64,000 bases of DNA from Macrostomum lignano (GCA_002269645.1 NIVC01001672.1:181428-245427); one strand, 5' to 3'. Shown: positions 1 to 64,000, counted from the first letter of the stretch. Numbers and translations: made by a program. The notes: a model not told the origin generated them from the sequence alone.

Positions 1-227
1 TAACCTTTTAACCAATTTTAGATTAGGGCGCAATTTTAGAAGACAACCAGTCTGACAGACCAGCACAAAAATGTCGCAAGTTTAAAGGGAATCTGAAAAA
101 AAGTATTAGTGATCAGTAACGGGAGTGACGCACAAATCAGTAATGGGAGTGAAAATGCTTAAGACAAGAAGATCTGCTTACTGAACTATCGATTCCACAT
201 CCCATACCGCCCTGATCCCCGCCGCAG

Positions 228-3200
228 GAGCGCGAAGAAGCTCGAGACCGGTTGCGCCGATCCGAGGAGCTGGTCGAGTCGCTTCAATCTGATCTATTAA
301 ACGAGCGCGTTATCGCTCAGAAACTCGAAGCCCAACGAGCCGCTTTGGATAGGCAAGTGAAAGATTTGGCCGCCAAGCTCACCGAACTGGAGCAGGACAG
401 CGTCAGGCGCGCCAAGGCCGGCGCCGCGGCCCTGGAGGCCCGAGTTGCCACGCTGGAGGAGCAGCTGGACACCGAGGGCAAAGAGCGAGTTAAAGAGGCT
501 CGCTCGGCTAAACGGTTGGAACGGCGGGTCAAGGAGCTGCAGCAGCAGGTGTGTTAATTGGTTAATTGGTACCATTTCTTATCACATGCACTGTATAATT
601 GGTCGAGTGGTTGTGGTTTCCTATTGAGACAACTCTGACTGACTTCGTCTGTGCCTTTATGATTGGTTAAGACAGACACTAACACTGTAACTAACTGACG
701 ACTACATGTAAGGCACTAAGACACACTAAGACAGACGCTAAGAGAAACTAGGACAGGCACTAAGAGACACTAAGACAGACACTAAGAGACACTAAGGCAG
801 ACGCTAAGAGACACTAAGAGACAATAAGGCACACTAATACAGACACTAAGAGACGCTAAGACAGACTCTAAGACAGACACAAAGACAGACACTAGGACAA
901 ACACTAAGAGAGACACTAAAATACAATAAGGCAAACACTAAGACAGACACTAAGAGACAACAAGGAAGACACCAAGACAGACTGTGATGCTCAGATGGCA
1001 ACTCTAGTGCTTGATGAATAACGAAGCTCGTATCTTGCTTTGCTTGTTTATTTGGCTTTAGGACCACATTAATGATAGCAGGGCTTGTAACAAGATTATG
1101 AAGCTAGGACTCTTATATATTAGGAAGGGATGAGGGAGGCGGCATTTGGGCGCAGCGGCCATAGACTATTGCACGAGCGTATGTCATGTCTCCCTCCAGA
1201 AGGAAAGAGTTGAACTATGTCTCCGAACAATGTAAACTTTATGTTAGGAACTCAACAGATAACTAATTCAAATTCAGCGTGTCAGATTTCATTTTGGTTA
1301 CTCGTAGTGTGTAGCTAATGCGGTTTTTTTAGCAGTCATGACGAGTAGCGGTCTGGTTGGCGACGCATCCGGGTGCTACGGCGAATTCCACCTGCTTCTT
1401 GTTCTTGCGCGCCTTGGGTCGAATTGTCGCTGGCATTCCCTGCCTCCGTGTCTGCGGGATCTCCTGCTATTGATTGTTCATCGTCGTGTGGCAGTGGAGC
1501 AAGTTGGTTGTCGCTTGCCAAACGCAGTTCGCTCCCGTCCAACACGAAGGCCGTGTTGCGGCCTCGGTTCATCACGTATTCGACAGTGGAGGGTGGAACG
1601 TCCGAAGCTGGCTGATACAGAACGCACTCGCCTTGGTTGAACGTGGAGACTACAGGAGCGCGTAGTTGGCGTCCGAAAACAATCTCAGCTGGCGTCTTGC
1701 CCTGAGGCATTTAATGATCTGATCTGTGGATCGATCTTTACAGGGAAAGGCCTCGATCCAACCAGAGTGAGAGTCGACTGCTATCAGGATGTTTCCAACA
1801 TTCTTTACGTACGCCCAGTCAACGTGAAGCTTTTTAAATGGGTATTCAGTCGATGGCCAGGTGTCTCTGGTCTTCCCCAATCTGGGCCGCAGCCTGTTGC
1901 ATACATCATACTGGCTGACAAATCGCTCGATGTCAGCGCGCATTCCAGGCCACCAGCAGGACAAGCTCATGAAGTTGAGTGTCGCCAGAGACCCAGAGTG
2001 AGAGTCATGCGCTGCACGAAAAGCTTCTTTCCGCAGTCTTGGCGGAATGTAGACCTGGCGACCCTTGAACAGTAAGCCGTCCTCGATAGTTAGGCATTGC
2101 GATACGGCCTGGAATGGTTTCTCAGCCTGAGAACAGCCAGCCCAGTTTCCCGAGCGAATTCGGTGCATCACTTTTTTATGAGCTCATCCAACTCTAGCTC
2201 TGCGGCAACCCGGTTCCTGGAAATGACAGACGGCTCAAAGGCAACGCAATCAATGGCTTCGCAGACTTCCGCCGAATCGTTAGATGAGTCAGTGAAGCGT
2301 AGGCGAGAAAGCGCATCGGCATGTGGAATCTTCTCTCCCGGTATATAGCGCATGGTGTAGTCAAGGTGCATCATTGCGAGTGCCCATCTGCTAATGCGAG
2401 CGGAGGTGTTCAGCGGCACCCCGCGAGACTGGCCGAAGAGCTGCTCGAGAGGCTTATGATCCGTCTGTATTGTAAAGTGGCGGCCCAGTAAATAGTGCTT
2501 CAGCCGGCTGACTGCCCAAAAAACGGCAAGGACTTCTCGCTCTATGTTCGAATAGTTTTGTTCCGCAGTGGAAAGACACCGAGAAATATAGATCACAGGA
2601 TGGCCATCTTGCGTGACCACTCCTGCAAGCGCTCCCTTGGAGGCATCTGTAGTAAGAGTGAGTTCCTTTTCTAATGAGTATGGCTGGACTATGGGTTGAG
2701 AGGCAATCTCCGTCTTGAGTTGTCTGAAGGCTCGGTCACACTCAGCTGTCCACTGAAAGTCGGCGTCCGCTCTGCGCAGTCGATTTAACCGCTGAATCTT
2801 TCCAGAGAAGTCGGATACTAGCCTTCCAAAGAAGTTTATTAGACCAACGAATCGTTCCAGCTCCTTCTTCTCTTTGGGTTGTGCGATGCTGCGGATTTTC
2901 TCAACCAATCGATCATCGGGTTGGACTCCAGCAGCAGAAATTTTAAATCCCAGAAATGATATTTCATCAGTCGCCTCGATGCATTTTCTTTCGTTAATGG
3001 TGACATGCTTTTCTGCCAGCCTAGTCTTCAAAGCACGAAGTCTTTTCTGTAGTGAATCACTGTTTTCGGCGAAAACTAATACTCGTACGTCATCTTGGTA
3101 GATGAGAATGCCCTTTAAGTCTGACAGAATACTTTCCATCGCGCGCTGAAAAATAAAAGATGCATTCTTCATCATCCCCATCTGAAGTCTTTTCACGCGA

Positions 3201-6200
3201 AATAATCCTTTGGATGTGTTAATTATTGAGAGATCCTGAGCAGCCTCGTCCAATTCGATCTGCCAGTAGGCCGACCTCAGGTCTACTTTGGCGAACTTTG
3301 GCGAAAGTAGATGGCGTGTGGCCATCGTAGGCTTGAAGACGGCGATGACACTTCTGGAGGGCCGGGCGGCGGAGTGACTCCCAGAGAGTGCTTGAAATGA
3401 CGCTCACCGCAGCACCGGTGTCTACTTGCATTGGGATTTGAGCACCATTGATGACTATGTTTTCCAGTGTCGAGTCGATAGCGTGAATCGTGTCCGCGTC
3501 CCCAAGGTGAAGAAGGGACGTATTATCTGGTTGCGGCGTGTCTGCGTTTGAGAGCTCCTCGACGTTGTGGAGCTGGCGTGGTCGGGAGGATCGACATACC
3601 GATGCAAATGCTGGGCACTTTCCAGCAACATGGACTTGGCCGCAGTAACCCCACTGTCTCGTGCGTGGTCCAATCTTGCGAGTGGTAAAGTTGTTCTTTG
3701 TAGCCAAAGAGCCAAGGTGAATCTCCGATACAGTTTCCTTTGGTGGGGAGGTCGTGAACGGCGTGGAGGCTTGTTTGGACACGAACTCTTTCACTTGCTT
3801 GATCTGGGCAACAAAATCTACGATTTCCTCGACCGACAGCTCCTTGATCTGCATAACTTCTAGAACTTTTTGCTGTGTTGTGGGACAGTGCATGCCAGCG
3901 AATAACGCCAATTGAATCATGACCTCTTCTGGGCTTTCTGCCTCTTTCAGCGAATCGAATTTGCAATGTTGGGCGGCCTTTCTTAGGCGCGAGAGGTAAT
4001 CCGGAAGAGAACTCGTCGTGCTGTTGCTGGATGGTGTAGAAGCGAGTTCGCTCGGCAATGGTGATGCGCTTCTTTGGTTGAAGGTAACTTTGAATGGCGG
4101 CCTCGATTGCAGAAAACTCCAATTCGTCGATCTTCTTTGGGGCCACCAGAGATGTTAGCTTTTCAAGTGCTGGCAATCCGCATAGTGCCAGAAATTTATC
4201 CGCAATTTCTCTGTTGGTGCCTTCATCTTTCCATTCTTGGCTCGAGCGAGCGCACGGAATGCTTTTAGCCACGTCAGGGCGCGCTCAGGTTCTGAAATTT
4301 CGATGCGTCCAAGTGCTCGCGACGCCATTGTGATGCTCAGATGGCAACTCTAGTGCTTGATGAATAACGAAGCTCGTATCTTGCTTTGCTTGTTTATTTG
4401 GCTTTAGGACCACAAATGATAGCGGGGCTTTTAACAAGATTATTAAGCTAGGACACATATATTAGGAAGGGATGAGAGAGGCGGCATTTGGGCGCAGCGG
4501 CCATAGACTATTGCACGAGCGTATGTCACAGACACTAAGAGACAATAAGGCAAAACACTAAGAGACACTAAGACAGACACTAAGAGACAATAAGGCAGAC
4601 ACTAAGAGACACTGATACAGACACAAAGAGACGCTAAGAGAGACTCTAAGACAGACGCGAAGACAGACACAAAGAAAATTACTAGGACAAACACTAAGAG
4701 AGACACTAAGAAACTAGGACATGCGCTAAGATGCGCTAAGGACACGCTAATACGGAATTTGAAAGTCTCAAAAGCCAATATGGCCGATAAATTAGGCGCT
4801 ATTAATCACAATTGAAGGTCAGGGTACATGATGTACTATCAGCACAGATGCCGGGCGACCTTTAAATGTTTCTTTTCAGCCTACTAACAGTAGAAATAAA
4901 AGAATTTAAACCGCCACACAAATATCTGCAGGTTGACGACGAGCGCAAAGCGTCCGAACAGCTCCGCGGCCAACTGGACCGGATGCAGGCCGAGAAGAAA
5001 AAGTCGAAGCGTGAGCAGCAGGATCTAGAGGAGGAGCTGGCCCAGACCAAGGCCCATCGGCGGCGACTACAGCGGGAGCTCGAGGACCTCGGCGAGGCCA
5101 AGGAGGCTCTGGACAGGGAGCTGGCCGTGCTCAGAAAGCAGAACCAGCGGTGAGTCCGGCGGGGCGTAATGTCTCTTGGTATCAGGATTTTTTGGCTGTC
5201 AGCTGCAGTCTCACAGCAAACTCTCCTTTCTCCATCTGCTTCTTCCATCTTTCTCTCCCTGTATCGTCTCTCTTCTTGCTTTTCCAATCTCCCTCTCCCT
5301 CTTCTCCTCTCTCCCCACCTGTCTCCACTCTACTCTCTTCCCACTATTCCCCTCTCCTTTTTCTCCCCTCTCCTTTTTATCCCCTCTCCTTTTTCTCCCC
5401 TCTCCTTTTCTCCCCTCTCCTTTTTCTCCCCTCTCCTTTTTCTCCCCTCTCCTTTTCTCCCCTCTCCCTTTTCTCCCCTCTCCTTTTTCTCCCCTCTCCT
5501 TTTTCTCCCCTCTCCTTTTTATCCCCTCTCCTTTTTCTCCCCTCTCCTTTTCTCCCCTCTCCTTTTTCTCCCCTCTCCTTTTCTCCCCTCTCCCTTTTCT
5601 CCCCTCTCCTTTTTCTCCCCTCTCCTTTTCTCCCCTCTCCCTTTTCTCCCCTCTCCTTTTTCTCCCCTCTCCTTTTTCTCCCCTCTCCTTTTCTCCCCTC
5701 TCCTTTTTCTCCCCTCTCCTTTTTCTCCCCTCTCCTTTTCTCCCCTCTCCTTTTTCTCCCCTCTCCTTTTTCTCCCCTCTCCTTTTTCTCCCCTCTCCTC
5801 CTCTCTCCACTCTCCCCTCTCCCTTTTCTCCCCTCTCCTCCTCTCCACTCTCCCCTCTCCTTTTCTCCCCTCTCCTTTTTCTCCCCTCTCCTTTTCTCCC
5901 CTCTCCTTTTTCTCCCCTCTCCTTTTTCTCCCCTCTTCTTTTTCTCCCCTCTCCTTGTTCTCCCCTCTCCTTTTCTCCCCTCTCCTTTTTCTCCCCTCTC
6001 CTTTTTCTCCCCTCTCCTTTTTCTCCCCTCTCCTTTTCTCCCCTCTCCTTTTTCTCCCCTCTCCTTTTTCTCCCCTCTCCTTTTTCTTCCCTCTCCTTTT
6101 CTCCCCTCTCCTTTTCTCCCCTCTCCTTTTCTCCCCTCTCCTTTTTCTCCCCTCTCCTTTTCTCCCCTCTCCCTTTTCTCCCCTCTCCTTTTTCTCCCCT

Positions 6201-9200
6201 CTCCTTTTCTCCCCTCTCCCTTTTCTCCCCTCTCCTTTTCTCCCCTCTCCTTTTTCTCCCCTCTCCTTTTTCTCCCTCTCCTTTTTCTCCCCTCTCCTTT
6301 GTCTCCCCTCTCCTCTCTCCAATCTCCCCTTTTTTTTCTCCCATCTCTTTTTCTCCCATCTCTTTTTCTCCCATCTCTTTTTCTCCCATCTCTTTTTCTC
6401 CCATCTCTTATTTTCTCTTCTCTTTCTTCACTCTTCCCATCCTATTTTCTTTCTCTCCCTTCTCATCCCCTCTCACCCCCTCTCTCAGCCCTCTGTCGTA
6501 TTGCACTCTCCTTTGTCCCCTCTCCTTACTCTCTCCCCGCACTGCCCTTCATGTTTCGTATTTAACGCTACCAAATTGTCAATGTAGAATAAGTTTACAA
6601 TCTTAGTCGAAGATTTAGCCAGGCACAAGCTCACTTACCCAGGCAATATTTGTGAATGCTTTGTGATTTCACAATGCGTGCTTGCCTGTACTATTTATAA
6701 CTCAAATGCTTGCAATTTTCCTAAACCATACAACTACCCTAATTATAATTGCTCATGCACACCTCTCTAATCCGCCACTGTTTTTCCCAGTCGCATTTTT
6801 GGATTGTAAGTTTGCGTACTTCACTTTAAATGTTGTAAATTGCTTTAAAGCTGACCACTACTTAGCTTTTAAATTCACATTATTTTCCCACTTACTCTGG
6901 TGTACGACTGCCACTCCCCAGTGTGTTTGTGTGTGTGACCGCCACTCCCCAGTGTGATTGTGTGTGTGACCGCCACTCCCCAGTGTGATTGTGTGTGTGA
7001 CCGCCACTCCCCAGTGTGATTGTGTGTGTGACCGCCACTCCCCAGTCTGTTTGTGTGTGTGACCGCCACTCCCCAGTGTGTTTCTGTGTGACCGCCACTC
7101 TTCAGTCTGTTTGTGTGTGTGACCGCCACTCCCCAGTGTGTTTGTGTGTGTGACCGCCACTCCCCAGTCTGTTTGTGTGTGTGACCACCACTCCCCAGTG
7201 TGTTTGTGTGTGTGACCGCCACTCCCCAGTGTGTTTGTGTGTGTGACCGCCACTCCCCAGTCTGTTTGTGTGTGTGACCGCCACTCCCCAGTGTGTTTGT
7301 GTGTGTGACCGCCACTCCCCAGTCTGTTTGTGTGTGTGACCGCCACTTCCCAGTGTGATTGTGTGTGTGACCGCCACTCCCCAGTCTGTTTGTGTGTGTA
7401 ACCGCCACTCCCCAGTGTGTTTGTGTGTGTGACCGCCACTCCCCAGTCTGTTTGTGTGTGTGACCGCCACTCCCCAGTGTGTTTGTGTGTGTGACCGCCA
7501 CTCCCCAGTCTGTTTGTGTGTGTGACCGCCACTCCCCAGTGTGTTTCTGTGTGACCGCCACTCTTCAGTCTGTTTGTGTGTGTGACCGCCACTCCCCAGT
7601 GTGTTTGTGTGTGTGACCGCCACTCCCCAGTCTGTTTGTGTGTGTGACCACCACTCCCCAGTGTGTTTGTGTGTGTGACCGCCACTCCCCAGTCTGTTTG
7701 TGTGTGTGACCGCCACTCCCCAGTGTGTTTGTGTGTGTGACCGCCACTCCCCAGTCTGTTTGTGTGTGTGACCGCCACTTCCCAGTGTGATTGTGTGTGT
7801 GACCGCCACTCCCCAGTCTGTTTGTGTGTGTGACCGCCACTCCCCAGTGTGTTTGTGTGTGTGACCGCCACTCCCCAGTCTGTTTGTGTGTGTGACCGCC
7901 ACTCCCCAGTGTGTTTGTGTGTGTTACCGCCACTCCCCAGTCTGTTTGTGTGTTTGACCGCCACTCCCCAGTGTGTTTCTGTGTGTGACCGCCACTCCCC
8001 AGTGTGTTTCTGTGTGTGACCGCCACTCCCCAGTGTGTTTCTGTGTGTGACCGCCACTCCCCAGTGTGTTTCTGTGTGTGACCGCCACTCCCCAGTGTGT
8101 TTCTGTGTGTGACCGCCACTCCCCAGTGTGTTTCTGTGTCTGACCGCCACTCCCCAGTGTGTTTGTGTGTGTGACCGCCACTCCCCAGTCTGTTTGTGTG
8201 TGTGACCGCCACTCCCCAGTGTGTTTGTGTGTGTGACCGCCACTCCCCAGTGTGTTTCTGTGTCTGACCGCCACTCCCCAGTGTGTTTGTGTGTGTGACC
8301 GCCACTCCCCAGTCTGTTTGTGTGTGTGACCGCCACTCCCCAGTGTGTTTGTGTGTGTGACCGCCACTCCCCAGTGTGTTTCTGTGTCTGACCGCCACTC
8401 CCCAGTCTGTTTGTGTGTGTGACCGCCACTCCCCAGTGTGTTTGTGTGTGTGACCGCCACTCCCCAGTCTGTTTGTGTGTGTGACCGCCACTCCCCAGTG
8501 TGTTTGTGTGTGTTACCGCCACTCCCCAGTCTGTTTGTGTGTTTGACCGCCACTCCCCAGTGTGTTTCTGTGTGTGACCGCCACTCCCCAGTGTGTTTCT
8601 GTGTGTGACCGCCACTCCCCAGTGTGTTTCTGTGTGTGACCGCCACTCCCCAGTGTGTTTCTGTGTGTGACCGCCACTCCCGAGTCTGTGTGTGTGACCG
8701 CCACTCCCGAGTGTGTTTTAATGCAGTTTGTGTACCTCATTCTGTAACTTCTGTAACTTATTGTAAATCAATAATAATTACAGTAAGCCTCGCACAAACT
8801 GACTAAGCTTATAACCTAATAGACACAGATAAATTGCAATTTTATTGTAGCAAAGACTCACCGGCACAAGAATTATTAGTAAGGAGCTGATTCGCCGAGA
8901 GTTCTAGTGATAAGACTGTTGTGTGTGACTGCATGCTTGTGCCATTAGATATTCATGTATTTGATGTAGTTTTTCCAGCGTCATTCTGTCAATTGAGAAG
9001 CTTTTGATAGATAGCTACTATGAGTAGTATGCTCCTTTTTAGTTGAAAGTCGAAAAGTTTTGTATTGTTGTTGGCAGTATTAAAGCTTTATACTCTTAAT
9101 GCTATATGATGCATGCGGCAGTGACCCTGGCCAACTCTTGTTAAACGTGTGTGCCTTTAATTTGTTTCTACTCAGTAAGCCTCCGATTTGCTAGATTTAG

Positions 9201-10990
9201 AAGTGAGCAGTGTGAATTGCGTGATTTAATGTGCTCTTCCATTTTTTCATTCTCAATTTTAGTCTCACCGATGATCTAGATTAGCAATACAATCCAATCT
9301 CATCCATAGACTCGTCAGTGAGAGCTAGATTAGCAATCCAACCTCATCTATAGACTCGTCAGTGAGAGCTAGATTAGCAATCCAACCTCATCTATAGACT
9401 CGTCAGTGAGAGCTAGATTAGCAATCCAACCTCATCTATAGACTCGTCAGTGAGAGCTAGATTAGCAATCCAATCTCATCTATAGACTCGTCAGTGAGAG
9501 CTAGATTAGCAATCCAACCTCATCTATAGACTCGTCATTGAGAGCTAGACTAGCAATCCAATCTCATCCATAGACTCGTCAGTGAGAGCTAGACTAGCAA
9601 TCCAACCTCATCTATATACTCGCCAGTGAGAGCTAGACTAGCAATCCAATCTCATCTATAGACTCGTCAGTGAGAGCTAGATTAGCAATCCAACCTCATC
9701 TATAGACTCGTCAGTGAGAGCTAGATTAGCAATCCAACCTCATCTATAGACTCGTCAGTGAGAGCTATATTAGCAATCCAATCTCATCCATAGACTCGTC
9801 AGTGAGAGCTAGACTAGCAATCCAATCTCATCCATAGACTCGTCAGTGAGAGCTAGACTAGCAATCCAACCTCATCTATATACTCGCCAGTGAGAGCTAG
9901 ACTAGCAATCCAATCTCATCTATAGACTCGTCAGTGAGAGCTAGATTAGCAATCCAACCTCATCTATAGACTCGTCAGTGAGAGCTAGATTAGCAATCCA
10001 ACCTCATATATAGACTCGTCAGTGAGAGCTATATTAGCAATCCAATCTCATCTATAGACTCGTCAGTGAGAGCTAGATTAGCAATCCAATCTCATCCATA
10101 GACTCGTCAGTGAGAGCTAGACTAGCAATCCAACCTCATCTATAGACTCGTCAGTGAGAGCTAGACTAGCAATCCAACCTCATCTATAGACTCGTCAGTG
10201 AGAGCTAGATTAGCAATCCAATCTCATCCATAGACTCGTCAGTGAGAGCTAGATTTGCAATCCAATCTCATCTATAGACTCGTCAGTGAGAGCTAGATTA
10301 GCAATCCAACCTCATCTATAGACTCGTCAGTGAGAGCTAGACTAGCAATCCAATCTCATCCATAGACTCGTCAGTGAGAGCTAGACTAGCAATCCAACCT
10401 CATCTATAGACTCGTCAGTGAGAGCTAGATTAGCAATCCAACCTCATATATAGACTCGTCAGTGAGAGCTAGATTAGCAATCCAATCTCATCTATAGACT
10501 CGTCAGTGAGAGCTAGATTAGCAATCCAACCTCATATATAGACTCGTCAGTGAGAGCTAGACTAGCAATCCAATCTCATCTATAGACTCGTCAGTGAGAG
10601 CTAGACTAGCAATCCAATCTCATCCATAGACTCGTCAGTGAGAGCTAGATTAGCAATCCAATCTCATCCATAGACTCGTCAGTGAGAGCTAGACTAGCAA
10701 TCCATTTAATTCCAATATTCCTGTTTCCAGTTGCCTGTTGAATAACTAAATAAATATCGCTGCTCACACCCGCTAGTCACTACTCGCCACTGTCTCGCAG
10801 GGATCGGCCGACCAAATCTAAGCGCCAGGGGCCGCATCAGGCGCGCAGCGATTTAGGCAGCGATTTTGTCGACTTAACACCGGACGACCAATCTCTGGCT
10901 GACAATGGCGAGGACCTGCTGAGGTCAATTAGTCCCAGACCGGGCAGCCAGAGCAGCCACAGTCATGAGCCCAGCGTGGCCAATGAGTAA
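228..10990 (+). CDS. Non-muscle myosin II heavy chain, 3' coding exons (end of coiled-coil rod plus non-helical tailpiece); 5' part lies outside the window
   Basis: Exons 228-548 (cag|GAG...CAG|gtgtg, phase 0), 4932-5149 (cag|GTT...CG|gtgag, phase 2) and 10801-10990 (cag|G...TAA) join in frame. The translation ...LEARVATLEEQLDTEGKER...RLERRVKELQQQ-VDDERKASEQLR...RRRLQRELEDLGEAKEALDRELAVLRKQNQR matches the myosin II rod end (MYH9/10/zipper type), followed by a Ser/Asp-rich tailpiece ending SVANE*. Confidence 0.85.
983..4528 (-). mobile_element. Ty3/gypsy LTR retrotransposon, both LTRs present, internally deleted, in a myosin intron
   Basis: Direct repeats TG...CA at 983-1186 (204 bp) and 4329-4528 (200 bp); 5-bp TSD CAGAC at 978-982 and 4529-4533. 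On the - strand a PBS-like TGGCGTCGCG lies next to the 5' LTR and a purine tract GGAGGGAGA precedes the 3' LTR. Domain order is gag-PR-RT-RH-INT. Confidence 0.95.
1336..4272 (-). pseudogene. Disrupted gag-pol of the gypsy element
   Basis: gag is frameshifted (ORFs 3523-4272 and 3219-4058) and has a Zn-knuckle remnant CGQVHVAGKCP. Protease motif VDTGAAVSVIS; RT/RNase H at 2168-3325 (DLRSAYWQI, YQDD, TDASKG, YSNIEREVLA, TDHKPL); integrase at 1650-2171 (HDSHSG, WWPGM, LHVDWA, VDSHSGWIEA); C-terminal GKTPAEIVFGRQLR at 1336-1710. The RT N-terminus and the second half of the integrase core are missing. Confidence 0.9.
5335..6415. repeat. Polypyrimidine minisatellite, 15-16 bp unit CTCCCCTCTCCTTTT(T)
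   Basis: Directly visible; almost pure C/T on the + strand, shifting to CTCCCATCTCTTTTT at the 3' end. Confidence 0.95.
6905..8712. repeat. Tandem array, ~31-bp unit GACCGCCACTCCCCAGTSTGTTTGTGTGTGT
   Basis: Period measured at 31 bp (7152 to 7183); variants differ in GT number; no spacers. Confidence 0.95.
9275..10703. repeat. Tandem array, 44-bp unit GAGAGCTAGATTAGCAATCCAACCTCATCTATAGACTCGTCAGT
   Basis: Period 44 bp (9317 to 9361), about 32 copies, ending ~100 bp before the last myosin exon. Confidence 0.95.
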
Positions 10991-12120
10991 CTCTGTCTAT
11001 TTGCTCCCCTGGGTGTCTGTTCTTTTTTTACAATTAAATAGACCTTTTTTGCTTGCACTGCTTTTCATATGTTTGCAGTTCTCTTATTATAAGTTAATTA
11101 TTTATATTATGTATTAATAATCAGGGTCAAGGGCTCAATATCAAGCAATATTACTCCAGCATCGCTGCATTATTGGAGCTAGCTTATTGGGTCTTCCAGC
11201 GAATATATTGTTCTTGTGGCATGAGTAGCTTATTGACATTTTCTCCGGCTAACTTTACTATGCAACAGAGGTCTTCCTTTCTCTTATGATGGTTGTTGCA
11301 TTGTTTTACTGTCATTTTTTATTGTTTTTGCTGCAATTACGATTGCGTTCTTTTTCTGTTTGCTTTCATTTTTCCCAGTATTTTTCCTTTTTCTTTTTAT
11401 GATTTATGATTAAATTATAGTATTAGTATTAAAAGTGCAATTGACCACTTATTAAAATGTGCGCGCATTTTATCGTGGCTATTTCTAATCTTGTCAAGAG
11501 AAAAAAAGTTTTTATGTCGCTTGCCCGAAAAAGTCCTCATTTTCCCTGCTTCTCTACTTGCAGTAAGTAGTTCAGTTTAGTCAACGCTTTTTATTAAGCT
11601 ATATTAAATCACTGGAAAAAACTGCTTTTTAAAGCAAGTTAGCTTCAGTTTTAGTCCGCACTTTTATTTTGTTTTGTTCCTTTTTGTTCCGACTTTAACC
11701 GTGACGCTTCTCCGCCTGTACTATTGCTGTGGTAGTCTGCTTCTCCCTACTTTTTGCTGACAGCGCTAACATTGATAAAGTCATATTGGTTATTCTGTCT
11801 ACAGAACTTGCGATATCTTAAAGCGAGTCTGCCGACCCGGCCTCAAACTGTTGCATTAAATAGCTGCCTTGTTAGCCACATCTGTCTGTTTGTCCGTCTG
11901 TCTGTCTGTCTGTCTGTCTCACGGATACTAGACTAACTAGATATGTAATTCGCAATTTAAGTTGTTAAAAAGTAGATCGTCTACTCTTTATTCAGTAGTT
12001 TGTCTGCGCAGTGTCACTTAAATTTAATGTGGCAGCTACAATTTCCTTTCTTTTGCAGCAGCATATCGGGTTAAGAATGAACAGCAAATATTTAATTGGA
12101 TGTACACAAGTGTCTAGGGC

Positions 12121-12350
12121 GCAGGCCCAATCTATGCAATAGCTCTACAATAAGAGAGCAATAAGGAGAGAGGTCGAAGTTGGACGAACGAAACTCTGCC
12201 TTAGGGGGGGGGCAGGCCCAATAATTGTTCAGCCAATGAGAGAGCAGTAAGGAGAGAGGTTAAAAGTTGGACGGACGAAACTCAGCCTTAAGGGGGCAGG
12301 CCCAATAATGGTGCAGCCAATGAGAGAGCAGTAAGGTGAGAGGTCAAAGT
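12121..12350. repeat. Three imperfect tandem copies of an ~85-90 bp unit
   Basis: GCAGGCCCAAT...GAGAGCARTAAGG.GAGAGGT starts at 12121, 12212 and 12296. Confidence 0.75.
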
Positions 12351-13059
12351 CAGTTTATCGGCCTGGCCGGAGACTGGAGCGACCCCCCTCTTTTCTCTCT
12401 TACTCCGCTATGTAGACTTAGGTTTATCAAGTTTTCCTGCAATCTTTAGTCTTAAATTAATTTGTTTTTAAGTAATTTCGAGTCTGAGACAATCAGGAGT
12501 CGGTGAAGCATGATGAAGATGCAAATTTAATGGGTCTGCTTGTAAGGCGATGGTTGCAACTTCAAAAACATAAAATGCAAAAAACGCTAATTTTGCTACT
12601 AAAAAGAGTAGACAAGCGAGCGCATTTTTTCGAGTGACATATCTAGTCATTCTAGTGTCTACGAGCGTAAATGTCTGTCTGTCTCCGCTATTTTCTACCT
12701 TTGAATTGTGTTTGCTTGAGTTGTTTTTTACTGTTAACTGATATTGACCGATATATAATACTATAATTATTATTGTCAAATACAAGTGTATACTATATTA
12801 TAAATTATATACTTTCACTTATCATTGTTTCAATTCAATTCGCCCTATAGAACAAATACTATTAAAAAGTTATTTTCTTGAATAATTACAGTTCTTTTTT
12901 CTGCTTTAGTAACTAACCTACTCGCTACACTACTGATGCTGGTAGACTACTCTGTATATAGTCAATTGGTGCATACGGATCTGAGTGTTCTAATTCCTTC
13001 CTTAGGGTTGTCGGTTTCTGTCGGCATCACCCACTGCACCAGCCCGTTTTTCAGTCACC

Positions 13060-14140
13060 CACTGCCCGATTCTTCAGTCACCCACTGGCCCAGGCCGATT
13101 CTTCAGTCACCCACTGGCCCAGGCCGATTCTTCAGTCACCCACTGGCCCAGGCCGATTCTTCAGTCACCCACTGGCCCAGGCCGATTCTTCAGTCACCCA
13201 CTGGCCCAGGCCGATTCTTCAGTCACCCACTGGCCCAGGCCGATTCTTCAGTCACCCACTGGCCCAGGCCGATTCTTCAGTCACCCACTGGCCCAGGCCG
13301 ATTCTTCAGTCACCCACTGGCCCAGGCCGATTCTTCAGTCACCCACTGGCCCAGGCCGATTCTTCAGTCACCCACTGGCCCAGGCCGATTCTTCAGTCAC
13401 CCACTGGCCCAGGCCGATTCTTCAGTCACCCACTGGCCCAGGCCGATTCTTCAGTCACCCACTGGCCCAGGCCGATTCTTCAGTCACCCACTGCCCGATT
13501 CTTCAGTCACCCACTGGCCCAGGCCGATTCTTCAGTCACCCACTGGCCCAGGCCGATTCTTCAGTCACCCACTGCCCGATTCTTCAGTCACCCACTGGCC
13601 CAGGCCGATTCTTCAGTCACCCACTGGCCCAGGCCGATTCTTCAGTCACCCACTGGCCCAGGCCGATTCTTCAGTCACCCACTGCCCGATTCTTCAGTCA
13701 CCCACTGGCCCAGGCCGATTCTTCAGTCACCCACTGCCCGATTCTTCAGTCATCCACTGGCCCAGGCCGATTCTTCAGTCACCCACTGCCCGATTCTTCA
13801 GTCATCCACTGGCCCAGGCCGATTCTTCAGTCACCCACTGGCCCAGGCCGATTCTTCAGTCACCCACTGGCCCAGGCCGATTCTTCAGTCACCCACTGGC
13901 CCAGGCCGATTCTTCAGTCACCCACTGGCCCAGGCCGATTCTTCAGTCATCCACTGGCCCAGGCCGATTCTTCAGTCACCCACTGGCCCAGGCCGATTCT
14001 TCAGTCACCCACTGGCCCAGGCCGATTATTCAGTCACGCACTGCCCGATTCTTCAGTCACCCACTGCCCGATTCTTCAGTCACCCACTGCCCGATTCTTC
14101 AGTCACCCACTGCCCGATTCTTCAGTCACCCACTGCACGA
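13060..14140. repeat. Tandem array, 29-bp unit GATTCTTCAGTCACCCACTGGCCCAGGCC with 23-bp variant; resumes at ~15450-15497
   Basis: Directly visible; two more units follow the LINE fragment. Confidence 0.95.
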
Positions 14141-14149
14141 TTCTTCTTC

Positions 14150-15447
14150 TTCTGGCTGTCCTGGCTCAGATCAGGCGCGCCGTGGGCACCACCTGAGGGC
14201 TCACCCCCAGGAAGCTGTGGTGGATTTACACTGCCATCATCCGCCCCTCGATCAGTTACGCCAGCCTCGTGTGGGCCAGCGGCCTGAGCGTCAAGAGCAA
14301 CCTCGACGCTCTCTACAAAACCCAGGGCAGAGCCTGCCGCATGACTATGGGCGCTCCACCCTCTACTCCTTTTGAAGGCATGAATGCCTTCCTCTGTGCC
14401 CCTCCTCTGGATATTTATATCAAAGGAGAGGCGGCGAAGAGCACCCGGCGTCTTCTGGATGCTGGGGTGGCCTTCAAAAAAGTGCGGGCCTTTAAGAAGC
14501 GGTCGCTTATCCCGCACTCTGACCTCTGCCTCAAGGCTCTCGAGGAGTGTGGCGGGCTTAACATCCTCATGGACTCAATCCCAGCCACCCTTCTCCTGAG
14601 CCAAAGGTATAAGGTCACTATTCAGCCTCGACACGAGGCGAGCGACAGCTGGAGCGATTCTGAAGTCCACTGTTACACTGACGGCTCTATGAGGCATGGT
14701 CTTTCAGGCTTCGGAGCTTGCGTCTTCTTCAAGGGAGAAGTGGTGTGGAGCTACTCCCAGCACACTGGGCCCCAACTCCAGTGTTTTTCAGAGCGAGGTG
14801 CTTGCCATCAGCTCCTGCGCGGCAGAGCTGCGCCGAAGGCAGCTCAGCGGTCGGAAATTTATTTTTCACTCTGACAGCCAAGCAGCCCTTCGGGCCCTCT
14901 GCCGCAGCACCGCCAGCTCCAGGTCCGTCCTGGACTGCAACACCCAGCTCAACGGGCTTGCGCTAGGCAACCAGGTGGAGCTCAGATGGATCCCGGGCCA
15001 CGCCGGCTTCCTCGGCAACAAGCGCGCTGACCTGCTGGCCAAGGCTGGCTCCGCCGGCGCGCTGCTGGGGCCAGGCCCGGGAGCCCCCATCCCCGCCTCG
15101 GTGATCAACTCCCGCGTTAAGCGCTGGACTGACTCCGAGCATCTCCGCAGGTGGCACGACACCCAGCCAGGCTCACTCACCTCGGGCCAAACCCGGTTCT
15201 CCCCGACGTTTGCAGGCCCGAGAGCATCCCGCTGCTCGCCCGGTACCTCAAGGACACGGGACGAGCTGATCTCTTCCCCACCGCCGGTGAGGAGGACCGC
15301 GCTGCAGGCGAGACCGACGGGTCCCCCTGAGCGCCATCACTTCGATGGAAGTCTTTGGTCGCCAGGGGCTAGCGGAATGGGCGGTCTCCTCCGCCTCCTC
15401 GCTGCATCCGCCGGACGCCCCCTGCAGCTAAGTCAAGTAAGTCAAAG
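14150..15447 (+). mobile_element. 5'-truncated non-LTR retrotransposon (RT thumb plus RNase H; LOA/R1/I-group type), frameshifted
   Basis: Motifs GLTPRKLWWIYTAIIRPSISYASLVW, CYTDGS, SVFQSEVLAI, FHSDSQAAL and WIPGHAGFLGNKRADLLAKAG. A stop at ~14195 and a frameshift at ~14770 disrupt it. C-terminal remnant LLARYLKDTG and a short tandem tail CTAAGTCAAGTAAGTCAA at ~15428-15446. Confidence 0.85.
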
Positions 15448-16219
15448 CCCCGATTCTTCAGTCACCCACTGCCCCAGGCCGATTCTTCAGTCACCCCGAA
15501 GAATGGCACCGCCGATCAAATCCGGGGCGTTGGCGCCGGTCAGCGGCAGTCGACGAAACACCGAGTGCACGACTGTCCTCGCAGTTAATGTGGCTGCAGG
15601 GTCAGGTAGTGACACCTCTTGCACCAGCTGCGGGCAGTACGACTCGGCGCGGATGATGCGGTTTGCCAGCTGGAGTTACTGTCGATGCAAACATGTAGTG
15701 ATCAGCCTTGGTGCAAGGCAAAATGAAGACTGCGAATGAGATAGGGCTGTAAAAATTCAGGTATTACGAGCCCCATAAAAAGTGCAAACCGACCAAGCTT
15801 GAGCTTATTGTACTTCAACCGCCGGGTACGAACATCAGGGTTGACAATCATCTTCTCCGACCCATTCCACTGGTCCTTCCTTTTCACTCATCTACGGTCT
15901 GGCTCGCCAACGAGATCGCTAAAAACTTTGATAAACTACAAAATAAACCAGGCTCTCGCCTGCCCGCATTTACACGGCAACGTAATTTACAGAGCCTCCT
16001 GGCTCCCAATAAGTTTAAGTGTCAGCCAGGAAACCATTGAATCATTTTAAATGTACATCTCTCATAGGTACAACTACTCATCAATTCTATCAGACTAAGA
16101 AAAATAATACTTAAGAGACCAACTTGCTTTGCATTACACACAGATTTTTGGCCTGACGAAGAGCCCAGAGGCTTGAAACCGGTTGCCTATTTTCTAAAAT
16201 AATATTTTAATACGCCGTG

Positions 16220-16488
<269 letters not shown>

Positions 16489-17660
16489 GCATGCGCGTGG
16501 GATCTGCTTCCGCTGCGAGTTTTCAGAAACCGTTCAGGTACGCGGAGGTGTTATCGGCAGGCTAAGATCTGTCAAAGCTAAAACTGGGCTAAGTTTGTTT
16601 TATTATTTCTAGTTTCTAGGGCAGTTCATTCGGTTAAGACTCTAATTTTTCTTCTCTTATCTAAATTAGCATTCAGACCGACCCAAGGACGATATTTGAT
16701 AGACAAATCCGAAGCAATTGTTAATTTCTGGGGCCTTGGCTTACTCCTACCTTACTAAATGCGATTCGGTTCTGGGTCACGCGGTGCGCCAGGGCTGGCC
16801 TAGTCAAGGGTGCATCGTTTTGCGCCCGGGCGCTCAAGCCGCTCATTGCAGTTTATTAGTAAAAGCTTCGCTTGAGCAGATATTGCACTGTCAGTTTGGT
16901 GTGCGTCTGTTTCTGCCGCTCCTAGTGGCGCCGCGCGGCTTCGTTTTATTGCTGGGTTGGCCTCAAACTAGCTGCTACTAGTTAACTTCTGTTGTTTTTT
17001 CAATGCTGCGTACGTCTGTACAAATATAATATAGGTGCCGCTCGAAGCAGCTCGTTGTTGAGCTCGTTCTTAATCTGCAGTCGGATTCACTTGGGGGGAA
17101 GAGCAATTTTAAAAGTATCAGATCGAACCGAATTTTGCAATTAGGAGTTTTTTCAACTTACGGAGGCAGATTATTTAAGGACAACTGGTGGGGGTGGCGA
17201 GCTGCAATTCCGACAATAATGGACTCTTATAATATAATAGTTAGAGAGCAAAAGAAGTGACTCTGGGGCATTCTGTTTCGAGATAACGCCCGCTGTCACA
17301 GACAGCTCTGAGACTGACTGAAAGCGACAGGGCTCTTCAGGTAACTATTATTGCGGCCGCCCTGGAGAAGGCTTCGTAGAAAATGCCCTGTGCTGGACCC
17401 TACTTTCCTCCATTCATCTGTCCGGGCAAGCTTCAAAGCATATTGAAACTGCATGCTGGAGCTAGCCGTCTGTTGTATTTCCACTGCATGAGAATTGTGC
17501 AGTGAGTGTCAGATTCTCTCTGTGCATCCAGCATAGGCTTCATTCAATTCTCTCTATTTGGCTTTCTGTATGCCAGGCCTGCATGCCTGTGCGATCCTGT
17601 GACTGCGTGTCGGAGAGTGCAACTGTGGCTGCATGGGGCGGGCCGCAGCCTCGGCTGCAG

Positions 17661-17827
17661 CCAATGAGAATCGGCCGCCAGCCCACCGGGTGTGCACTTT
17701 TTTCCTGTCTGGGTTGGGGTTGGAGGGGGCTAGCAGGAGGAGTCGACACCGGGGCAGAGCAGAAGCGTTTTTGATGTTCTTTCTCTCTTTCTTCTTTTTC
17801 CGTCGGAGCCGGAGAGCTCTATTTAAA
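17661..17827 (+). promoter_or_regulatory. Candidate promoter of the DEG/ENaC gene (CCAAT box and TATA-like box)
   Basis: GCAGCCAATGAG with CCAAT at 17661-17665, and TATTTAAA at 17820-17827, 120-290 bp upstream of the ATG at 17948. Confidence 0.35.
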
Positions 17828-17947
17828 TCGGCAATGGAGTAAAAATGAAAGGCTTGAATTAAGCGGGCTGCGCCTAAGTGCTTGTTTCTCCTGCAGTTTG
17901 AGTTGTTTCACGCTGAGACATCTGGCCGCTCTGCTCAATTAGCCGTC

Positions 17948-20900
17948 ATGGGCGTCCTGCGCATGCTCGCAGAGACGTTCGTCTTCAATACCTCGATGCG
18001 TGGCTTCATGAAGCTGTACAAGACTCCGCATAGATTCCTGCGCTGCCTGTGGGCATTGTACGCCATCTCGATGCTGTCCTTATGGATCACCGCTTGCTAT
18101 TTCCTTATCGAGCACTATAGCGGCTTTTATGTCACTGTGCAGCAGAGCGAACGCATCCAGGACATCACGCCGCTGCCGTCAATCACGCTATGCAGTCAGG
18201 CCCCAATGGGTGACCACGCGGCCAGCCTGTGGAGCAACGGCACCATCATGTCGCCGATGCACCTGCACGCGGCCATGAAACGCAGCATGCGCAACGCGTT
18301 CGGCAACGGCACGAGCCGACGATTGTCGCAGTTCTACGCGGCCAAGGACGTATTCTACGCTGACAAGATATCCACATACTTTCAGAACATTGACATCACC
18401 GAGGCCAGGCGAATCGGCATGCGCCCGGAGGACTTGCTCGTGTTCTGCCTGATGAAGCACACGCCGAATAACAATCCCAGCGTCAGTCACGACGAGATCT
18501 GTCGCCTGTCAGTGAAATGGGTTCGTCACCCGCTCTACCTCAACTGCTACACTGTCACGGTCGATCAGGAGGACACCCTCGACGTGTCTTCCGTCTCGCT
18601 GATCCTTCGCTCCGGAGTTGCGCAGCCTTTGCCGCTGCAGGGCCATGTGTTCGACTTGTTCAGCCAGTCGCAAGGTCTGAAGATCTCCCTGCACGAGCAG
18701 GGCAGCCACCCGAACATCGACGAGAGCGCCATCAGCGTTGGCATGGGCCGCAACACGGAGATTCGGTACACTTTGGTGCAGCACAGGCGTCTGAATCTCG
18801 GCAATCAGCGAAGCAATTGCCTGGACTCGGAGAAAACTGCCAAGCAACGGGTGCTCAGAGACTTTGACGAGACCTACAATTACACATTCGACGCGTGCAT
18901 GAGCCAGGCTATAGGTCAGCTGATCCTTGGCGAGTGCAATTGCGTGTCCGCCTTCCACTTGGTGACGCAGGTGCCAACGAGGAATACACCATTCTGTCAC
19001 TATCACGAAGGCGAGAATACTTCCAGCTTGTTATCCAGGTGGGAAAAGTGCATCAAATTCAGTTATGCATGTCTTATGTCATCCCTTTTTATGACACGAG
19101 TCCATCTTTTTCGGTAGCTCAATCTCAGGATCAGGACTTTCCTGCAATCAATCAAGTAATCTTTCGGGAGCTCATGAGTGCATGAAAAATATCTAAGCAA
19201 AACAAGCCCTCATGAGCTCGTACATTGATAGCTTTTTATTACACCTGCCCTAATGGGGCTGCATCTGAAGGCTGCGTACGGCTGTTCAGTTCAAGGACTG
19301 GGGGGTCGCCACACACACCCTCAATTACCCCAGCTAATGGTGGCACCCATTTTACAACTGGGTGAACTGAACCAATGCAGAGTTAAGTGTCTTGCTCGGG
19401 GACACAAATTGTTCTGAGTGGGTCGAGAATCGAACCCCCGACCTTTCAGTCGTGAGTCCGAACCACTAGGCTGCAACCCCCTTACTTTGATGCTGTATTG
19501 TCAAAAGTTTGTCATAGTTTTAACTTGAAATACGTCGGAGAATTCGTTTAGCCTAAATCTGAGACCAACTTTACAAAAATCGGCTGATCCCAACTGAAGT
19601 TATGATAAATCAAGTAAAACTTTAAGCACAAACTCGCGTATCTGTTGTGTGTAAAATGAAAACCTGCAGTCAGTTACTGGCGTCTGTAGGTGCGGCTTTG
19701 AAAAGATTTGACACCATTGGGTACAAAAGCTACACTCGCAAAATCTTGCAAGTTTTTGCTGGAGGCCTGCATGTTTTCGCTGCAAAATGCATTGGCGAGA
19801 TGAGAATATTTCCATTTTTTTGCTCTAAATTCACAATAATATCTCACCTGCTAGACTTACAAGCAACATTTTTCAATTTTTTTCTTGTTCGAATTTGTCC
19901 ATGCAAAACCCCACTCAGCGCGATCTGCTTCAGCTATCCAGGGTTAGCACTATAGAAATTTGTTCAAGAGCTTCTTGCATGATCTATTTGAGCATCAAAA
20001 TGAATACCTCATATTCTCGCCAATTAATCATATGATGGTAATTTTAAGTATATTAATCCATTTCGACAGGTAAATGAATCCGCATCATTGATGTTTATTC
20101 CCTTCAATATTCAGGCTTGACTGCGTTAGAAACATCAAGCTGCCGCATCGCATAGCGCAGCTGCGCACCACCACCTGTCTGAGAAGGTGCAACTTCAACC
20201 AATTCGATATGCAGGTCAGCTCCGCCCAATGGATGCCGACCCGATGGCAGCTCAAACTCGTCCTGCAGCTGGCCCCCGCCTGGGACATCATGATCGATCA
20301 CCACTCCAGCGAGGCCGAGGTGGCGGAGGCTCGCAGGAGGCTGATGAGTTTCATTGATTCGCCAAATGAGCAGCGACAGCTGCTGAGCAACACCAGCGAA
20401 CCGGACATAAGCCGCCTGACGCTGGTGACCGTCTCCAGGGCAACCTACAACACGATATTGAAGACTGAGACTCTGCAGGTGACGCTCTCCACCCTGCTAG
20501 CTCAAATTGGCGGTCTGGGCTCGGTGACCATTGGCCTAACCATAACGGTGCTATTTGAGGCCTGCGAATACTTCTACCTGACCACTTTCAACATCTACAA
20601 ACACCTGAGAGACAAGCGACGGAAGCGGAAAAATCCTGCAGCACTAGAAGAGGACGAAAAAAGCGACGATGACGGCGGCAGCGGAGCCGGCGAAGGCGTC
20701 TGCGACGGCGACTGCGAGGAGGACGCCATCGGCGACGTCTTTGGCGACGACAATGACGACGACGACGACAACAAATCCGGCGTGAAGCAGGACGATTCGG
20801 CCGGTGATCATGCTCACAACAGTGACCAAGGTGAGACGCTGCCGTTGAATTCACTGAATCGTGCCTCCGGCAGGAACAGCGGCCGACACTCGTTGGGCGA

Positions 20901-20976
20901 CAACGAAGACGAAGACGCCAGTTCAGAGTCGTGGAAAGCGGAGGCACGAATCCACAGACCCCTGGCGTTGGCGTGA
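17948..20976 (+). CDS. DEG/ENaC (amiloride-sensitive channel superfamily) subunit, ~650 aa, 2 coding exons
   Basis: Exons 17948-19038 (AG|gtggg) and 20115-20976 (tcag|G) join in phase 2. Features: TM1 (CLWALYAISMLSLWITACYFLI), PLPSITLC, YLNCYT, GLKISLHEQGSHP, Cys-rich YTFDAC...GECNC, CLRRC...SSAQW, TM2 LLAQIGGLGSVTIGLTITVLFE, and an acidic C-terminal tail. Confidence 0.92.
19252..19478 (-). mobile_element. tRNA-derived SINE with CORE/Meta-like central domain, copy 1 (in the ENaC intron)
   Basis: The - strand reads TAGTGGTT (A-box-like)...GGTTCGATTC (B box)...GAGCAAGACACTTAACTCTGC...CACCCAGTTGTAAAATGGG. A closely similar copy lies at 55516-55729. Confidence 0.75.
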
Positions 20977-21336
20977 CCTACGGGTTTGGGTGCACGTGCC
21001 ACCCGGTTTTGTGGATCAAGTACCAAGACCAGCTGCCCTTGATTATCTTCAGTGCCATTTATGCGAAGCTTGAACCCAATTGAAACAGATTCCCCTACAC
21101 CCAACATAAGGAAGCAGAGCTGAACGGGCACTAGAGGGGTGTTTTGTTTGTTTTACTGTACGTTTTGATACTGTAACGCTGCATCCTGAGAATTCGCCGA
21201 CTACCTCTTTCATGAATGTCTGCTAAGTTCGCGTGCAGTATCTGAGCAATGCATTTTGTTGAGCAAAACGGTTCTAAAAAAAATTGTTGAAAGATGTAAC
21301 AGGTTATATGATTTTGCAATGACTAGATGTTGCTAT

Positions 21337-21395
21337 AGCCGGGTGTTGCTAGCCGGATGTTGCTAGCCGGATGTTGCTAGCCGGATGTTTAGCCA
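21337..21395. repeat. Short 14-bp tandem repeat (TAGCCGGATGTTGC) x4
   Basis: Directly visible. Confidence 0.8.
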
Positions 21396-22409
21396 GTTCA
21401 TTATTTAAAATATTGAACACGGGATAAACTCCTCAGATAAAATTTGGACACGGCAGCCACTTTAACTAGGCGACCCGGACCCGCGATTCGGCACCGGATG
21501 AGATGCAAATGTCGGCTAAACAAACGGGGAATCTGCCTAATTTAACGTCCCAAGTAAGCGAGAGGTTGGCAATGAAATACACAATGCAAGAGAAACAATC
21601 TTTAGTTATACTCGTATTAATAAAGCAAAATCAACTGTTTTGTGATCAAATTGCTATACTTTAGGATGCAGCGCTTCAATCTTTTAAAAACGCTCACAAA
21701 ATAAGGAATTGCAGCTTTCAGAAACGAAAAAGCAAGTTCTTCACCAGCTTATTTTACTCGTAAAGTTCATTTTCCATTTCTGCACATCTGGTCGCTCACG
21801 CAGCATAGCTGAATTTTATGACAATTTAAACTGACATCGTACAAGTTCATATCTAGTTAAATTTTGAAACAGTCTTTTTGATGACACTGTTGCATAGGAG
21901 TTGCAATTTTGCTTGCGCTGTATTAATCATTCATTAATGTTGAATTGTCTGTATGTAAAACGATCATTTGCTATGTATGAAGTATGCGTACTACACTAAA
22001 TCATCTTGTTCAAGCCCTATGTTTAAGGGCGCACAGCTTTATAATATATTTTCAATAATTAGTGTATCTATTGCAATGAAGACTTATGCATCCTTTACAA
22101 AGGACAGAAAAATTTCTGTCGATTTCTATAAATTTGTTCTGGTTGGATGATTTCCTAAAACAAGTGCTTGAGCTGACGTGCTTTGTAAAATTCTTTTTTT
22201 TTTTATACAGTGACCTGCATGGTCCTTACCTTCAAATAAGTCACCAAAAAGTAAGCGCAGATAGAAACAGCCACAAAGAGGATGTGAACTTAAGCGTGAT
22301 TTGGAAGCCGTGAGTCCAGCAACCAAACCGCTTCGAAATTCTCACTATTCAGACCCAAAATAGACAAGAAAAGCGTAATTGATCTTTCTTCCACCCCGGC
22401 CGCTTCCGC

Positions 22410-22686
22410 ATGGGATAAATGGGGAAAATGGGGATTTCATGTGAACTTAAGGCTATGAAATGGAAGCGGTGGCTGATTGAGCCGGTTTCTCTATCGGATC
22501 TCTCTACTGGACCGACAAAATGAGAGAAGAATCGTCGAAAAAAGCATCTCTCTATCATTTGGTCTCCCTGAATGGGATAAATGGGGAAAATGGGGATTTC
22601 ATGTGAACTTAAGGCTATGAAATGGAAGCGGTGGCCGATTGAGCCGGTTTCTCTATCGGATCTCTCTACTGGACCGACAATGAGAA
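22410..22686. repeat. ~115-bp direct duplication (22410-22527 and 22572-22686)
   Basis: ATGGGATAAATGGGGAAAATGGGGATTTC...GGACCGACAA is repeated at offset 162. Confidence 0.85.
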
Positions 22687-23056
22687 TCTGACCGATGAAG
22701 CAGGCCGGCAAAGCTGCATGCCTTGAGTCTTTATGTTGAAGAATGTTATATGATTTCTGTAATTGTATTTAACGTTAAAGTATCTTTTTAAGTATCTGTA
22801 TTAGACTTTTTTGAACAGGTTTAATAAAATATTAAAATGCACGATTTTAGTACTGTATGAATACCAGTGCATTTGCAAATAATGGGAACCAAAAGTGCAT
22901 GAGCAAATATTAACAAGCACAAGTATACATGTAACAGAGCAAGTAGTGGCAAGCAAAAGTTCATAGGTAGGTATAAGTCTTTCGAATGTTGGAGTGCATC
23001 GCAAGGAAAAACTATAAACTTGTCTAGCTCTGGTCTACGATCTGGTGAAAGCACGG

Positions 23057-23691
23057 TCAGTCTTTCTTTTGCACAACTACAGCAACAAAATTTTGTGCAT
23101 CCCGGAGAAACGGATTGCAGTTGGGCTCAATTCTGGAATCGCCAATCAACCACCATACATTGTCATGCCAAACACTGGTAGTGTAGTGCCCGCGATGGAG
23201 AGATCTGCCATAGTGGCATATCACTATCACAGGACTGCCGAAGTCGGAATTACTCTCAGATCTTGGTGAGTACCGTATTTGGGTGTTGATTTTTTCGGCG
23301 TTATAGTTTTCTGGTGTCCTGCTGAAGTAAATCATTGCAAACTTCGCCGCTGACAGAATAATCTGCTCTTCAATCAAGCCTTCGCATCCTAATTGGCCGC
23401 ACTGCGAAATGCGTGGTCGCAGTCGCTCTTCCAAAAGATCGTAAAGGCTAATCGGAGCCCTGCTGTACTCTGAGAGAGGAACGCAAAGAATTTGTTCACT
23501 GATTGTTCCTGTTTGAATCGAGGCTGCGCTGTAGCCACAACGTCGACAATTACGGAGCGCAGTAACATCTGCAAGGGCGCCATTAGCAACCGAGAGAGTC
23601 GAAAGCAGGGCTTCCAAGAACTCCAGAAAGCAGTGCTGCTCACCAGCAGCAAATCTGCCGGGCAAAATGCGCCTGATAATTCCTTGTACTT
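23057..23691 (-). CDS. Ubiquitin-specific protease (peptidase C19) catalytic-domain exon, C-terminal part; Cys box not located
   Basis: GEQHCFLEFL (QQDAxEFL-like), CRRCG and CGQLGC finger cysteines, AAKFAMIYFSR, KINTQIRY, and His box VICHYGRSLHRGHYTT...WWLIGDS. A polypyrimidine acceptor ttctttacttctgccgcag| lies just upstream of 23691. Confidence 0.6.
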
Positions 23692-26600
23692 CTGCGGCAG
23701 AAGTAAAGAAGCTAAGAAAATTATTAATTTCAGGTCGTTATTAACGAAAAATGCAACTTTTCAAACTTGTGTTTACCGTTAAATTTTACGTTACGTTACT
23801 TCGACCCGGGTCGTTCTCAAAGCTAGGTCACAACTTTTTGTTATTGCAAAAAAAGTTTATACATCGACCAATAATCGTACAAAAAAAATTCTTTTGACAA
23901 TTTCTGTAAGAAGCTGCTACTAAAACCACAAGAAAACTTGAAATTGAGAAGAAATCAAGGCTATTTGTTATTCTTTGTTGCGGAAAATAAACGACAAAAA
24001 TATTAAAGAGAAAATAAAATTTTCTTCCATTTTTATTTTAAATATGCAGTTAAATTTCTTTTGCAAAAATAAAAGAACAAGAAATTGACAAAGGAAATGT
24101 TTTTGAGCACAGCATTTTGTTACTCTGCTCCAAATCCCAGACATTCAAAATTATCGTGTGCGAAAAAGTGCGAAATTATTATAGCATGCACTCGAAAGAA
24201 CTTCGATCAGTTTAACTAATCACTGAATTGAGAAGTCTAAATAAGTCTTGAAAGGTTGAATTAAAAATCAAGTTTTCACTATGTATCTTTTCAAAGGCAA
24301 GATGATTCGACAAATAAAGAATGTTCATTTTTACCTTGAATAGAATTGTTCATTTTTACATTAAATATAATAAAATCTAACTAATAATAGAAAAAGTCAG
24401 GGAACTATCCTTGAACACCAAAAAGCACATTGTGGATTTAATATCGACTGCATGTTCCTTAATAAAGGAATTCAGATACTAGTATATATTTGATTATTTG
24501 TAGCATAATTTCTGAAAACTATAACTTGCTTGATTTTACTTTAAGTACTCATTACATTAATACTTATACCAAAGCTACATGTACTTAAAATAAAAAATCA
24601 TAGTTACTTATTAGACATTTTACTCCAATTAACCTAAAATAATTCAAATTTATTTTAATTCATTCATTTTTTGAAACTTTTTGGAAAATAGACAAAATTG
24701 AATTATTTAAATACCAAAAACCTACTAGCTTAACTAAAATAGCAATTAGTCTTTAAGAAAATATTTCACTTGTTAATTGAGAAAAATGAGGATGTGCGAG
24801 GTGTAAAAATGCGAAAGAGCATGCAGGAAACAGAGACAAACAAAAATGTAGGTAATAGACACTGCACATGCACATAATATGATAACCAGACATAATGCGC
24901 ACACTGAAACACCAGTAGCAATGACGCCCAAGCTTTTGATGATCACAAGCGAAAAGGCAAAACCCAGCCATCAATCAAAGAAGTAGACTATAGCACACAT
25001 CTTGAGTGCATCACGCATTTTTTGCAGAGAAGCTCGAAAATTAACATTGTATTCTGTGCACAACCACCAACTGCGACAGGGTCTGCCGGGGGATTTGTGG
25101 GCACGCGGTCGCGGATACAAATCGGAGGAGTCGCTGACCATTCTGAAATTACTAGCTAGTACATGTAATTTTGTGTATTAATATATTTAGCCCGCTTTAT
25201 TTCTATGCTCTCGTCTGCCTCTCGTTAATGCATCCCCAGACTCATGCAATAATCAAACTTATGATCGAACTATGCATGGCTTCCGTCCCTCGCTTTGAAT
25301 CTCTCACCTCCCCATAGTTCCATCAACCTTACCGTAGTGGCTTCCTATGCAAAAATCATCCCTCCGCATCTTACACAGGCTACTTCAGGCTGTAGACTGT
25401 ACTACACTATTAATTAGTTGCGCTAAGGAATCTACATGTATTTGCTCGCAGCGCAGCGCGCTGCTCAAAGAAGTTTAGATCTGTCTAGATATTCTAGTAA
25501 TTTCAGGTTTGTCCATAGACTAGAGCTCATGAGATGAGAATTCCATTAACTAGTACGTTTAATGTAGGATTCATACATCGATTTTGCGTGCTTAAATGGT
25601 CTATGCACGAGTGCGCGCAGCGTGTGTGTGTGCTGTGCATACATATGTATAATATACGAGTAGTTTATGGGCCAAATTATTGTGTGGCACAATTCTTGGC
25701 ATCACTCAGCAGGCACAAGATGCAGTTAAGCAGCGCACGAAAATTCTACAAAAGAAATTGAGCCTGGTTGAGGTGATGCGAGGAGGCAGATCCACACAAT
25801 CTCAGTGAATACACCAGACTGCACCAGATACGAGTCCAGTCGAATGTGCGCACTGGTCTAAGCAGCACACGCATGTCCTCCTGACAATGACGGCACCTAG
25901 CTTCGTCCAAGCCTTTGCCAGCGTCACTGACAGCGTCAATACTACCATGCAGTGCCACCTGCAGCACCGACAACGGCAATTCCTCCAGTTAGCCCACAAC
26001 AGTGGCTAAACTGAGGGACAGGGAACCTACCCGCAGAAGACACACACATACACACACAGCACCGGCAGCAGCACTCTGACAGCATAACCTAAAGCTCCAT
26101 GAGCTCAGTTTTCAAGCATTGAAGAAGCAGAAGCAGTCATCTTGAATCCAGGGATCAGGAAGAGTGTTGCATGTCCGACATGTGCTGTTTCCGTGGCAAA
26201 AGGTGATGGAGCAAATTAATCAACACTTACTATCTAGCTCGTATTAAGACTAAAAAACTGAGGCAAGCTGGGATTAAACCAAAGAAAATTTTTTACTATA
26301 CTTTTTTACCATATACTTTTACTATACTTCTATAGTATAGTAGAGAGGTACTCTATTTAAATGCAGTAAGAAGTGAAACAAATTTATATATTTAATTATT
26401 AAATTAAATTAATTCAAGGTAAATAACTAATTTAACCAATTTATTAGGAGTATTTAATATTATAATAAATTGATTTTTATACCTTACACGAAATAAGCTC
26501 TACATTCATTTCTTAGCTTGGGGCCCATCTGTATAAGGTCAGTTTCTTCAAAATGCTGATTAATTAATTAAGGCCTGTTGTCTTTACTTAAATTTATAAG

Positions 26601-28706
26601 GGCATCTTAGAAGTTAATATTACTATATAATACATGTATAATATTATTACTGTATTATAATAATATAGTTGCAATTTTAATGACTATTGAATAAGTCTAA
26701 ATGCTTCCCCTATTGACTCTAAATACATGGTATCTTTCCCTTCAGAAAAAATTAGCATAGAATGACTTGATGAAAACAAAAAAAAATCATTTCGAGATAC
26801 ACATTTGCTGATCATTCAGGTCAAATTTCAAGGTCCAGTTTTGCACATGTTTCTCTGTAGCTTGGTTACAAGGATTCTAATAAAAATATAATAAATATGT
26901 CCAATGAACTAACTGATACATAGCCAAATTGAAGTATTTTCAAAAACAAAAAAAATCATTTGCTCAGTTTACTTTACTGGATATCTGTGTAAAATTTCAG
27001 CTCAAAAGGTGCTCCATGGAGAATGCTAGTGTGGTTACAGGATATGTATTTTGTGCTTCAAAGTAGGAGTTTATTGCGATGCATGGTTGCTTTTAATTAT
27101 TTTTATCAACAATAGTGCTCTATTTCATAACAATTTTTTACAAAAAGATAATAAGACATGTTTTTCTAATTATCTGCATCAAAATGTATCATTTTAAGCG
27201 CACATTCTAGACGTCAGCTGAAAAATACATTTTGTGAGACGCAAAGAGGCTATCCCACCGGAAATGCTAGGCGCACAGTTAAGCGTCTATAAAATCATTT
27301 ATAGTGCAGTTTATTAAGCTTTAAAAAAAATCTTAAATTAAATTTATATAAGCTTTCATTTTAAATGTAATATAGCAAGTTTTCAACACAACAACAACTT
27401 TTTTTAGCTACAGACATCATAGTGTCAAAAATTAGGACATCGGTGAAGTGATTGAATTTGAATTTTTTCATCACCTAATATCGCCTAATACCGCAAGACA
27501 ACTTAAAACACTTTTGCAACATAAATTTCAACCCAAAAATTATCTTTATTCACAGATGAAAGTGTCCTATTATTTTCAATACGGCAGTAACAATAGTAAA
27601 TGTTCCGAAAATTGTTAAAATTTTCGCTCCTCCCAGAATTTGAGAACGACCCACCCGGTGGTTTTGGTTTTATGAGTTCAATACTGAAAAAAAATCTTAA
27701 TTCGAAATGAATTGAAGTCTTAGGCATTCAAAATTGATTGATGTTCGTAGTTAAATTTATTTAAACTGTCTAGGCCCTATGATGACTGATTTTTTCTAAA
27801 TGTAGGCCAATGCCTACTAGAGTCTAGATCAAGATTAGACATAGCGTTGGCCCTGACCAACTTCTCTTACACAGGACTGTTTTTTTATTTTTAGACTGCA
27901 TATTCTTTATTGACCCTGCTTATTCATATTTTCAACATTTTTATAATACATTTTGCCCATTAGTATTAGGCCTAGGGGCTAGGTACTGTGATCAATTTTG
28001 CCCAATACGGCAATAGGCCCTAATGTTAGGCCTAATAAAATTAGGACCTAATATTACTAATTTACTTAAGCCTTTTTTTGCCATAATGCCTCAGGCGGTA
28101 AGCTTGATCTGGCCTAATGCTATGGTCTAGATATATAGTATAGCCTAGTAGGCCCTATATATACAATAATATAGGCCAAGGCTATGTTATAATTATATTC
28201 AAACCTAGCCTTGTTACTATTAGTATTAGTTCTATTAATATATTATTATTATTATCGTTATTGTTAGATTCTATTATTATATTATAATAGTAGGCCTAGG
28301 GCCTTTTTATTGAGTTTAATACCATAGTTAGAGATTGCAAATCTCAGCTGTTTTATGATCCTAGGATCCTGGACAAAGCAATGACTCAATCCTAGGATCC
28401 CGGACCCAATCCCAGGATTGACATTTTAAATATTTTTGCTGATAGAATGCTAGACAACCCATTTTTTAAAACATTTTTTTAAAAGTAATAACTTTTCTAT
28501 TTGATTTTACAAAAAATGAGAATACAAATGTTGAATGTGTAAAGTAAATACATTTTATGTTTCTCAACTGAACAGAATTACCAAGTATCTATTATCTAAT
28601 ATAATAATGGTTTCTTTTCTTGTTTTGTTATTTTCTACACTTGTAATTGTAACTTACAAGCTCGTAATATATGTATGCAAATATAAGTTCATGATCACAA
28701 TCATGC

Positions 28707-28984
28707 CCTATTGCAGCGCATGGCTTAAGTACGCCAGACGCCTATACAACCTGCGCCACACTGTGAAATGACTTACTTGTGAAAGAAACCCTAAAGCAAA
28801 ATTAACGCAGTTCTGGGTAAACGGCAGGAGTAACTATGACTGTCTTATCAAGCCTAAATGCCTCGGCATCTAATTAGTACTGCGCCGCGCTGTACTAATT
28901 GCCGTGCGCTGTACGCGCCGCGCCGCACCGTATTAGATCCGCGCCGGACGCCGTCCGCCAAAATGCCCATGCGCTGCAATCAGG
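28707..28984. mobile_element. 278-bp MITE (9-bp TSD, Mutator-like) carrying a 28S rRNA fragment, nested in the hAT-like element
   Basis: Perfect 9-bp direct repeat CAATCATGC at 28698-28706 and 28985-28993; TIRs CCT-ATTGCAGCGCATGG and CCATGCGCTGCAATCAGG (one indel). Confidence 0.75.
28815..28878 (+). pseudogene. Diverged 64-nt fragment of LSU (28S) rRNA, helix 69-71 region / R2 and I-PpoI target site
   Basis: GGGTAAACGGCAGGAGTAACTATGACTGTCTTATCAAGCCTAAATGCCTCGGCATCTAATTAGT versus conserved eukaryotic GGGTAAACGGCGGGAGTAACTATGACTCTCTTAAGGTAGCCAAATGCCTCGTCATCTAATTAGT (reference recalled from memory); about 57/65 identical by hand alignment. Confidence 0.85.
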
Positions 28985-30557
28985 CAATCATGCCTAACTT
29001 TGAAAATTTCACAAAATTTCACACCCAACCAAAATTTTCTGCTTGTCCAACTCTGACCTCTAGTTTGTTTTACAAATTGCCTTTGGCTCAAGGTCCAATG
29101 CCCAAGGCAGTTAGGCATGCTTTTGTTTCTTTCCAAAGCTTGTAGAAGCACATGTACATGTAGGCTGATTTCAATAAAGGCATTGAACACCTAGCAGACA
29201 TCAACAAGCCTGCAAGCTTATAGGTTGCAACAGAGCTAGCAGTTAATGGCTGCGCTGTCTTTTCCCCTCTTGTTGTCTATGAAAAAAGCTAAAATGCAAC
29301 TAAATGCATCAAAGTCACCTTGGCAGCTTCTTAAAGATATTTTACAAAAGAAAACAAAAGTAAAATGTTTTTATTTATGTAAAATTATGTAAAATGCATC
29401 AGGTAGATGCCTCACTGCTATCTTTCACTTGCAGCCAGAGCTGCAACTGGCAACTCGCATAGAGACAAAGGAAAAACTAAAAACTAAAACTGAATAACAC
29501 AAAAATTATTAAAACAAACCCCAAAAATTTTTTTAAATAGTAGGATAATTGTTTTCCACTAATAATTTCTGTGTTTCCTTTAAAAAAATTAGCTATACCC
29601 ATTAAGAAAAAATTACTATGAAATGCATCAGGCAAATGCCTAACTGGCATCTTTCACCTGCAGCCAGAGCTGCAGCTGGCAACTTGTATGAAGACAAAAG
29701 AAAAACTAAAATGCATTAGGCAGATGCCTCAGTGGCAAAGCTGCAGCTGGCAATCTTCACAATCAGCTCTTTGCAAAATATGCCCTGAGCAATAGGGGCT
29801 TTGACAGTATGCCATCATTTAGCCTAGATCTGACCTTGGTCAGAAACACACCAGCTGCAGAGAATGCAGCTTTACAATTACAATTATTTTAGGTTATTCT
29901 TATTATACATGTTCTTACTTATCTCAAAGTGCAAAAAAGTATCTTAAGCTCTGATGAATCCTCTACCTAATTGCAATCCCTACTATCTATGTTGTATCAT
30001 TGCATGCAAAATTGATCATCTTGGCCTATCTTATAGAAGAAATATATGGTATGGTCTATAATAGACTTCTAGTATGTTATATAAATAAAATATAAATACA
30101 TGCATGCAAAATTATCTCCCAGCCATTTTTCAACGTTTTTATGTACATAACACAAGTTACACAACTTCATAAGTAAGTAACACAAGTAGTCAAATACACA
30201 AACACACACACAACACAAGTTTAAGACTCACGTCGCATATATTTTGTATCATATGTTTTGTATAATTTGTATTTGTATCACAATTCACAATTCACAATTT
30301 GTCTTCGAGAATCAAGATTCAAGAGTTATATCACGATCATGACTCACAACACAATTTCATGAATGATCACAAGTCACGAGTCTTGACACACAAATGCTAT
30401 TTACTTGTGTAATGTATTTAAAATACAAACATTTTGATATTTCCTGGAATATCACCCACTTTATCAAAAAAGTGTCCAATCCTGGGATCCCAAGCCCCTA
30501 ATCCTGGGATTCCTTTAGGCCAAAAAGTGTCTAGGATCCTGGGATTACAATTCCTAG

Positions 30558-31107
30558 CCATAGTCCATTTTATGCTTAGAGTTATGCCAAAGGAAAAATG
30601 ATGAAATTTTATCATTTACGCCAGGCTTATGCATCACATGCTAGGCATAATGCCTAGACTAGGGGGGAGTGCGAGGTGCCCATTTATACAAAAAAATTCA
30701 TTTAAAAAATATTTATTTATGTTTCCGTTTGTATAATATAATTAAAACTTTATAAACATATAAGTATTAATAAAGATAAAAATGTTGTTGCATTGCAGCA
30801 TGAAAATTTTACTTTAAACTTTGTTTTACTTTTTACAAATACTAAAAAATGTAGTTATTTAAATTCTCTGTTGTATTCAAATACTTGAAATAAGCTACAG
30901 TCTTTAATGACCACAATCAACCACAGTCAACATTTATTTCCTTTTAGGGAAATGTGCCAAAAGATCATCTATAATTGTTTTTACACCAGCCATTTATACC
31001 AATCCAATTTTCTATTAATTCTTATGCCAAGCATTTACGCCAAGGCTAATTTTTGTCTAGAATTATGCTGGGGATTTCTGGCATAATTGTAATGAAACGG
31101 ACTATGG
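30558..31107. mobile_element. Probable ~550-bp MITE
   Basis: Imperfect TIRs CCATAGTCCATTTTAT...TTATGCCA and the reverse complement of GGCATAATTGTAATGAAACGGACTATGG. Confidence 0.4.
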
Positions 31108-31802
31108 CCTAGGCGGTTTCTATGCTTTTTAGTACCTATGATTTTTGGTATGTTTTACTTGTATAAAGTATGATAAACTTTTCAAAACTAAAGAACCAAA
31201 GGGACCTTTCAACTTAAGTAATATAAATAATATTTTAGTTAACTTTAAATAAAAGTGCTGCAAAGCATTTATTAATAGATTAGGACCTATTTTCAATTTT
31301 TGAGATCCAGCTCTAGGTCTAGTTTTAATTTAAAATTTGGGCACTAAAAATAAACTAGGCCAGTATACTAATATACTAGATATAGAAAAGAAAGGTATAA
31401 ATATTGAAAATTTAGATATTTTATTAGGCTTAACTATTATAGTTTTGCCTTTAGCTTTGATAGAACATGCTTGGGCACAATCTAGGGATTCACCTGGCTG
31501 TTTCTATTGGCAACACATCCACCTAAGTTGCTATTGTTGCCAATAGAAATGGCAAGTGATTCCCAAGGTTGTGCATGTATCGATAGAATATTAGGCTCAG
31601 TTTATTAGAAAGATGATAGTTAGGCCTACTTTGTTTTTATCAGTTTGGATATCATTCTCCATAGGGAAAAATGGCCAGCAGTTATGCTGGCTACACATGG
31701 GGCCAGTGAGACGTTGCAATAATAAAAGTTTTTTATAGTTGCAATAACTATATGCACTACATATGGATTCTTTAAATTTACAAATATTATTGCATTATAA
31801 AA

Positions 31803-32900
31803 CAGTGGCACATCTAGGAATTCTGTTTGGGGGGGGGCAGACTATCAGGGAGATACCAATGATAATCACAGATAGGGACGCCAGAAGGTACAAATAAGCC
31901 TTTTAATAATAGCTTTTTATTTTAGTATTTTGGATATATAACAAAGTGTACACTGTTATTTTTCAAGTGTACACTCTAGCATAGAATTTAGTATCTTATT
32001 GTAATGTATATTTTGCATTTTATACTTACAAAAACATGATTTTTATGACAGATAGACAGGAATTTAGAAAATTTTAGGTAAAGTAAAACAAATAAAGAAT
32101 TAAGTGCAAAGCTCATAAATTTAGATGAATCCTAAGAGACAATTTTGAATAGCTTCTAGCAACCCCTAACTATCTATCCAAGGTCTATCCAAGTATGTCC
32201 TCTGGTTGCTTAATGGATCAACCAGGGAAGAAAGAGAGAGAAAAAAGCAATTCAGTGCACATGGAAAAGCATTAGAGCAACAGAGAAAAACTGAGAGTCA
32301 GAGTCAATTACAGTAACAGAGTCACATGGGGGCAAAATTTACACTGCAAAATCCATGTAGCAGTTACTCATGCAAAATGGATTGATAACCCAATCTGGAT
32401 CGACTGCAACATTGGAATGGATATACAGCAAAGCCAAGCCAACTAGCCTTGATTGGTCACAGGTACATCTTTAGCAAGCAAAGGCTGGAGAATGATCTCT
32501 CCATGGTGGCAGTTGTGATTGGCAGTGTTACGGAAATTTTCAGCAGTGCAAAAATGTTTAGAAAGAAATTTGCATTGCAGTTGGCCAGGGCACTGATTGC
32601 CATGTCTGCCTTTGGGATTGATTTTTGGCCTTTCCCCAGGTTCCTCTAGCAGTTGAACTCACTAGCAACAATGTTGTTGCCTTCCAAATAGCTGCCAAAC
32701 TGCTCAACAATGGGCTTCAAATCTTTAAAATTGTATGGCTGGATGTACTTTGGAAGTAGACATACCAGGTATCAGTTGTAGAAGCATAGAATTCTGTTCA
32801 TTAAAGTGGCAGTTGAACTGAGCCAGGATCTGCTGCAGAAATGGACAGTAAGTGCTAAGCTGAAAGTGATCTTTAGGTGTTTCGCTGTGATGTGGCTGCC
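31803..32900 (-). mobile_element. hAT transposon relic (C-terminal dimerisation domain plus one terminus)
   Basis: The - strand translation FFLNIFALLKISVTLPITTATMERSFSSLCLLKMYL*...RLVGLALLYIHSNVAVDPDWVI matches the hATC domain; upstream YCPFLQQILAQF. A terminus-like CAGTGGCACATCTAGG...G-run starts at 31803. Confidence 0.75.
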
Positions 32901-32924
32901 TACCTTGGCCTTGTACAACACAGT

Positions 32925-33600
32925 GTGGCCATGAATGATTTTTTCATTGGTCTGAAGAGGTGATAGATACTAGGTGCCAAATCTAGTCATAGGCAAGATA
33001 TAGAAGCAGTTCCTAGTGTAGATCGCCAACTATTCTCATAGTGTACCTGGCAATATGAGGCCTAAAATTGTTGTGCTAAAGGAGTAGCCAAGAGTGCAGC
33101 TTTTTAGGCCATTTTTAGAAAGTTTATTATAGCAAAGCAGCCCACTTAGTAGGTCAATGTACTAAGCAGCATTGATTGTGTGGCTTGACGTAAGGAAATC
33201 AATATAGATCACGCCTTTGGTGTCCCAAAAAAGTGACCTTTGTCTTACCTGAATATTGAGCAATACAAGCCTTGACTAGGTTACCCTCTAGCCTGAACCA
33301 TTCACGTGACTGCTCTTTGGTTTTTGGATTATAATATAGAAGCCAGGTCTTGTCCATAGTGATGATGCATTGCCAGAATGCCTTGCCATACTTCTTAACT
33401 AGAGTCTGCACTCAAGCAGGTGCTTGTATAGGTCAGCCTGCTTATGCTTCTAGTGAATGCCCAATAGCCAAGGTACCCATCTGGCTAACAGCTTGCTTAG
33501 CTGTAGCTTGTGCTTGTTATAAATGCATGCCACATTGATGCCACAGAAGTCAGCTAGCTATCTTGCAAACTATGACTTGCATGTCCTCTATCATCATGTT
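32925..33600 (-). pseudogene. Degenerate mariner (DD34D-type) transposase
   Basis: ARWVPWLL (WVPHEL-like), IITMDKTWLLYYNPKTKEQSREW (TGDETW-like), LQHNNFRPHIA (HDNARPH-like) and DLAPSIYHLFRPMK (YSPDLAPSDYHLF-like), with stops and frameshifts. Confidence 0.85.
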
Positions 33601-36257
33601 AGTTACTAGATGAATTTTTCCATGGAAAGTGATATGTGTGATTTGCCACATCTTGTATTGTATTTTAGGGACTCCTGGCCAGACTTAAAGCAATCTACAT
33701 ATATATAAACAATAGCTTGTGATTTGGAATCATTACCAAAGATAGCTTGTAGGTGATGGGCAATTTTGGCTAGCTTTGTCCCTTCCTTTTGGAGGAAGAA
33801 TATGATTGCTTGTTGGGAATTTTTATCAGTTTGTATCTTAGCTAAAAAGGTAGCTTACAGAATTTAGCATAGCTAGGCAGCTGCTGTTTCAAACTAGTTG
33901 ATTCACTTGATTGATAAAAAGTACAATGGTATATTGATGTATAAATGTGTAAAGTTTCAAAGCAATGGCACAAAGCATCTGAATTCTATGCCAAAAAGTC
34001 TTGGAACTTTTGGAACACCTCTCATTTTATGATAAACACAATTATATATTGGAAAATGATCTCATTATAACTCTTCACACAATAAAAATAGGCTTTACAA
34101 TGTAATATTATTTCATAATTTTATTTGCTAGCAGTCATTTTATTTGCATTTCATTTGCTAGCAAATAAAAGGTAGCAAACAAAATGACTATACTAGTAAA
34201 AAAAATACTAGGCTTTGGCATAGCTTTTTTGATAATAACCTGTTTTACCAAAAACCCAGCTTATTGTTTTTTATTGGTAAATAAAATCTAAAATAAAATT
34301 TTAATAGGCAATTGCCTTTTATTTTCATCCAAGATTAAATTATTGCATTTTGCATATCTTTTTTAAAGGCCTATTGCAAATTTTAGGCCCTAAAATCTTG
34401 AGTATAGTAAGTTAAAAATTTATTAGATCATTTAAAAGAATAGTTAATACTTTGCCAGCCACATAGTGCTTTTTGTAGTAAAGGTGCTTAGTTCTTATAT
34501 AGTTAGGTTGAAGTTGAAAAAATTAGCCAGTGGATACATTTCTCTAAGAAAGATAGTAGTTGTAAGTATAGCTGATTTCTTTATCATTTGTATTTAATGG
34601 CTGACAAATTTAAGTCATTTACAAACAATTAAAAAAAATAAACAAAAATCATGAATCAATTTGTTTTGCTTTTAATAACTTGGCTTTACCCAATAGATGA
34701 GCTACTGAAACTAGTAGTTTCCAGGAAAATTTGAGATATCATCTTTGTTGTGGTTTTAACAAATTATTCATCTAAGTAGTATATTGCTTATATGTTTATG
34801 TTATGATTTTTTCTTTTAATCCTTAGTGTACTAAGATTATAGGGTGTCTTGCTTTAATGTCTATTTAAGTATTATATCTAAAAGATATATCTAAGATATA
34901 TTATATTTATATATTATATTAGAACACTTAAAGTCATTTTTATTACTTTTAAACCATTCTTTATACATTTTCCAATCTATTTTAAATGACTAACACGTTA
35001 ATTCATTTTCAAATTGAGATTTTTTTATCATTTTAAACCTATATAAACTTTGTATCAAGGTTGTTTGCATATTTATTCACTCAGGAATTGATCCTATGTA
35101 TTGGGCTTGGTCAATCTCTAATTCACCAAAAGATTTCCAAGATATTTCTAATAGTAAAAAAAGATTGCCTAGAATAAAACTTTATAGACTTAAACATTTA
35201 AATTTAATGTAAGATACTTATTACCTTGTGGGTATTTAAAGTTAAGAATTTATTTCAGGGGCACTACATTGTTGCATGCTTTTGTAAATACTTATAATTA
35301 TGCTTTATATATAATGACTACTTAATAAAAGGGTTGGAAACTAAATTTCTTAGAAAATGTTTAAAGCATGTAGCTTTTCATTCAGAAAATTAGAATTCTA
35401 TATTAATTTTTTTTTCTATGTATAATTGTACTTGTACATGTATTATGCCTGAAAACCATTAACATGCATAGCTTAGCTCATTGGTTTTATGAATCTATTT
35501 TATTAGCTGATTGTGTAACAAAGATGATAAAATAGATCCATAAAACCAATGAGTTAAGCTGTGCTCCATTTTTTTTATTCTTAGGTACAGGAAATGTACA
35601 TAGAATAATAAATTGACATGTAGAATTCATTTTTAAAACAAAAAGCTTTATGAATATCAATTAAGCTATAAAAAAGGCAAAACATATAAAAAGATAAAGA
35701 TTGGATCTGCCTCTGATCAAAACCAATAACAACTTTTTGTGCTGAAAAATGAAAACTTCCTATGTAATGTATTTTTGGCGAAAACCAGCGTCATAAACAT
35801 TATCTAAGAAATGTAGTTTCCCGTCCCGTATAATTTTACTTCGAGCTACTATTGAGTAGTGTAACACGAGTAGAAAATCGTTTTTATTTTGTTTCAATGT
35901 ACAGTGTCTGTCAATGTGGAGGGGGGGGTAGGTCGTCTGGCTGTACACGAAAAACGGTTGGACAGAAAAATAAACCCCACCAACCCCCCTCCCCTCCCCC
36001 CTTTATATTCCGTGCGATTGTCACCTCTCTTACCTCTTTTACGAGCGTATTATTAAAACCCTAGCTGTCGTGGGTTTGCGGTTTATTTTAGTTGAAGTTA
36101 GAAAGTGGAGCGGAGCAGCTAGGACAAAGTTTATTCAGTCAGGAGCGCGCTTGTTCTATTGTTTGCGTCTGCCACCGTCGTTTGTTGTCACTTTCTGCGC
36201 TTTTACTTTCAGCTGCAAGGCTTTTTTTAATTTCAAGCAAACTTTTAAGCTTCTTCA

Positions 36258-39200
36258 ATGGCAAAACTAATTGGCACCTTCCGCGACCTGCCGCACAAGT
36301 TGCATCTGTCTAGCGGTGGCCAAGCCAAGGCTAGCGACAAGCAGTTGAAACAGTTCAAAGAATTCTTCGATCTTGGCGAGGTAAGAATTCTAAGTTTATA
36401 TTATTCTCTTCCTTTTAATTTTCCTGTTTCTTGCAGCCTGCTTCTGTAAAGTTACTTTAAACAGAAACTGGGGATTGTTTAGTGAATAGCTAAAATATAA
36501 TATAACATTTGTCTTTTTTGTATGTGTCGGAATGTGTGCATTAAATTTCTATTCGGTAATAGCAATTGTAACGAAGATTGTACTAAGTAATACTTTTACT
36601 TTTATAACGGTAGTTCTGTATGTGCCGTAATTTCTTTATTTGTTTATTATTTATTCTCATAAAGTATCGTGGTGTTATAGATAAAGACTTTCAGTTAAAA
36701 AAGTGCAGAATGAACAATTCCATATATTTCGTAGTTACAATAACATTTGCTCAACCAAGCGGACAATACATTTGGAATTTTAGTTACATTTTTTGCAATC
36801 TAGAGACTAGATATCGCTTTTGCAGACATTCGGGCATTGAAAAAAGAATTGTATGAATATTATAAGCTTGCTTAACAATTACTCAGTAATACAGTCTACC
36901 ACGACTAATAGAATTGAAAGCCTACTCATCTATAATCCACTCAGACTGGTCATTAATGCCAAACTAAAATAGTCGCGGTAATGATGGTGATGGTGAGTGG
37001 GTGACTAATGCGCTGCTTTGAGGAATGACGCCCCACCCCCTAAAATTTCTCTCGCTGAGTCATGTAGCAGTTTCCCCTCTCGCTCCTTCGCAAGCTCACA
37101 CTAAAGCCTAAAGTCTCCCCCTCCACGTCTGGCCTGGTTGAGGTTGCAGGATTTTTGTCCTGCGCTTTTTCCAGGGTTTTCCTCCGTTCGCGGGCTTCCA
37201 GTCCCACCCAATGCTTAGAAGCCCTCTCTTTCTCTGGACACTTTCTTTCTCCTGGCCTGCTCCTTCCCCAGTCCAGTCCCCGAAACAACAACCCCCACTC
37301 CATGCAAAACAGAGGGAGGGCCAATTGCAATGACACGCCAGGGCTCGCTTGTCCTCTCTATCACAACACCCACCCCTACTCCCACCCCCGTCTGCCTTAT
37401 CTATCCCAGGGTTAGTATAGATAGAAGCGCACGCGCCAAGGGTTTAGGGTGGCGGGTTGAATGAGTGTGCGTCTGTCTGTTTGTGCTAAAAATAGAATGC
37501 TGAATCATTGCTTGGGCTGGGGAGAGCGCACATTGTACGCTGTACAGTGAAGCAGCGAAAGAGAGAAAATTTAGCTTGGGGCCAGAGGGTGTTCCTAGAG
37601 AAAGGGCATTTCTCTGTCGCTACGACGGCATGTTTTGGAACTCATGAACTTAAGCTGTTAATGTTATGCTTTAACTATAAAAATGTTTACACCAGAATTT
37701 CAACAAAAAAATAACCAATTTTAAGACTATTTTTCCTAATCTTTCCAACTCTTTTAAGGCAAGGCTTTAATGATTTTAAGCTATCGTGTCCACTTTTCAC
37801 TATACAGACACTACACAAACATTTACTATCGTCCCTCCTTAACGATGTGCTTATATTTTAGCTGTGCAAAATCGGATTTCCGGACAATGCGACAACAATT
37901 GCTCACGATCCTCAGCTCAACTTGCTGGCCATTGGTACAAAGACTGGAGAAATTCTCATGTAAGTTTTTTTGCCTTTGTCTTTGGGCAGTTTTTAATCTG
38001 GTCAATCTAGTATGTTTACTCTGCCGCACTTTTAAGCTACCGTTATTAAAATGTCTAATTCTTTCAGTTACGGCGCGCCGGGTCACGAGTTCTCCGCCTG
38101 TCATAAAGACGCTTGCGAGATTAAACAACTACTGTTCCTGCCAGAGGAGGTAAGGGCCTGCTTTATTTCTGCATATCAAAGGAAAACACGGCAGAGTTTT
38201 CTCCTTGTTATTTATATATTACCCGAGGTCGAAAACTCGGAAGGTTATAGGATTAGTGGGATAACGATGATTTATATCTTTTGTCGTTATATCAATAGTT
38301 GACTTCTTTCCTTTTCCAGCCAGAATGACCGAGGCCGGGGGGAGGTATGCCATTTTTTAAGCCGCAAATATTGACCACGTCCGGGGCTAAGGCCAAGACG
38401 CTCTCCAACTGGGATCAGTAAAATTTATTGCTGCCCCCCTTGGCTTGGCTAATAAAATACCCCCCATTAATATTCATTATTTCATTATTATGAACGTCCG
38501 TTGGGATTTTTTATAATATTATCTCTCTATTAAATCAGCTAGGCTTTCTTAGAGATTTCAATTATAAGTATTAAAAAAGGGTCTCTAGTCGAGTTAAGCA
38601 GAGTTGGTTGCGGTTAGTACGACGTAGCTTAATCAGTAATTTAGCTAGGACCGCTGCATTACTAATGAGTTAAAACTCTTGCCTCCATCGCTCAGGGCCG
38701 GCTTGTTAGCCTCACTTCCGACAATCGACTGCACAAATGGGAACTCAATGAGAACACTAGCGGTTCCCATAGCAACTGGCGCCTCGAGCACGCCGCCGAT
38801 CTGCTAGCCGGCCCGGCCGACGGAGCCGATGGACAGACGGCAACAACAATGGGCCTGATTGGCGGGGACAGGCTCTGCCTAGGCTACGCCAGCGGCTCTG
38901 TGCGCCTAGTTGAAGTCAAGGATTGGAAATTTGCCGAGTCTGCCACATCTGGGGAGGCCATCGATAAAGGGTGAGTGCGGCAAATCTGCTTGTTTAAATT
39001 GTCTGCCTGTCCAGATCAGGGGTCGGCAAACTGGGGCCCGCGAAGCCTCTGTATCCTTTGAAACTTCCACAAATCACAATAGCAATCCCGTCCGCTCAAG
39101 GTTTGTCTCTTCTCTTCTAAGACTCTTCTCTCCCGCTAGAATCTATCTGGCCCATTGAGGTAGAAAGGTTGGCCGGCACATGGTCTAGATTGAGATTCAA

Positions 39201-42200
39201 TTAGTTTATTAACATTTTTTTAGTATTGGTTTTGTCAGCCTAACTGGGAGTGGGGCCATCCAAAGTGAGAATCCTGCCTACGCTGACTGCGAAGGGCCTG
39301 GCTGTGTGCAGCCTTAGTCTATGGGCCATAGACTATAAAGGACAAGCAAAGTGATAAAAAGCCATCCAATGTGAGAATCGATTGGTCTTTTAAAACTTTG
39401 CTTCTCCTTTATGGTCTATGGCCCATAGACTAAAGCTGCACGCAGCCAGGCCCTTCGCAGTCAGCGTAGGCAGGAATCTCACATTTGATGGTTTTTTATC
39501 ACTTTGCTTGTCCTTTATAGTCTATGGCCCATAGACTAAGGCTGCACGCAGCCGGGCCCTTCGCGGTCAGCGTAGGCGGGATTCTCACTTTGGGTGGCTT
39601 TATTCTGAGTTGGGCTGACAAAACCAATACTTAATAATTCATTTCGGGACCCACCTATGTGAGGTCGTTGTCAATACATGCAGTTTGCAAAATCTGTTTT
39701 TTGTGTTATCCGGATGCCAAGATTTCATGTTAGCTGCCGCCCCCCCCCCCTAAAGAAATCTTACCTGTGGCGTTAAATTATTAATTACCTAGGATGCTTC
39801 CTGGAATTTCTAGTTTCTAGAATTGTTTTAGGCTAACCTGGAATGCCACATAGCAGCATGGTCCTGCCCAAGAGATTTGAAGTATATCCAAGATTGCAGA
39901 GAACCTACTTATTCATAATTCATCAACTATCCAATGGAATGGCTGCACCTGTATCGAAATCCTAAGAATCCCAATAATTAAGTTCATGTCATGACACTAA
40001 ACTTCTGCTTTGACTGTGATTTACTCATATTTATATCGTTAAAAAATTGCTTTACAGTTCGGCTCGGTTATTTTAAATGTTTTCATTACAGTAAGCTCTA
40101 TATTGAACTATGCATATAATCTACCAGTTTGTGTTTATCTGGCACTCAGCCGGGCTGAGTCTGATCTACTAGCGCGTTTAATTAAATAATTGCCTGCTTT
40201 ATATCAAATGCCGTGCAATCTCAATGATCAATTGTTGGTCGGCTTGCTCTAGTTCAATTTTAATTATTGATTGATTTTTCAAGTTAAGATTGAAATTACT
40301 TCACTGTAAATAACAAAAGCAATCGTATCTTTGTCTGCTGCAAGGCCTACTTAAGTAGAAGGATGGGGAACTACGTTTATAGTGAAAACCTCTGTAAGGT
40401 ATTTTTACAATAGAACCTGCCTCCTGAGTTTCCAAGAAATGAAGTTTTCCCGTCCTACTTAAATAGTCCTTGGTTTTGGTCTGGTTTTGGTTTTTTTAGA
40501 AATCTCTAAGCCCCGATCCCAATTCCTAAGAACGCTGGGAACCTCTAATTTCTAGCAGTGAGTCAGCATTGAACTAGAGATATGAGACGGATATATATGC
40601 ATTTGATTTCCAGTTCTTTCTGGCCCAACACTAAGCCCGGGTCGCAAGGTCAAGAGCAACACTTTATTATCTGTGGGCCATCGTGGGTGGAAGGGAACGG
40701 GTCAAAGCCACAAAGTGTTTATGTTTGCCTATTCTAGCTGGGGCAGTTTACATTGGATGCCTGATTGCGCAACAGTTAAGAGAAATTCAACGGAAGGTCA
40801 CGAGGTCTGGGGCTTATCTTCCCAACTGCTTAGATCTCTACAGATTTCATTCAGAGGCCTATAGTTTCCCACGGTAGCTTTTCTCTTTCCCTGTCTCTCT
40901 GACTTCCAAGTGTCTTCATTCACTAAACCGGTTCTTGTTTGCTTTCCATAATTTGCTCTTCTATAATCCGCGCCTGACTTAATTGCGTCATAGCGCTTTA
41001 GAGGTTTATTATATAATATTTGCAACAGTCTCAGGCAACTGCGCCAAAGATGGGGTCCCGATAAAGGGTGCAAGTTTCCCATCGCCTTCGGTGTTTGTTT
41101 AACTTGCTTGATGAATAAATGCATACAAGTTATTTTATAGGCGGCCATGAAAGGTTGCAGCGCAAATGTAACCAGATGCTATTTCCAATCGGCTACAACT
41201 GCAATTTGTTCTCGAGTCCAATATTTGGGTCTTTTTTATTCTTGCCTGCTATTTGCCAAGACTGTTAGTTTACTCCCCATCCCAGTTTCAGGATATTTGC
41301 TGGCTTCAACTTTATGACTTAGCATATCAGATTGCCAGTAGCATTCATTCATATTTGCTGCGCTTAACTATATAAATTAACCGATGATGCAGTTGATTTT
41401 ATTACATAAAAATATTATATTCTTTTCTTTCTACTGTACAGTAGTCTAACTCGAATGTATATTCGTATTTGTTTTATTCCCAGCCTAACCGAAGAGGCCC
41501 GCAGCCAGCTGCACGGCTGGGGCTCCGTTGTGTCTATCGAGGCCAGCCCGACCACCGGCAAGCAGATCGCCATCGGCTTCAGCTCCGGCACAGTGGCCGT
41601 GCTGAATAGCTCCGATTGCAGCCTGCACAGTGTGGCTCCCGGCGCCGCCGAGCTGCGCTGCCTGAGCTGGCAAACCGACGCCAGCGCCATCTACACCGGC
41701 CACTCGGACGGTAGCTACGCCGTTTGGCGGGCCGACGAGCCAGCCGAGGCTAGTCGCCTATTGAAAACTGCCGACAACCCGCAGACTGTCTATGGCCCGT
41801 TCCCCTGCCTGCCAGTCACGCACCTGGTGCACCGCACCGCTAAACTAGGCAGCATCACCGTGCTAGCCGGCGGCATGGCTAAGAACACTCACGCCGATCG
41901 GCACACCGTCACTCTGCTTCGCGAGCAAGAGCACGTCTGCTTGGACCTGTGCTCGCCAGTTGTCGACTTGGCGCTGCTGTGCTCGCCAGGCGATGGCAAT
42001 ACTGGCCAGGCTGGCTATGACGAGCCACACACTTTGCTAGTGCTGTGCGAGTCCCAGCTGGTGGCCTTGGACCTGTACGGTGCCCAGTGGCCGGAGTTCC
42101 GGCTGCCTTATCTTTCGGCAGTTAGTGCCACTGGTGCCCCAATCACGGCCGCTCGAATCTACGGCGCCGAGACTGCCGGCACAGAGCAGATCCGGGCCGC

Positions 42201-45200
42201 TTTGTTGGCCGCCGCTTCTGATAGCAGCAGCTCCGGCTATTCAACTCGCGCTTGGCCAATCAACGGCGGCAAAACGCTGGTGCGCCCAGCCGCCGAGGAG
42301 TCGGAGAAGCCACCAGCCACTGAGCCGGCTGCCGCTAATCAGGAGGCCACCACGTCTGCTGGCGGCGACAGCGAAGCGAAGCAGGCCATCTGGGACCTGC
42401 TGGTCACCGGGCACGGCGACGGCTCCGTAGCCTTCTGGCAGATTGGCCAAACCGGCTCCGGCACCTCGGCCGCTCTGCTGTACACTCTCAACACTGCCGA
42501 CGTGTTCTCCGACGCCCCGGCTGCCGAAGCTGCCGAGCCGACCGACGTCGGTGGATTTCCGCCATTCCGCGCTGTTGGACAACGCTGGCGACGCTCGGAG
42601 ATGGTAGACGATCGGTTCGCTGTGACTGTCATAGACCTGGCCAGCGATTGCCTGCTTGTTGGCGGCGCCGCTGGTCAGGCTACGCTGTGGCGCCTTGCCG
42701 CTGCCGGTGCCGCCGCCGCCCCGGTGGAAGTTGACGTGCGCACCGTGAACGCGGACATTGTGTCGCCGGGCAAGGACAGCCCCTACGCCTGGGAGGGTCA
42801 GGCGCCGTTGCGCGTCCGCGAGGAGCCCTGGCAACCGCCTGCCGGCCGTCTGTTCGAGCCGGCCAGCATTATTTCGGCCTTCCCGCCTGACCGAATCTGC
42901 TCGCTAACGCTGGACGTTGGCCGCGGCCTGGCCGCTGTTGGCACCGGCTTCGGATTGGCGCTTATCGACACCGGCGCTAATCGCTGCTTGACAACCCACT
43001 GCACTCTGGCCGTCGCCAGCCAGACTGGCGCCGCCGCCGCTCCGCCGGCCACCCCGGCCAAGGGCAGCGGCTCGGCTGCCGCCGCTCCATCGCACAGCAG
43101 CGCCGGCTCCTCCATCACTAAGAGCCTGCGCCAGAGTTTCCGCCGGCTAAAGAAACTACGCGGCGGCAAGCGTCAGGAGTACACCGTCACCACCGAGGAG
43201 GCCGCTGAGGCCGCCGCCGCCGCCGGGCCGTCAACTTCCGCCGAGACGCAGCCGGAGGCGGCTTCCGAAGAGCCAGCAGCCGGTACCCCTGCGGAAAAAA
43301 AGAAAGAGAAAAAAGAGAAGGAAAAGAAAGAGAAAGAGAAGAAGGACAAGAAAGATAAGAAAGAGAAAAAAGAAGAGAAAGCCGAGGAAAAGAAAGAGGA
43401 AAAGCCGGAGGAGAAGAAAGAGGAGAAGGCCGAAGAGGCTAAGACTGAATCCAAGACGGCCGAAGCAGAGCCCACGGAATCGGCTACTCCAGCAGCCGAG
43501 TCAGCGCCCGAAGCCGCCGCTGCGGTCCCAGAGAAGCCGAAGCAGCAGCCGCTAACCACGGAGTTGGCCTCCGAGAGTCCTGGCCGCATCCGCTGCCTGC
43601 TGATTGCCGATGCCCACCTGGTAGCCGCCGGTGTCAGCACTCCGGCTCTGTTTGCCGGCGATCGCTCCGGTCGGGTGTACGCCTTCCAGGTGAGCGTGAC
43701 AGACACTGCCGCCGCCACTGGCGAGGCCGCTGCTGCCGCCCCATCCAAGCAGGCCAACCTAGTTAAGGAGCTGCACCTGCGCCACGGCGCTCCTGTGGTT
43801 GCTATGCACGTCACCGGGGAGCAGCAGCAGCTTCTAGTAACCTCCGAACAGCAGGTGAAACTGTTCTCCCTGCCCAGCCTTCGGCCAAGGTGCAAAGCTA
43901 GAATCCTGCCGGCCGAAGCTCCGGCCAAGCTGCGTGCCTGCGGCCTGGCCCAGTTCCGACCCGCTCCGGGCAGCAGCCAGCAGCCGCTGACCGGCCTGGC
44001 AGTTGAGGACAGCCTCGGCCGCCTCATGGTGCTGGGCCTGCCCCAGCTGAAGATCCTCGCCCAGCTTGATCGCAACGACGCCGCTTTTGGAAGCCTCGCC
44101 TATCAGCCCGCCGGCGCCGTCAATCCTCTGGCCGTGGCCGTGGCCGGCCGGTCTCGCGTCCGTCTGGTCCACCTGTCCCCGGCCGCTGACGGTCGCTACG
44201 TGGCTCCGGCCGGCCTGGACCTGCCCGATTGGGCCCGCCCGGTCAAGGCGGCGCCCGCTCAGCAGGCCAGCCCGGCCGCAGCCGCTGTTGCCGCCTCCGC
44301 TAGTCCGGCTGAATCCGCCGAGGCCGACACACCGGCCGCCGTCGGCGCCGAGCAGCAGCAGGAGCCCGAGGCCGAGGCCGCCGATCGAAGCCATCACCAG
44401 GTGGCCGCCGACATCACCATGGACGACATTAAGGAGTACGCAGCCGCCGCGTAAGTGTTAAGGCTAACTACTCGTGTGTGCGTTTTTTGTTAATCGCCCT
44501 ATAATCTTTAAAGAATCGACTCAAGAATAGCTCACTAATAATCCTGTCGAAAATCGCCTATTAATCCCCTTAATTATCGCCTTCTGATCCTCTCAAGAAG
44601 CGCATATTAATCTCCTAAAAGTGGCTATTAATCCTCAACTAAATAGGCTACTCCGCACATTTTCATGCAAGCTACTTCAGTTCAGTAGTAGTAGTTAAAT
44701 TGAAGCATTTTAATGTATTTTTATAAAGACAAACCTCATTTATTGGCTCTTACCCCCCAAATCTACCCCAGAGTGGCCCAATAGCCCATTCTACAATTGT
44801 ACATTAATCCTGTAAGAGTCGCTTATTTACGAGTATTCACCGAAAAGATCCGGCAGCGTGTAGATCCGCTTATTCACTAATATGCGCTTAAATATCAAGG
44901 TGCTAACCCAACTCGCCCTGCTCCGTTGCAGTCCCCTGCCACCAACCGAGACAATCCCGGAGACCACAGACGAGAAATCCGAGCCAGCCGCTGTTACTGT
45001 TGAAGCCGCCGCGGAGGAGGCACAGCAGGAGCAGGAGGAGAAGCCAGCCCCAGCTGCCGTCGAGGTGGTTGTCGAGCCGGCCGCCAAAGAGGACGCCAAG
45101 ATTGAGGAGGCCCCTGCGGTGTCCCCTGCCGAGATCAAAGCGGCCATTGTCAACGATGGGCAGGAGGCTCCGGACGCCTCTGCCGCCGCTGGTGAGTTAA

Positions 45201-45474
45201 AATCCGGTTCAAATCTTGATGAAGCAAAAGTAAATCAGCACAGATCCTTTCATAACTAAATAGGTTGTGCCTTGGAGGCTGTGCCTTGCAGGCTGTGCCT
45301 TGCAGGCTGTGCCTTGGAGGTCTAAATCGCAGGACAACCCCCTTGGCCATTTTTCGTGCACACAAACCAAAAAAGAACAAATAAAATGCTGTTCATTTTG
45401 TTTCTACTAAGAGTAGTTTATTCAATTGTGGTATTAATCTGTTTCCAGGCGACACCGTGGCTGCCGAACAGTGA
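36258..45474 (+). CDS. lgl: Lethal(2) giant larvae (Lgl/LLGL) WD40 polarity protein, ~1276 aa, 7 coding exons
   Basis: Phase-consistent GT-AG exons 36258-36380, 37862-37959, 38068-38149, 38696-38970, 41484-44450, 44932-45191 and 45449-45474. Motifs GFPDNATTIAHDPQLNLLAIGTKTGEI, LLVTGHGDGSVAFW, Lgl polybasic phospho-motif SITKSLRQSFRRLKK, and C-terminal DITMDDIKEY (cf. Lgl DVTVEDVKDF). No C-terminal R-SNARE helix. Confidence 0.9.
39222..39631. mobile_element. Foldback/MITE-like element in an lgl intron
   Basis: 19-bp perfect TIR AGTATTGGTTTTGTCAGCC (39222-39240) and GGCTGACAAAACCAATACT (39613-39631); an internal ~110-bp unit occurs once forward and twice reversed; no TSD identified. Confidence 0.75.
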
Positions 45475-47004
45475 TCGGGGGAGGCTGGCTAGGATTGCAA
45501 TGTGAAATTCGGACTGTTCGTGTTAGCCCGTTGCGGATCAGCTTGAACTTTTATTCGTCACTATATAAAGTTTATATTAAACACAACAATTTTATTGTGC
45601 GCGAGTGTGACCATTAACTTATTATGGTTGAGAATGGGCCAGTTATATCATCGTTGTTTTCTTATCGACCAAGCGGTAATATTAGAGACTAAAAGTCTAT
45701 TGCTGTTGCTATTTATCCAAGCCGTAATGTTTTTATCTGACCGCGTGTGTACATGTTCAGCCTTTTCCCGCGTCCATTTCTGTTTTTAAAACTAAAATTC
45801 CGTTTTATAATTACATAATAATAGTTGCAATTCTCTCTCCTTAGCAGGGGCCCAGCAATTGCTTGCGTTTTATTTAGTCAATTTTTATTTTAGAAGGCTT
45901 GATCTCAACCAAATTTTTTTTTTTTAAATAAACTAATAATATAAATTTCAATATAAATTAGAATTTCTATAATGTAACAATCTCGCTTTGCAGCAAATTC
46001 GGCCTGCCATAGCCTATTAATACTACTGACACTGATGATCTCCCAGTAGACAGTCGCGTCTATTTTTGTCCATTCTCTACCCCTCGCATTGTGCTTGCCG
46101 CCCGAATTCATTAAAAACGTAATTATAATTATCACCAATACGACCCTCGGTTTTATCCAAATATACTTTGCGCCGGCTTAACCTAATTGCACTAAACTGT
46201 TATTTTTCAATTATATGTCTCGCACACTACTACTATAGCTTATTATAAGTAGCATTGTCTCACCATTTACTTGGCTTTAAATATTCGCTGTAACTATAAT
46301 AATCATAGCCATCTCGACCCGTCTGAGAGTAAAACAGTTTGGTGTGTCTGAGCTTATTAATATATTTTATGCTATAATTATCGCTTTTCCAACTATTTCG
46401 GGCTATGGAATTTTTATCTATAATCTCTGCACCGCGAGCATTGCGGCAACCGGTCAGTACAATCAGCAATGCATAACCCCCTTCCTTTTTACTGTTTTTA
46501 TTACGTAAGTTATTATTTATTATTATTTCGCTTCTATGAAAACAACCGGTTCATTTTCCGCGCGACTTTTGTGCAGCATATGGAACGCAATTTTTCTACC
46601 TATACAGATATAAACCAGTAAGGGACAAGTGCTTCAAACTGCTATTCTTGTTGTTTATTATTAACATTTAATATTGTATTGATATTTAATAATTATTTAT
46701 TGCATCCTCCATAGTATTTTTATTATTTTCCTAAATCTACACAACTATAACCGGTATTTGTTAAGCTTTTCCCGCATTCTGTTTTTTAATTGATAATTAG
46801 CTAAGCTTAATTAAAATTATCTGTCGATTCGCTTTGCAATTTTTGCTGTCCACGTTATCAATAATAATAATTAATAATAATCATAATACCAATTCTATAA
46901 ATATTTTGTGACAGTGTTGGAAAACAAAGCGCGTTAGCAACTCCATTAAACATGCTTGTGCCTGTTTGTGCCTACGTTTTTTCAGTTGAAATAGCAAATT
47001 TACA

Positions 47005-48415
47005 CCCCGTGACCCCAGTTCACATACATGTAGTGAATCAGGCCCAATGACCCCTGTTTACATACATGTAGTGAATCAGGCCCAATGACCCCAGTTCACT
47101 TACATGTAGTGAATCAGGCCCAATGACCCCTGTTCACATATATGTAGTGAATCAGGCCCAATGACTCCAGTTCACTTACATGTAGTGAATCATAGCCCAA
47201 TGACTCCAGTTCACATACATGTAGTGAACCATAGCCCAATGACTCCAGTTCACATACATGTAGTGAACCATAGCCCAATGACCCCTGTTAACATACATGT
47301 AGTGAATCAGGCCCAATGACTCCAGTTCACTTACATGTAGTGAATCATAGCCCAATGACTCCAGTTCACATACATGTAGTGAACCATAGCCCAATGACCC
47401 CTGTTCACATACATGTAGTGAACCATAGCCCAATGACCCCTGTTAACATACATGTAGTGAATCAGGCCTAATGACTCCAGTTCACTTACATGTAGTGAAC
47501 CATAGCCCAATGACCATTGTTCACATACATGTAGTGAACCATAGCCCAATGACCCCTGTTAACATACATGTAGTGAACCATAGCCCAATGACCCCTGTTA
47601 ACATACATGTAGTGAATCAGGCCTAATGACTCCAGTTCACTTACATGTAGTGAACCATAGCCCAATGACTCCAGTTCACATACATGTAGTGAACCATAGC
47701 CCAATGACCCCTGTTAACATACATGTAGTGAACCATAGCCCAATGACCCCTGTTAACATACATGTAGTGAATCAGGCCCAATGACTCCAGTTCACTTACA
47801 TGTAGTGAATCATAGCCCAATGACTCCAGTTCACATACGTGTAGTGAACCATAGCCCAATGACTCCAGTTCACATACATGTAGTGAACCATAGCCCAATG
47901 ACCCCTGTTAACATACATGTAGTGAATCAGGCCTAATGACTCCAGTTCACTTACGTGTAGTGAATCATAGCCCAATGACTCCAGTTCACATACATGTAGT
48001 GAACAATTAGCCCAATGACCCCTGTTCACATACATGTAGTGAACAATTAGCCTAATGACCCCTGTTCACATACATGTAGTGAATCAGGCCCAATGACTCC
48101 AGTTCACATACATGTAGTGAACAATTAGCCCAATGACCCCTGTTCACATACATGTAGTGAATCAGGCCCAATGACCCCTGTTCACATACATGTAGTGAAT
48201 CAGGCCCAATGACTCCAGTTCACATACATGTAGTGAACAATTAGCCCAATGACCCCTGTTCACATACATGTAGTGAATCAGGCCCAATGACCCCTGTTCA
48301 CATACATGTAGTGAATCAGGCCCAATGACTCCAATTCACTTACGTGTAGTGAATCATAGCCCAATGACTCCAGTTCAATTACATAGTGAACCATAGCCTA
48401 GTGACCCCAGTTCAC
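47005..48415. repeat. Tandem array of 38/39-bp units (CCAATGACCCCTGTTCACATACATGTAGTGAATCAGGC and variants) with 155-bp higher-order period
   Basis: 38-bp period at 47041 to 47079; - strand stops recur at 47176, 47331, 47486, 47641 and 47796 (every 155 bp = 38 + 3x39). Confidence 0.95.
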
Positions 48416-48916
48416 GTGATAAGCCGCAGCTCTGTGACAACTACATGTGTACATGTATTAGATTAATTTGGGTCGCATAGATGGTCAACTCCGCACCAAC
48501 TTCCAAACAGTAATAAACTTTGCAGTTGATATTCCTGCCAGCTCTGGGATTGCATGGCTGGCATGACAGGTTGATAACTGTGTAGTGTTTACAGGACTTC
48601 AAAATGTTGACATGTTTCGGCTTAAACTCGATTGATAAGGGGTCTGTTGGCTGATTGATATTTTTGCTGACTGAGATGATTTATTAGCTCGTACTGGTAG
48701 TTGGAACTACAGAGCTTCATATCGTATCAGATTTCGAATGATTGTTGAAGTCCTACGGTCCTGAGCGAGTGTAATAAATTTCCGGGTATACGAGCATATA
48801 TTGAGAGAATTGCTACCAAAGCCCCATGGCGACCACCCGGAAATAATAAACGGCCTGGAGGGCTCGAGAACCCGGAGTCCCTGGTTCGATTTTGTGCGCG
48901 ACCACATTCATATGGG

Positions 48917-50167
48917 CAGGGGCGTCGCCATGGATTTTACCGTAGGGGGGGGGGACAAAGTCAAGAATTCTACATAACATGAATAAATTATTATATGTAC
49001 AATATATTTCGTGACCGGTGTCATCACTCATTTTGTCGCTGCAGACACTCATTTTAGCGCTGCAGACACTCATTTTGTCGCTGCAGACACTCATTTTGGC
49101 GCTGCAGACACTCATTTTGGCGCTGCAGACACTCATTTTGTCGCTGCAGACACTCATTTTGGCGCTGCAGACACTCATTTTGTCGCTGCAGACACTCATT
49201 TTGTCGCTGCAGACACTCATTTTGTCGCTGCAGACACTCATTTTGTCGCTGCAGACACTCATTTTGTCGCTGCAGACACTCATTTTGGCGCTGCAGACAC
49301 TCATTTTGTCGCTGCAGACACTCATTTTGTCGCTGCAGACACTCATTTTGGCGCTGCAGACACTCATTTTAGCGCTGCAGACACTCATTTTGTCGCTGCA
49401 GACACTCATTTTGTCGCTGCAGACACTCATTTTGGCGCTGCAGACACTCATTTTAGCGCTGCAGACACTCATTTTGGCGCTGCAGACACTCATTTTGTCG
49501 CTGCAGACACTCATTTTGTCGCTGCAGACACTCATTTTGTCGCTGCAGACACTCATTTTGTCGCTGCAGACACTCATTTTGGCGCTGCAGACACTCATTT
49601 TGTCGCTGCAGACACTCATTTTGTCGCTGCAGACACTCATTTTGTCGCTGCAGACACTCATTTTGTCGCTGCAGACACTCATTTTGTCGCTGCAGACACT
49701 CATTTTGTCGCTGCAGACACTCATTTTGTCGCTGCAGACACTCATTTTGTCGCTGCAGACACTCATTTTGGCGCTGCAGACACTCATTTTGTCGCTGCAG
49801 ACACTCATTTTGTCGCTGCAGACACTCATTTTGGCGCTGCAGACACTCATTTTAGCGCTGCAGACACTCATTTTGTCGCTGCAGACACTCATTTTGGCGC
49901 TGCAGACACTCATTTTGGCGCTGCAGACACTCATTTTGTCGCTGCAGACACAATTTTGGCGCTGCAGACACAATTTTGCCGCTGCAGACACTCATTTTAG
50001 CGCTGCAGACACAATTTTGGCGCCTAAGGCATTTTGACATCCTGAAGCAAAATTTCTGATTTTCACAACGGGTCAGTCACAAGGTGGGGTGGGTCAAGCA
50101 TGGCGTCCCCCATAGCTTTTACTGGGGGGGGGCATTCCCCCCTGTCCCCCCGGTGGCGACGCCCCTG
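48917..50167. mobile_element. Non-autonomous hAT-like element containing a 21-bp tandem array
   Basis: Perfect 14-bp TIR CAGGGGCGTCGCCA / TGGCGACGCCCCTG; 8-bp flanks CATATGGG (48909-48916) and TATATGGG (50168-50175); subterminal G/C runs. Confidence 0.85.
49030..50020. repeat. 21-bp tandem array (GCTGCAGACACTCATTTTGTC), about 47 copies
   Basis: Directly visible; variants GTC/GGC/AGC. Confidence 0.97.
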
Positions 50168-51398
50168 TATATGGGGCTTGGGAGCACGATAATTGGCCGG
50201 GTGGCTGTCGTACGATTCACTGCAGCCATGAGGGCCAACCCCAAGGCGCAGAGAGTGTTCATGCCAGACGATTGGGAAAGTCAGTGCCGTTGTTGTACAC
50301 CCTGTTTGAGCATAACATGAGCGCTTGCAGGTCCATCAAAGGACCACTGGTAGTAAAAGGATGTTGAAAATTTAGAAAAAATGGATTTGAAGGCCCCGTT
50401 TCATTTTTATAAAAATGATTCATTCATGTAAATTTAGCAATTTCAAATAAAAGAGCAAACTATTGAAGTCGGGAAGCGATGTCAGTTGGCTCGTGATGTC
50501 GAGAGCGAGAAGAGAAGACGAAATTAGTAGCTGTATATCAAATGTATATGAGGGACCTCATGTAGGTGCATAAAAAACAAAGGTGAAAATAAGTGTGCAG
50601 GGCGAATCCAAGTAACAATGATTGCCAGTCAGCAAATAACGTATCCGTGTGTGTTGCTCAGAACGGAGGGCCACTTCCAGTCTCTACATCTCCGTCTCTC
50701 TCTCCTGTCTCCTATTCCTCTCTCCCTCTATCGAACCCTTTATCTCACTCTGCTTCTGAAGCCTGCAGTTCTGCCCGAATTCAGTTGTCCTTTACAAAAG
50801 TTGTTTACAGCGCAGAAAATTCCAGAATGTATTGCTGCTCGGATCTCTATAAACATAGTAGTTTCAGTCTCTACCCTACCGTCTGCGATCCAGCTACTCA
50901 CCAGTGTGTATGCATTATTTTTCTTTTCATTCTGTCTAGCTGTATCTGCTGGAAGAAAATACCGAAAAAACGTGACTCGAGCCTCACGTGTGCGCTCGGG
51001 ACCACTTGCTGAGTGGGAGGGGGGCTCTTATTGTCCAGATGCGATGCAGCAGGGGTTTACAGAGGCAATAAGATTTAGACAGAATTCTAGCACAATAGAA
51101 TAGAGACTGGCCTATTGCATAGCCTGGCGGCTCTTATCGCTGCTGCACGTTTCTGATGGACCCCGTGCGAGACTCACCCGATTCGAGGGACCCGTGCCGA
51201 TCCCCCCGCAGTGGCTGTATGGTTGCCGTGGTCTCACCCTACCTATCATGGTTTTCAGTGCTGCATAAATAAAGGCTAGCCATAGCTCTAAGCAGCGAGT
51301 CGACTTGACCTTCTCTCAGTCTGTTTTCGGTTCAAGCAAATAACTATAATTTTTGACAAAGAGAAGATTTTCACTGCTCCCTGCTTTATTGCAACGTC

Positions 51399-54300
51399 AT
51401 GAGGCTGGGCGGCATCGCTGTGAGTCAAAGGGGATCTCATTGGATTTGCCCCATACTTCATGCTCCCTTCATTTCCCATCAACCCGAACCACATGGCTAC
51501 TTCTCTTTGAGTTCGAGCACAGAGGACGACACAGAGACACTTCTAGATGCGGCCTCTAGCTTTGAAATTGTAGCCAACTTGTACCCTAACACCTGCAGCC
51601 TAAGTCCAATACCTAACAGTACCGCCTGCTGAGTGAATTCAGTATCATTTAGAGTGGCTTAGTCGGTGGCATTATCTGGGAGGAGATTGCTTAATTAACC
51701 TATCATTTATTAATGCATTGGGTATATAGTGGCGCGAGCCTCAGAAAAATTCAAAATTCAGATACATGGGGCTGCCAACCTCAGAGATATGGGGGCGCCA
51801 ACCTCTCAGAGATATGGGAGCGCCAACCTCAGAGATATGGGAGCGCCAACCTCAGAGATATGGGGGCGCCAACCTCTCAGAGATATGGGAGCGCCAACCT
51901 CAGAGATATGGGGGTGCCAACCTCAGAGATATGGGGAGCGCCAACCTCAAAGATATGGGGGTGCCAACCTCAGAGATATGGGGAGCGCCAACCTCAGAGA
52001 TATGGGGGTGCCAACCTCAGAGATATGGGGAGCGCCAACCTCAGAGATATGGGGGTGCCAACCTCAGAGATATGGGGAGCGCCAACCTCAAAGATATGGG
52101 GGTGCCAACCTCAGAGATATGGGAGCGCCAACCTCAGAGATATGGCAGCGCCAACCTCAGAGATATGGCAGCGCCAACCTCAGAGATATGGGAGCGCCAA
52201 CCTCAGAGATATGGCAGCGCCAACCTCAGAGATATGGGAGCGCCAACCTCAGAGATATGGCAGCGCCAACCTCAGAGATATGGGAGCGCCAACCTCAGAG
52301 ATATGGCAGCGCCAACCTCAGAGATATGGGAGCGCCAACCTCAGAGATATGGCAGCGCCAACCTCAGAGATATGGGAGCGCCAACCTCAGAGATATGGGA
52401 GTGCCAACCTCAGAGATATGGGGAGCGCCAACCTAGATATATGGGAGCGCCAACCTCAGAGATATGGGAGCGCCAGCCTCAGAGATATGGGAGCGCCAAC
52501 CTCAGAGATATGGGGGCGCCAACCTCAGAGATATGGGGGCGCCAACCTCAGTGATATGGGAGCGCCAACCTCAGAGATATGGCAGCGCCAACCTCAGAGA
52601 TATGGCAGCGCCAACCTCAGTGATATGGGAGCGCCAACCTCAGAGACATGGCAGCGCCAACCTCAGAGATATGGGGGTGCCAACCTCAGTGATATGGGGG
52701 TGCCAACCTCAGAGATATGGGAGTGCCAACCTCAGAGATATGGGAGCGCCAACCTCAGAGATATCTGAGCACCAGCCCCAGAGATATGGGCGCGCTAACC
52801 TCAGAGATATGTGAGCACCAGCCCCAGAGATATGGGCGCGCTAACCTCAGAGATATGGGGGTGCCAACCTCAGAGATATGGGGGCGCCAACCTCAGAGAT
52901 ATGGGGAGCGCCAACCTCAGAGATATGGCAGCGCCAACCTCAGAGATATGTGAGCACCAGCCTCAGAGATATGGGAGCGCCAACCTCAGAGATATGGGGA
53001 GCGCCAACCTCAGAGATATGGGGGTGCCAACCTCAGAGATATGGGAGTGCCAACCTCAGAGATATGGGAGTGCCAACCTCAGAGATATGGCAGCGCCAAC
53101 CTCAGTGATATGGGAGCGCCAACCTCAGAGATATGGGGGCGCCAACCTCAGTGATATGGGGGTGCCAACCTCAGAGATATGGGGGTGCCAACCTCAGAGA
53201 TATGGGAGCGCCAACCTAGATATATGGGAGCGCCAACCTCAGAGATATGTGAGCACCAACCTCAGAGATATGGGAACGCCAAGCTCAGAGATATGGGGAG
53301 CGCCAACCTCAGAGATATGGGCGCGCCAACCTCAGTGATATGGGAGTGCCAACCTCAGAGATATGGGAGCGCCAACCTCAGTGATATGGGAGCGCCAAAC
53401 TCAGAGATATGGTGAGCGCCAACCTCAGAGATATGGGGGTGCCAACTTCAGAGATATGTGAGCACCAGCCTCAGAGATATGGCAGCGCCAACCTCAGAGA
53501 TATGGGGGCGCCAACCCCAGAGATATGGGGAGTGCCAACCTAGATATATGGGAGCGCCAACCTCAGAGATATGGGGAGCGCCAACCTCAGAGATATGGGG
53601 GTGCCAACCTCAGAGATATGGGGAGCGCCAACCTCAGAGATATGGGGGTGCCAACCTCAGAGATATGTGAGCACCAGCCTCAGAGATATGGGAGCGCCAA
53701 CCTCAGAGATATGGGAGCGCCAACCTCAGAGATATGGGGGTGCCAACCTCAGAGATATGGGAGTGCCAACCTCAGAGATATGGGAGCGCCAACCTCAGAG
53801 ATATGGCAGCGCCAACCTCAGTGATATGGGAGCGCCAACCTCAGAGATATGGGGAGTGCCAACCTCAGTGAAATGGGAGCGCCAACCTTAGAGATATGGG
53901 TAGTGCCAACCTCAGAGATATGGGAGCGCCAACCTTAGAGATATGGCAGCGCCAACCTCAGTGATATGGGAGCGCCAACCTCAAAGATATGGGGAGTGCC
54001 AACCTCAGAGATATGGGAGCGCCAACCTCAGTGATATGGGAGCGCCAACCTCAGAGATATGGGGGCGCCAACCTCAGAGATATGGGGGTGCCAACCTCAG
54101 AGATATGGGAGCGCCAACCTCAGAGATATGGGGGTGCCAACCTCAGAGATATGGGGAGCGCCAACCTAGATATATGGCAGCGCCAACCTCAGAGATATGG
54201 GAGCGCCAACCTCAGAGATATGGGAGCGCCAACCTCAGTGATATGGGGGTGCCAACCTCAGAGATATGGGGGTGCCAACCTCAGAGATATGGGAGCGCCA

Positions 54301-57300
54301 ACCTCAGAGATATGGGAGCGCCAACCTCAGAGATATGGGAGCGCCAGCCTCAGAGATATGGGAGCGCCAACCTCAGAGATATGGGAGCGCCAACCTCAGA
54401 GATATGGGGGTGCCAACCTCAGAGATATGGGGGTGCCAACCTCAGAGATATGGGGAGCGCCAACCTAGATATATGGGAGCGCTAACCTCAGAGATATGGG
54501 AGCGCCAGCCTCAGAGATATGGGAGCGCCAACCTCAGAGATATGGGGGTGCCAACCTCAGAGATATGGGGAGCGCCAACCTAGATATATGGCAGCGCCAA
54601 CCTCAGAGATATGGGGGTGCCAACCTCAGAGATATGGGAGCGCCAACCTCAGAGATATGGGGGTGCCAACCTCAGAGATATGGGAGTGCCAACCTCAGAG
54701 ATATGGGGGTGCCAACCTCAGAGATATGGGGAGCGCCAACCTCAGAGATATGGGGGTGCCAACCTCAGAGATATGGGGGTGCCAACCTCAGAGATATGGG
54801 AGCGCCAACCTCAGAGATATGGGAGCGCCAGCCTCAGTGATATGGGGGTGCCAACCTCAGAGATATGGGAGCGCCAACCTCAGAGATATGGGGGTGCCAA
54901 CCTCAGAGATATGGGGAGCGCCAACCTAGATATATGGGAGCGCCAACCTCAGAGATATGGGAGCGCCAACCTCAGAGATATGGGAGCGCCAACCTCAGAG
55001 ATATGGGAGCGCCAACCTAGATATATGGGAGCGCCAACCTCAGAGATATTGGGAGCCAGCTAGGAATCAAACTCAAGGACTCAAAGCTCAAAGCTGTTGT
55101 CTCGGTCACTCCCTCAGCCGCTGTATGCGACGGCAGTCCTCCTCCTGATAGTGGCGTTGGCGCCCACCGCGACGGCCAAGCGCGAGACGAAGACCTACAC
55201 AGTCAACACCGGTGACGGGCCGGTCACGGTGACAGAGACTCACGTGTCCGAGACCTCTTCGTCCTCGTCTTCACCGTCCGAATACAGCAGCAGCTCGGAG
55301 GTGGTTGAAACCAGCGGCTGGAGGTAAGATCGGCCTATTAATTCTAGAAGGACGTTTTAATGTCAAATGCGAATTTCGCAAATAAAGTGCAAATTTCGTT
55401 GGAAGCCGGTTCCTGTTTAGTCTGGTTTTTCTCTACCGAATATGTCTATGGTCAAACCCCATTCAGCGCCTTTAAAATGCAACGGTATTTTCAGCGTTAC
55501 TATTTTTTATTGCCTTAATGGGCAGATGCCCGGCGCATCTCTGAAGGCTGCGTACGGCTGTTCAGTCCAAGGACTGGGGGGTCGCCACACAGCCTCAATT
55601 ACCCCAGCTAATGCTGGCACCCATTTTACAGCTGGGTGAACTGAAGCAATGCAGGGTTAAGTGTCTTGCTTGAGGACACAAATTGTTCTCAGTGGGTTGA
55701 GAATCGAACTCCTGACCTTTCAGTCGTGACAGTAATTTTAATTTTTCCTTAATAATTTTCCCGCCATAGTTTTTTCTCAAATTTTTCTCGGATACAAAAT
55801 AGTGCATCAAACTAATACGACAGAAAAGCTTGCTCGAGTTTTAATTCGATAGTCCAGAAGGAGAAACATTGGGAGTTCAGTGCTAAAAAACTGAAACTCC
55901 CCATCTTGCCAATGCATATTTTGTAGCGAACTCTGCCCTATTTGACATTGTAGCGTCCTTCTACTTGAGTTTTCTCTCTTTAAAAAACCCATCGATCATT
56001 GCCCCCCCCCCCCCAGCTCGAGCGCCAAGGAGCTGCTGAAGGATTCGAAGGTCAGCGACATGTCCGCTGGGGACCTAAGCGGCAGTCTGGTGCTGGCAAT
56101 CGACAAAAACGCCATCTCCAAAGGTCTGAAAAAGTACATCATGGACGCTTTGAAGAAGCTACCGGTGAAGACCAAGAAGATTAAAATTGGCTTCGTGGAG
56201 TACACGGATCGTCCTTATACGATTGTGTCGCTGAAGCAGGTGAGGACGGCTGAGATCCCGGCACCTGACCCTGACATCCACCCTGAACCTGGAACCTGAC
56301 CGACACCCACCCTGAACCTGGCACCTGACCCTGACAACCATTCTGAACCCGGTACCTGACCTTGACAACCATTCTGAACCCGGTACCTGACCCTGACACC
56401 CTGTCCTGAACCCGGTACCTGACCCTGACACCCTGTCCTGAACCCGGTACCTGACCCTGACACCCTGTCCTGAACCCGGTACCTGACCTTGACAACCATT
56501 CTGAACCCGGTACCTGACCCTGACACCCTGTCCTGAACCCGGTACCTGACCCTGACAACCATTCTGAACCCGGTACTTGACGCTGACACCCTACCCTAAA
56601 CCCGGTACCTGACCCTGACAACCATTCTGAACCCGGTACCTGACCGAAACCCATTCTGAACCCGGTACCTGACCTTGACAACCATTCTGAACCCGGTACC
56701 TGACCTTGACAACCATTCTGAACCCGGTACCTGACATTGACAACCATTCTGAACCCGGTACCTGACCTTGACAACCATTCTGAATCCGGTACCTGACCTT
56801 GACAACCATTCTGAACCCGGTACCTGACATTGACAACCATTCTGAACCCGGTACCTGACCTTGACAACCATTCTGAATCCGGTACCTGACCTTGACAACC
56901 ATTCTGAACCCGGTACCTGACCGACACCCATTCTGAACCCGGTACCTGACCTTGACACCCTACTCCAAACCTGGTAGCTGACCCTGACATCCTACTCCGA
57001 ACCCGGTACTGGACCCAAAAACTTACATGAACTCTAACACACAGAAACCAATTAATCAGCATCAAATTCATGAATAGTGAGGTTTATAGACAGTCTTATA
57101 AGCTGTCCAGCAGCCCGATGTACTGCATGCAGCTGTACACCGCTGGCTAAGTGAAGCTCACTGATTCAAATCGCTCTCCAGGGCTGGTCGCTTGACCGGA
57201 TCTTGGCCAGGCTCCAAATCGAGCTATCCAAGAGTCGCCACGCCAAGCGGAGCGGCAAAGTTTACGATTACGTCGGCATCCAGGCGGCCTACAACGAGTT

Positions 57301-60300
57301 GCAAAAGTTCGGCAAGTCCTCCGGACCGAGGATTGTCATGCTGCTGAGCTCCGGGCGGGACGCCAACACGGCCAAGACAGAGCAGTGGCGGCACAAACTC
57401 ATGAAAGAGTGGATTAGCCTTTCCGAGATTGTTGTGGACTCGTCTTCGTGAGTACCGGGTTCAGGGTAGGGTGTCAGGGTCAGCTACCGGGTTCGGGGTA
57501 GGGTGTCAGGGTCAGCTACCGGGTTCGGGGTAGGGTGTCAGGGTCAGCTACCGGGTTCGGAGTAGGGTGTCAGGGTCAGCTACCGGGTTCGGGGTAGGGT
57601 GTCAGGGTCAGCTACCGGGTTCGGGGTAGGGTGTCAGGGTCAGCTACCGGGTTCGGAGTAGGGTGTCAGGGTCAGCTACCGGGTTCGGGGTAGGGTGTCA
57701 GGGTCAGCTACCGGGTTCGGGGTAGGATGTCAGGGTCAGGTACCGGGTTCGGGGTAGGGTGGCAGGGTCAGCTACCGGGTTCGGGTAGGGTGGCAGGGTC
57801 AGCCACCGGGTTCGGGGTAGGGGTCAGGGTCAGCTACTGGGTTCGGGGTAGGGTGTCAGGGTCAGCTACCGGGTTTGGGGTAGGGTGTCAGGGTCAGCTA
57901 CTGGGTTCGGGGTAGGGTGGCAGGGTCAGCTACCGGGTTCGGGTAGGGTGTCAGGGTCAGCTACCGGGTTCGGGGTAGGGGTCAGGGTCAGCTACCGGGT
58001 TCGGGTAGGGTGTCAGGGTCAGCTACCGGGTTCGGAGTAGGGTGTCAGGGTCAGCTACCGGGTTCGGGGTAGGGTGTCAGGGTCAGCTACCGGGTTCGGG
58101 GTAGGGTGTCAGGGTCAGCTACCGGGTTCGGGGTAGGGTGTCAGGGTCAGCTACCGGGTTCGGGGTAGGGTGTCAGGGTCAGCTACCGGGTTCGGGGTAG
58201 GGTGGCAGGGTCAGCTACCGGGTTCGGATTTTCGCTGTGTTCGAGCAAACATGAAATGAAACGTTTCCCTGAATTTTGTTTCTACAAACGGTAATTTTTA
58301 AACTGGTAGTGATCGATGACGTCAAGTTATTCAACTATTCCTTCAGACAGAATGTAGATTTTTTCTGCACTAAAATTTCTGAGTATTTCCTATTTACCAA
58401 AATCGATTTTTTCTCGGCCCATCGGAAATCAAAGGGATGATGTAAAATTTTATTCAAAATTCCGAATTTAAAATTCCAATTCCAACCTTATGCGCATGAG
58501 GGGGGCTGTGGGCACCGCAGTCAAGGTCAATTCTAAAGGGTGCCTGCTATCACGCTAAGCACACGCTCTCAAAGGCTGCACACAAGGACTGCTTAAGCAC
58601 AATTCCAATTCCCCTATCCGAGATCCAGATTACTGTGGCCGCACATGAAACCTTTTTAGGGGCATCTTCAACGTGAAAGAAGGCGGCAAGGAGACATCCA
58701 CGGACAAAACCTTGGAGCACACGACATTCCTGACTACCCTGCTTAAGTCGTACAGTAAGGATATAAGCATTTATTTGCTGTTCAATAATGCCTACATGTG
58801 CTGTCAGCAAATAAAAATCCAATATTGATCTCTTTAGGCCACTCAACTATCCAGTACTACAAGAAGATCTATGGCGAAGCGTGGGAGTTCTACATAGTCC
58901 TCAAGCACTACAAGACTCTTTACCCCGGCAGCTGGCAGACGCATTTGAAGACCTGGTTTACCAATAAATATGGCGACTCTACCAAGTTCGAGACCTACTT
59001 GCACCGGACCGAGAGCAAGACTGGCTCCCCGGTTTCTCCGGAAGACAGAATGCGAGCTACTTTCAAGAAGAAGTTCGGCTCAGCTTGGGAGAAGCACTTC
59101 CTAATTTGGAAGTACAAGAAGCTCTACGGTTTGAAGTGGAAAATCCACTACGAGCAGCATTTGATGAAGAAGAAGTACGGCAAGGACTGGTTCTCGGAAT
59201 GGGAGAAGTTGCGATTTAAGAAGAAATACGGGAAGAAGTGGGAGCCCCACTATGTGAAGTGGTATTTCAGGAAATACCGAGGGGCCACCTGGATTTACAG
59301 CTGGAAGAAGTGGCAGTTTAGACAAAAGCACAAAGAGGGCAGCAAGGCGTACGTTGACGAGTTCATGAGGTGGTACTTCAAGTACACTAAAAAGGGTGAC
59401 AAAGCGCTTGAGGCGTGGAAATCCGCTACCAAAGACCTGTCTGAGGACGAAGGCGAGAAGAAGTTCCGCTGGTTTTACTACAATTTAGTATTCCAGAAAA
59501 AGCAGGCACTGATCAAATACACCAAGTGGTTCTACAGGAAGCGGTTCGGCAAAAAGTTCCTACCAAAGTACAAGTTGTGGCTGAACAGGTTTAATACAAA
59601 CAAGCACTGGATGAAATATTACAAACTGATGGAAACGCAACTAGCCTACACTACTACCAGTTCTGTGACTGTTCATGTACACAGCATTCGCTGGTTTAAA
59701 AAGAAGTTCGGTTCGAAGTGGAGAACGCACTACGAGAAATATCAAATGAAGAAAAAATACGGCAAAAACTGGTTCTCCGAGTGGGAGAAGTTGCCATTCA
59801 AGAAAAAGTACGGCAAGAAATGGGAGCCGCACTATGTAAAGTGGTATTTTAAAAAATACCGACCTACGACTTGGATTTACAGCTGGATGAAATGGAAGAT
59901 CAAGCAAAAGCATAAGGAAGGAAGCCAGGCCTATGTTAATGAGTTTATGCGATGGTACTTCCGGTACAAAAAGGCAGGAAGCAGTGCTTTATCAGAGTGG
60001 AAAGCTTTAAACAAGGATCTGTCGGCTGACAAGAAGGAAATGATGTTCCGCTGGTTTTACTATAACCTAGTCTTCAAAAAGAAGAAAGCTCTGATAAAGT
60101 ACACGAAATGGCACTACAGAAAAATATACGGAAAAACGTTTCTAACGAAGTTCAAGGAATGGGAAAAGAAAATCAACTCTGGTAAAGCCTGGATTCCGTT
60201 ATACCAAAAAACTAACCATCAACTCCAATACCAGGTCGAGTGCGGGAGGGGAAACCACATGTTAAAACTGCAACCTGGTACAAGAGACACTACGGTCACA

Positions 60301-63300
60301 AGTGGCGCTGGTACTACACCCGAGTGGTCTACCGTCGACGCTACGGTCGCAAGTGGCGCGTGCACTTTAGGAAGTGGCTGAAGCGAGTGTGGAAGAAGCC
60401 GTCACCGAAGCGTCGCGTCCTGCACAAGGTCACCTGGTACAAGAGACACTACGGTCGCAAGTGGCGCTGGTACTACACCCGAGTGGTCTACCGTCGACGC
60501 TACGGTCGCAAGTGGCGCGTGCACTTTAGGAAGTGGCTGAAGCGAGTGTGGAAGAAGCCGTCACCGAAGCGTCGCGTCCTGCACAAGGTCACCTGGTACA
60601 AGAGACACTACGGTCGCAAGTGGCGCTGGTACTACACCCGAGTGGTCTACCGTCGACGCTACGGTCGCAAGTGGCGCGTGCACTTTAGGAAGTGGCTGAA
60701 GCGAGTGTGGAAGAAGCCGTCACCGAAGCGTCGCGTCCTGCACAAGGTCACCTGGTACAAGAGACACTACGGTCGCAAGTGGCGCTGGTACTACACCCGA
60801 GTGGTCTACCGTCGACGCTACGGTCGCAAGTGGCGCGTGCACTTTAGGAAGTGGCTGAAGCGAGTGTGGAAGAAGCCGTCACCGAAGCGTCGCGTCCTGC
60901 ACAAGGTCACCTGGTACAAGAGACACTACGGTCGCAAGTGGCGCTGGTACTACACCCGAGTGGTCTACCGTCGACGCTACGGTCGCAAGTGGCGCGTGCA
61001 CTTTAGGAAGTGGCTGAAGCGAGTGTGGAAGAAGCCGTCACCGAAGCGTCGCGTCCTGCACAAGGTCACCTGGTACAAGAGACACTACGGTCGCAAGTGG
61101 CGCTGGTACTACACCCGAGTGGTCTACCGTCGACGCTACGGTCGCAAGTGGCGCGTGCACTTTAGGAAGTGGCTGAAGCGAGTGTGGAAGAAGCCGTCAC
61201 CGAAGCGTCGCGTCCTGCACAAGGTCACCTGGTACAAGAGACACTACGGTCGCAAGTGGCGCTGGTACTACACCCGAGTGGTCTACCGTCGACGCTACGG
61301 TCGCAAGTGGCGCGTGCACTTTAGGAAGTGGCTGAAGCGAGTGTGGAAGAAGCCGTCACCGAAGCGTCGCGTCCTGCACAAGGTCACCTGGTACAAGAGA
61401 CACTACGGTCGCAAGTGGCGCTGGTACTACACCCGAGTGGTCTACCGTCGACGCTACGGTCGCAAGTGGCGCGTGCACTTTAGGAAGTGGCTGAAGCGAG
61501 TGTGGAAGAAGCCGTCACCGAAGCGTCGCGTCCTGCACAAGGTCACCTGGTACAAGAGACACTACGGTCGCAAGTGGCGCTGGTACTACACCCGAGTGGT
61601 CTACCGTCGACGCTACGGTCGCAAGTGGCGCGTGCACTTTAGGAAGTGGCTGAAGCGAGTGTGGAAGAAGCCGTCACCGAAGCGTCGCGTCCTGCACAAG
61701 GTCACCTGGTACAAGAGACACTACGGTCGCAAGTGGCGCTGGTACTACACCCGAGTGGTCTACCGTCGACGCTACGGTCGCAAGTGGCGCGTGCACTTTA
61801 GGAAGTGGCTGAAGCGAGTGTGGAAGAAGCCGTCACCGAAGCGTCGCGTCCTGCACAAGGTCACCTGGTACAAGAGACACTACGGTCGCAAGTGGCGCTG
61901 GTACTACACCCGAGTGGTCTACCGTCGACGCTACGGTCGCAAGTGGCGCGTGCACTTTAGGAAGTGGCTGAAGCGAGTGTGGAAGAAGCCGTCACCGAAG
62001 CGTCGCGTCCTGCACAAGGTCACCTGGTACAAGAGACACTACGGTCGCAAGTGGCGCTGGTACTACACCGAGTGGTCTACCGTCGACGCTACGGTCGCAA
62101 GTGGCGCGTGCACTTTAGGAAGTGGCTGAAGCGAGTGTGGAAGAAGCCGTCACCGAAGCGTCGCGTCCTGCACAAGGTCACCTGGTACAAGAGACACTAC
62201 GGTCGCAAGTGGCGCTGGTACTACACCCGAGTGGTCTACCGTCGACGCTACGGTCGCAAGTGGCGCGTGCACTTTAGGAAGTGGCTGAAGCGAGTGTGGA
62301 AGAAGCCGTCACCGAAGCGTCGCGTCCTGCACAAGGTCACCTGGTACAAGAGACACTACGGTCGCAAGTGGCGCTGGTACTACACCCGAGTGGTCTACCG
62401 TCGACGCTACGGTCGCAAGTGGCGCGTGCACTTTAGGAAGTGGCTGAAGAGAGTGTGGAAGAAGCCGTCACCGAAGCGTCGCGTCCTGCACAAGGTCACC
62501 TGGTACAAGAGACACTACGGTCGCAAGTGGCGCTGGTACTACACCGAGTGGTCTACCATCGACGCTACGGTCGCAAGTGGCGCGTGCACTTTAGGAAGTG
62601 GCTGAAGCGAGTGTGGAAGAAGCCGTCACCGAAGCGTCGCGTCCTGCACAAGGTCACCTGGTACAAGAGACACTACGGTCGCAAGTGGCGCTGGTACTAC
62701 ACCGAGTGGTCTACCGTCGACGCTACGGTCGCAAGTGGCGCGTGCACTTTAGGAAGTGGCTGAAGCGAGTGTGGAAGAAGCCGTCACCGAAGCGTCGCGT
62801 CCTGCACAAGGTCACCTGGTACAAGAGACACTACGGTCGCAAGTGGCGCTGGTACTACACCCGAGTGGTCTACCGTCGACGCTACGGTCGCAAGTGGCGC
62901 GTGCACTTTAGGAAGTGGCTGAAGCGAGTGTGGAAGAAGCCGTCACCGAAGCGTCGCGTCCTGCACAAGGTCACCTGGTACAAGAGACACTACGGTCGCA
63001 AGTGGCGCTGGTACTACACCCGAGTGGTCTACCGTCGACGCTACGGTCGCAAGTGGCGCGTGCACTTTAGGAAGTGGCTGAAGCGAGTGTGGAAGAAGCC
63101 GTCACCGAAGCGTCGCGTCCTGCACAAGGTCACCTGGTACAAGAGACACTACGGTCGCAAGTGGCGCTGGTACTACACCCGAGTGGTCTACCGTCGACGC
63201 TACGGTCGCAAGTGGCGCGTGCACTTTAGGAAGTGGCTGAAGCGAGTGTGGAAGAAGCCGTCACCGAAGCGTCGCGTCCTGCACAAGGTCACCTGGTACA

Positions 63301-64000
63301 AGAGACACTACGGTCGCAAGTGGCGCTGGTACTACACCCGAGTGGTCTACCGTCGACGCTACGGTCGCAAGTGGCGCGTGCACTTTAGGAAGTGGCTGAA
63401 GAGAGTGTGGAAGAAGCCGTCACCGAAGCGTCGCGTCCTGCACAAGGTCACCTGGTACAAGAGACACTACGGTCGCAAGTGGCGCTGGTACTACACCCGA
63501 GTGGTCTACCGTCGACGCTACGGTCGCAAGTGGCGCGTGCACTTTAGGAAGTGGCTGAAGAGAGTGTGGAAGAAGCCGTCACCGAAGCGTCGCGTCCTGC
63601 ACAAGGTCACCTGGTACAAGAGACACTACGGTCGCAAGTGGCGCTGGTACTACACCCGAGTGGTCTACCGTCGACGCTACGGTCGCAAGTGGCGCGTGCA
63701 CTTTAGGAAGTGGCTGAAGCGAGTGTGGAAGAAGCCGTCACCGAAGCGTCGCGTCCTGCACAAGGTCACCTGGTACAAGAGACACTACGGTCGCAAGTGG
63801 CGCTGGTACTACACCGAGTGGTCTACCGTCGACGCTACGGTCGCAAGTGGCGCGTGCACTTTAGGAAGTGGCTGAAGAGAGTGTGGAAGAAGCCGTCACC
63901 GAAGCGTCGCGTCCTGCACAAGGTCACCTGGTACAAGAGACACTACGGTCGCAAGTGGCGCTGGTACTACACCCGAGTGGTCTACCGTCGACGCTACGGT
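51399..64000 (+). CDS. Uncharacterised giant secreted protein: signal peptide, Ser/Thr-rich linker, degenerate VWA domain, two ~194-aa Lys/aromatic repeats and at least 23 53-aa Arg/Lys/Trp/Tyr repeats (runs off the window)
   Basis: Phase-consistent exons 51399-51419, 55118-55323, 56017-56239, 57182-57447, 58660-58754 and 58838 to beyond 64000. N-terminus MRLGGIAPLYATAVLLLIVALAPTATA-KRE. VWA-like strands SLVLAID, IKIGFVEYTD and PRIVMLLSSG. Single-base frameshifts at 60240, ~62068, ~62544, ~62702 and ~63814 must be corrected to read through. Confidence 0.8.
51765..55050. repeat. ~3.3-kb tandem array, ~23-bp unit GCCAACCTCAGAGATATGGGAGC with 21-25 bp variants, filling most of intron 1
   Basis: Period 23 (51821 to 51844); lies between donor 51420 and acceptor 55117. 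Confidence 0.97.
55516..55729 (-). mobile_element. tRNA-derived SINE, copy 2 (5'-shortened)
   Basis: Near-identical to 19252-19478 (CTGAAGGCTGCGTACGGCTGTTCAGT...GAGAATCGAAC...CTTTCAGTCGTGA). Confidence 0.75.
56255..57010. repeat. 31/32-bp minisatellite (GAACCCGGTACCTGACCYTGACAMCC...CT), C-rich on +
   Basis: Periods of 31-32 bp measured; fills intron 3 of the secreted-protein gene. Confidence 0.95.
57452..58227. repeat. 32-bp minisatellite (CAGCTACCGGGTTCGGGGTAGGGTGTCAGGGT), reverse-complement relative of the 56255-57010 array
   Basis: Its reverse complement ACCCTGACACCCTACCCCGAACCCGGTAGCTG matches ACCCTGACACCCTGTCCTGAACCCGGTACCTG of the upstream array. Confidence 0.95.
60281..64000 (+). repeat. 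Coding tandem array, 159-bp unit (53 aa), about 23 near-identical copies
   Basis: Period 159 (60363, 60522, 60681); the unit encodes HKVTWYKRHYGRKWRWYYTRVVYRRRYGRKWRVHFRKWLKRVWKKPSPKRRVL. Confidence 0.97.

Follow-up and report, generated by a model that had tools for sequence, protein, structure and literature searches.

The window, a stretch of 64,000 nt, was assigned by identical sequence to contig NIVC01001672.1 of the Macrostomum lignano assembly Mlig_3_7. On its + strand a gene begins with an ATG at 51399 and comprises seven exons, with canonical GT..AG signals at each border and consistent phases; the last of them holds a long tandem array of 159-bp units. Exons 1 to 6 are an exact match to the NCBI model BOX15_Mlig034012g1 ("hypothetical protein, partial", 709 aa; P0003), which ends at 60153, 28 nt short of the exon 6 donor. 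The NCBI annotation of M. lignano is RNA-seq-guided (PMC5730564), and the structure of exons 1 to 6 has transcript support. BOX15_Mlig034012g1 is a real gene that has been annotated only in part. A second locus (L002), 98% identical and collinear, has the same architecture as this gene, with just ~37 copies of the 23-bp minisatellite in intron 1. The features of the gene within the window are the following:

51399..51419, + strand: exon 1, start and first 7 codons (MRLGGIA), donor GTGAGT; start of P0003
51758..55058, no strand: minisatellite in intron 1, 23-bp unit, ~143 copies, non-coding
55118..55323, + strand: exon 2, rest of the putative signal peptide (PLYATAVLLLIVALAPTATA, then KRE), Thr/Val-rich stretch, acidic Ser-rich segment; matches P0003
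56017..56239, + strand: exon 3, N-terminal part of the degenerate VWA domain
57182..57447, + strand: exon 4, central VWA part
58660..58754, + strand: exon 5, C-terminal end of the head region
58838..60181, + strand: exon 6, 447 aa, K/W/Y/F-rich; annotated to 60153 in P0003
60182..60234, + strand: putative intron 6, 53 nt (GTAAAG...ACTAAC...CCAG), beyond the deposited transcript model
60235..64000, + strand: exon 7, continuing past the window (continuation seen in L001); 13-aa linker, then repeat array
60273..64000, + strand: tandem array, 159 bp (53 aa) per unit, 23.5 copies in the window, 15 of them identical

An earlier interpretation made from the window's sequence alone (the sequence-only reading) had described six phase-consistent exons for a secreted-type N-terminus, a Ser-rich segment, a degenerate VWA head and a giant cation-aromatic repeat of a family that it did not recognise, about 2000 aa within the window and still open at its end. 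Borders and phases from the ATG at 51399 onwards agree with phase-consistent exons, and the architecture holds. Seven exons were found instead of six, with the 53-nt intron (60182-60234) dividing the 1,344-nt exon 6 from the repeat exon. The length is 1,973 codons in total, and the stretch of more than 1700 aa said to be dominated by Lys, Arg and aromatic residues corresponds to ~1,705 K/R/aromatic-rich residues in the window. Thus the observation largely stands, with the exon count and the open end corrected, and the reading built on it is borne out for the architecture and the unrecognised family, but not for the open end (see below). Rfam and tRNA scans of the window gave no matches. A neighbour of the gene is an LLGL-like ORF.

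Putative signal peptide and VWA-like head

To judge from its N-terminal sequence, the protein would be secreted through a cleavable signal peptide. The signal-peptide-like N-terminus, MRLGGIAPLYATAVLLLIVALAPTATA with KRE after the putative cleavage point, is followed by the Ser-rich stretch SETSSSSSSPSEYSSSSE. Pfam scans were run on the spliced gene model from the window. They matched the head weakly to VWA (PF00092; 22.0 bits, E=2e-4), below the gathering score of 23.8. Sequence matches in the PDB (phmmer) were to the VWA domain of collagen VI alpha-3 (E=3e-6) and to vWF A1 (E ~0.06-0.1). The degenerate VWA domain of the sequence-only reading is consistent with both the sub-threshold Pfam match and the collagen VI alpha-3 match. 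Alignment with VWA profiles and chains extends across strand beta-1, helix alpha-1 and strands beta-2 to beta-4, and a sibling model (P0004) carries the automatic UniProt name "VWFA domain-containing protein".

The MIDAS metal site (DxSxS ... T ... D) is absent from the head. Strand beta-1, encoded in exon 3, reads LVLAIDKNAIS, so that DxSxS is not conserved (LAIDKNAIS), and exon 4 has IVMLLSSGRD at the place of the TDG conserved in VWA domains (MLLSSGRD). The head would accordingly resemble a VWA domain lacking the metal-binding MIDAS, as in vWF A1. In a single-sequence AlphaFold model of P0003 it has no confident fold (pLDDT mostly <50), and Foldseek against the PDB with this low-confidence model returned only noise, with nothing at E<0.5. 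The CARD domain in the automatic UniProt name of another model, P0001, was rejected as unsupported by the Pfam scan, which covered the spliced model and gave no CARD family up to E=1.

The repeat tail and its coding nature

Exon 6 contains 21% K and 24% W+Y+F, no Cys, and has a net charge of +78. It includes two diverged copies of ~167 aa, each built from repeats of a 17-residue motif, Phi-K-K-K-[YF]-G-x-x-W-x-x-H-[YF]-x-x-[WL]-x. The two copies differ by pN 0.17 and pS 0.94, i.e. they have been under strong purifying selection, probably as a long helical domain. AlphaFold predicts exon 6 as all-helical, with pLDDT 70-90 across aa 270-400; known helical repeat families (TPR, Sel1, HEAT and others) gave no Pfam match to exon 6 or to the units at E up to 1.

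The array of exon 7 continues in the contig to window-equivalent position 67428, giving ~45 copies. Past this point, broken copies of diverged units extend as far as window-equivalent 67644, where an N gap begins. The array is limited at its 3' side by this N gap at one locus and by the contig end at the other, and the C-terminus would lie beyond both. Residue counts for the 53-aa unit are exactly those of the sequence-only reading: 13 R, 9 K, 6 W, 6 Y, 3 H and 1 F, no D, E or C, and a net charge of +22 (41.5% K+R, 24.5% aromatic, zero acidic residues). Each unit has a Pro-Ser-Pro break and regularly spaced KR/RR sites. For the tail, Tyr amounts to 10-11% and Lys to 17-21%, again with no Cys. 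Given the 17-residue period, the aromatic residues come to lie along a single side of the helix, and the hydrophobic moment reaches up to 0.73. In AlphaFold predictions helices occur along the whole tail, at low confidence in the array (pLDDT ~55, pTM 0.18); this suggests a tail of amphipathic helices, not a coacervating chain that is disordered throughout.

The array is coding. It is open in one of six frames, and as this frame has no ATG and is preceded by a stop at 60213, within the 53-nt intron, it can be translated only if spliced to exon 6. This intron is bounded by GT and AG, with ACTAAC as its branch site. Its removal puts the array in frame with exon 6; if it is retained, the frame shifts and a stop follows at 60381. 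Compared with the consensus, diverged units have pN/pS values of 0.28/0.73 and 0.18/0.78 in the coding frame, while dN/dS is 2.9 and 0.70 in the two shifted frames. C111A, the variant met most often among the units, leaves the amino acid unchanged (CGA to AGA), and in a composition-adjusted BLASTP comparison the units show homology to exon 6 (E=3e-7). Exon 6 would thus be spliced to exon 7 and into the array, a join supported indirectly by its splice signals, by the array frame having no ATG, and by dN/dS and homology.

Read literally, the assembled CDS ends at a TGA at 62127-62129 after 1,349 aa, so the protein is not open at the window's end as had been claimed. The cause is a one-base deletion in unit 12, one of four such deletions in the window:

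62068..62069, + strand: CCC to CC deletion in unit 12 (starts 62022, 158 bp); frameshift, stop at 62127-62129
62544..62545, + strand: CCC to CC deletion, one C missing in the unit starting at 62498 (158 bp)
62702..62703, + strand: CCC to CC deletion, one C missing in the unit starting at 62656 (158 bp)
63814..63815, + strand: CCC to CC deletion, one C missing in the unit starting at 63768 (158 bp)

All four fall in the unit's only G/C homopolymer of at least 3 bases, on at least three unit haplotypes. Indels of the array concentrate near the contig end and the assembly gap. A diverged block of 324 nt is intact at L002 21651, and it is broken at differing sites at L001 25071 and L002 21011. The assembly was made with Canu from PacBio CLR reads and polished with short reads (PMC5730564); inside 7 kb of identical units such reads cannot be assigned a position. 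From this pattern, the frameshifts of the array are probably PacBio/Pilon assembly errors. Corrected for them, the array would have ~45 units, and the protein, of at least 3,100 aa, would carry a net charge of ~+1,000.

Two other accounts of the array have to be weighed against this giant protein. A non-coding minisatellite could be open by chance in one frame, with the gene ending by read-through of the "intron" at 60381 (~784 aa). About 15% of the M. lignano genome is tandem repeat (PMC5730564), the window alone holds at least ten minisatellites, with non-coding ones of periods 16, 21, 23, 29, 31, 32, 44 and 155, and the array lies past the end of the deposited transcript model. What sets the 159-bp array apart from these non-coding repeats is a period divisible by 3, a single open frame out of six, frame-specific selection and homology at the protein level to the transcript-supported exon 6. 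With its commonest variant being synonymous and a canonical splice joining it exactly in frame to exon 6, a non-coding array is scarcely credible. More has to be said about a truncated protein followed by a dead array. The unit 12 deletion could be real, as the same deletion is present in the corresponding unit (index 11) of the second locus, and variants of units 0 and 13 are also common to both loci. The 1,349-aa ORF obtained from the literal assembly would then be the entire protein, comprising 11.9 units and the C-terminal tail EWSTVDATVASGACTLGSG, and the downstream units would be 3' UTR or decaying repeat. However, the chance of a coincident deletion is ~0.2, given 5 and 2 such deletions among ~42 units, and the deletion recurs on different unit haplotypes, only in the homopolymer, while other indels of the array are clearly assembly noise. 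Moreover, the downstream units, old diverged ones included, keep a coding-type conservation, so that we regard truncation as unlikely.

Relatives and possible function

BOX15_Mlig034012g1 is a lineage-restricted orphan gene, of which public annotation comprises just the first 709 codons. When exon 6 alone was used as query against 1.84 billion representative proteins, one marginal match (166 aa, E=3.8e-4) was obtained outside M. lignano, which we take to be spurious. The 53-aa unit is present in no protein among 5.8 billion, and otherwise the database searches returned nothing but models of the gene itself, in line with the earlier failure to recognise the family. In the literature, the gene ID is absent from searchable full texts and from the searchable supplements of PMC7336406, PMC12896417, PMC5730564 and PMC5816591. 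Neither the gene ID nor any of five tryptic peptides from the head and exon 6 occurs in four supplementary files of PMC6410801 (Wunderer et al. 2019), which include footprint and tail mass-spectrometry tables and were searched as text. The sequence-only reading had allowed for an already characterised protein; in the literature searched the gene is not characterised, its 5' 709 codons being deposited as a hypothetical protein. The array protein is missing from public protein sets because short-read transcripts and the assembly both break at the repeats. Since the deposited model is truncated and the array damaged by homopolymer indels, annotation pipelines will keep missing it.

The explanation we favour for the whole, at a probability of about 0.5, is an orphan gene for a secreted, Cys-free protein with the corrected giant array, acting as a polyanion-binding and self-associating secretion. 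The product would consist of the signal peptide, a short acidic Ser/Thr-rich segment, the VWA-like head and a hierarchical repeat tail. In this tail a 17-residue motif (Phi-KKK-[YF]-G-xx-W-xx-H-[YF]-xx-W) would recur, at first in two old diverged blocks of ~167 aa and after them in at least 45 near-identical 53-aa units. Each 17-mer is proposed to form an amphipathic helix, with aromatic residues at positions 1, 5, 9, 12/13 and 16 on one face and Lys/Arg on the rest. For the cationic faces, the proposed partners are polyanions, among them acidic or sulfated glycans, mucus, the glycocalyx and surfaces coated with biofilm. The aromatic faces might self-associate through pi-pi and cation-pi contacts, so that the secreted chain would condense to a cohesive, sticky phase, while the VWA-like head could dock it onto a partner protein. 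The roles put forward in the sequence-only reading (glue, structural material or antimicrobial) would likewise be candidates suggested by composition.

The closest analogy is Mlig-ap1 of the same species, whose K/R repeats bind negatively charged sugars and give cohesion, attachment being blocked by heparin (PMC6410801). The two have in common a giant size, secretion (predicted for the present protein), extremely basic tandem repeats of Lys/Arg, and transcript and gene models that were fragmented. By this analogy, our best guess is that the secretion, polycationic and made of amphipathic helices, would bind polyanions and associate with itself. Like duo-gland adhesive proteins of the Mlig-ap1/ap2 type, the present protein would be large and secreted, with highly charged tandem repeats: it has a putative signal peptide, 41.5% K+R and 53-aa units numbering at least 45. 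Unlike it, Mlig-ap1 has repeats (e.g. SRKPRRKNRKSRKP) without aromatics, as against 24% W/Y/F here, and contains Cys-rich C-type lectin, vWD/C8/TIL and EGF domains instead of a Cys-free, VWA-like (type A) head. Identity with Mlig-ap1 or Mlig-ap2 was ruled out, as repeat sequences and domain sets differ: none of the Mlig-ap1/ap2 domains (vWD, C8, TIL, EGF, TSP1, lectin) appeared in the Pfam scan, and the published repeat peptides are absent. The database searches likewise showed no sequence relationship to Mlig-ap1. Proteins such as collagen VI alpha-3 and vWF A1, to whose VWA domains the head aligns, are extracellular, with the domain serving protein-protein docking; our head differs from theirs in scoring below the Pfam threshold, in its replaced MIDAS (DKNAIS, SSG) and in the lack of Cys, and no known VWA protein has a tail like this one.

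Mussel foot proteins and the Pc proteins of sandcastle worms are likewise secreted, repetitive, Lys/Tyr-rich and strongly basic, which makes a cation-pi or coacervation chemistry plausible from composition, as it would conversion of Tyr to DOPA, and the short acidic poly-Ser stretch recalls phosphoserine cement components. There is no sequence homology to these proteins, and the present one is rich in Arg/Trp and predicted to be helical, not disordered. Adhesion in M. lignano is temporary and has been published as not DOPA-dependent.

Two other types of secretion should be considered. Tandem antimicrobial polyproteins exist in other animals, and convertases cutting at dibasic sites (PKRR/V, LKR/V, YRRR/Y) could release dozens of Arg/Trp-rich antimicrobial or cytolytic peptides into mucus or rhabdite-type secretions. 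The R/K and W/Y composition, the high helical hydrophobic moment and amphipathic potential resemble those of Arg/Trp-rich antimicrobial peptides, and at least 45 identical tandem units with their regular KR/RR sites and one Pro-Ser-Pro break each stand behind a signal peptide. Acidic spacers or propeptides, usual in such precursors, are not found between the units to neutralise the cargo, and KR, RR and RRR occur throughout, so that no discrete processing site stands out. The tail totals thousands of residues, a VWA head is atypical of peptide precursors, and the older, diverged repeats of exon 6 are conserved as a whole, under strong purifying selection as a putative long helical domain; we therefore hold a polyprotein to be quite unlikely. 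The Tyr/Lys tail could otherwise be a substrate of phenoloxidase or tyrosinase and harden by DOPA/quinone-Lys cross-links into eggshell, egg cement or another sclerotised secretion, comparable to the vitelline eggshell proteins of trematodes. Flatworm eggshell precursors are Tyr/Lys/Gly-rich DOPA proteins. The Tyr and Lys contents given above would suit such tanning, in the Cys-free tail covalent cross-links would need Tyr or Lys, and a secretory signal before a long homogeneous repeat is typical of structural materials. Yet the searches of representative proteins revealed no similarity to known eggshell proteins, Gly is low, and the Arg and Trp contents are unlike those of eggshell proteins, which leaves a tanned precursor very unlikely.

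Temporary bioadhesion is studied genetically above all in M. lignano, and the favoured polyanion-binding secretion would be a second polycation, missed so far, that is unrelated to the known polycationic glue repeat protein of this species and far more aromatic. It may belong, unnoticed until now, to an adhesive, mucous, egg or defensive secretion. More tentatively, and with considerable doubt, the tail might found a new class of protein material: a Cys-free polymer of 17-residue amphipathic helices (KKK-Y-G-xx-W-xx-H-Y-xx-W) with a net charge of ~+1,000, condensing through like-charge cation-pi/pi-pi contacts or with polyanions, and serving as an unrecognised glue, granule matrix or defensive secretion apart from Mlig-ap1 and Mlig-ap2. 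With 41% Arg/Lys, 25% Trp/Tyr/Phe, no acidic residues and no Cys, the array is a natural test case for condensation driven by cation-pi contacts, and its 17- or 53-residue unit provides a compact design for biomimetic materials.

Gene model, deposited versions and gene copies

Window positions 41399-64000 match NIVC01001672.1 (Mlig_3_7, GCA_002269645.1) at every one of the 22,602 positions compared. For the repeat gene, BOX15_Mlig034012g1, we arrived at a spliced model of seven exons on the + strand, where the sequence-only reading had counted six. All borders are canonical (GT..AG) and phases are consistent; introns 1-6 measure 3698, 693, 942, 1212, 83 and 53 nt.

Exons of the repeat gene (spliced model, window coordinates)
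51399-51419, +, exon 1
55118-55323, +, exon 2
56017-56239, +, exon 3
57182-57447, +, exon 4
58660-58754, +, exon 5
58838-60181, +, exon 6
60235 to past 64000, +, exon 7

Residues 1-709 of the model are identical to the NCBI entry "hypothetical protein BOX15_Mlig034012g1, partial" (P0003), whose CDS (window 51399-60153) ends 28 nt short of the exon-6 donor. Since the Mlig_3_7 annotation was guided by RNA-seq (PMC5730564), exons 1-6 are transcript-supported. The older ML2 assembly contributed two UniProt models of this gene, mis-spliced or frameshifted: A0A1I8FLB2, which carries the automatic name "CARD domain-containing", and A0A1I8HZJ0 ("VWFA domain-containing"). The gene is already deposited, but only as a partial hypothetical protein, its repeat being unannotated and without homologues. 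A collinear locus on NIVC01002000.1 (L002) is 98.4% identical, and a second copy fits the duplication known in the M. lignano DV1 line (PMC5730564).

Several introns carry repeats of their own. A 23-bp minisatellite in intron 1 (window 51758-55058) has about 143 copies, compared with only about 37 in L002 (10360-11188); for gene copies of 98% identity this is a large length polymorphism. Intron 2 contains a SINE-like segment (55540-55720; ...GGTTAAGTGTCTTGCTTGAGGACACAA...GAATCGAACTCCTGACC...) of tRNA-derived appearance, for which neither ARAGORN nor Rfam made a call. Introns 3 and 4 harbour inverted arrays of mutually reverse-complementary 31/32-bp units (56257-57016 and 57453-58227; about 760 bp, 80-89% complementary) on either side of the 266-nt exon 4. 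These could pair in the pre-mRNA and loop out exon 4, giving skipping, which would shift the frame, or a circular RNA.

Protein head and the 17-residue motif

Residues 1-27 read by eye as a putative cleavable signal peptide (MRLGGIAPLYATAVLLLIVALAPTATA, followed by KRE). Next come a short Thr/Val-rich stretch, predicted with low confidence as a beta-hairpin by single-sequence AlphaFold, and an acidic Ser-rich segment (SETSSSSSSPSEYSSSSEVVE). Residues ~95-265 give a weak but reproducible VWA match: Pfam PF00092 scores 22.0 bits (cut-off 23.8), and sequence matches in the PDB are the VWA repeats of collagen VI alpha-3 (E=3e-6) and vWF A1. The MIDAS motif is not conserved in this VWA-like region (it reads DKNAIS; LLSSG).

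The exon 6 product (447 aa; 21% K, 24% W+Y+F, net charge +78) lacks Cys and contains two copies of about 167 aa with 69% protein identity and saturated synonymous sites (pN 0.17, pS 0.94). The duplication is old, and purifying selection on it has been strong. Within the copies a 17-residue motif, Phi-K-K-K-[YF]-G-x-x-W-x-x-H-[YF]-x-x-[WL]-x, recurs in register. Between these repeats (window 58838-60181) 94% of synonymous sites differ, compared with 75% expected at saturation, and the GC3 values of the two copies are 0.75 and 0.61. Codon usage seems to have diverged in a directional way, with protein identity remaining at 69%.

If the motif is drawn as a helix, its positions 1, 5, 9, 12/13 and 16 share an arc of about 120 degrees, which lines up the aromatic residues on one side and leaves Lys/Arg to form the opposite surface (hydrophobic moment up to 0.73). 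The single-sequence AlphaFold runs, which are weak evidence, gave a mean pLDDT of 53.5 for P0003, with the head not resolved and the exon 6 region all helical (pLDDT 70-90 over residues 270-400); Foldseek against the PDB returned nothing with E below 0.5. A model of six array units was likewise helical with breaks at Pro-Ser-Pro, at low confidence (pLDDT 55.6, pTM 0.18).

Among 1.84 billion representative proteins, phmmer with exon 6 as query retrieved only the M. lignano model and a single marginal match, a protein of 166 aa that we take as spurious (E=3.8e-4, ~35 residues aligned). With the "CARD domain-containing" model as query, a word-seeded search over 5.8 billion proteins found only three models, all of this gene; a protein search with consensus and diverged array units gave zero matches, and Pfam detected no family in the tail. 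By these searches the tail sequence forms an orphan family of its own, and public protein sets lack the array.

Coding status and length of the array

The 53-aa unit, TWYKRHYGRKWRWYYTRVVYRRRYGRKWRVHFRKWLKRVWKKPSPKRRVLHKV, consists of two 17-residue motifs and an 18-residue Pro-containing linker. Its composition had been given exactly in the sequence-only reading (13 R, 9 K, 6 W, 6 Y, 3 H, 1 F, no D/E/C, net +22). Whether the array is coding matters because about 15% of the M. lignano genome is tandem repeat (PMC5730564); non-coding minisatellites are numerous in the window, and three lie within introns of this gene. The open frame has no ATG, and a stop within the 53-nt intron (60213) closes it upstream, so that it is translatable only if spliced to exon 6. 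Excision of this intron (GTAAAG...ACTAAC...CCAG) brings the array exactly into phase, and splice signals and phase together predict such a splice. The period is 159 = 3 x 53, with only one of six frames open. Diverged units close to the distal end differ from the consensus mostly synonymously (pN/pS 0.28/0.73 and 0.18/0.78), as against dN/dS of 2.9 and 0.70 in the two shifted frames; the commonest unit variant, C111A, is synonymous, and the units are homologous to exon 6 (BLASTP E=3e-7, composition-adjusted). Period and open frame, splice phase, pN/pS, synonymous variant and exon 6 homology argue for a coding array, and a non-coding satellite finds little support.

Identical units account for 15 of the 23.5 in the window. 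Four units (starts 62022, 62498, 62656 and 63768) measure 158 bp because one C of the CCC run is missing from each, and the assembled CDS consequently stops at 62127-62129 after 1,349 aa. The earlier observation of a giant repeat protein is real, although its frame, described as still open at the window end, is broken as assembled. On NIVC01001672.1 the array extends to window-equivalent 67428 (~45 units), followed by broken copies of diverged units up to an N gap starting at window-equivalent 67644; in L002 it reaches the contig end. We read the indels as probable assembly noise, because they recur in the unit's only G/C homopolymer on different unit haplotypes, concentrate beside gap and contig end, and leave a 324-nt diverged block intact in one place but interrupt it in two further places, at differing sites. 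A fourth reason is that Canu built Mlig_3_7 from PacBio CLR reads, with short-read polishing (PMC5730564), and short reads are impossible to place within 7 kb of identical units. A protein genuinely ending at 1,349 aa is nevertheless kept as a rival, since the deletion in unit 12, the first frameshifted unit, is present at the corresponding unit in both loci, a coincidence with a chance of about 0.2. Once the indels are corrected, the sequence before the gap encodes no fewer than 3,116 aa (net charge about +1,000).

A diverged two-unit block (GWFKRRYGTNW... / TLRWFKKHYPKNW...) is inserted once or twice close to the distal portion of the arrays (25071-26245 in L001, the NIVC01001672.1 locus; 21011-22133 in L002). 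The array is therefore organised at a higher order, and the homogeneous 53-mer expanded out of an older core.

Proposed function and neighbouring features

The best-supported reading is that of a secreted polycation: the tail would bind polyanions, its chains would self-associate through their aromatic faces, and the VWA-like head would dock the molecule. The same polyanion-binding logic applies to the K/R repeats of the adhesion protein Mlig-ap1 of this species, where negatively charged sugars were shown experimentally to block attachment (PMC6410801). The gene is neither Mlig-ap1 nor Mlig-ap2, as repeats and domains differ. Alternatively, the Arg/Trp content may reflect an antimicrobial polyprotein, or the Tyr/Lys content a precursor that is tanned to form eggshell or cement. 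Neither the head peptides nor the gene ID occur in the searchable footprint mass-spectrometry supplements of PMC6410801, and the gene ID was not found in other searchable texts and supplements. The product is alike in kind to polycationic secreted repeat proteins, whereas no known relative shares its aromatic, predicted-helical, Cys-free tail of 17-residue motifs. The protein, a putative secreted polycation, may interest bioadhesion and biomaterials research.

Seven more tandem arrays lie at window 5348-6417, 6906-8718, 9290-10704, 13027-14135, 16222-16487, 47010-48415 and 49025-50023 (periods 16, 31, 44, 29, 2, 155/116 and 21 bp). Several yield long spurious ORFs in multiple frames, so ORF listings easily mislead in this genome. 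Other features comprise LTR-retrotransposon pol and gag ORFs (1650-4272, - strand; RVT_1, RNase H-like, integrase-like), a second RNase H ORF (14696-15739, +), an amiloride-sensitive sodium channel (ASC/DEG-ENaC) exon with a possible C-terminal acidic exon (17882-19117 and 20209-20976, +) and a ubiquitin C-terminal hydrolase (UCH) fragment (23057-23665, -). Next to the repeat gene, on its upstream side, lies an LLGL/tomosyn-like WD40 gene (NCBI product 1,276 aa) with a 999-aa open exon (41455-44454, +) carrying a long Ala/Glu/Lys-rich low-complexity insert.
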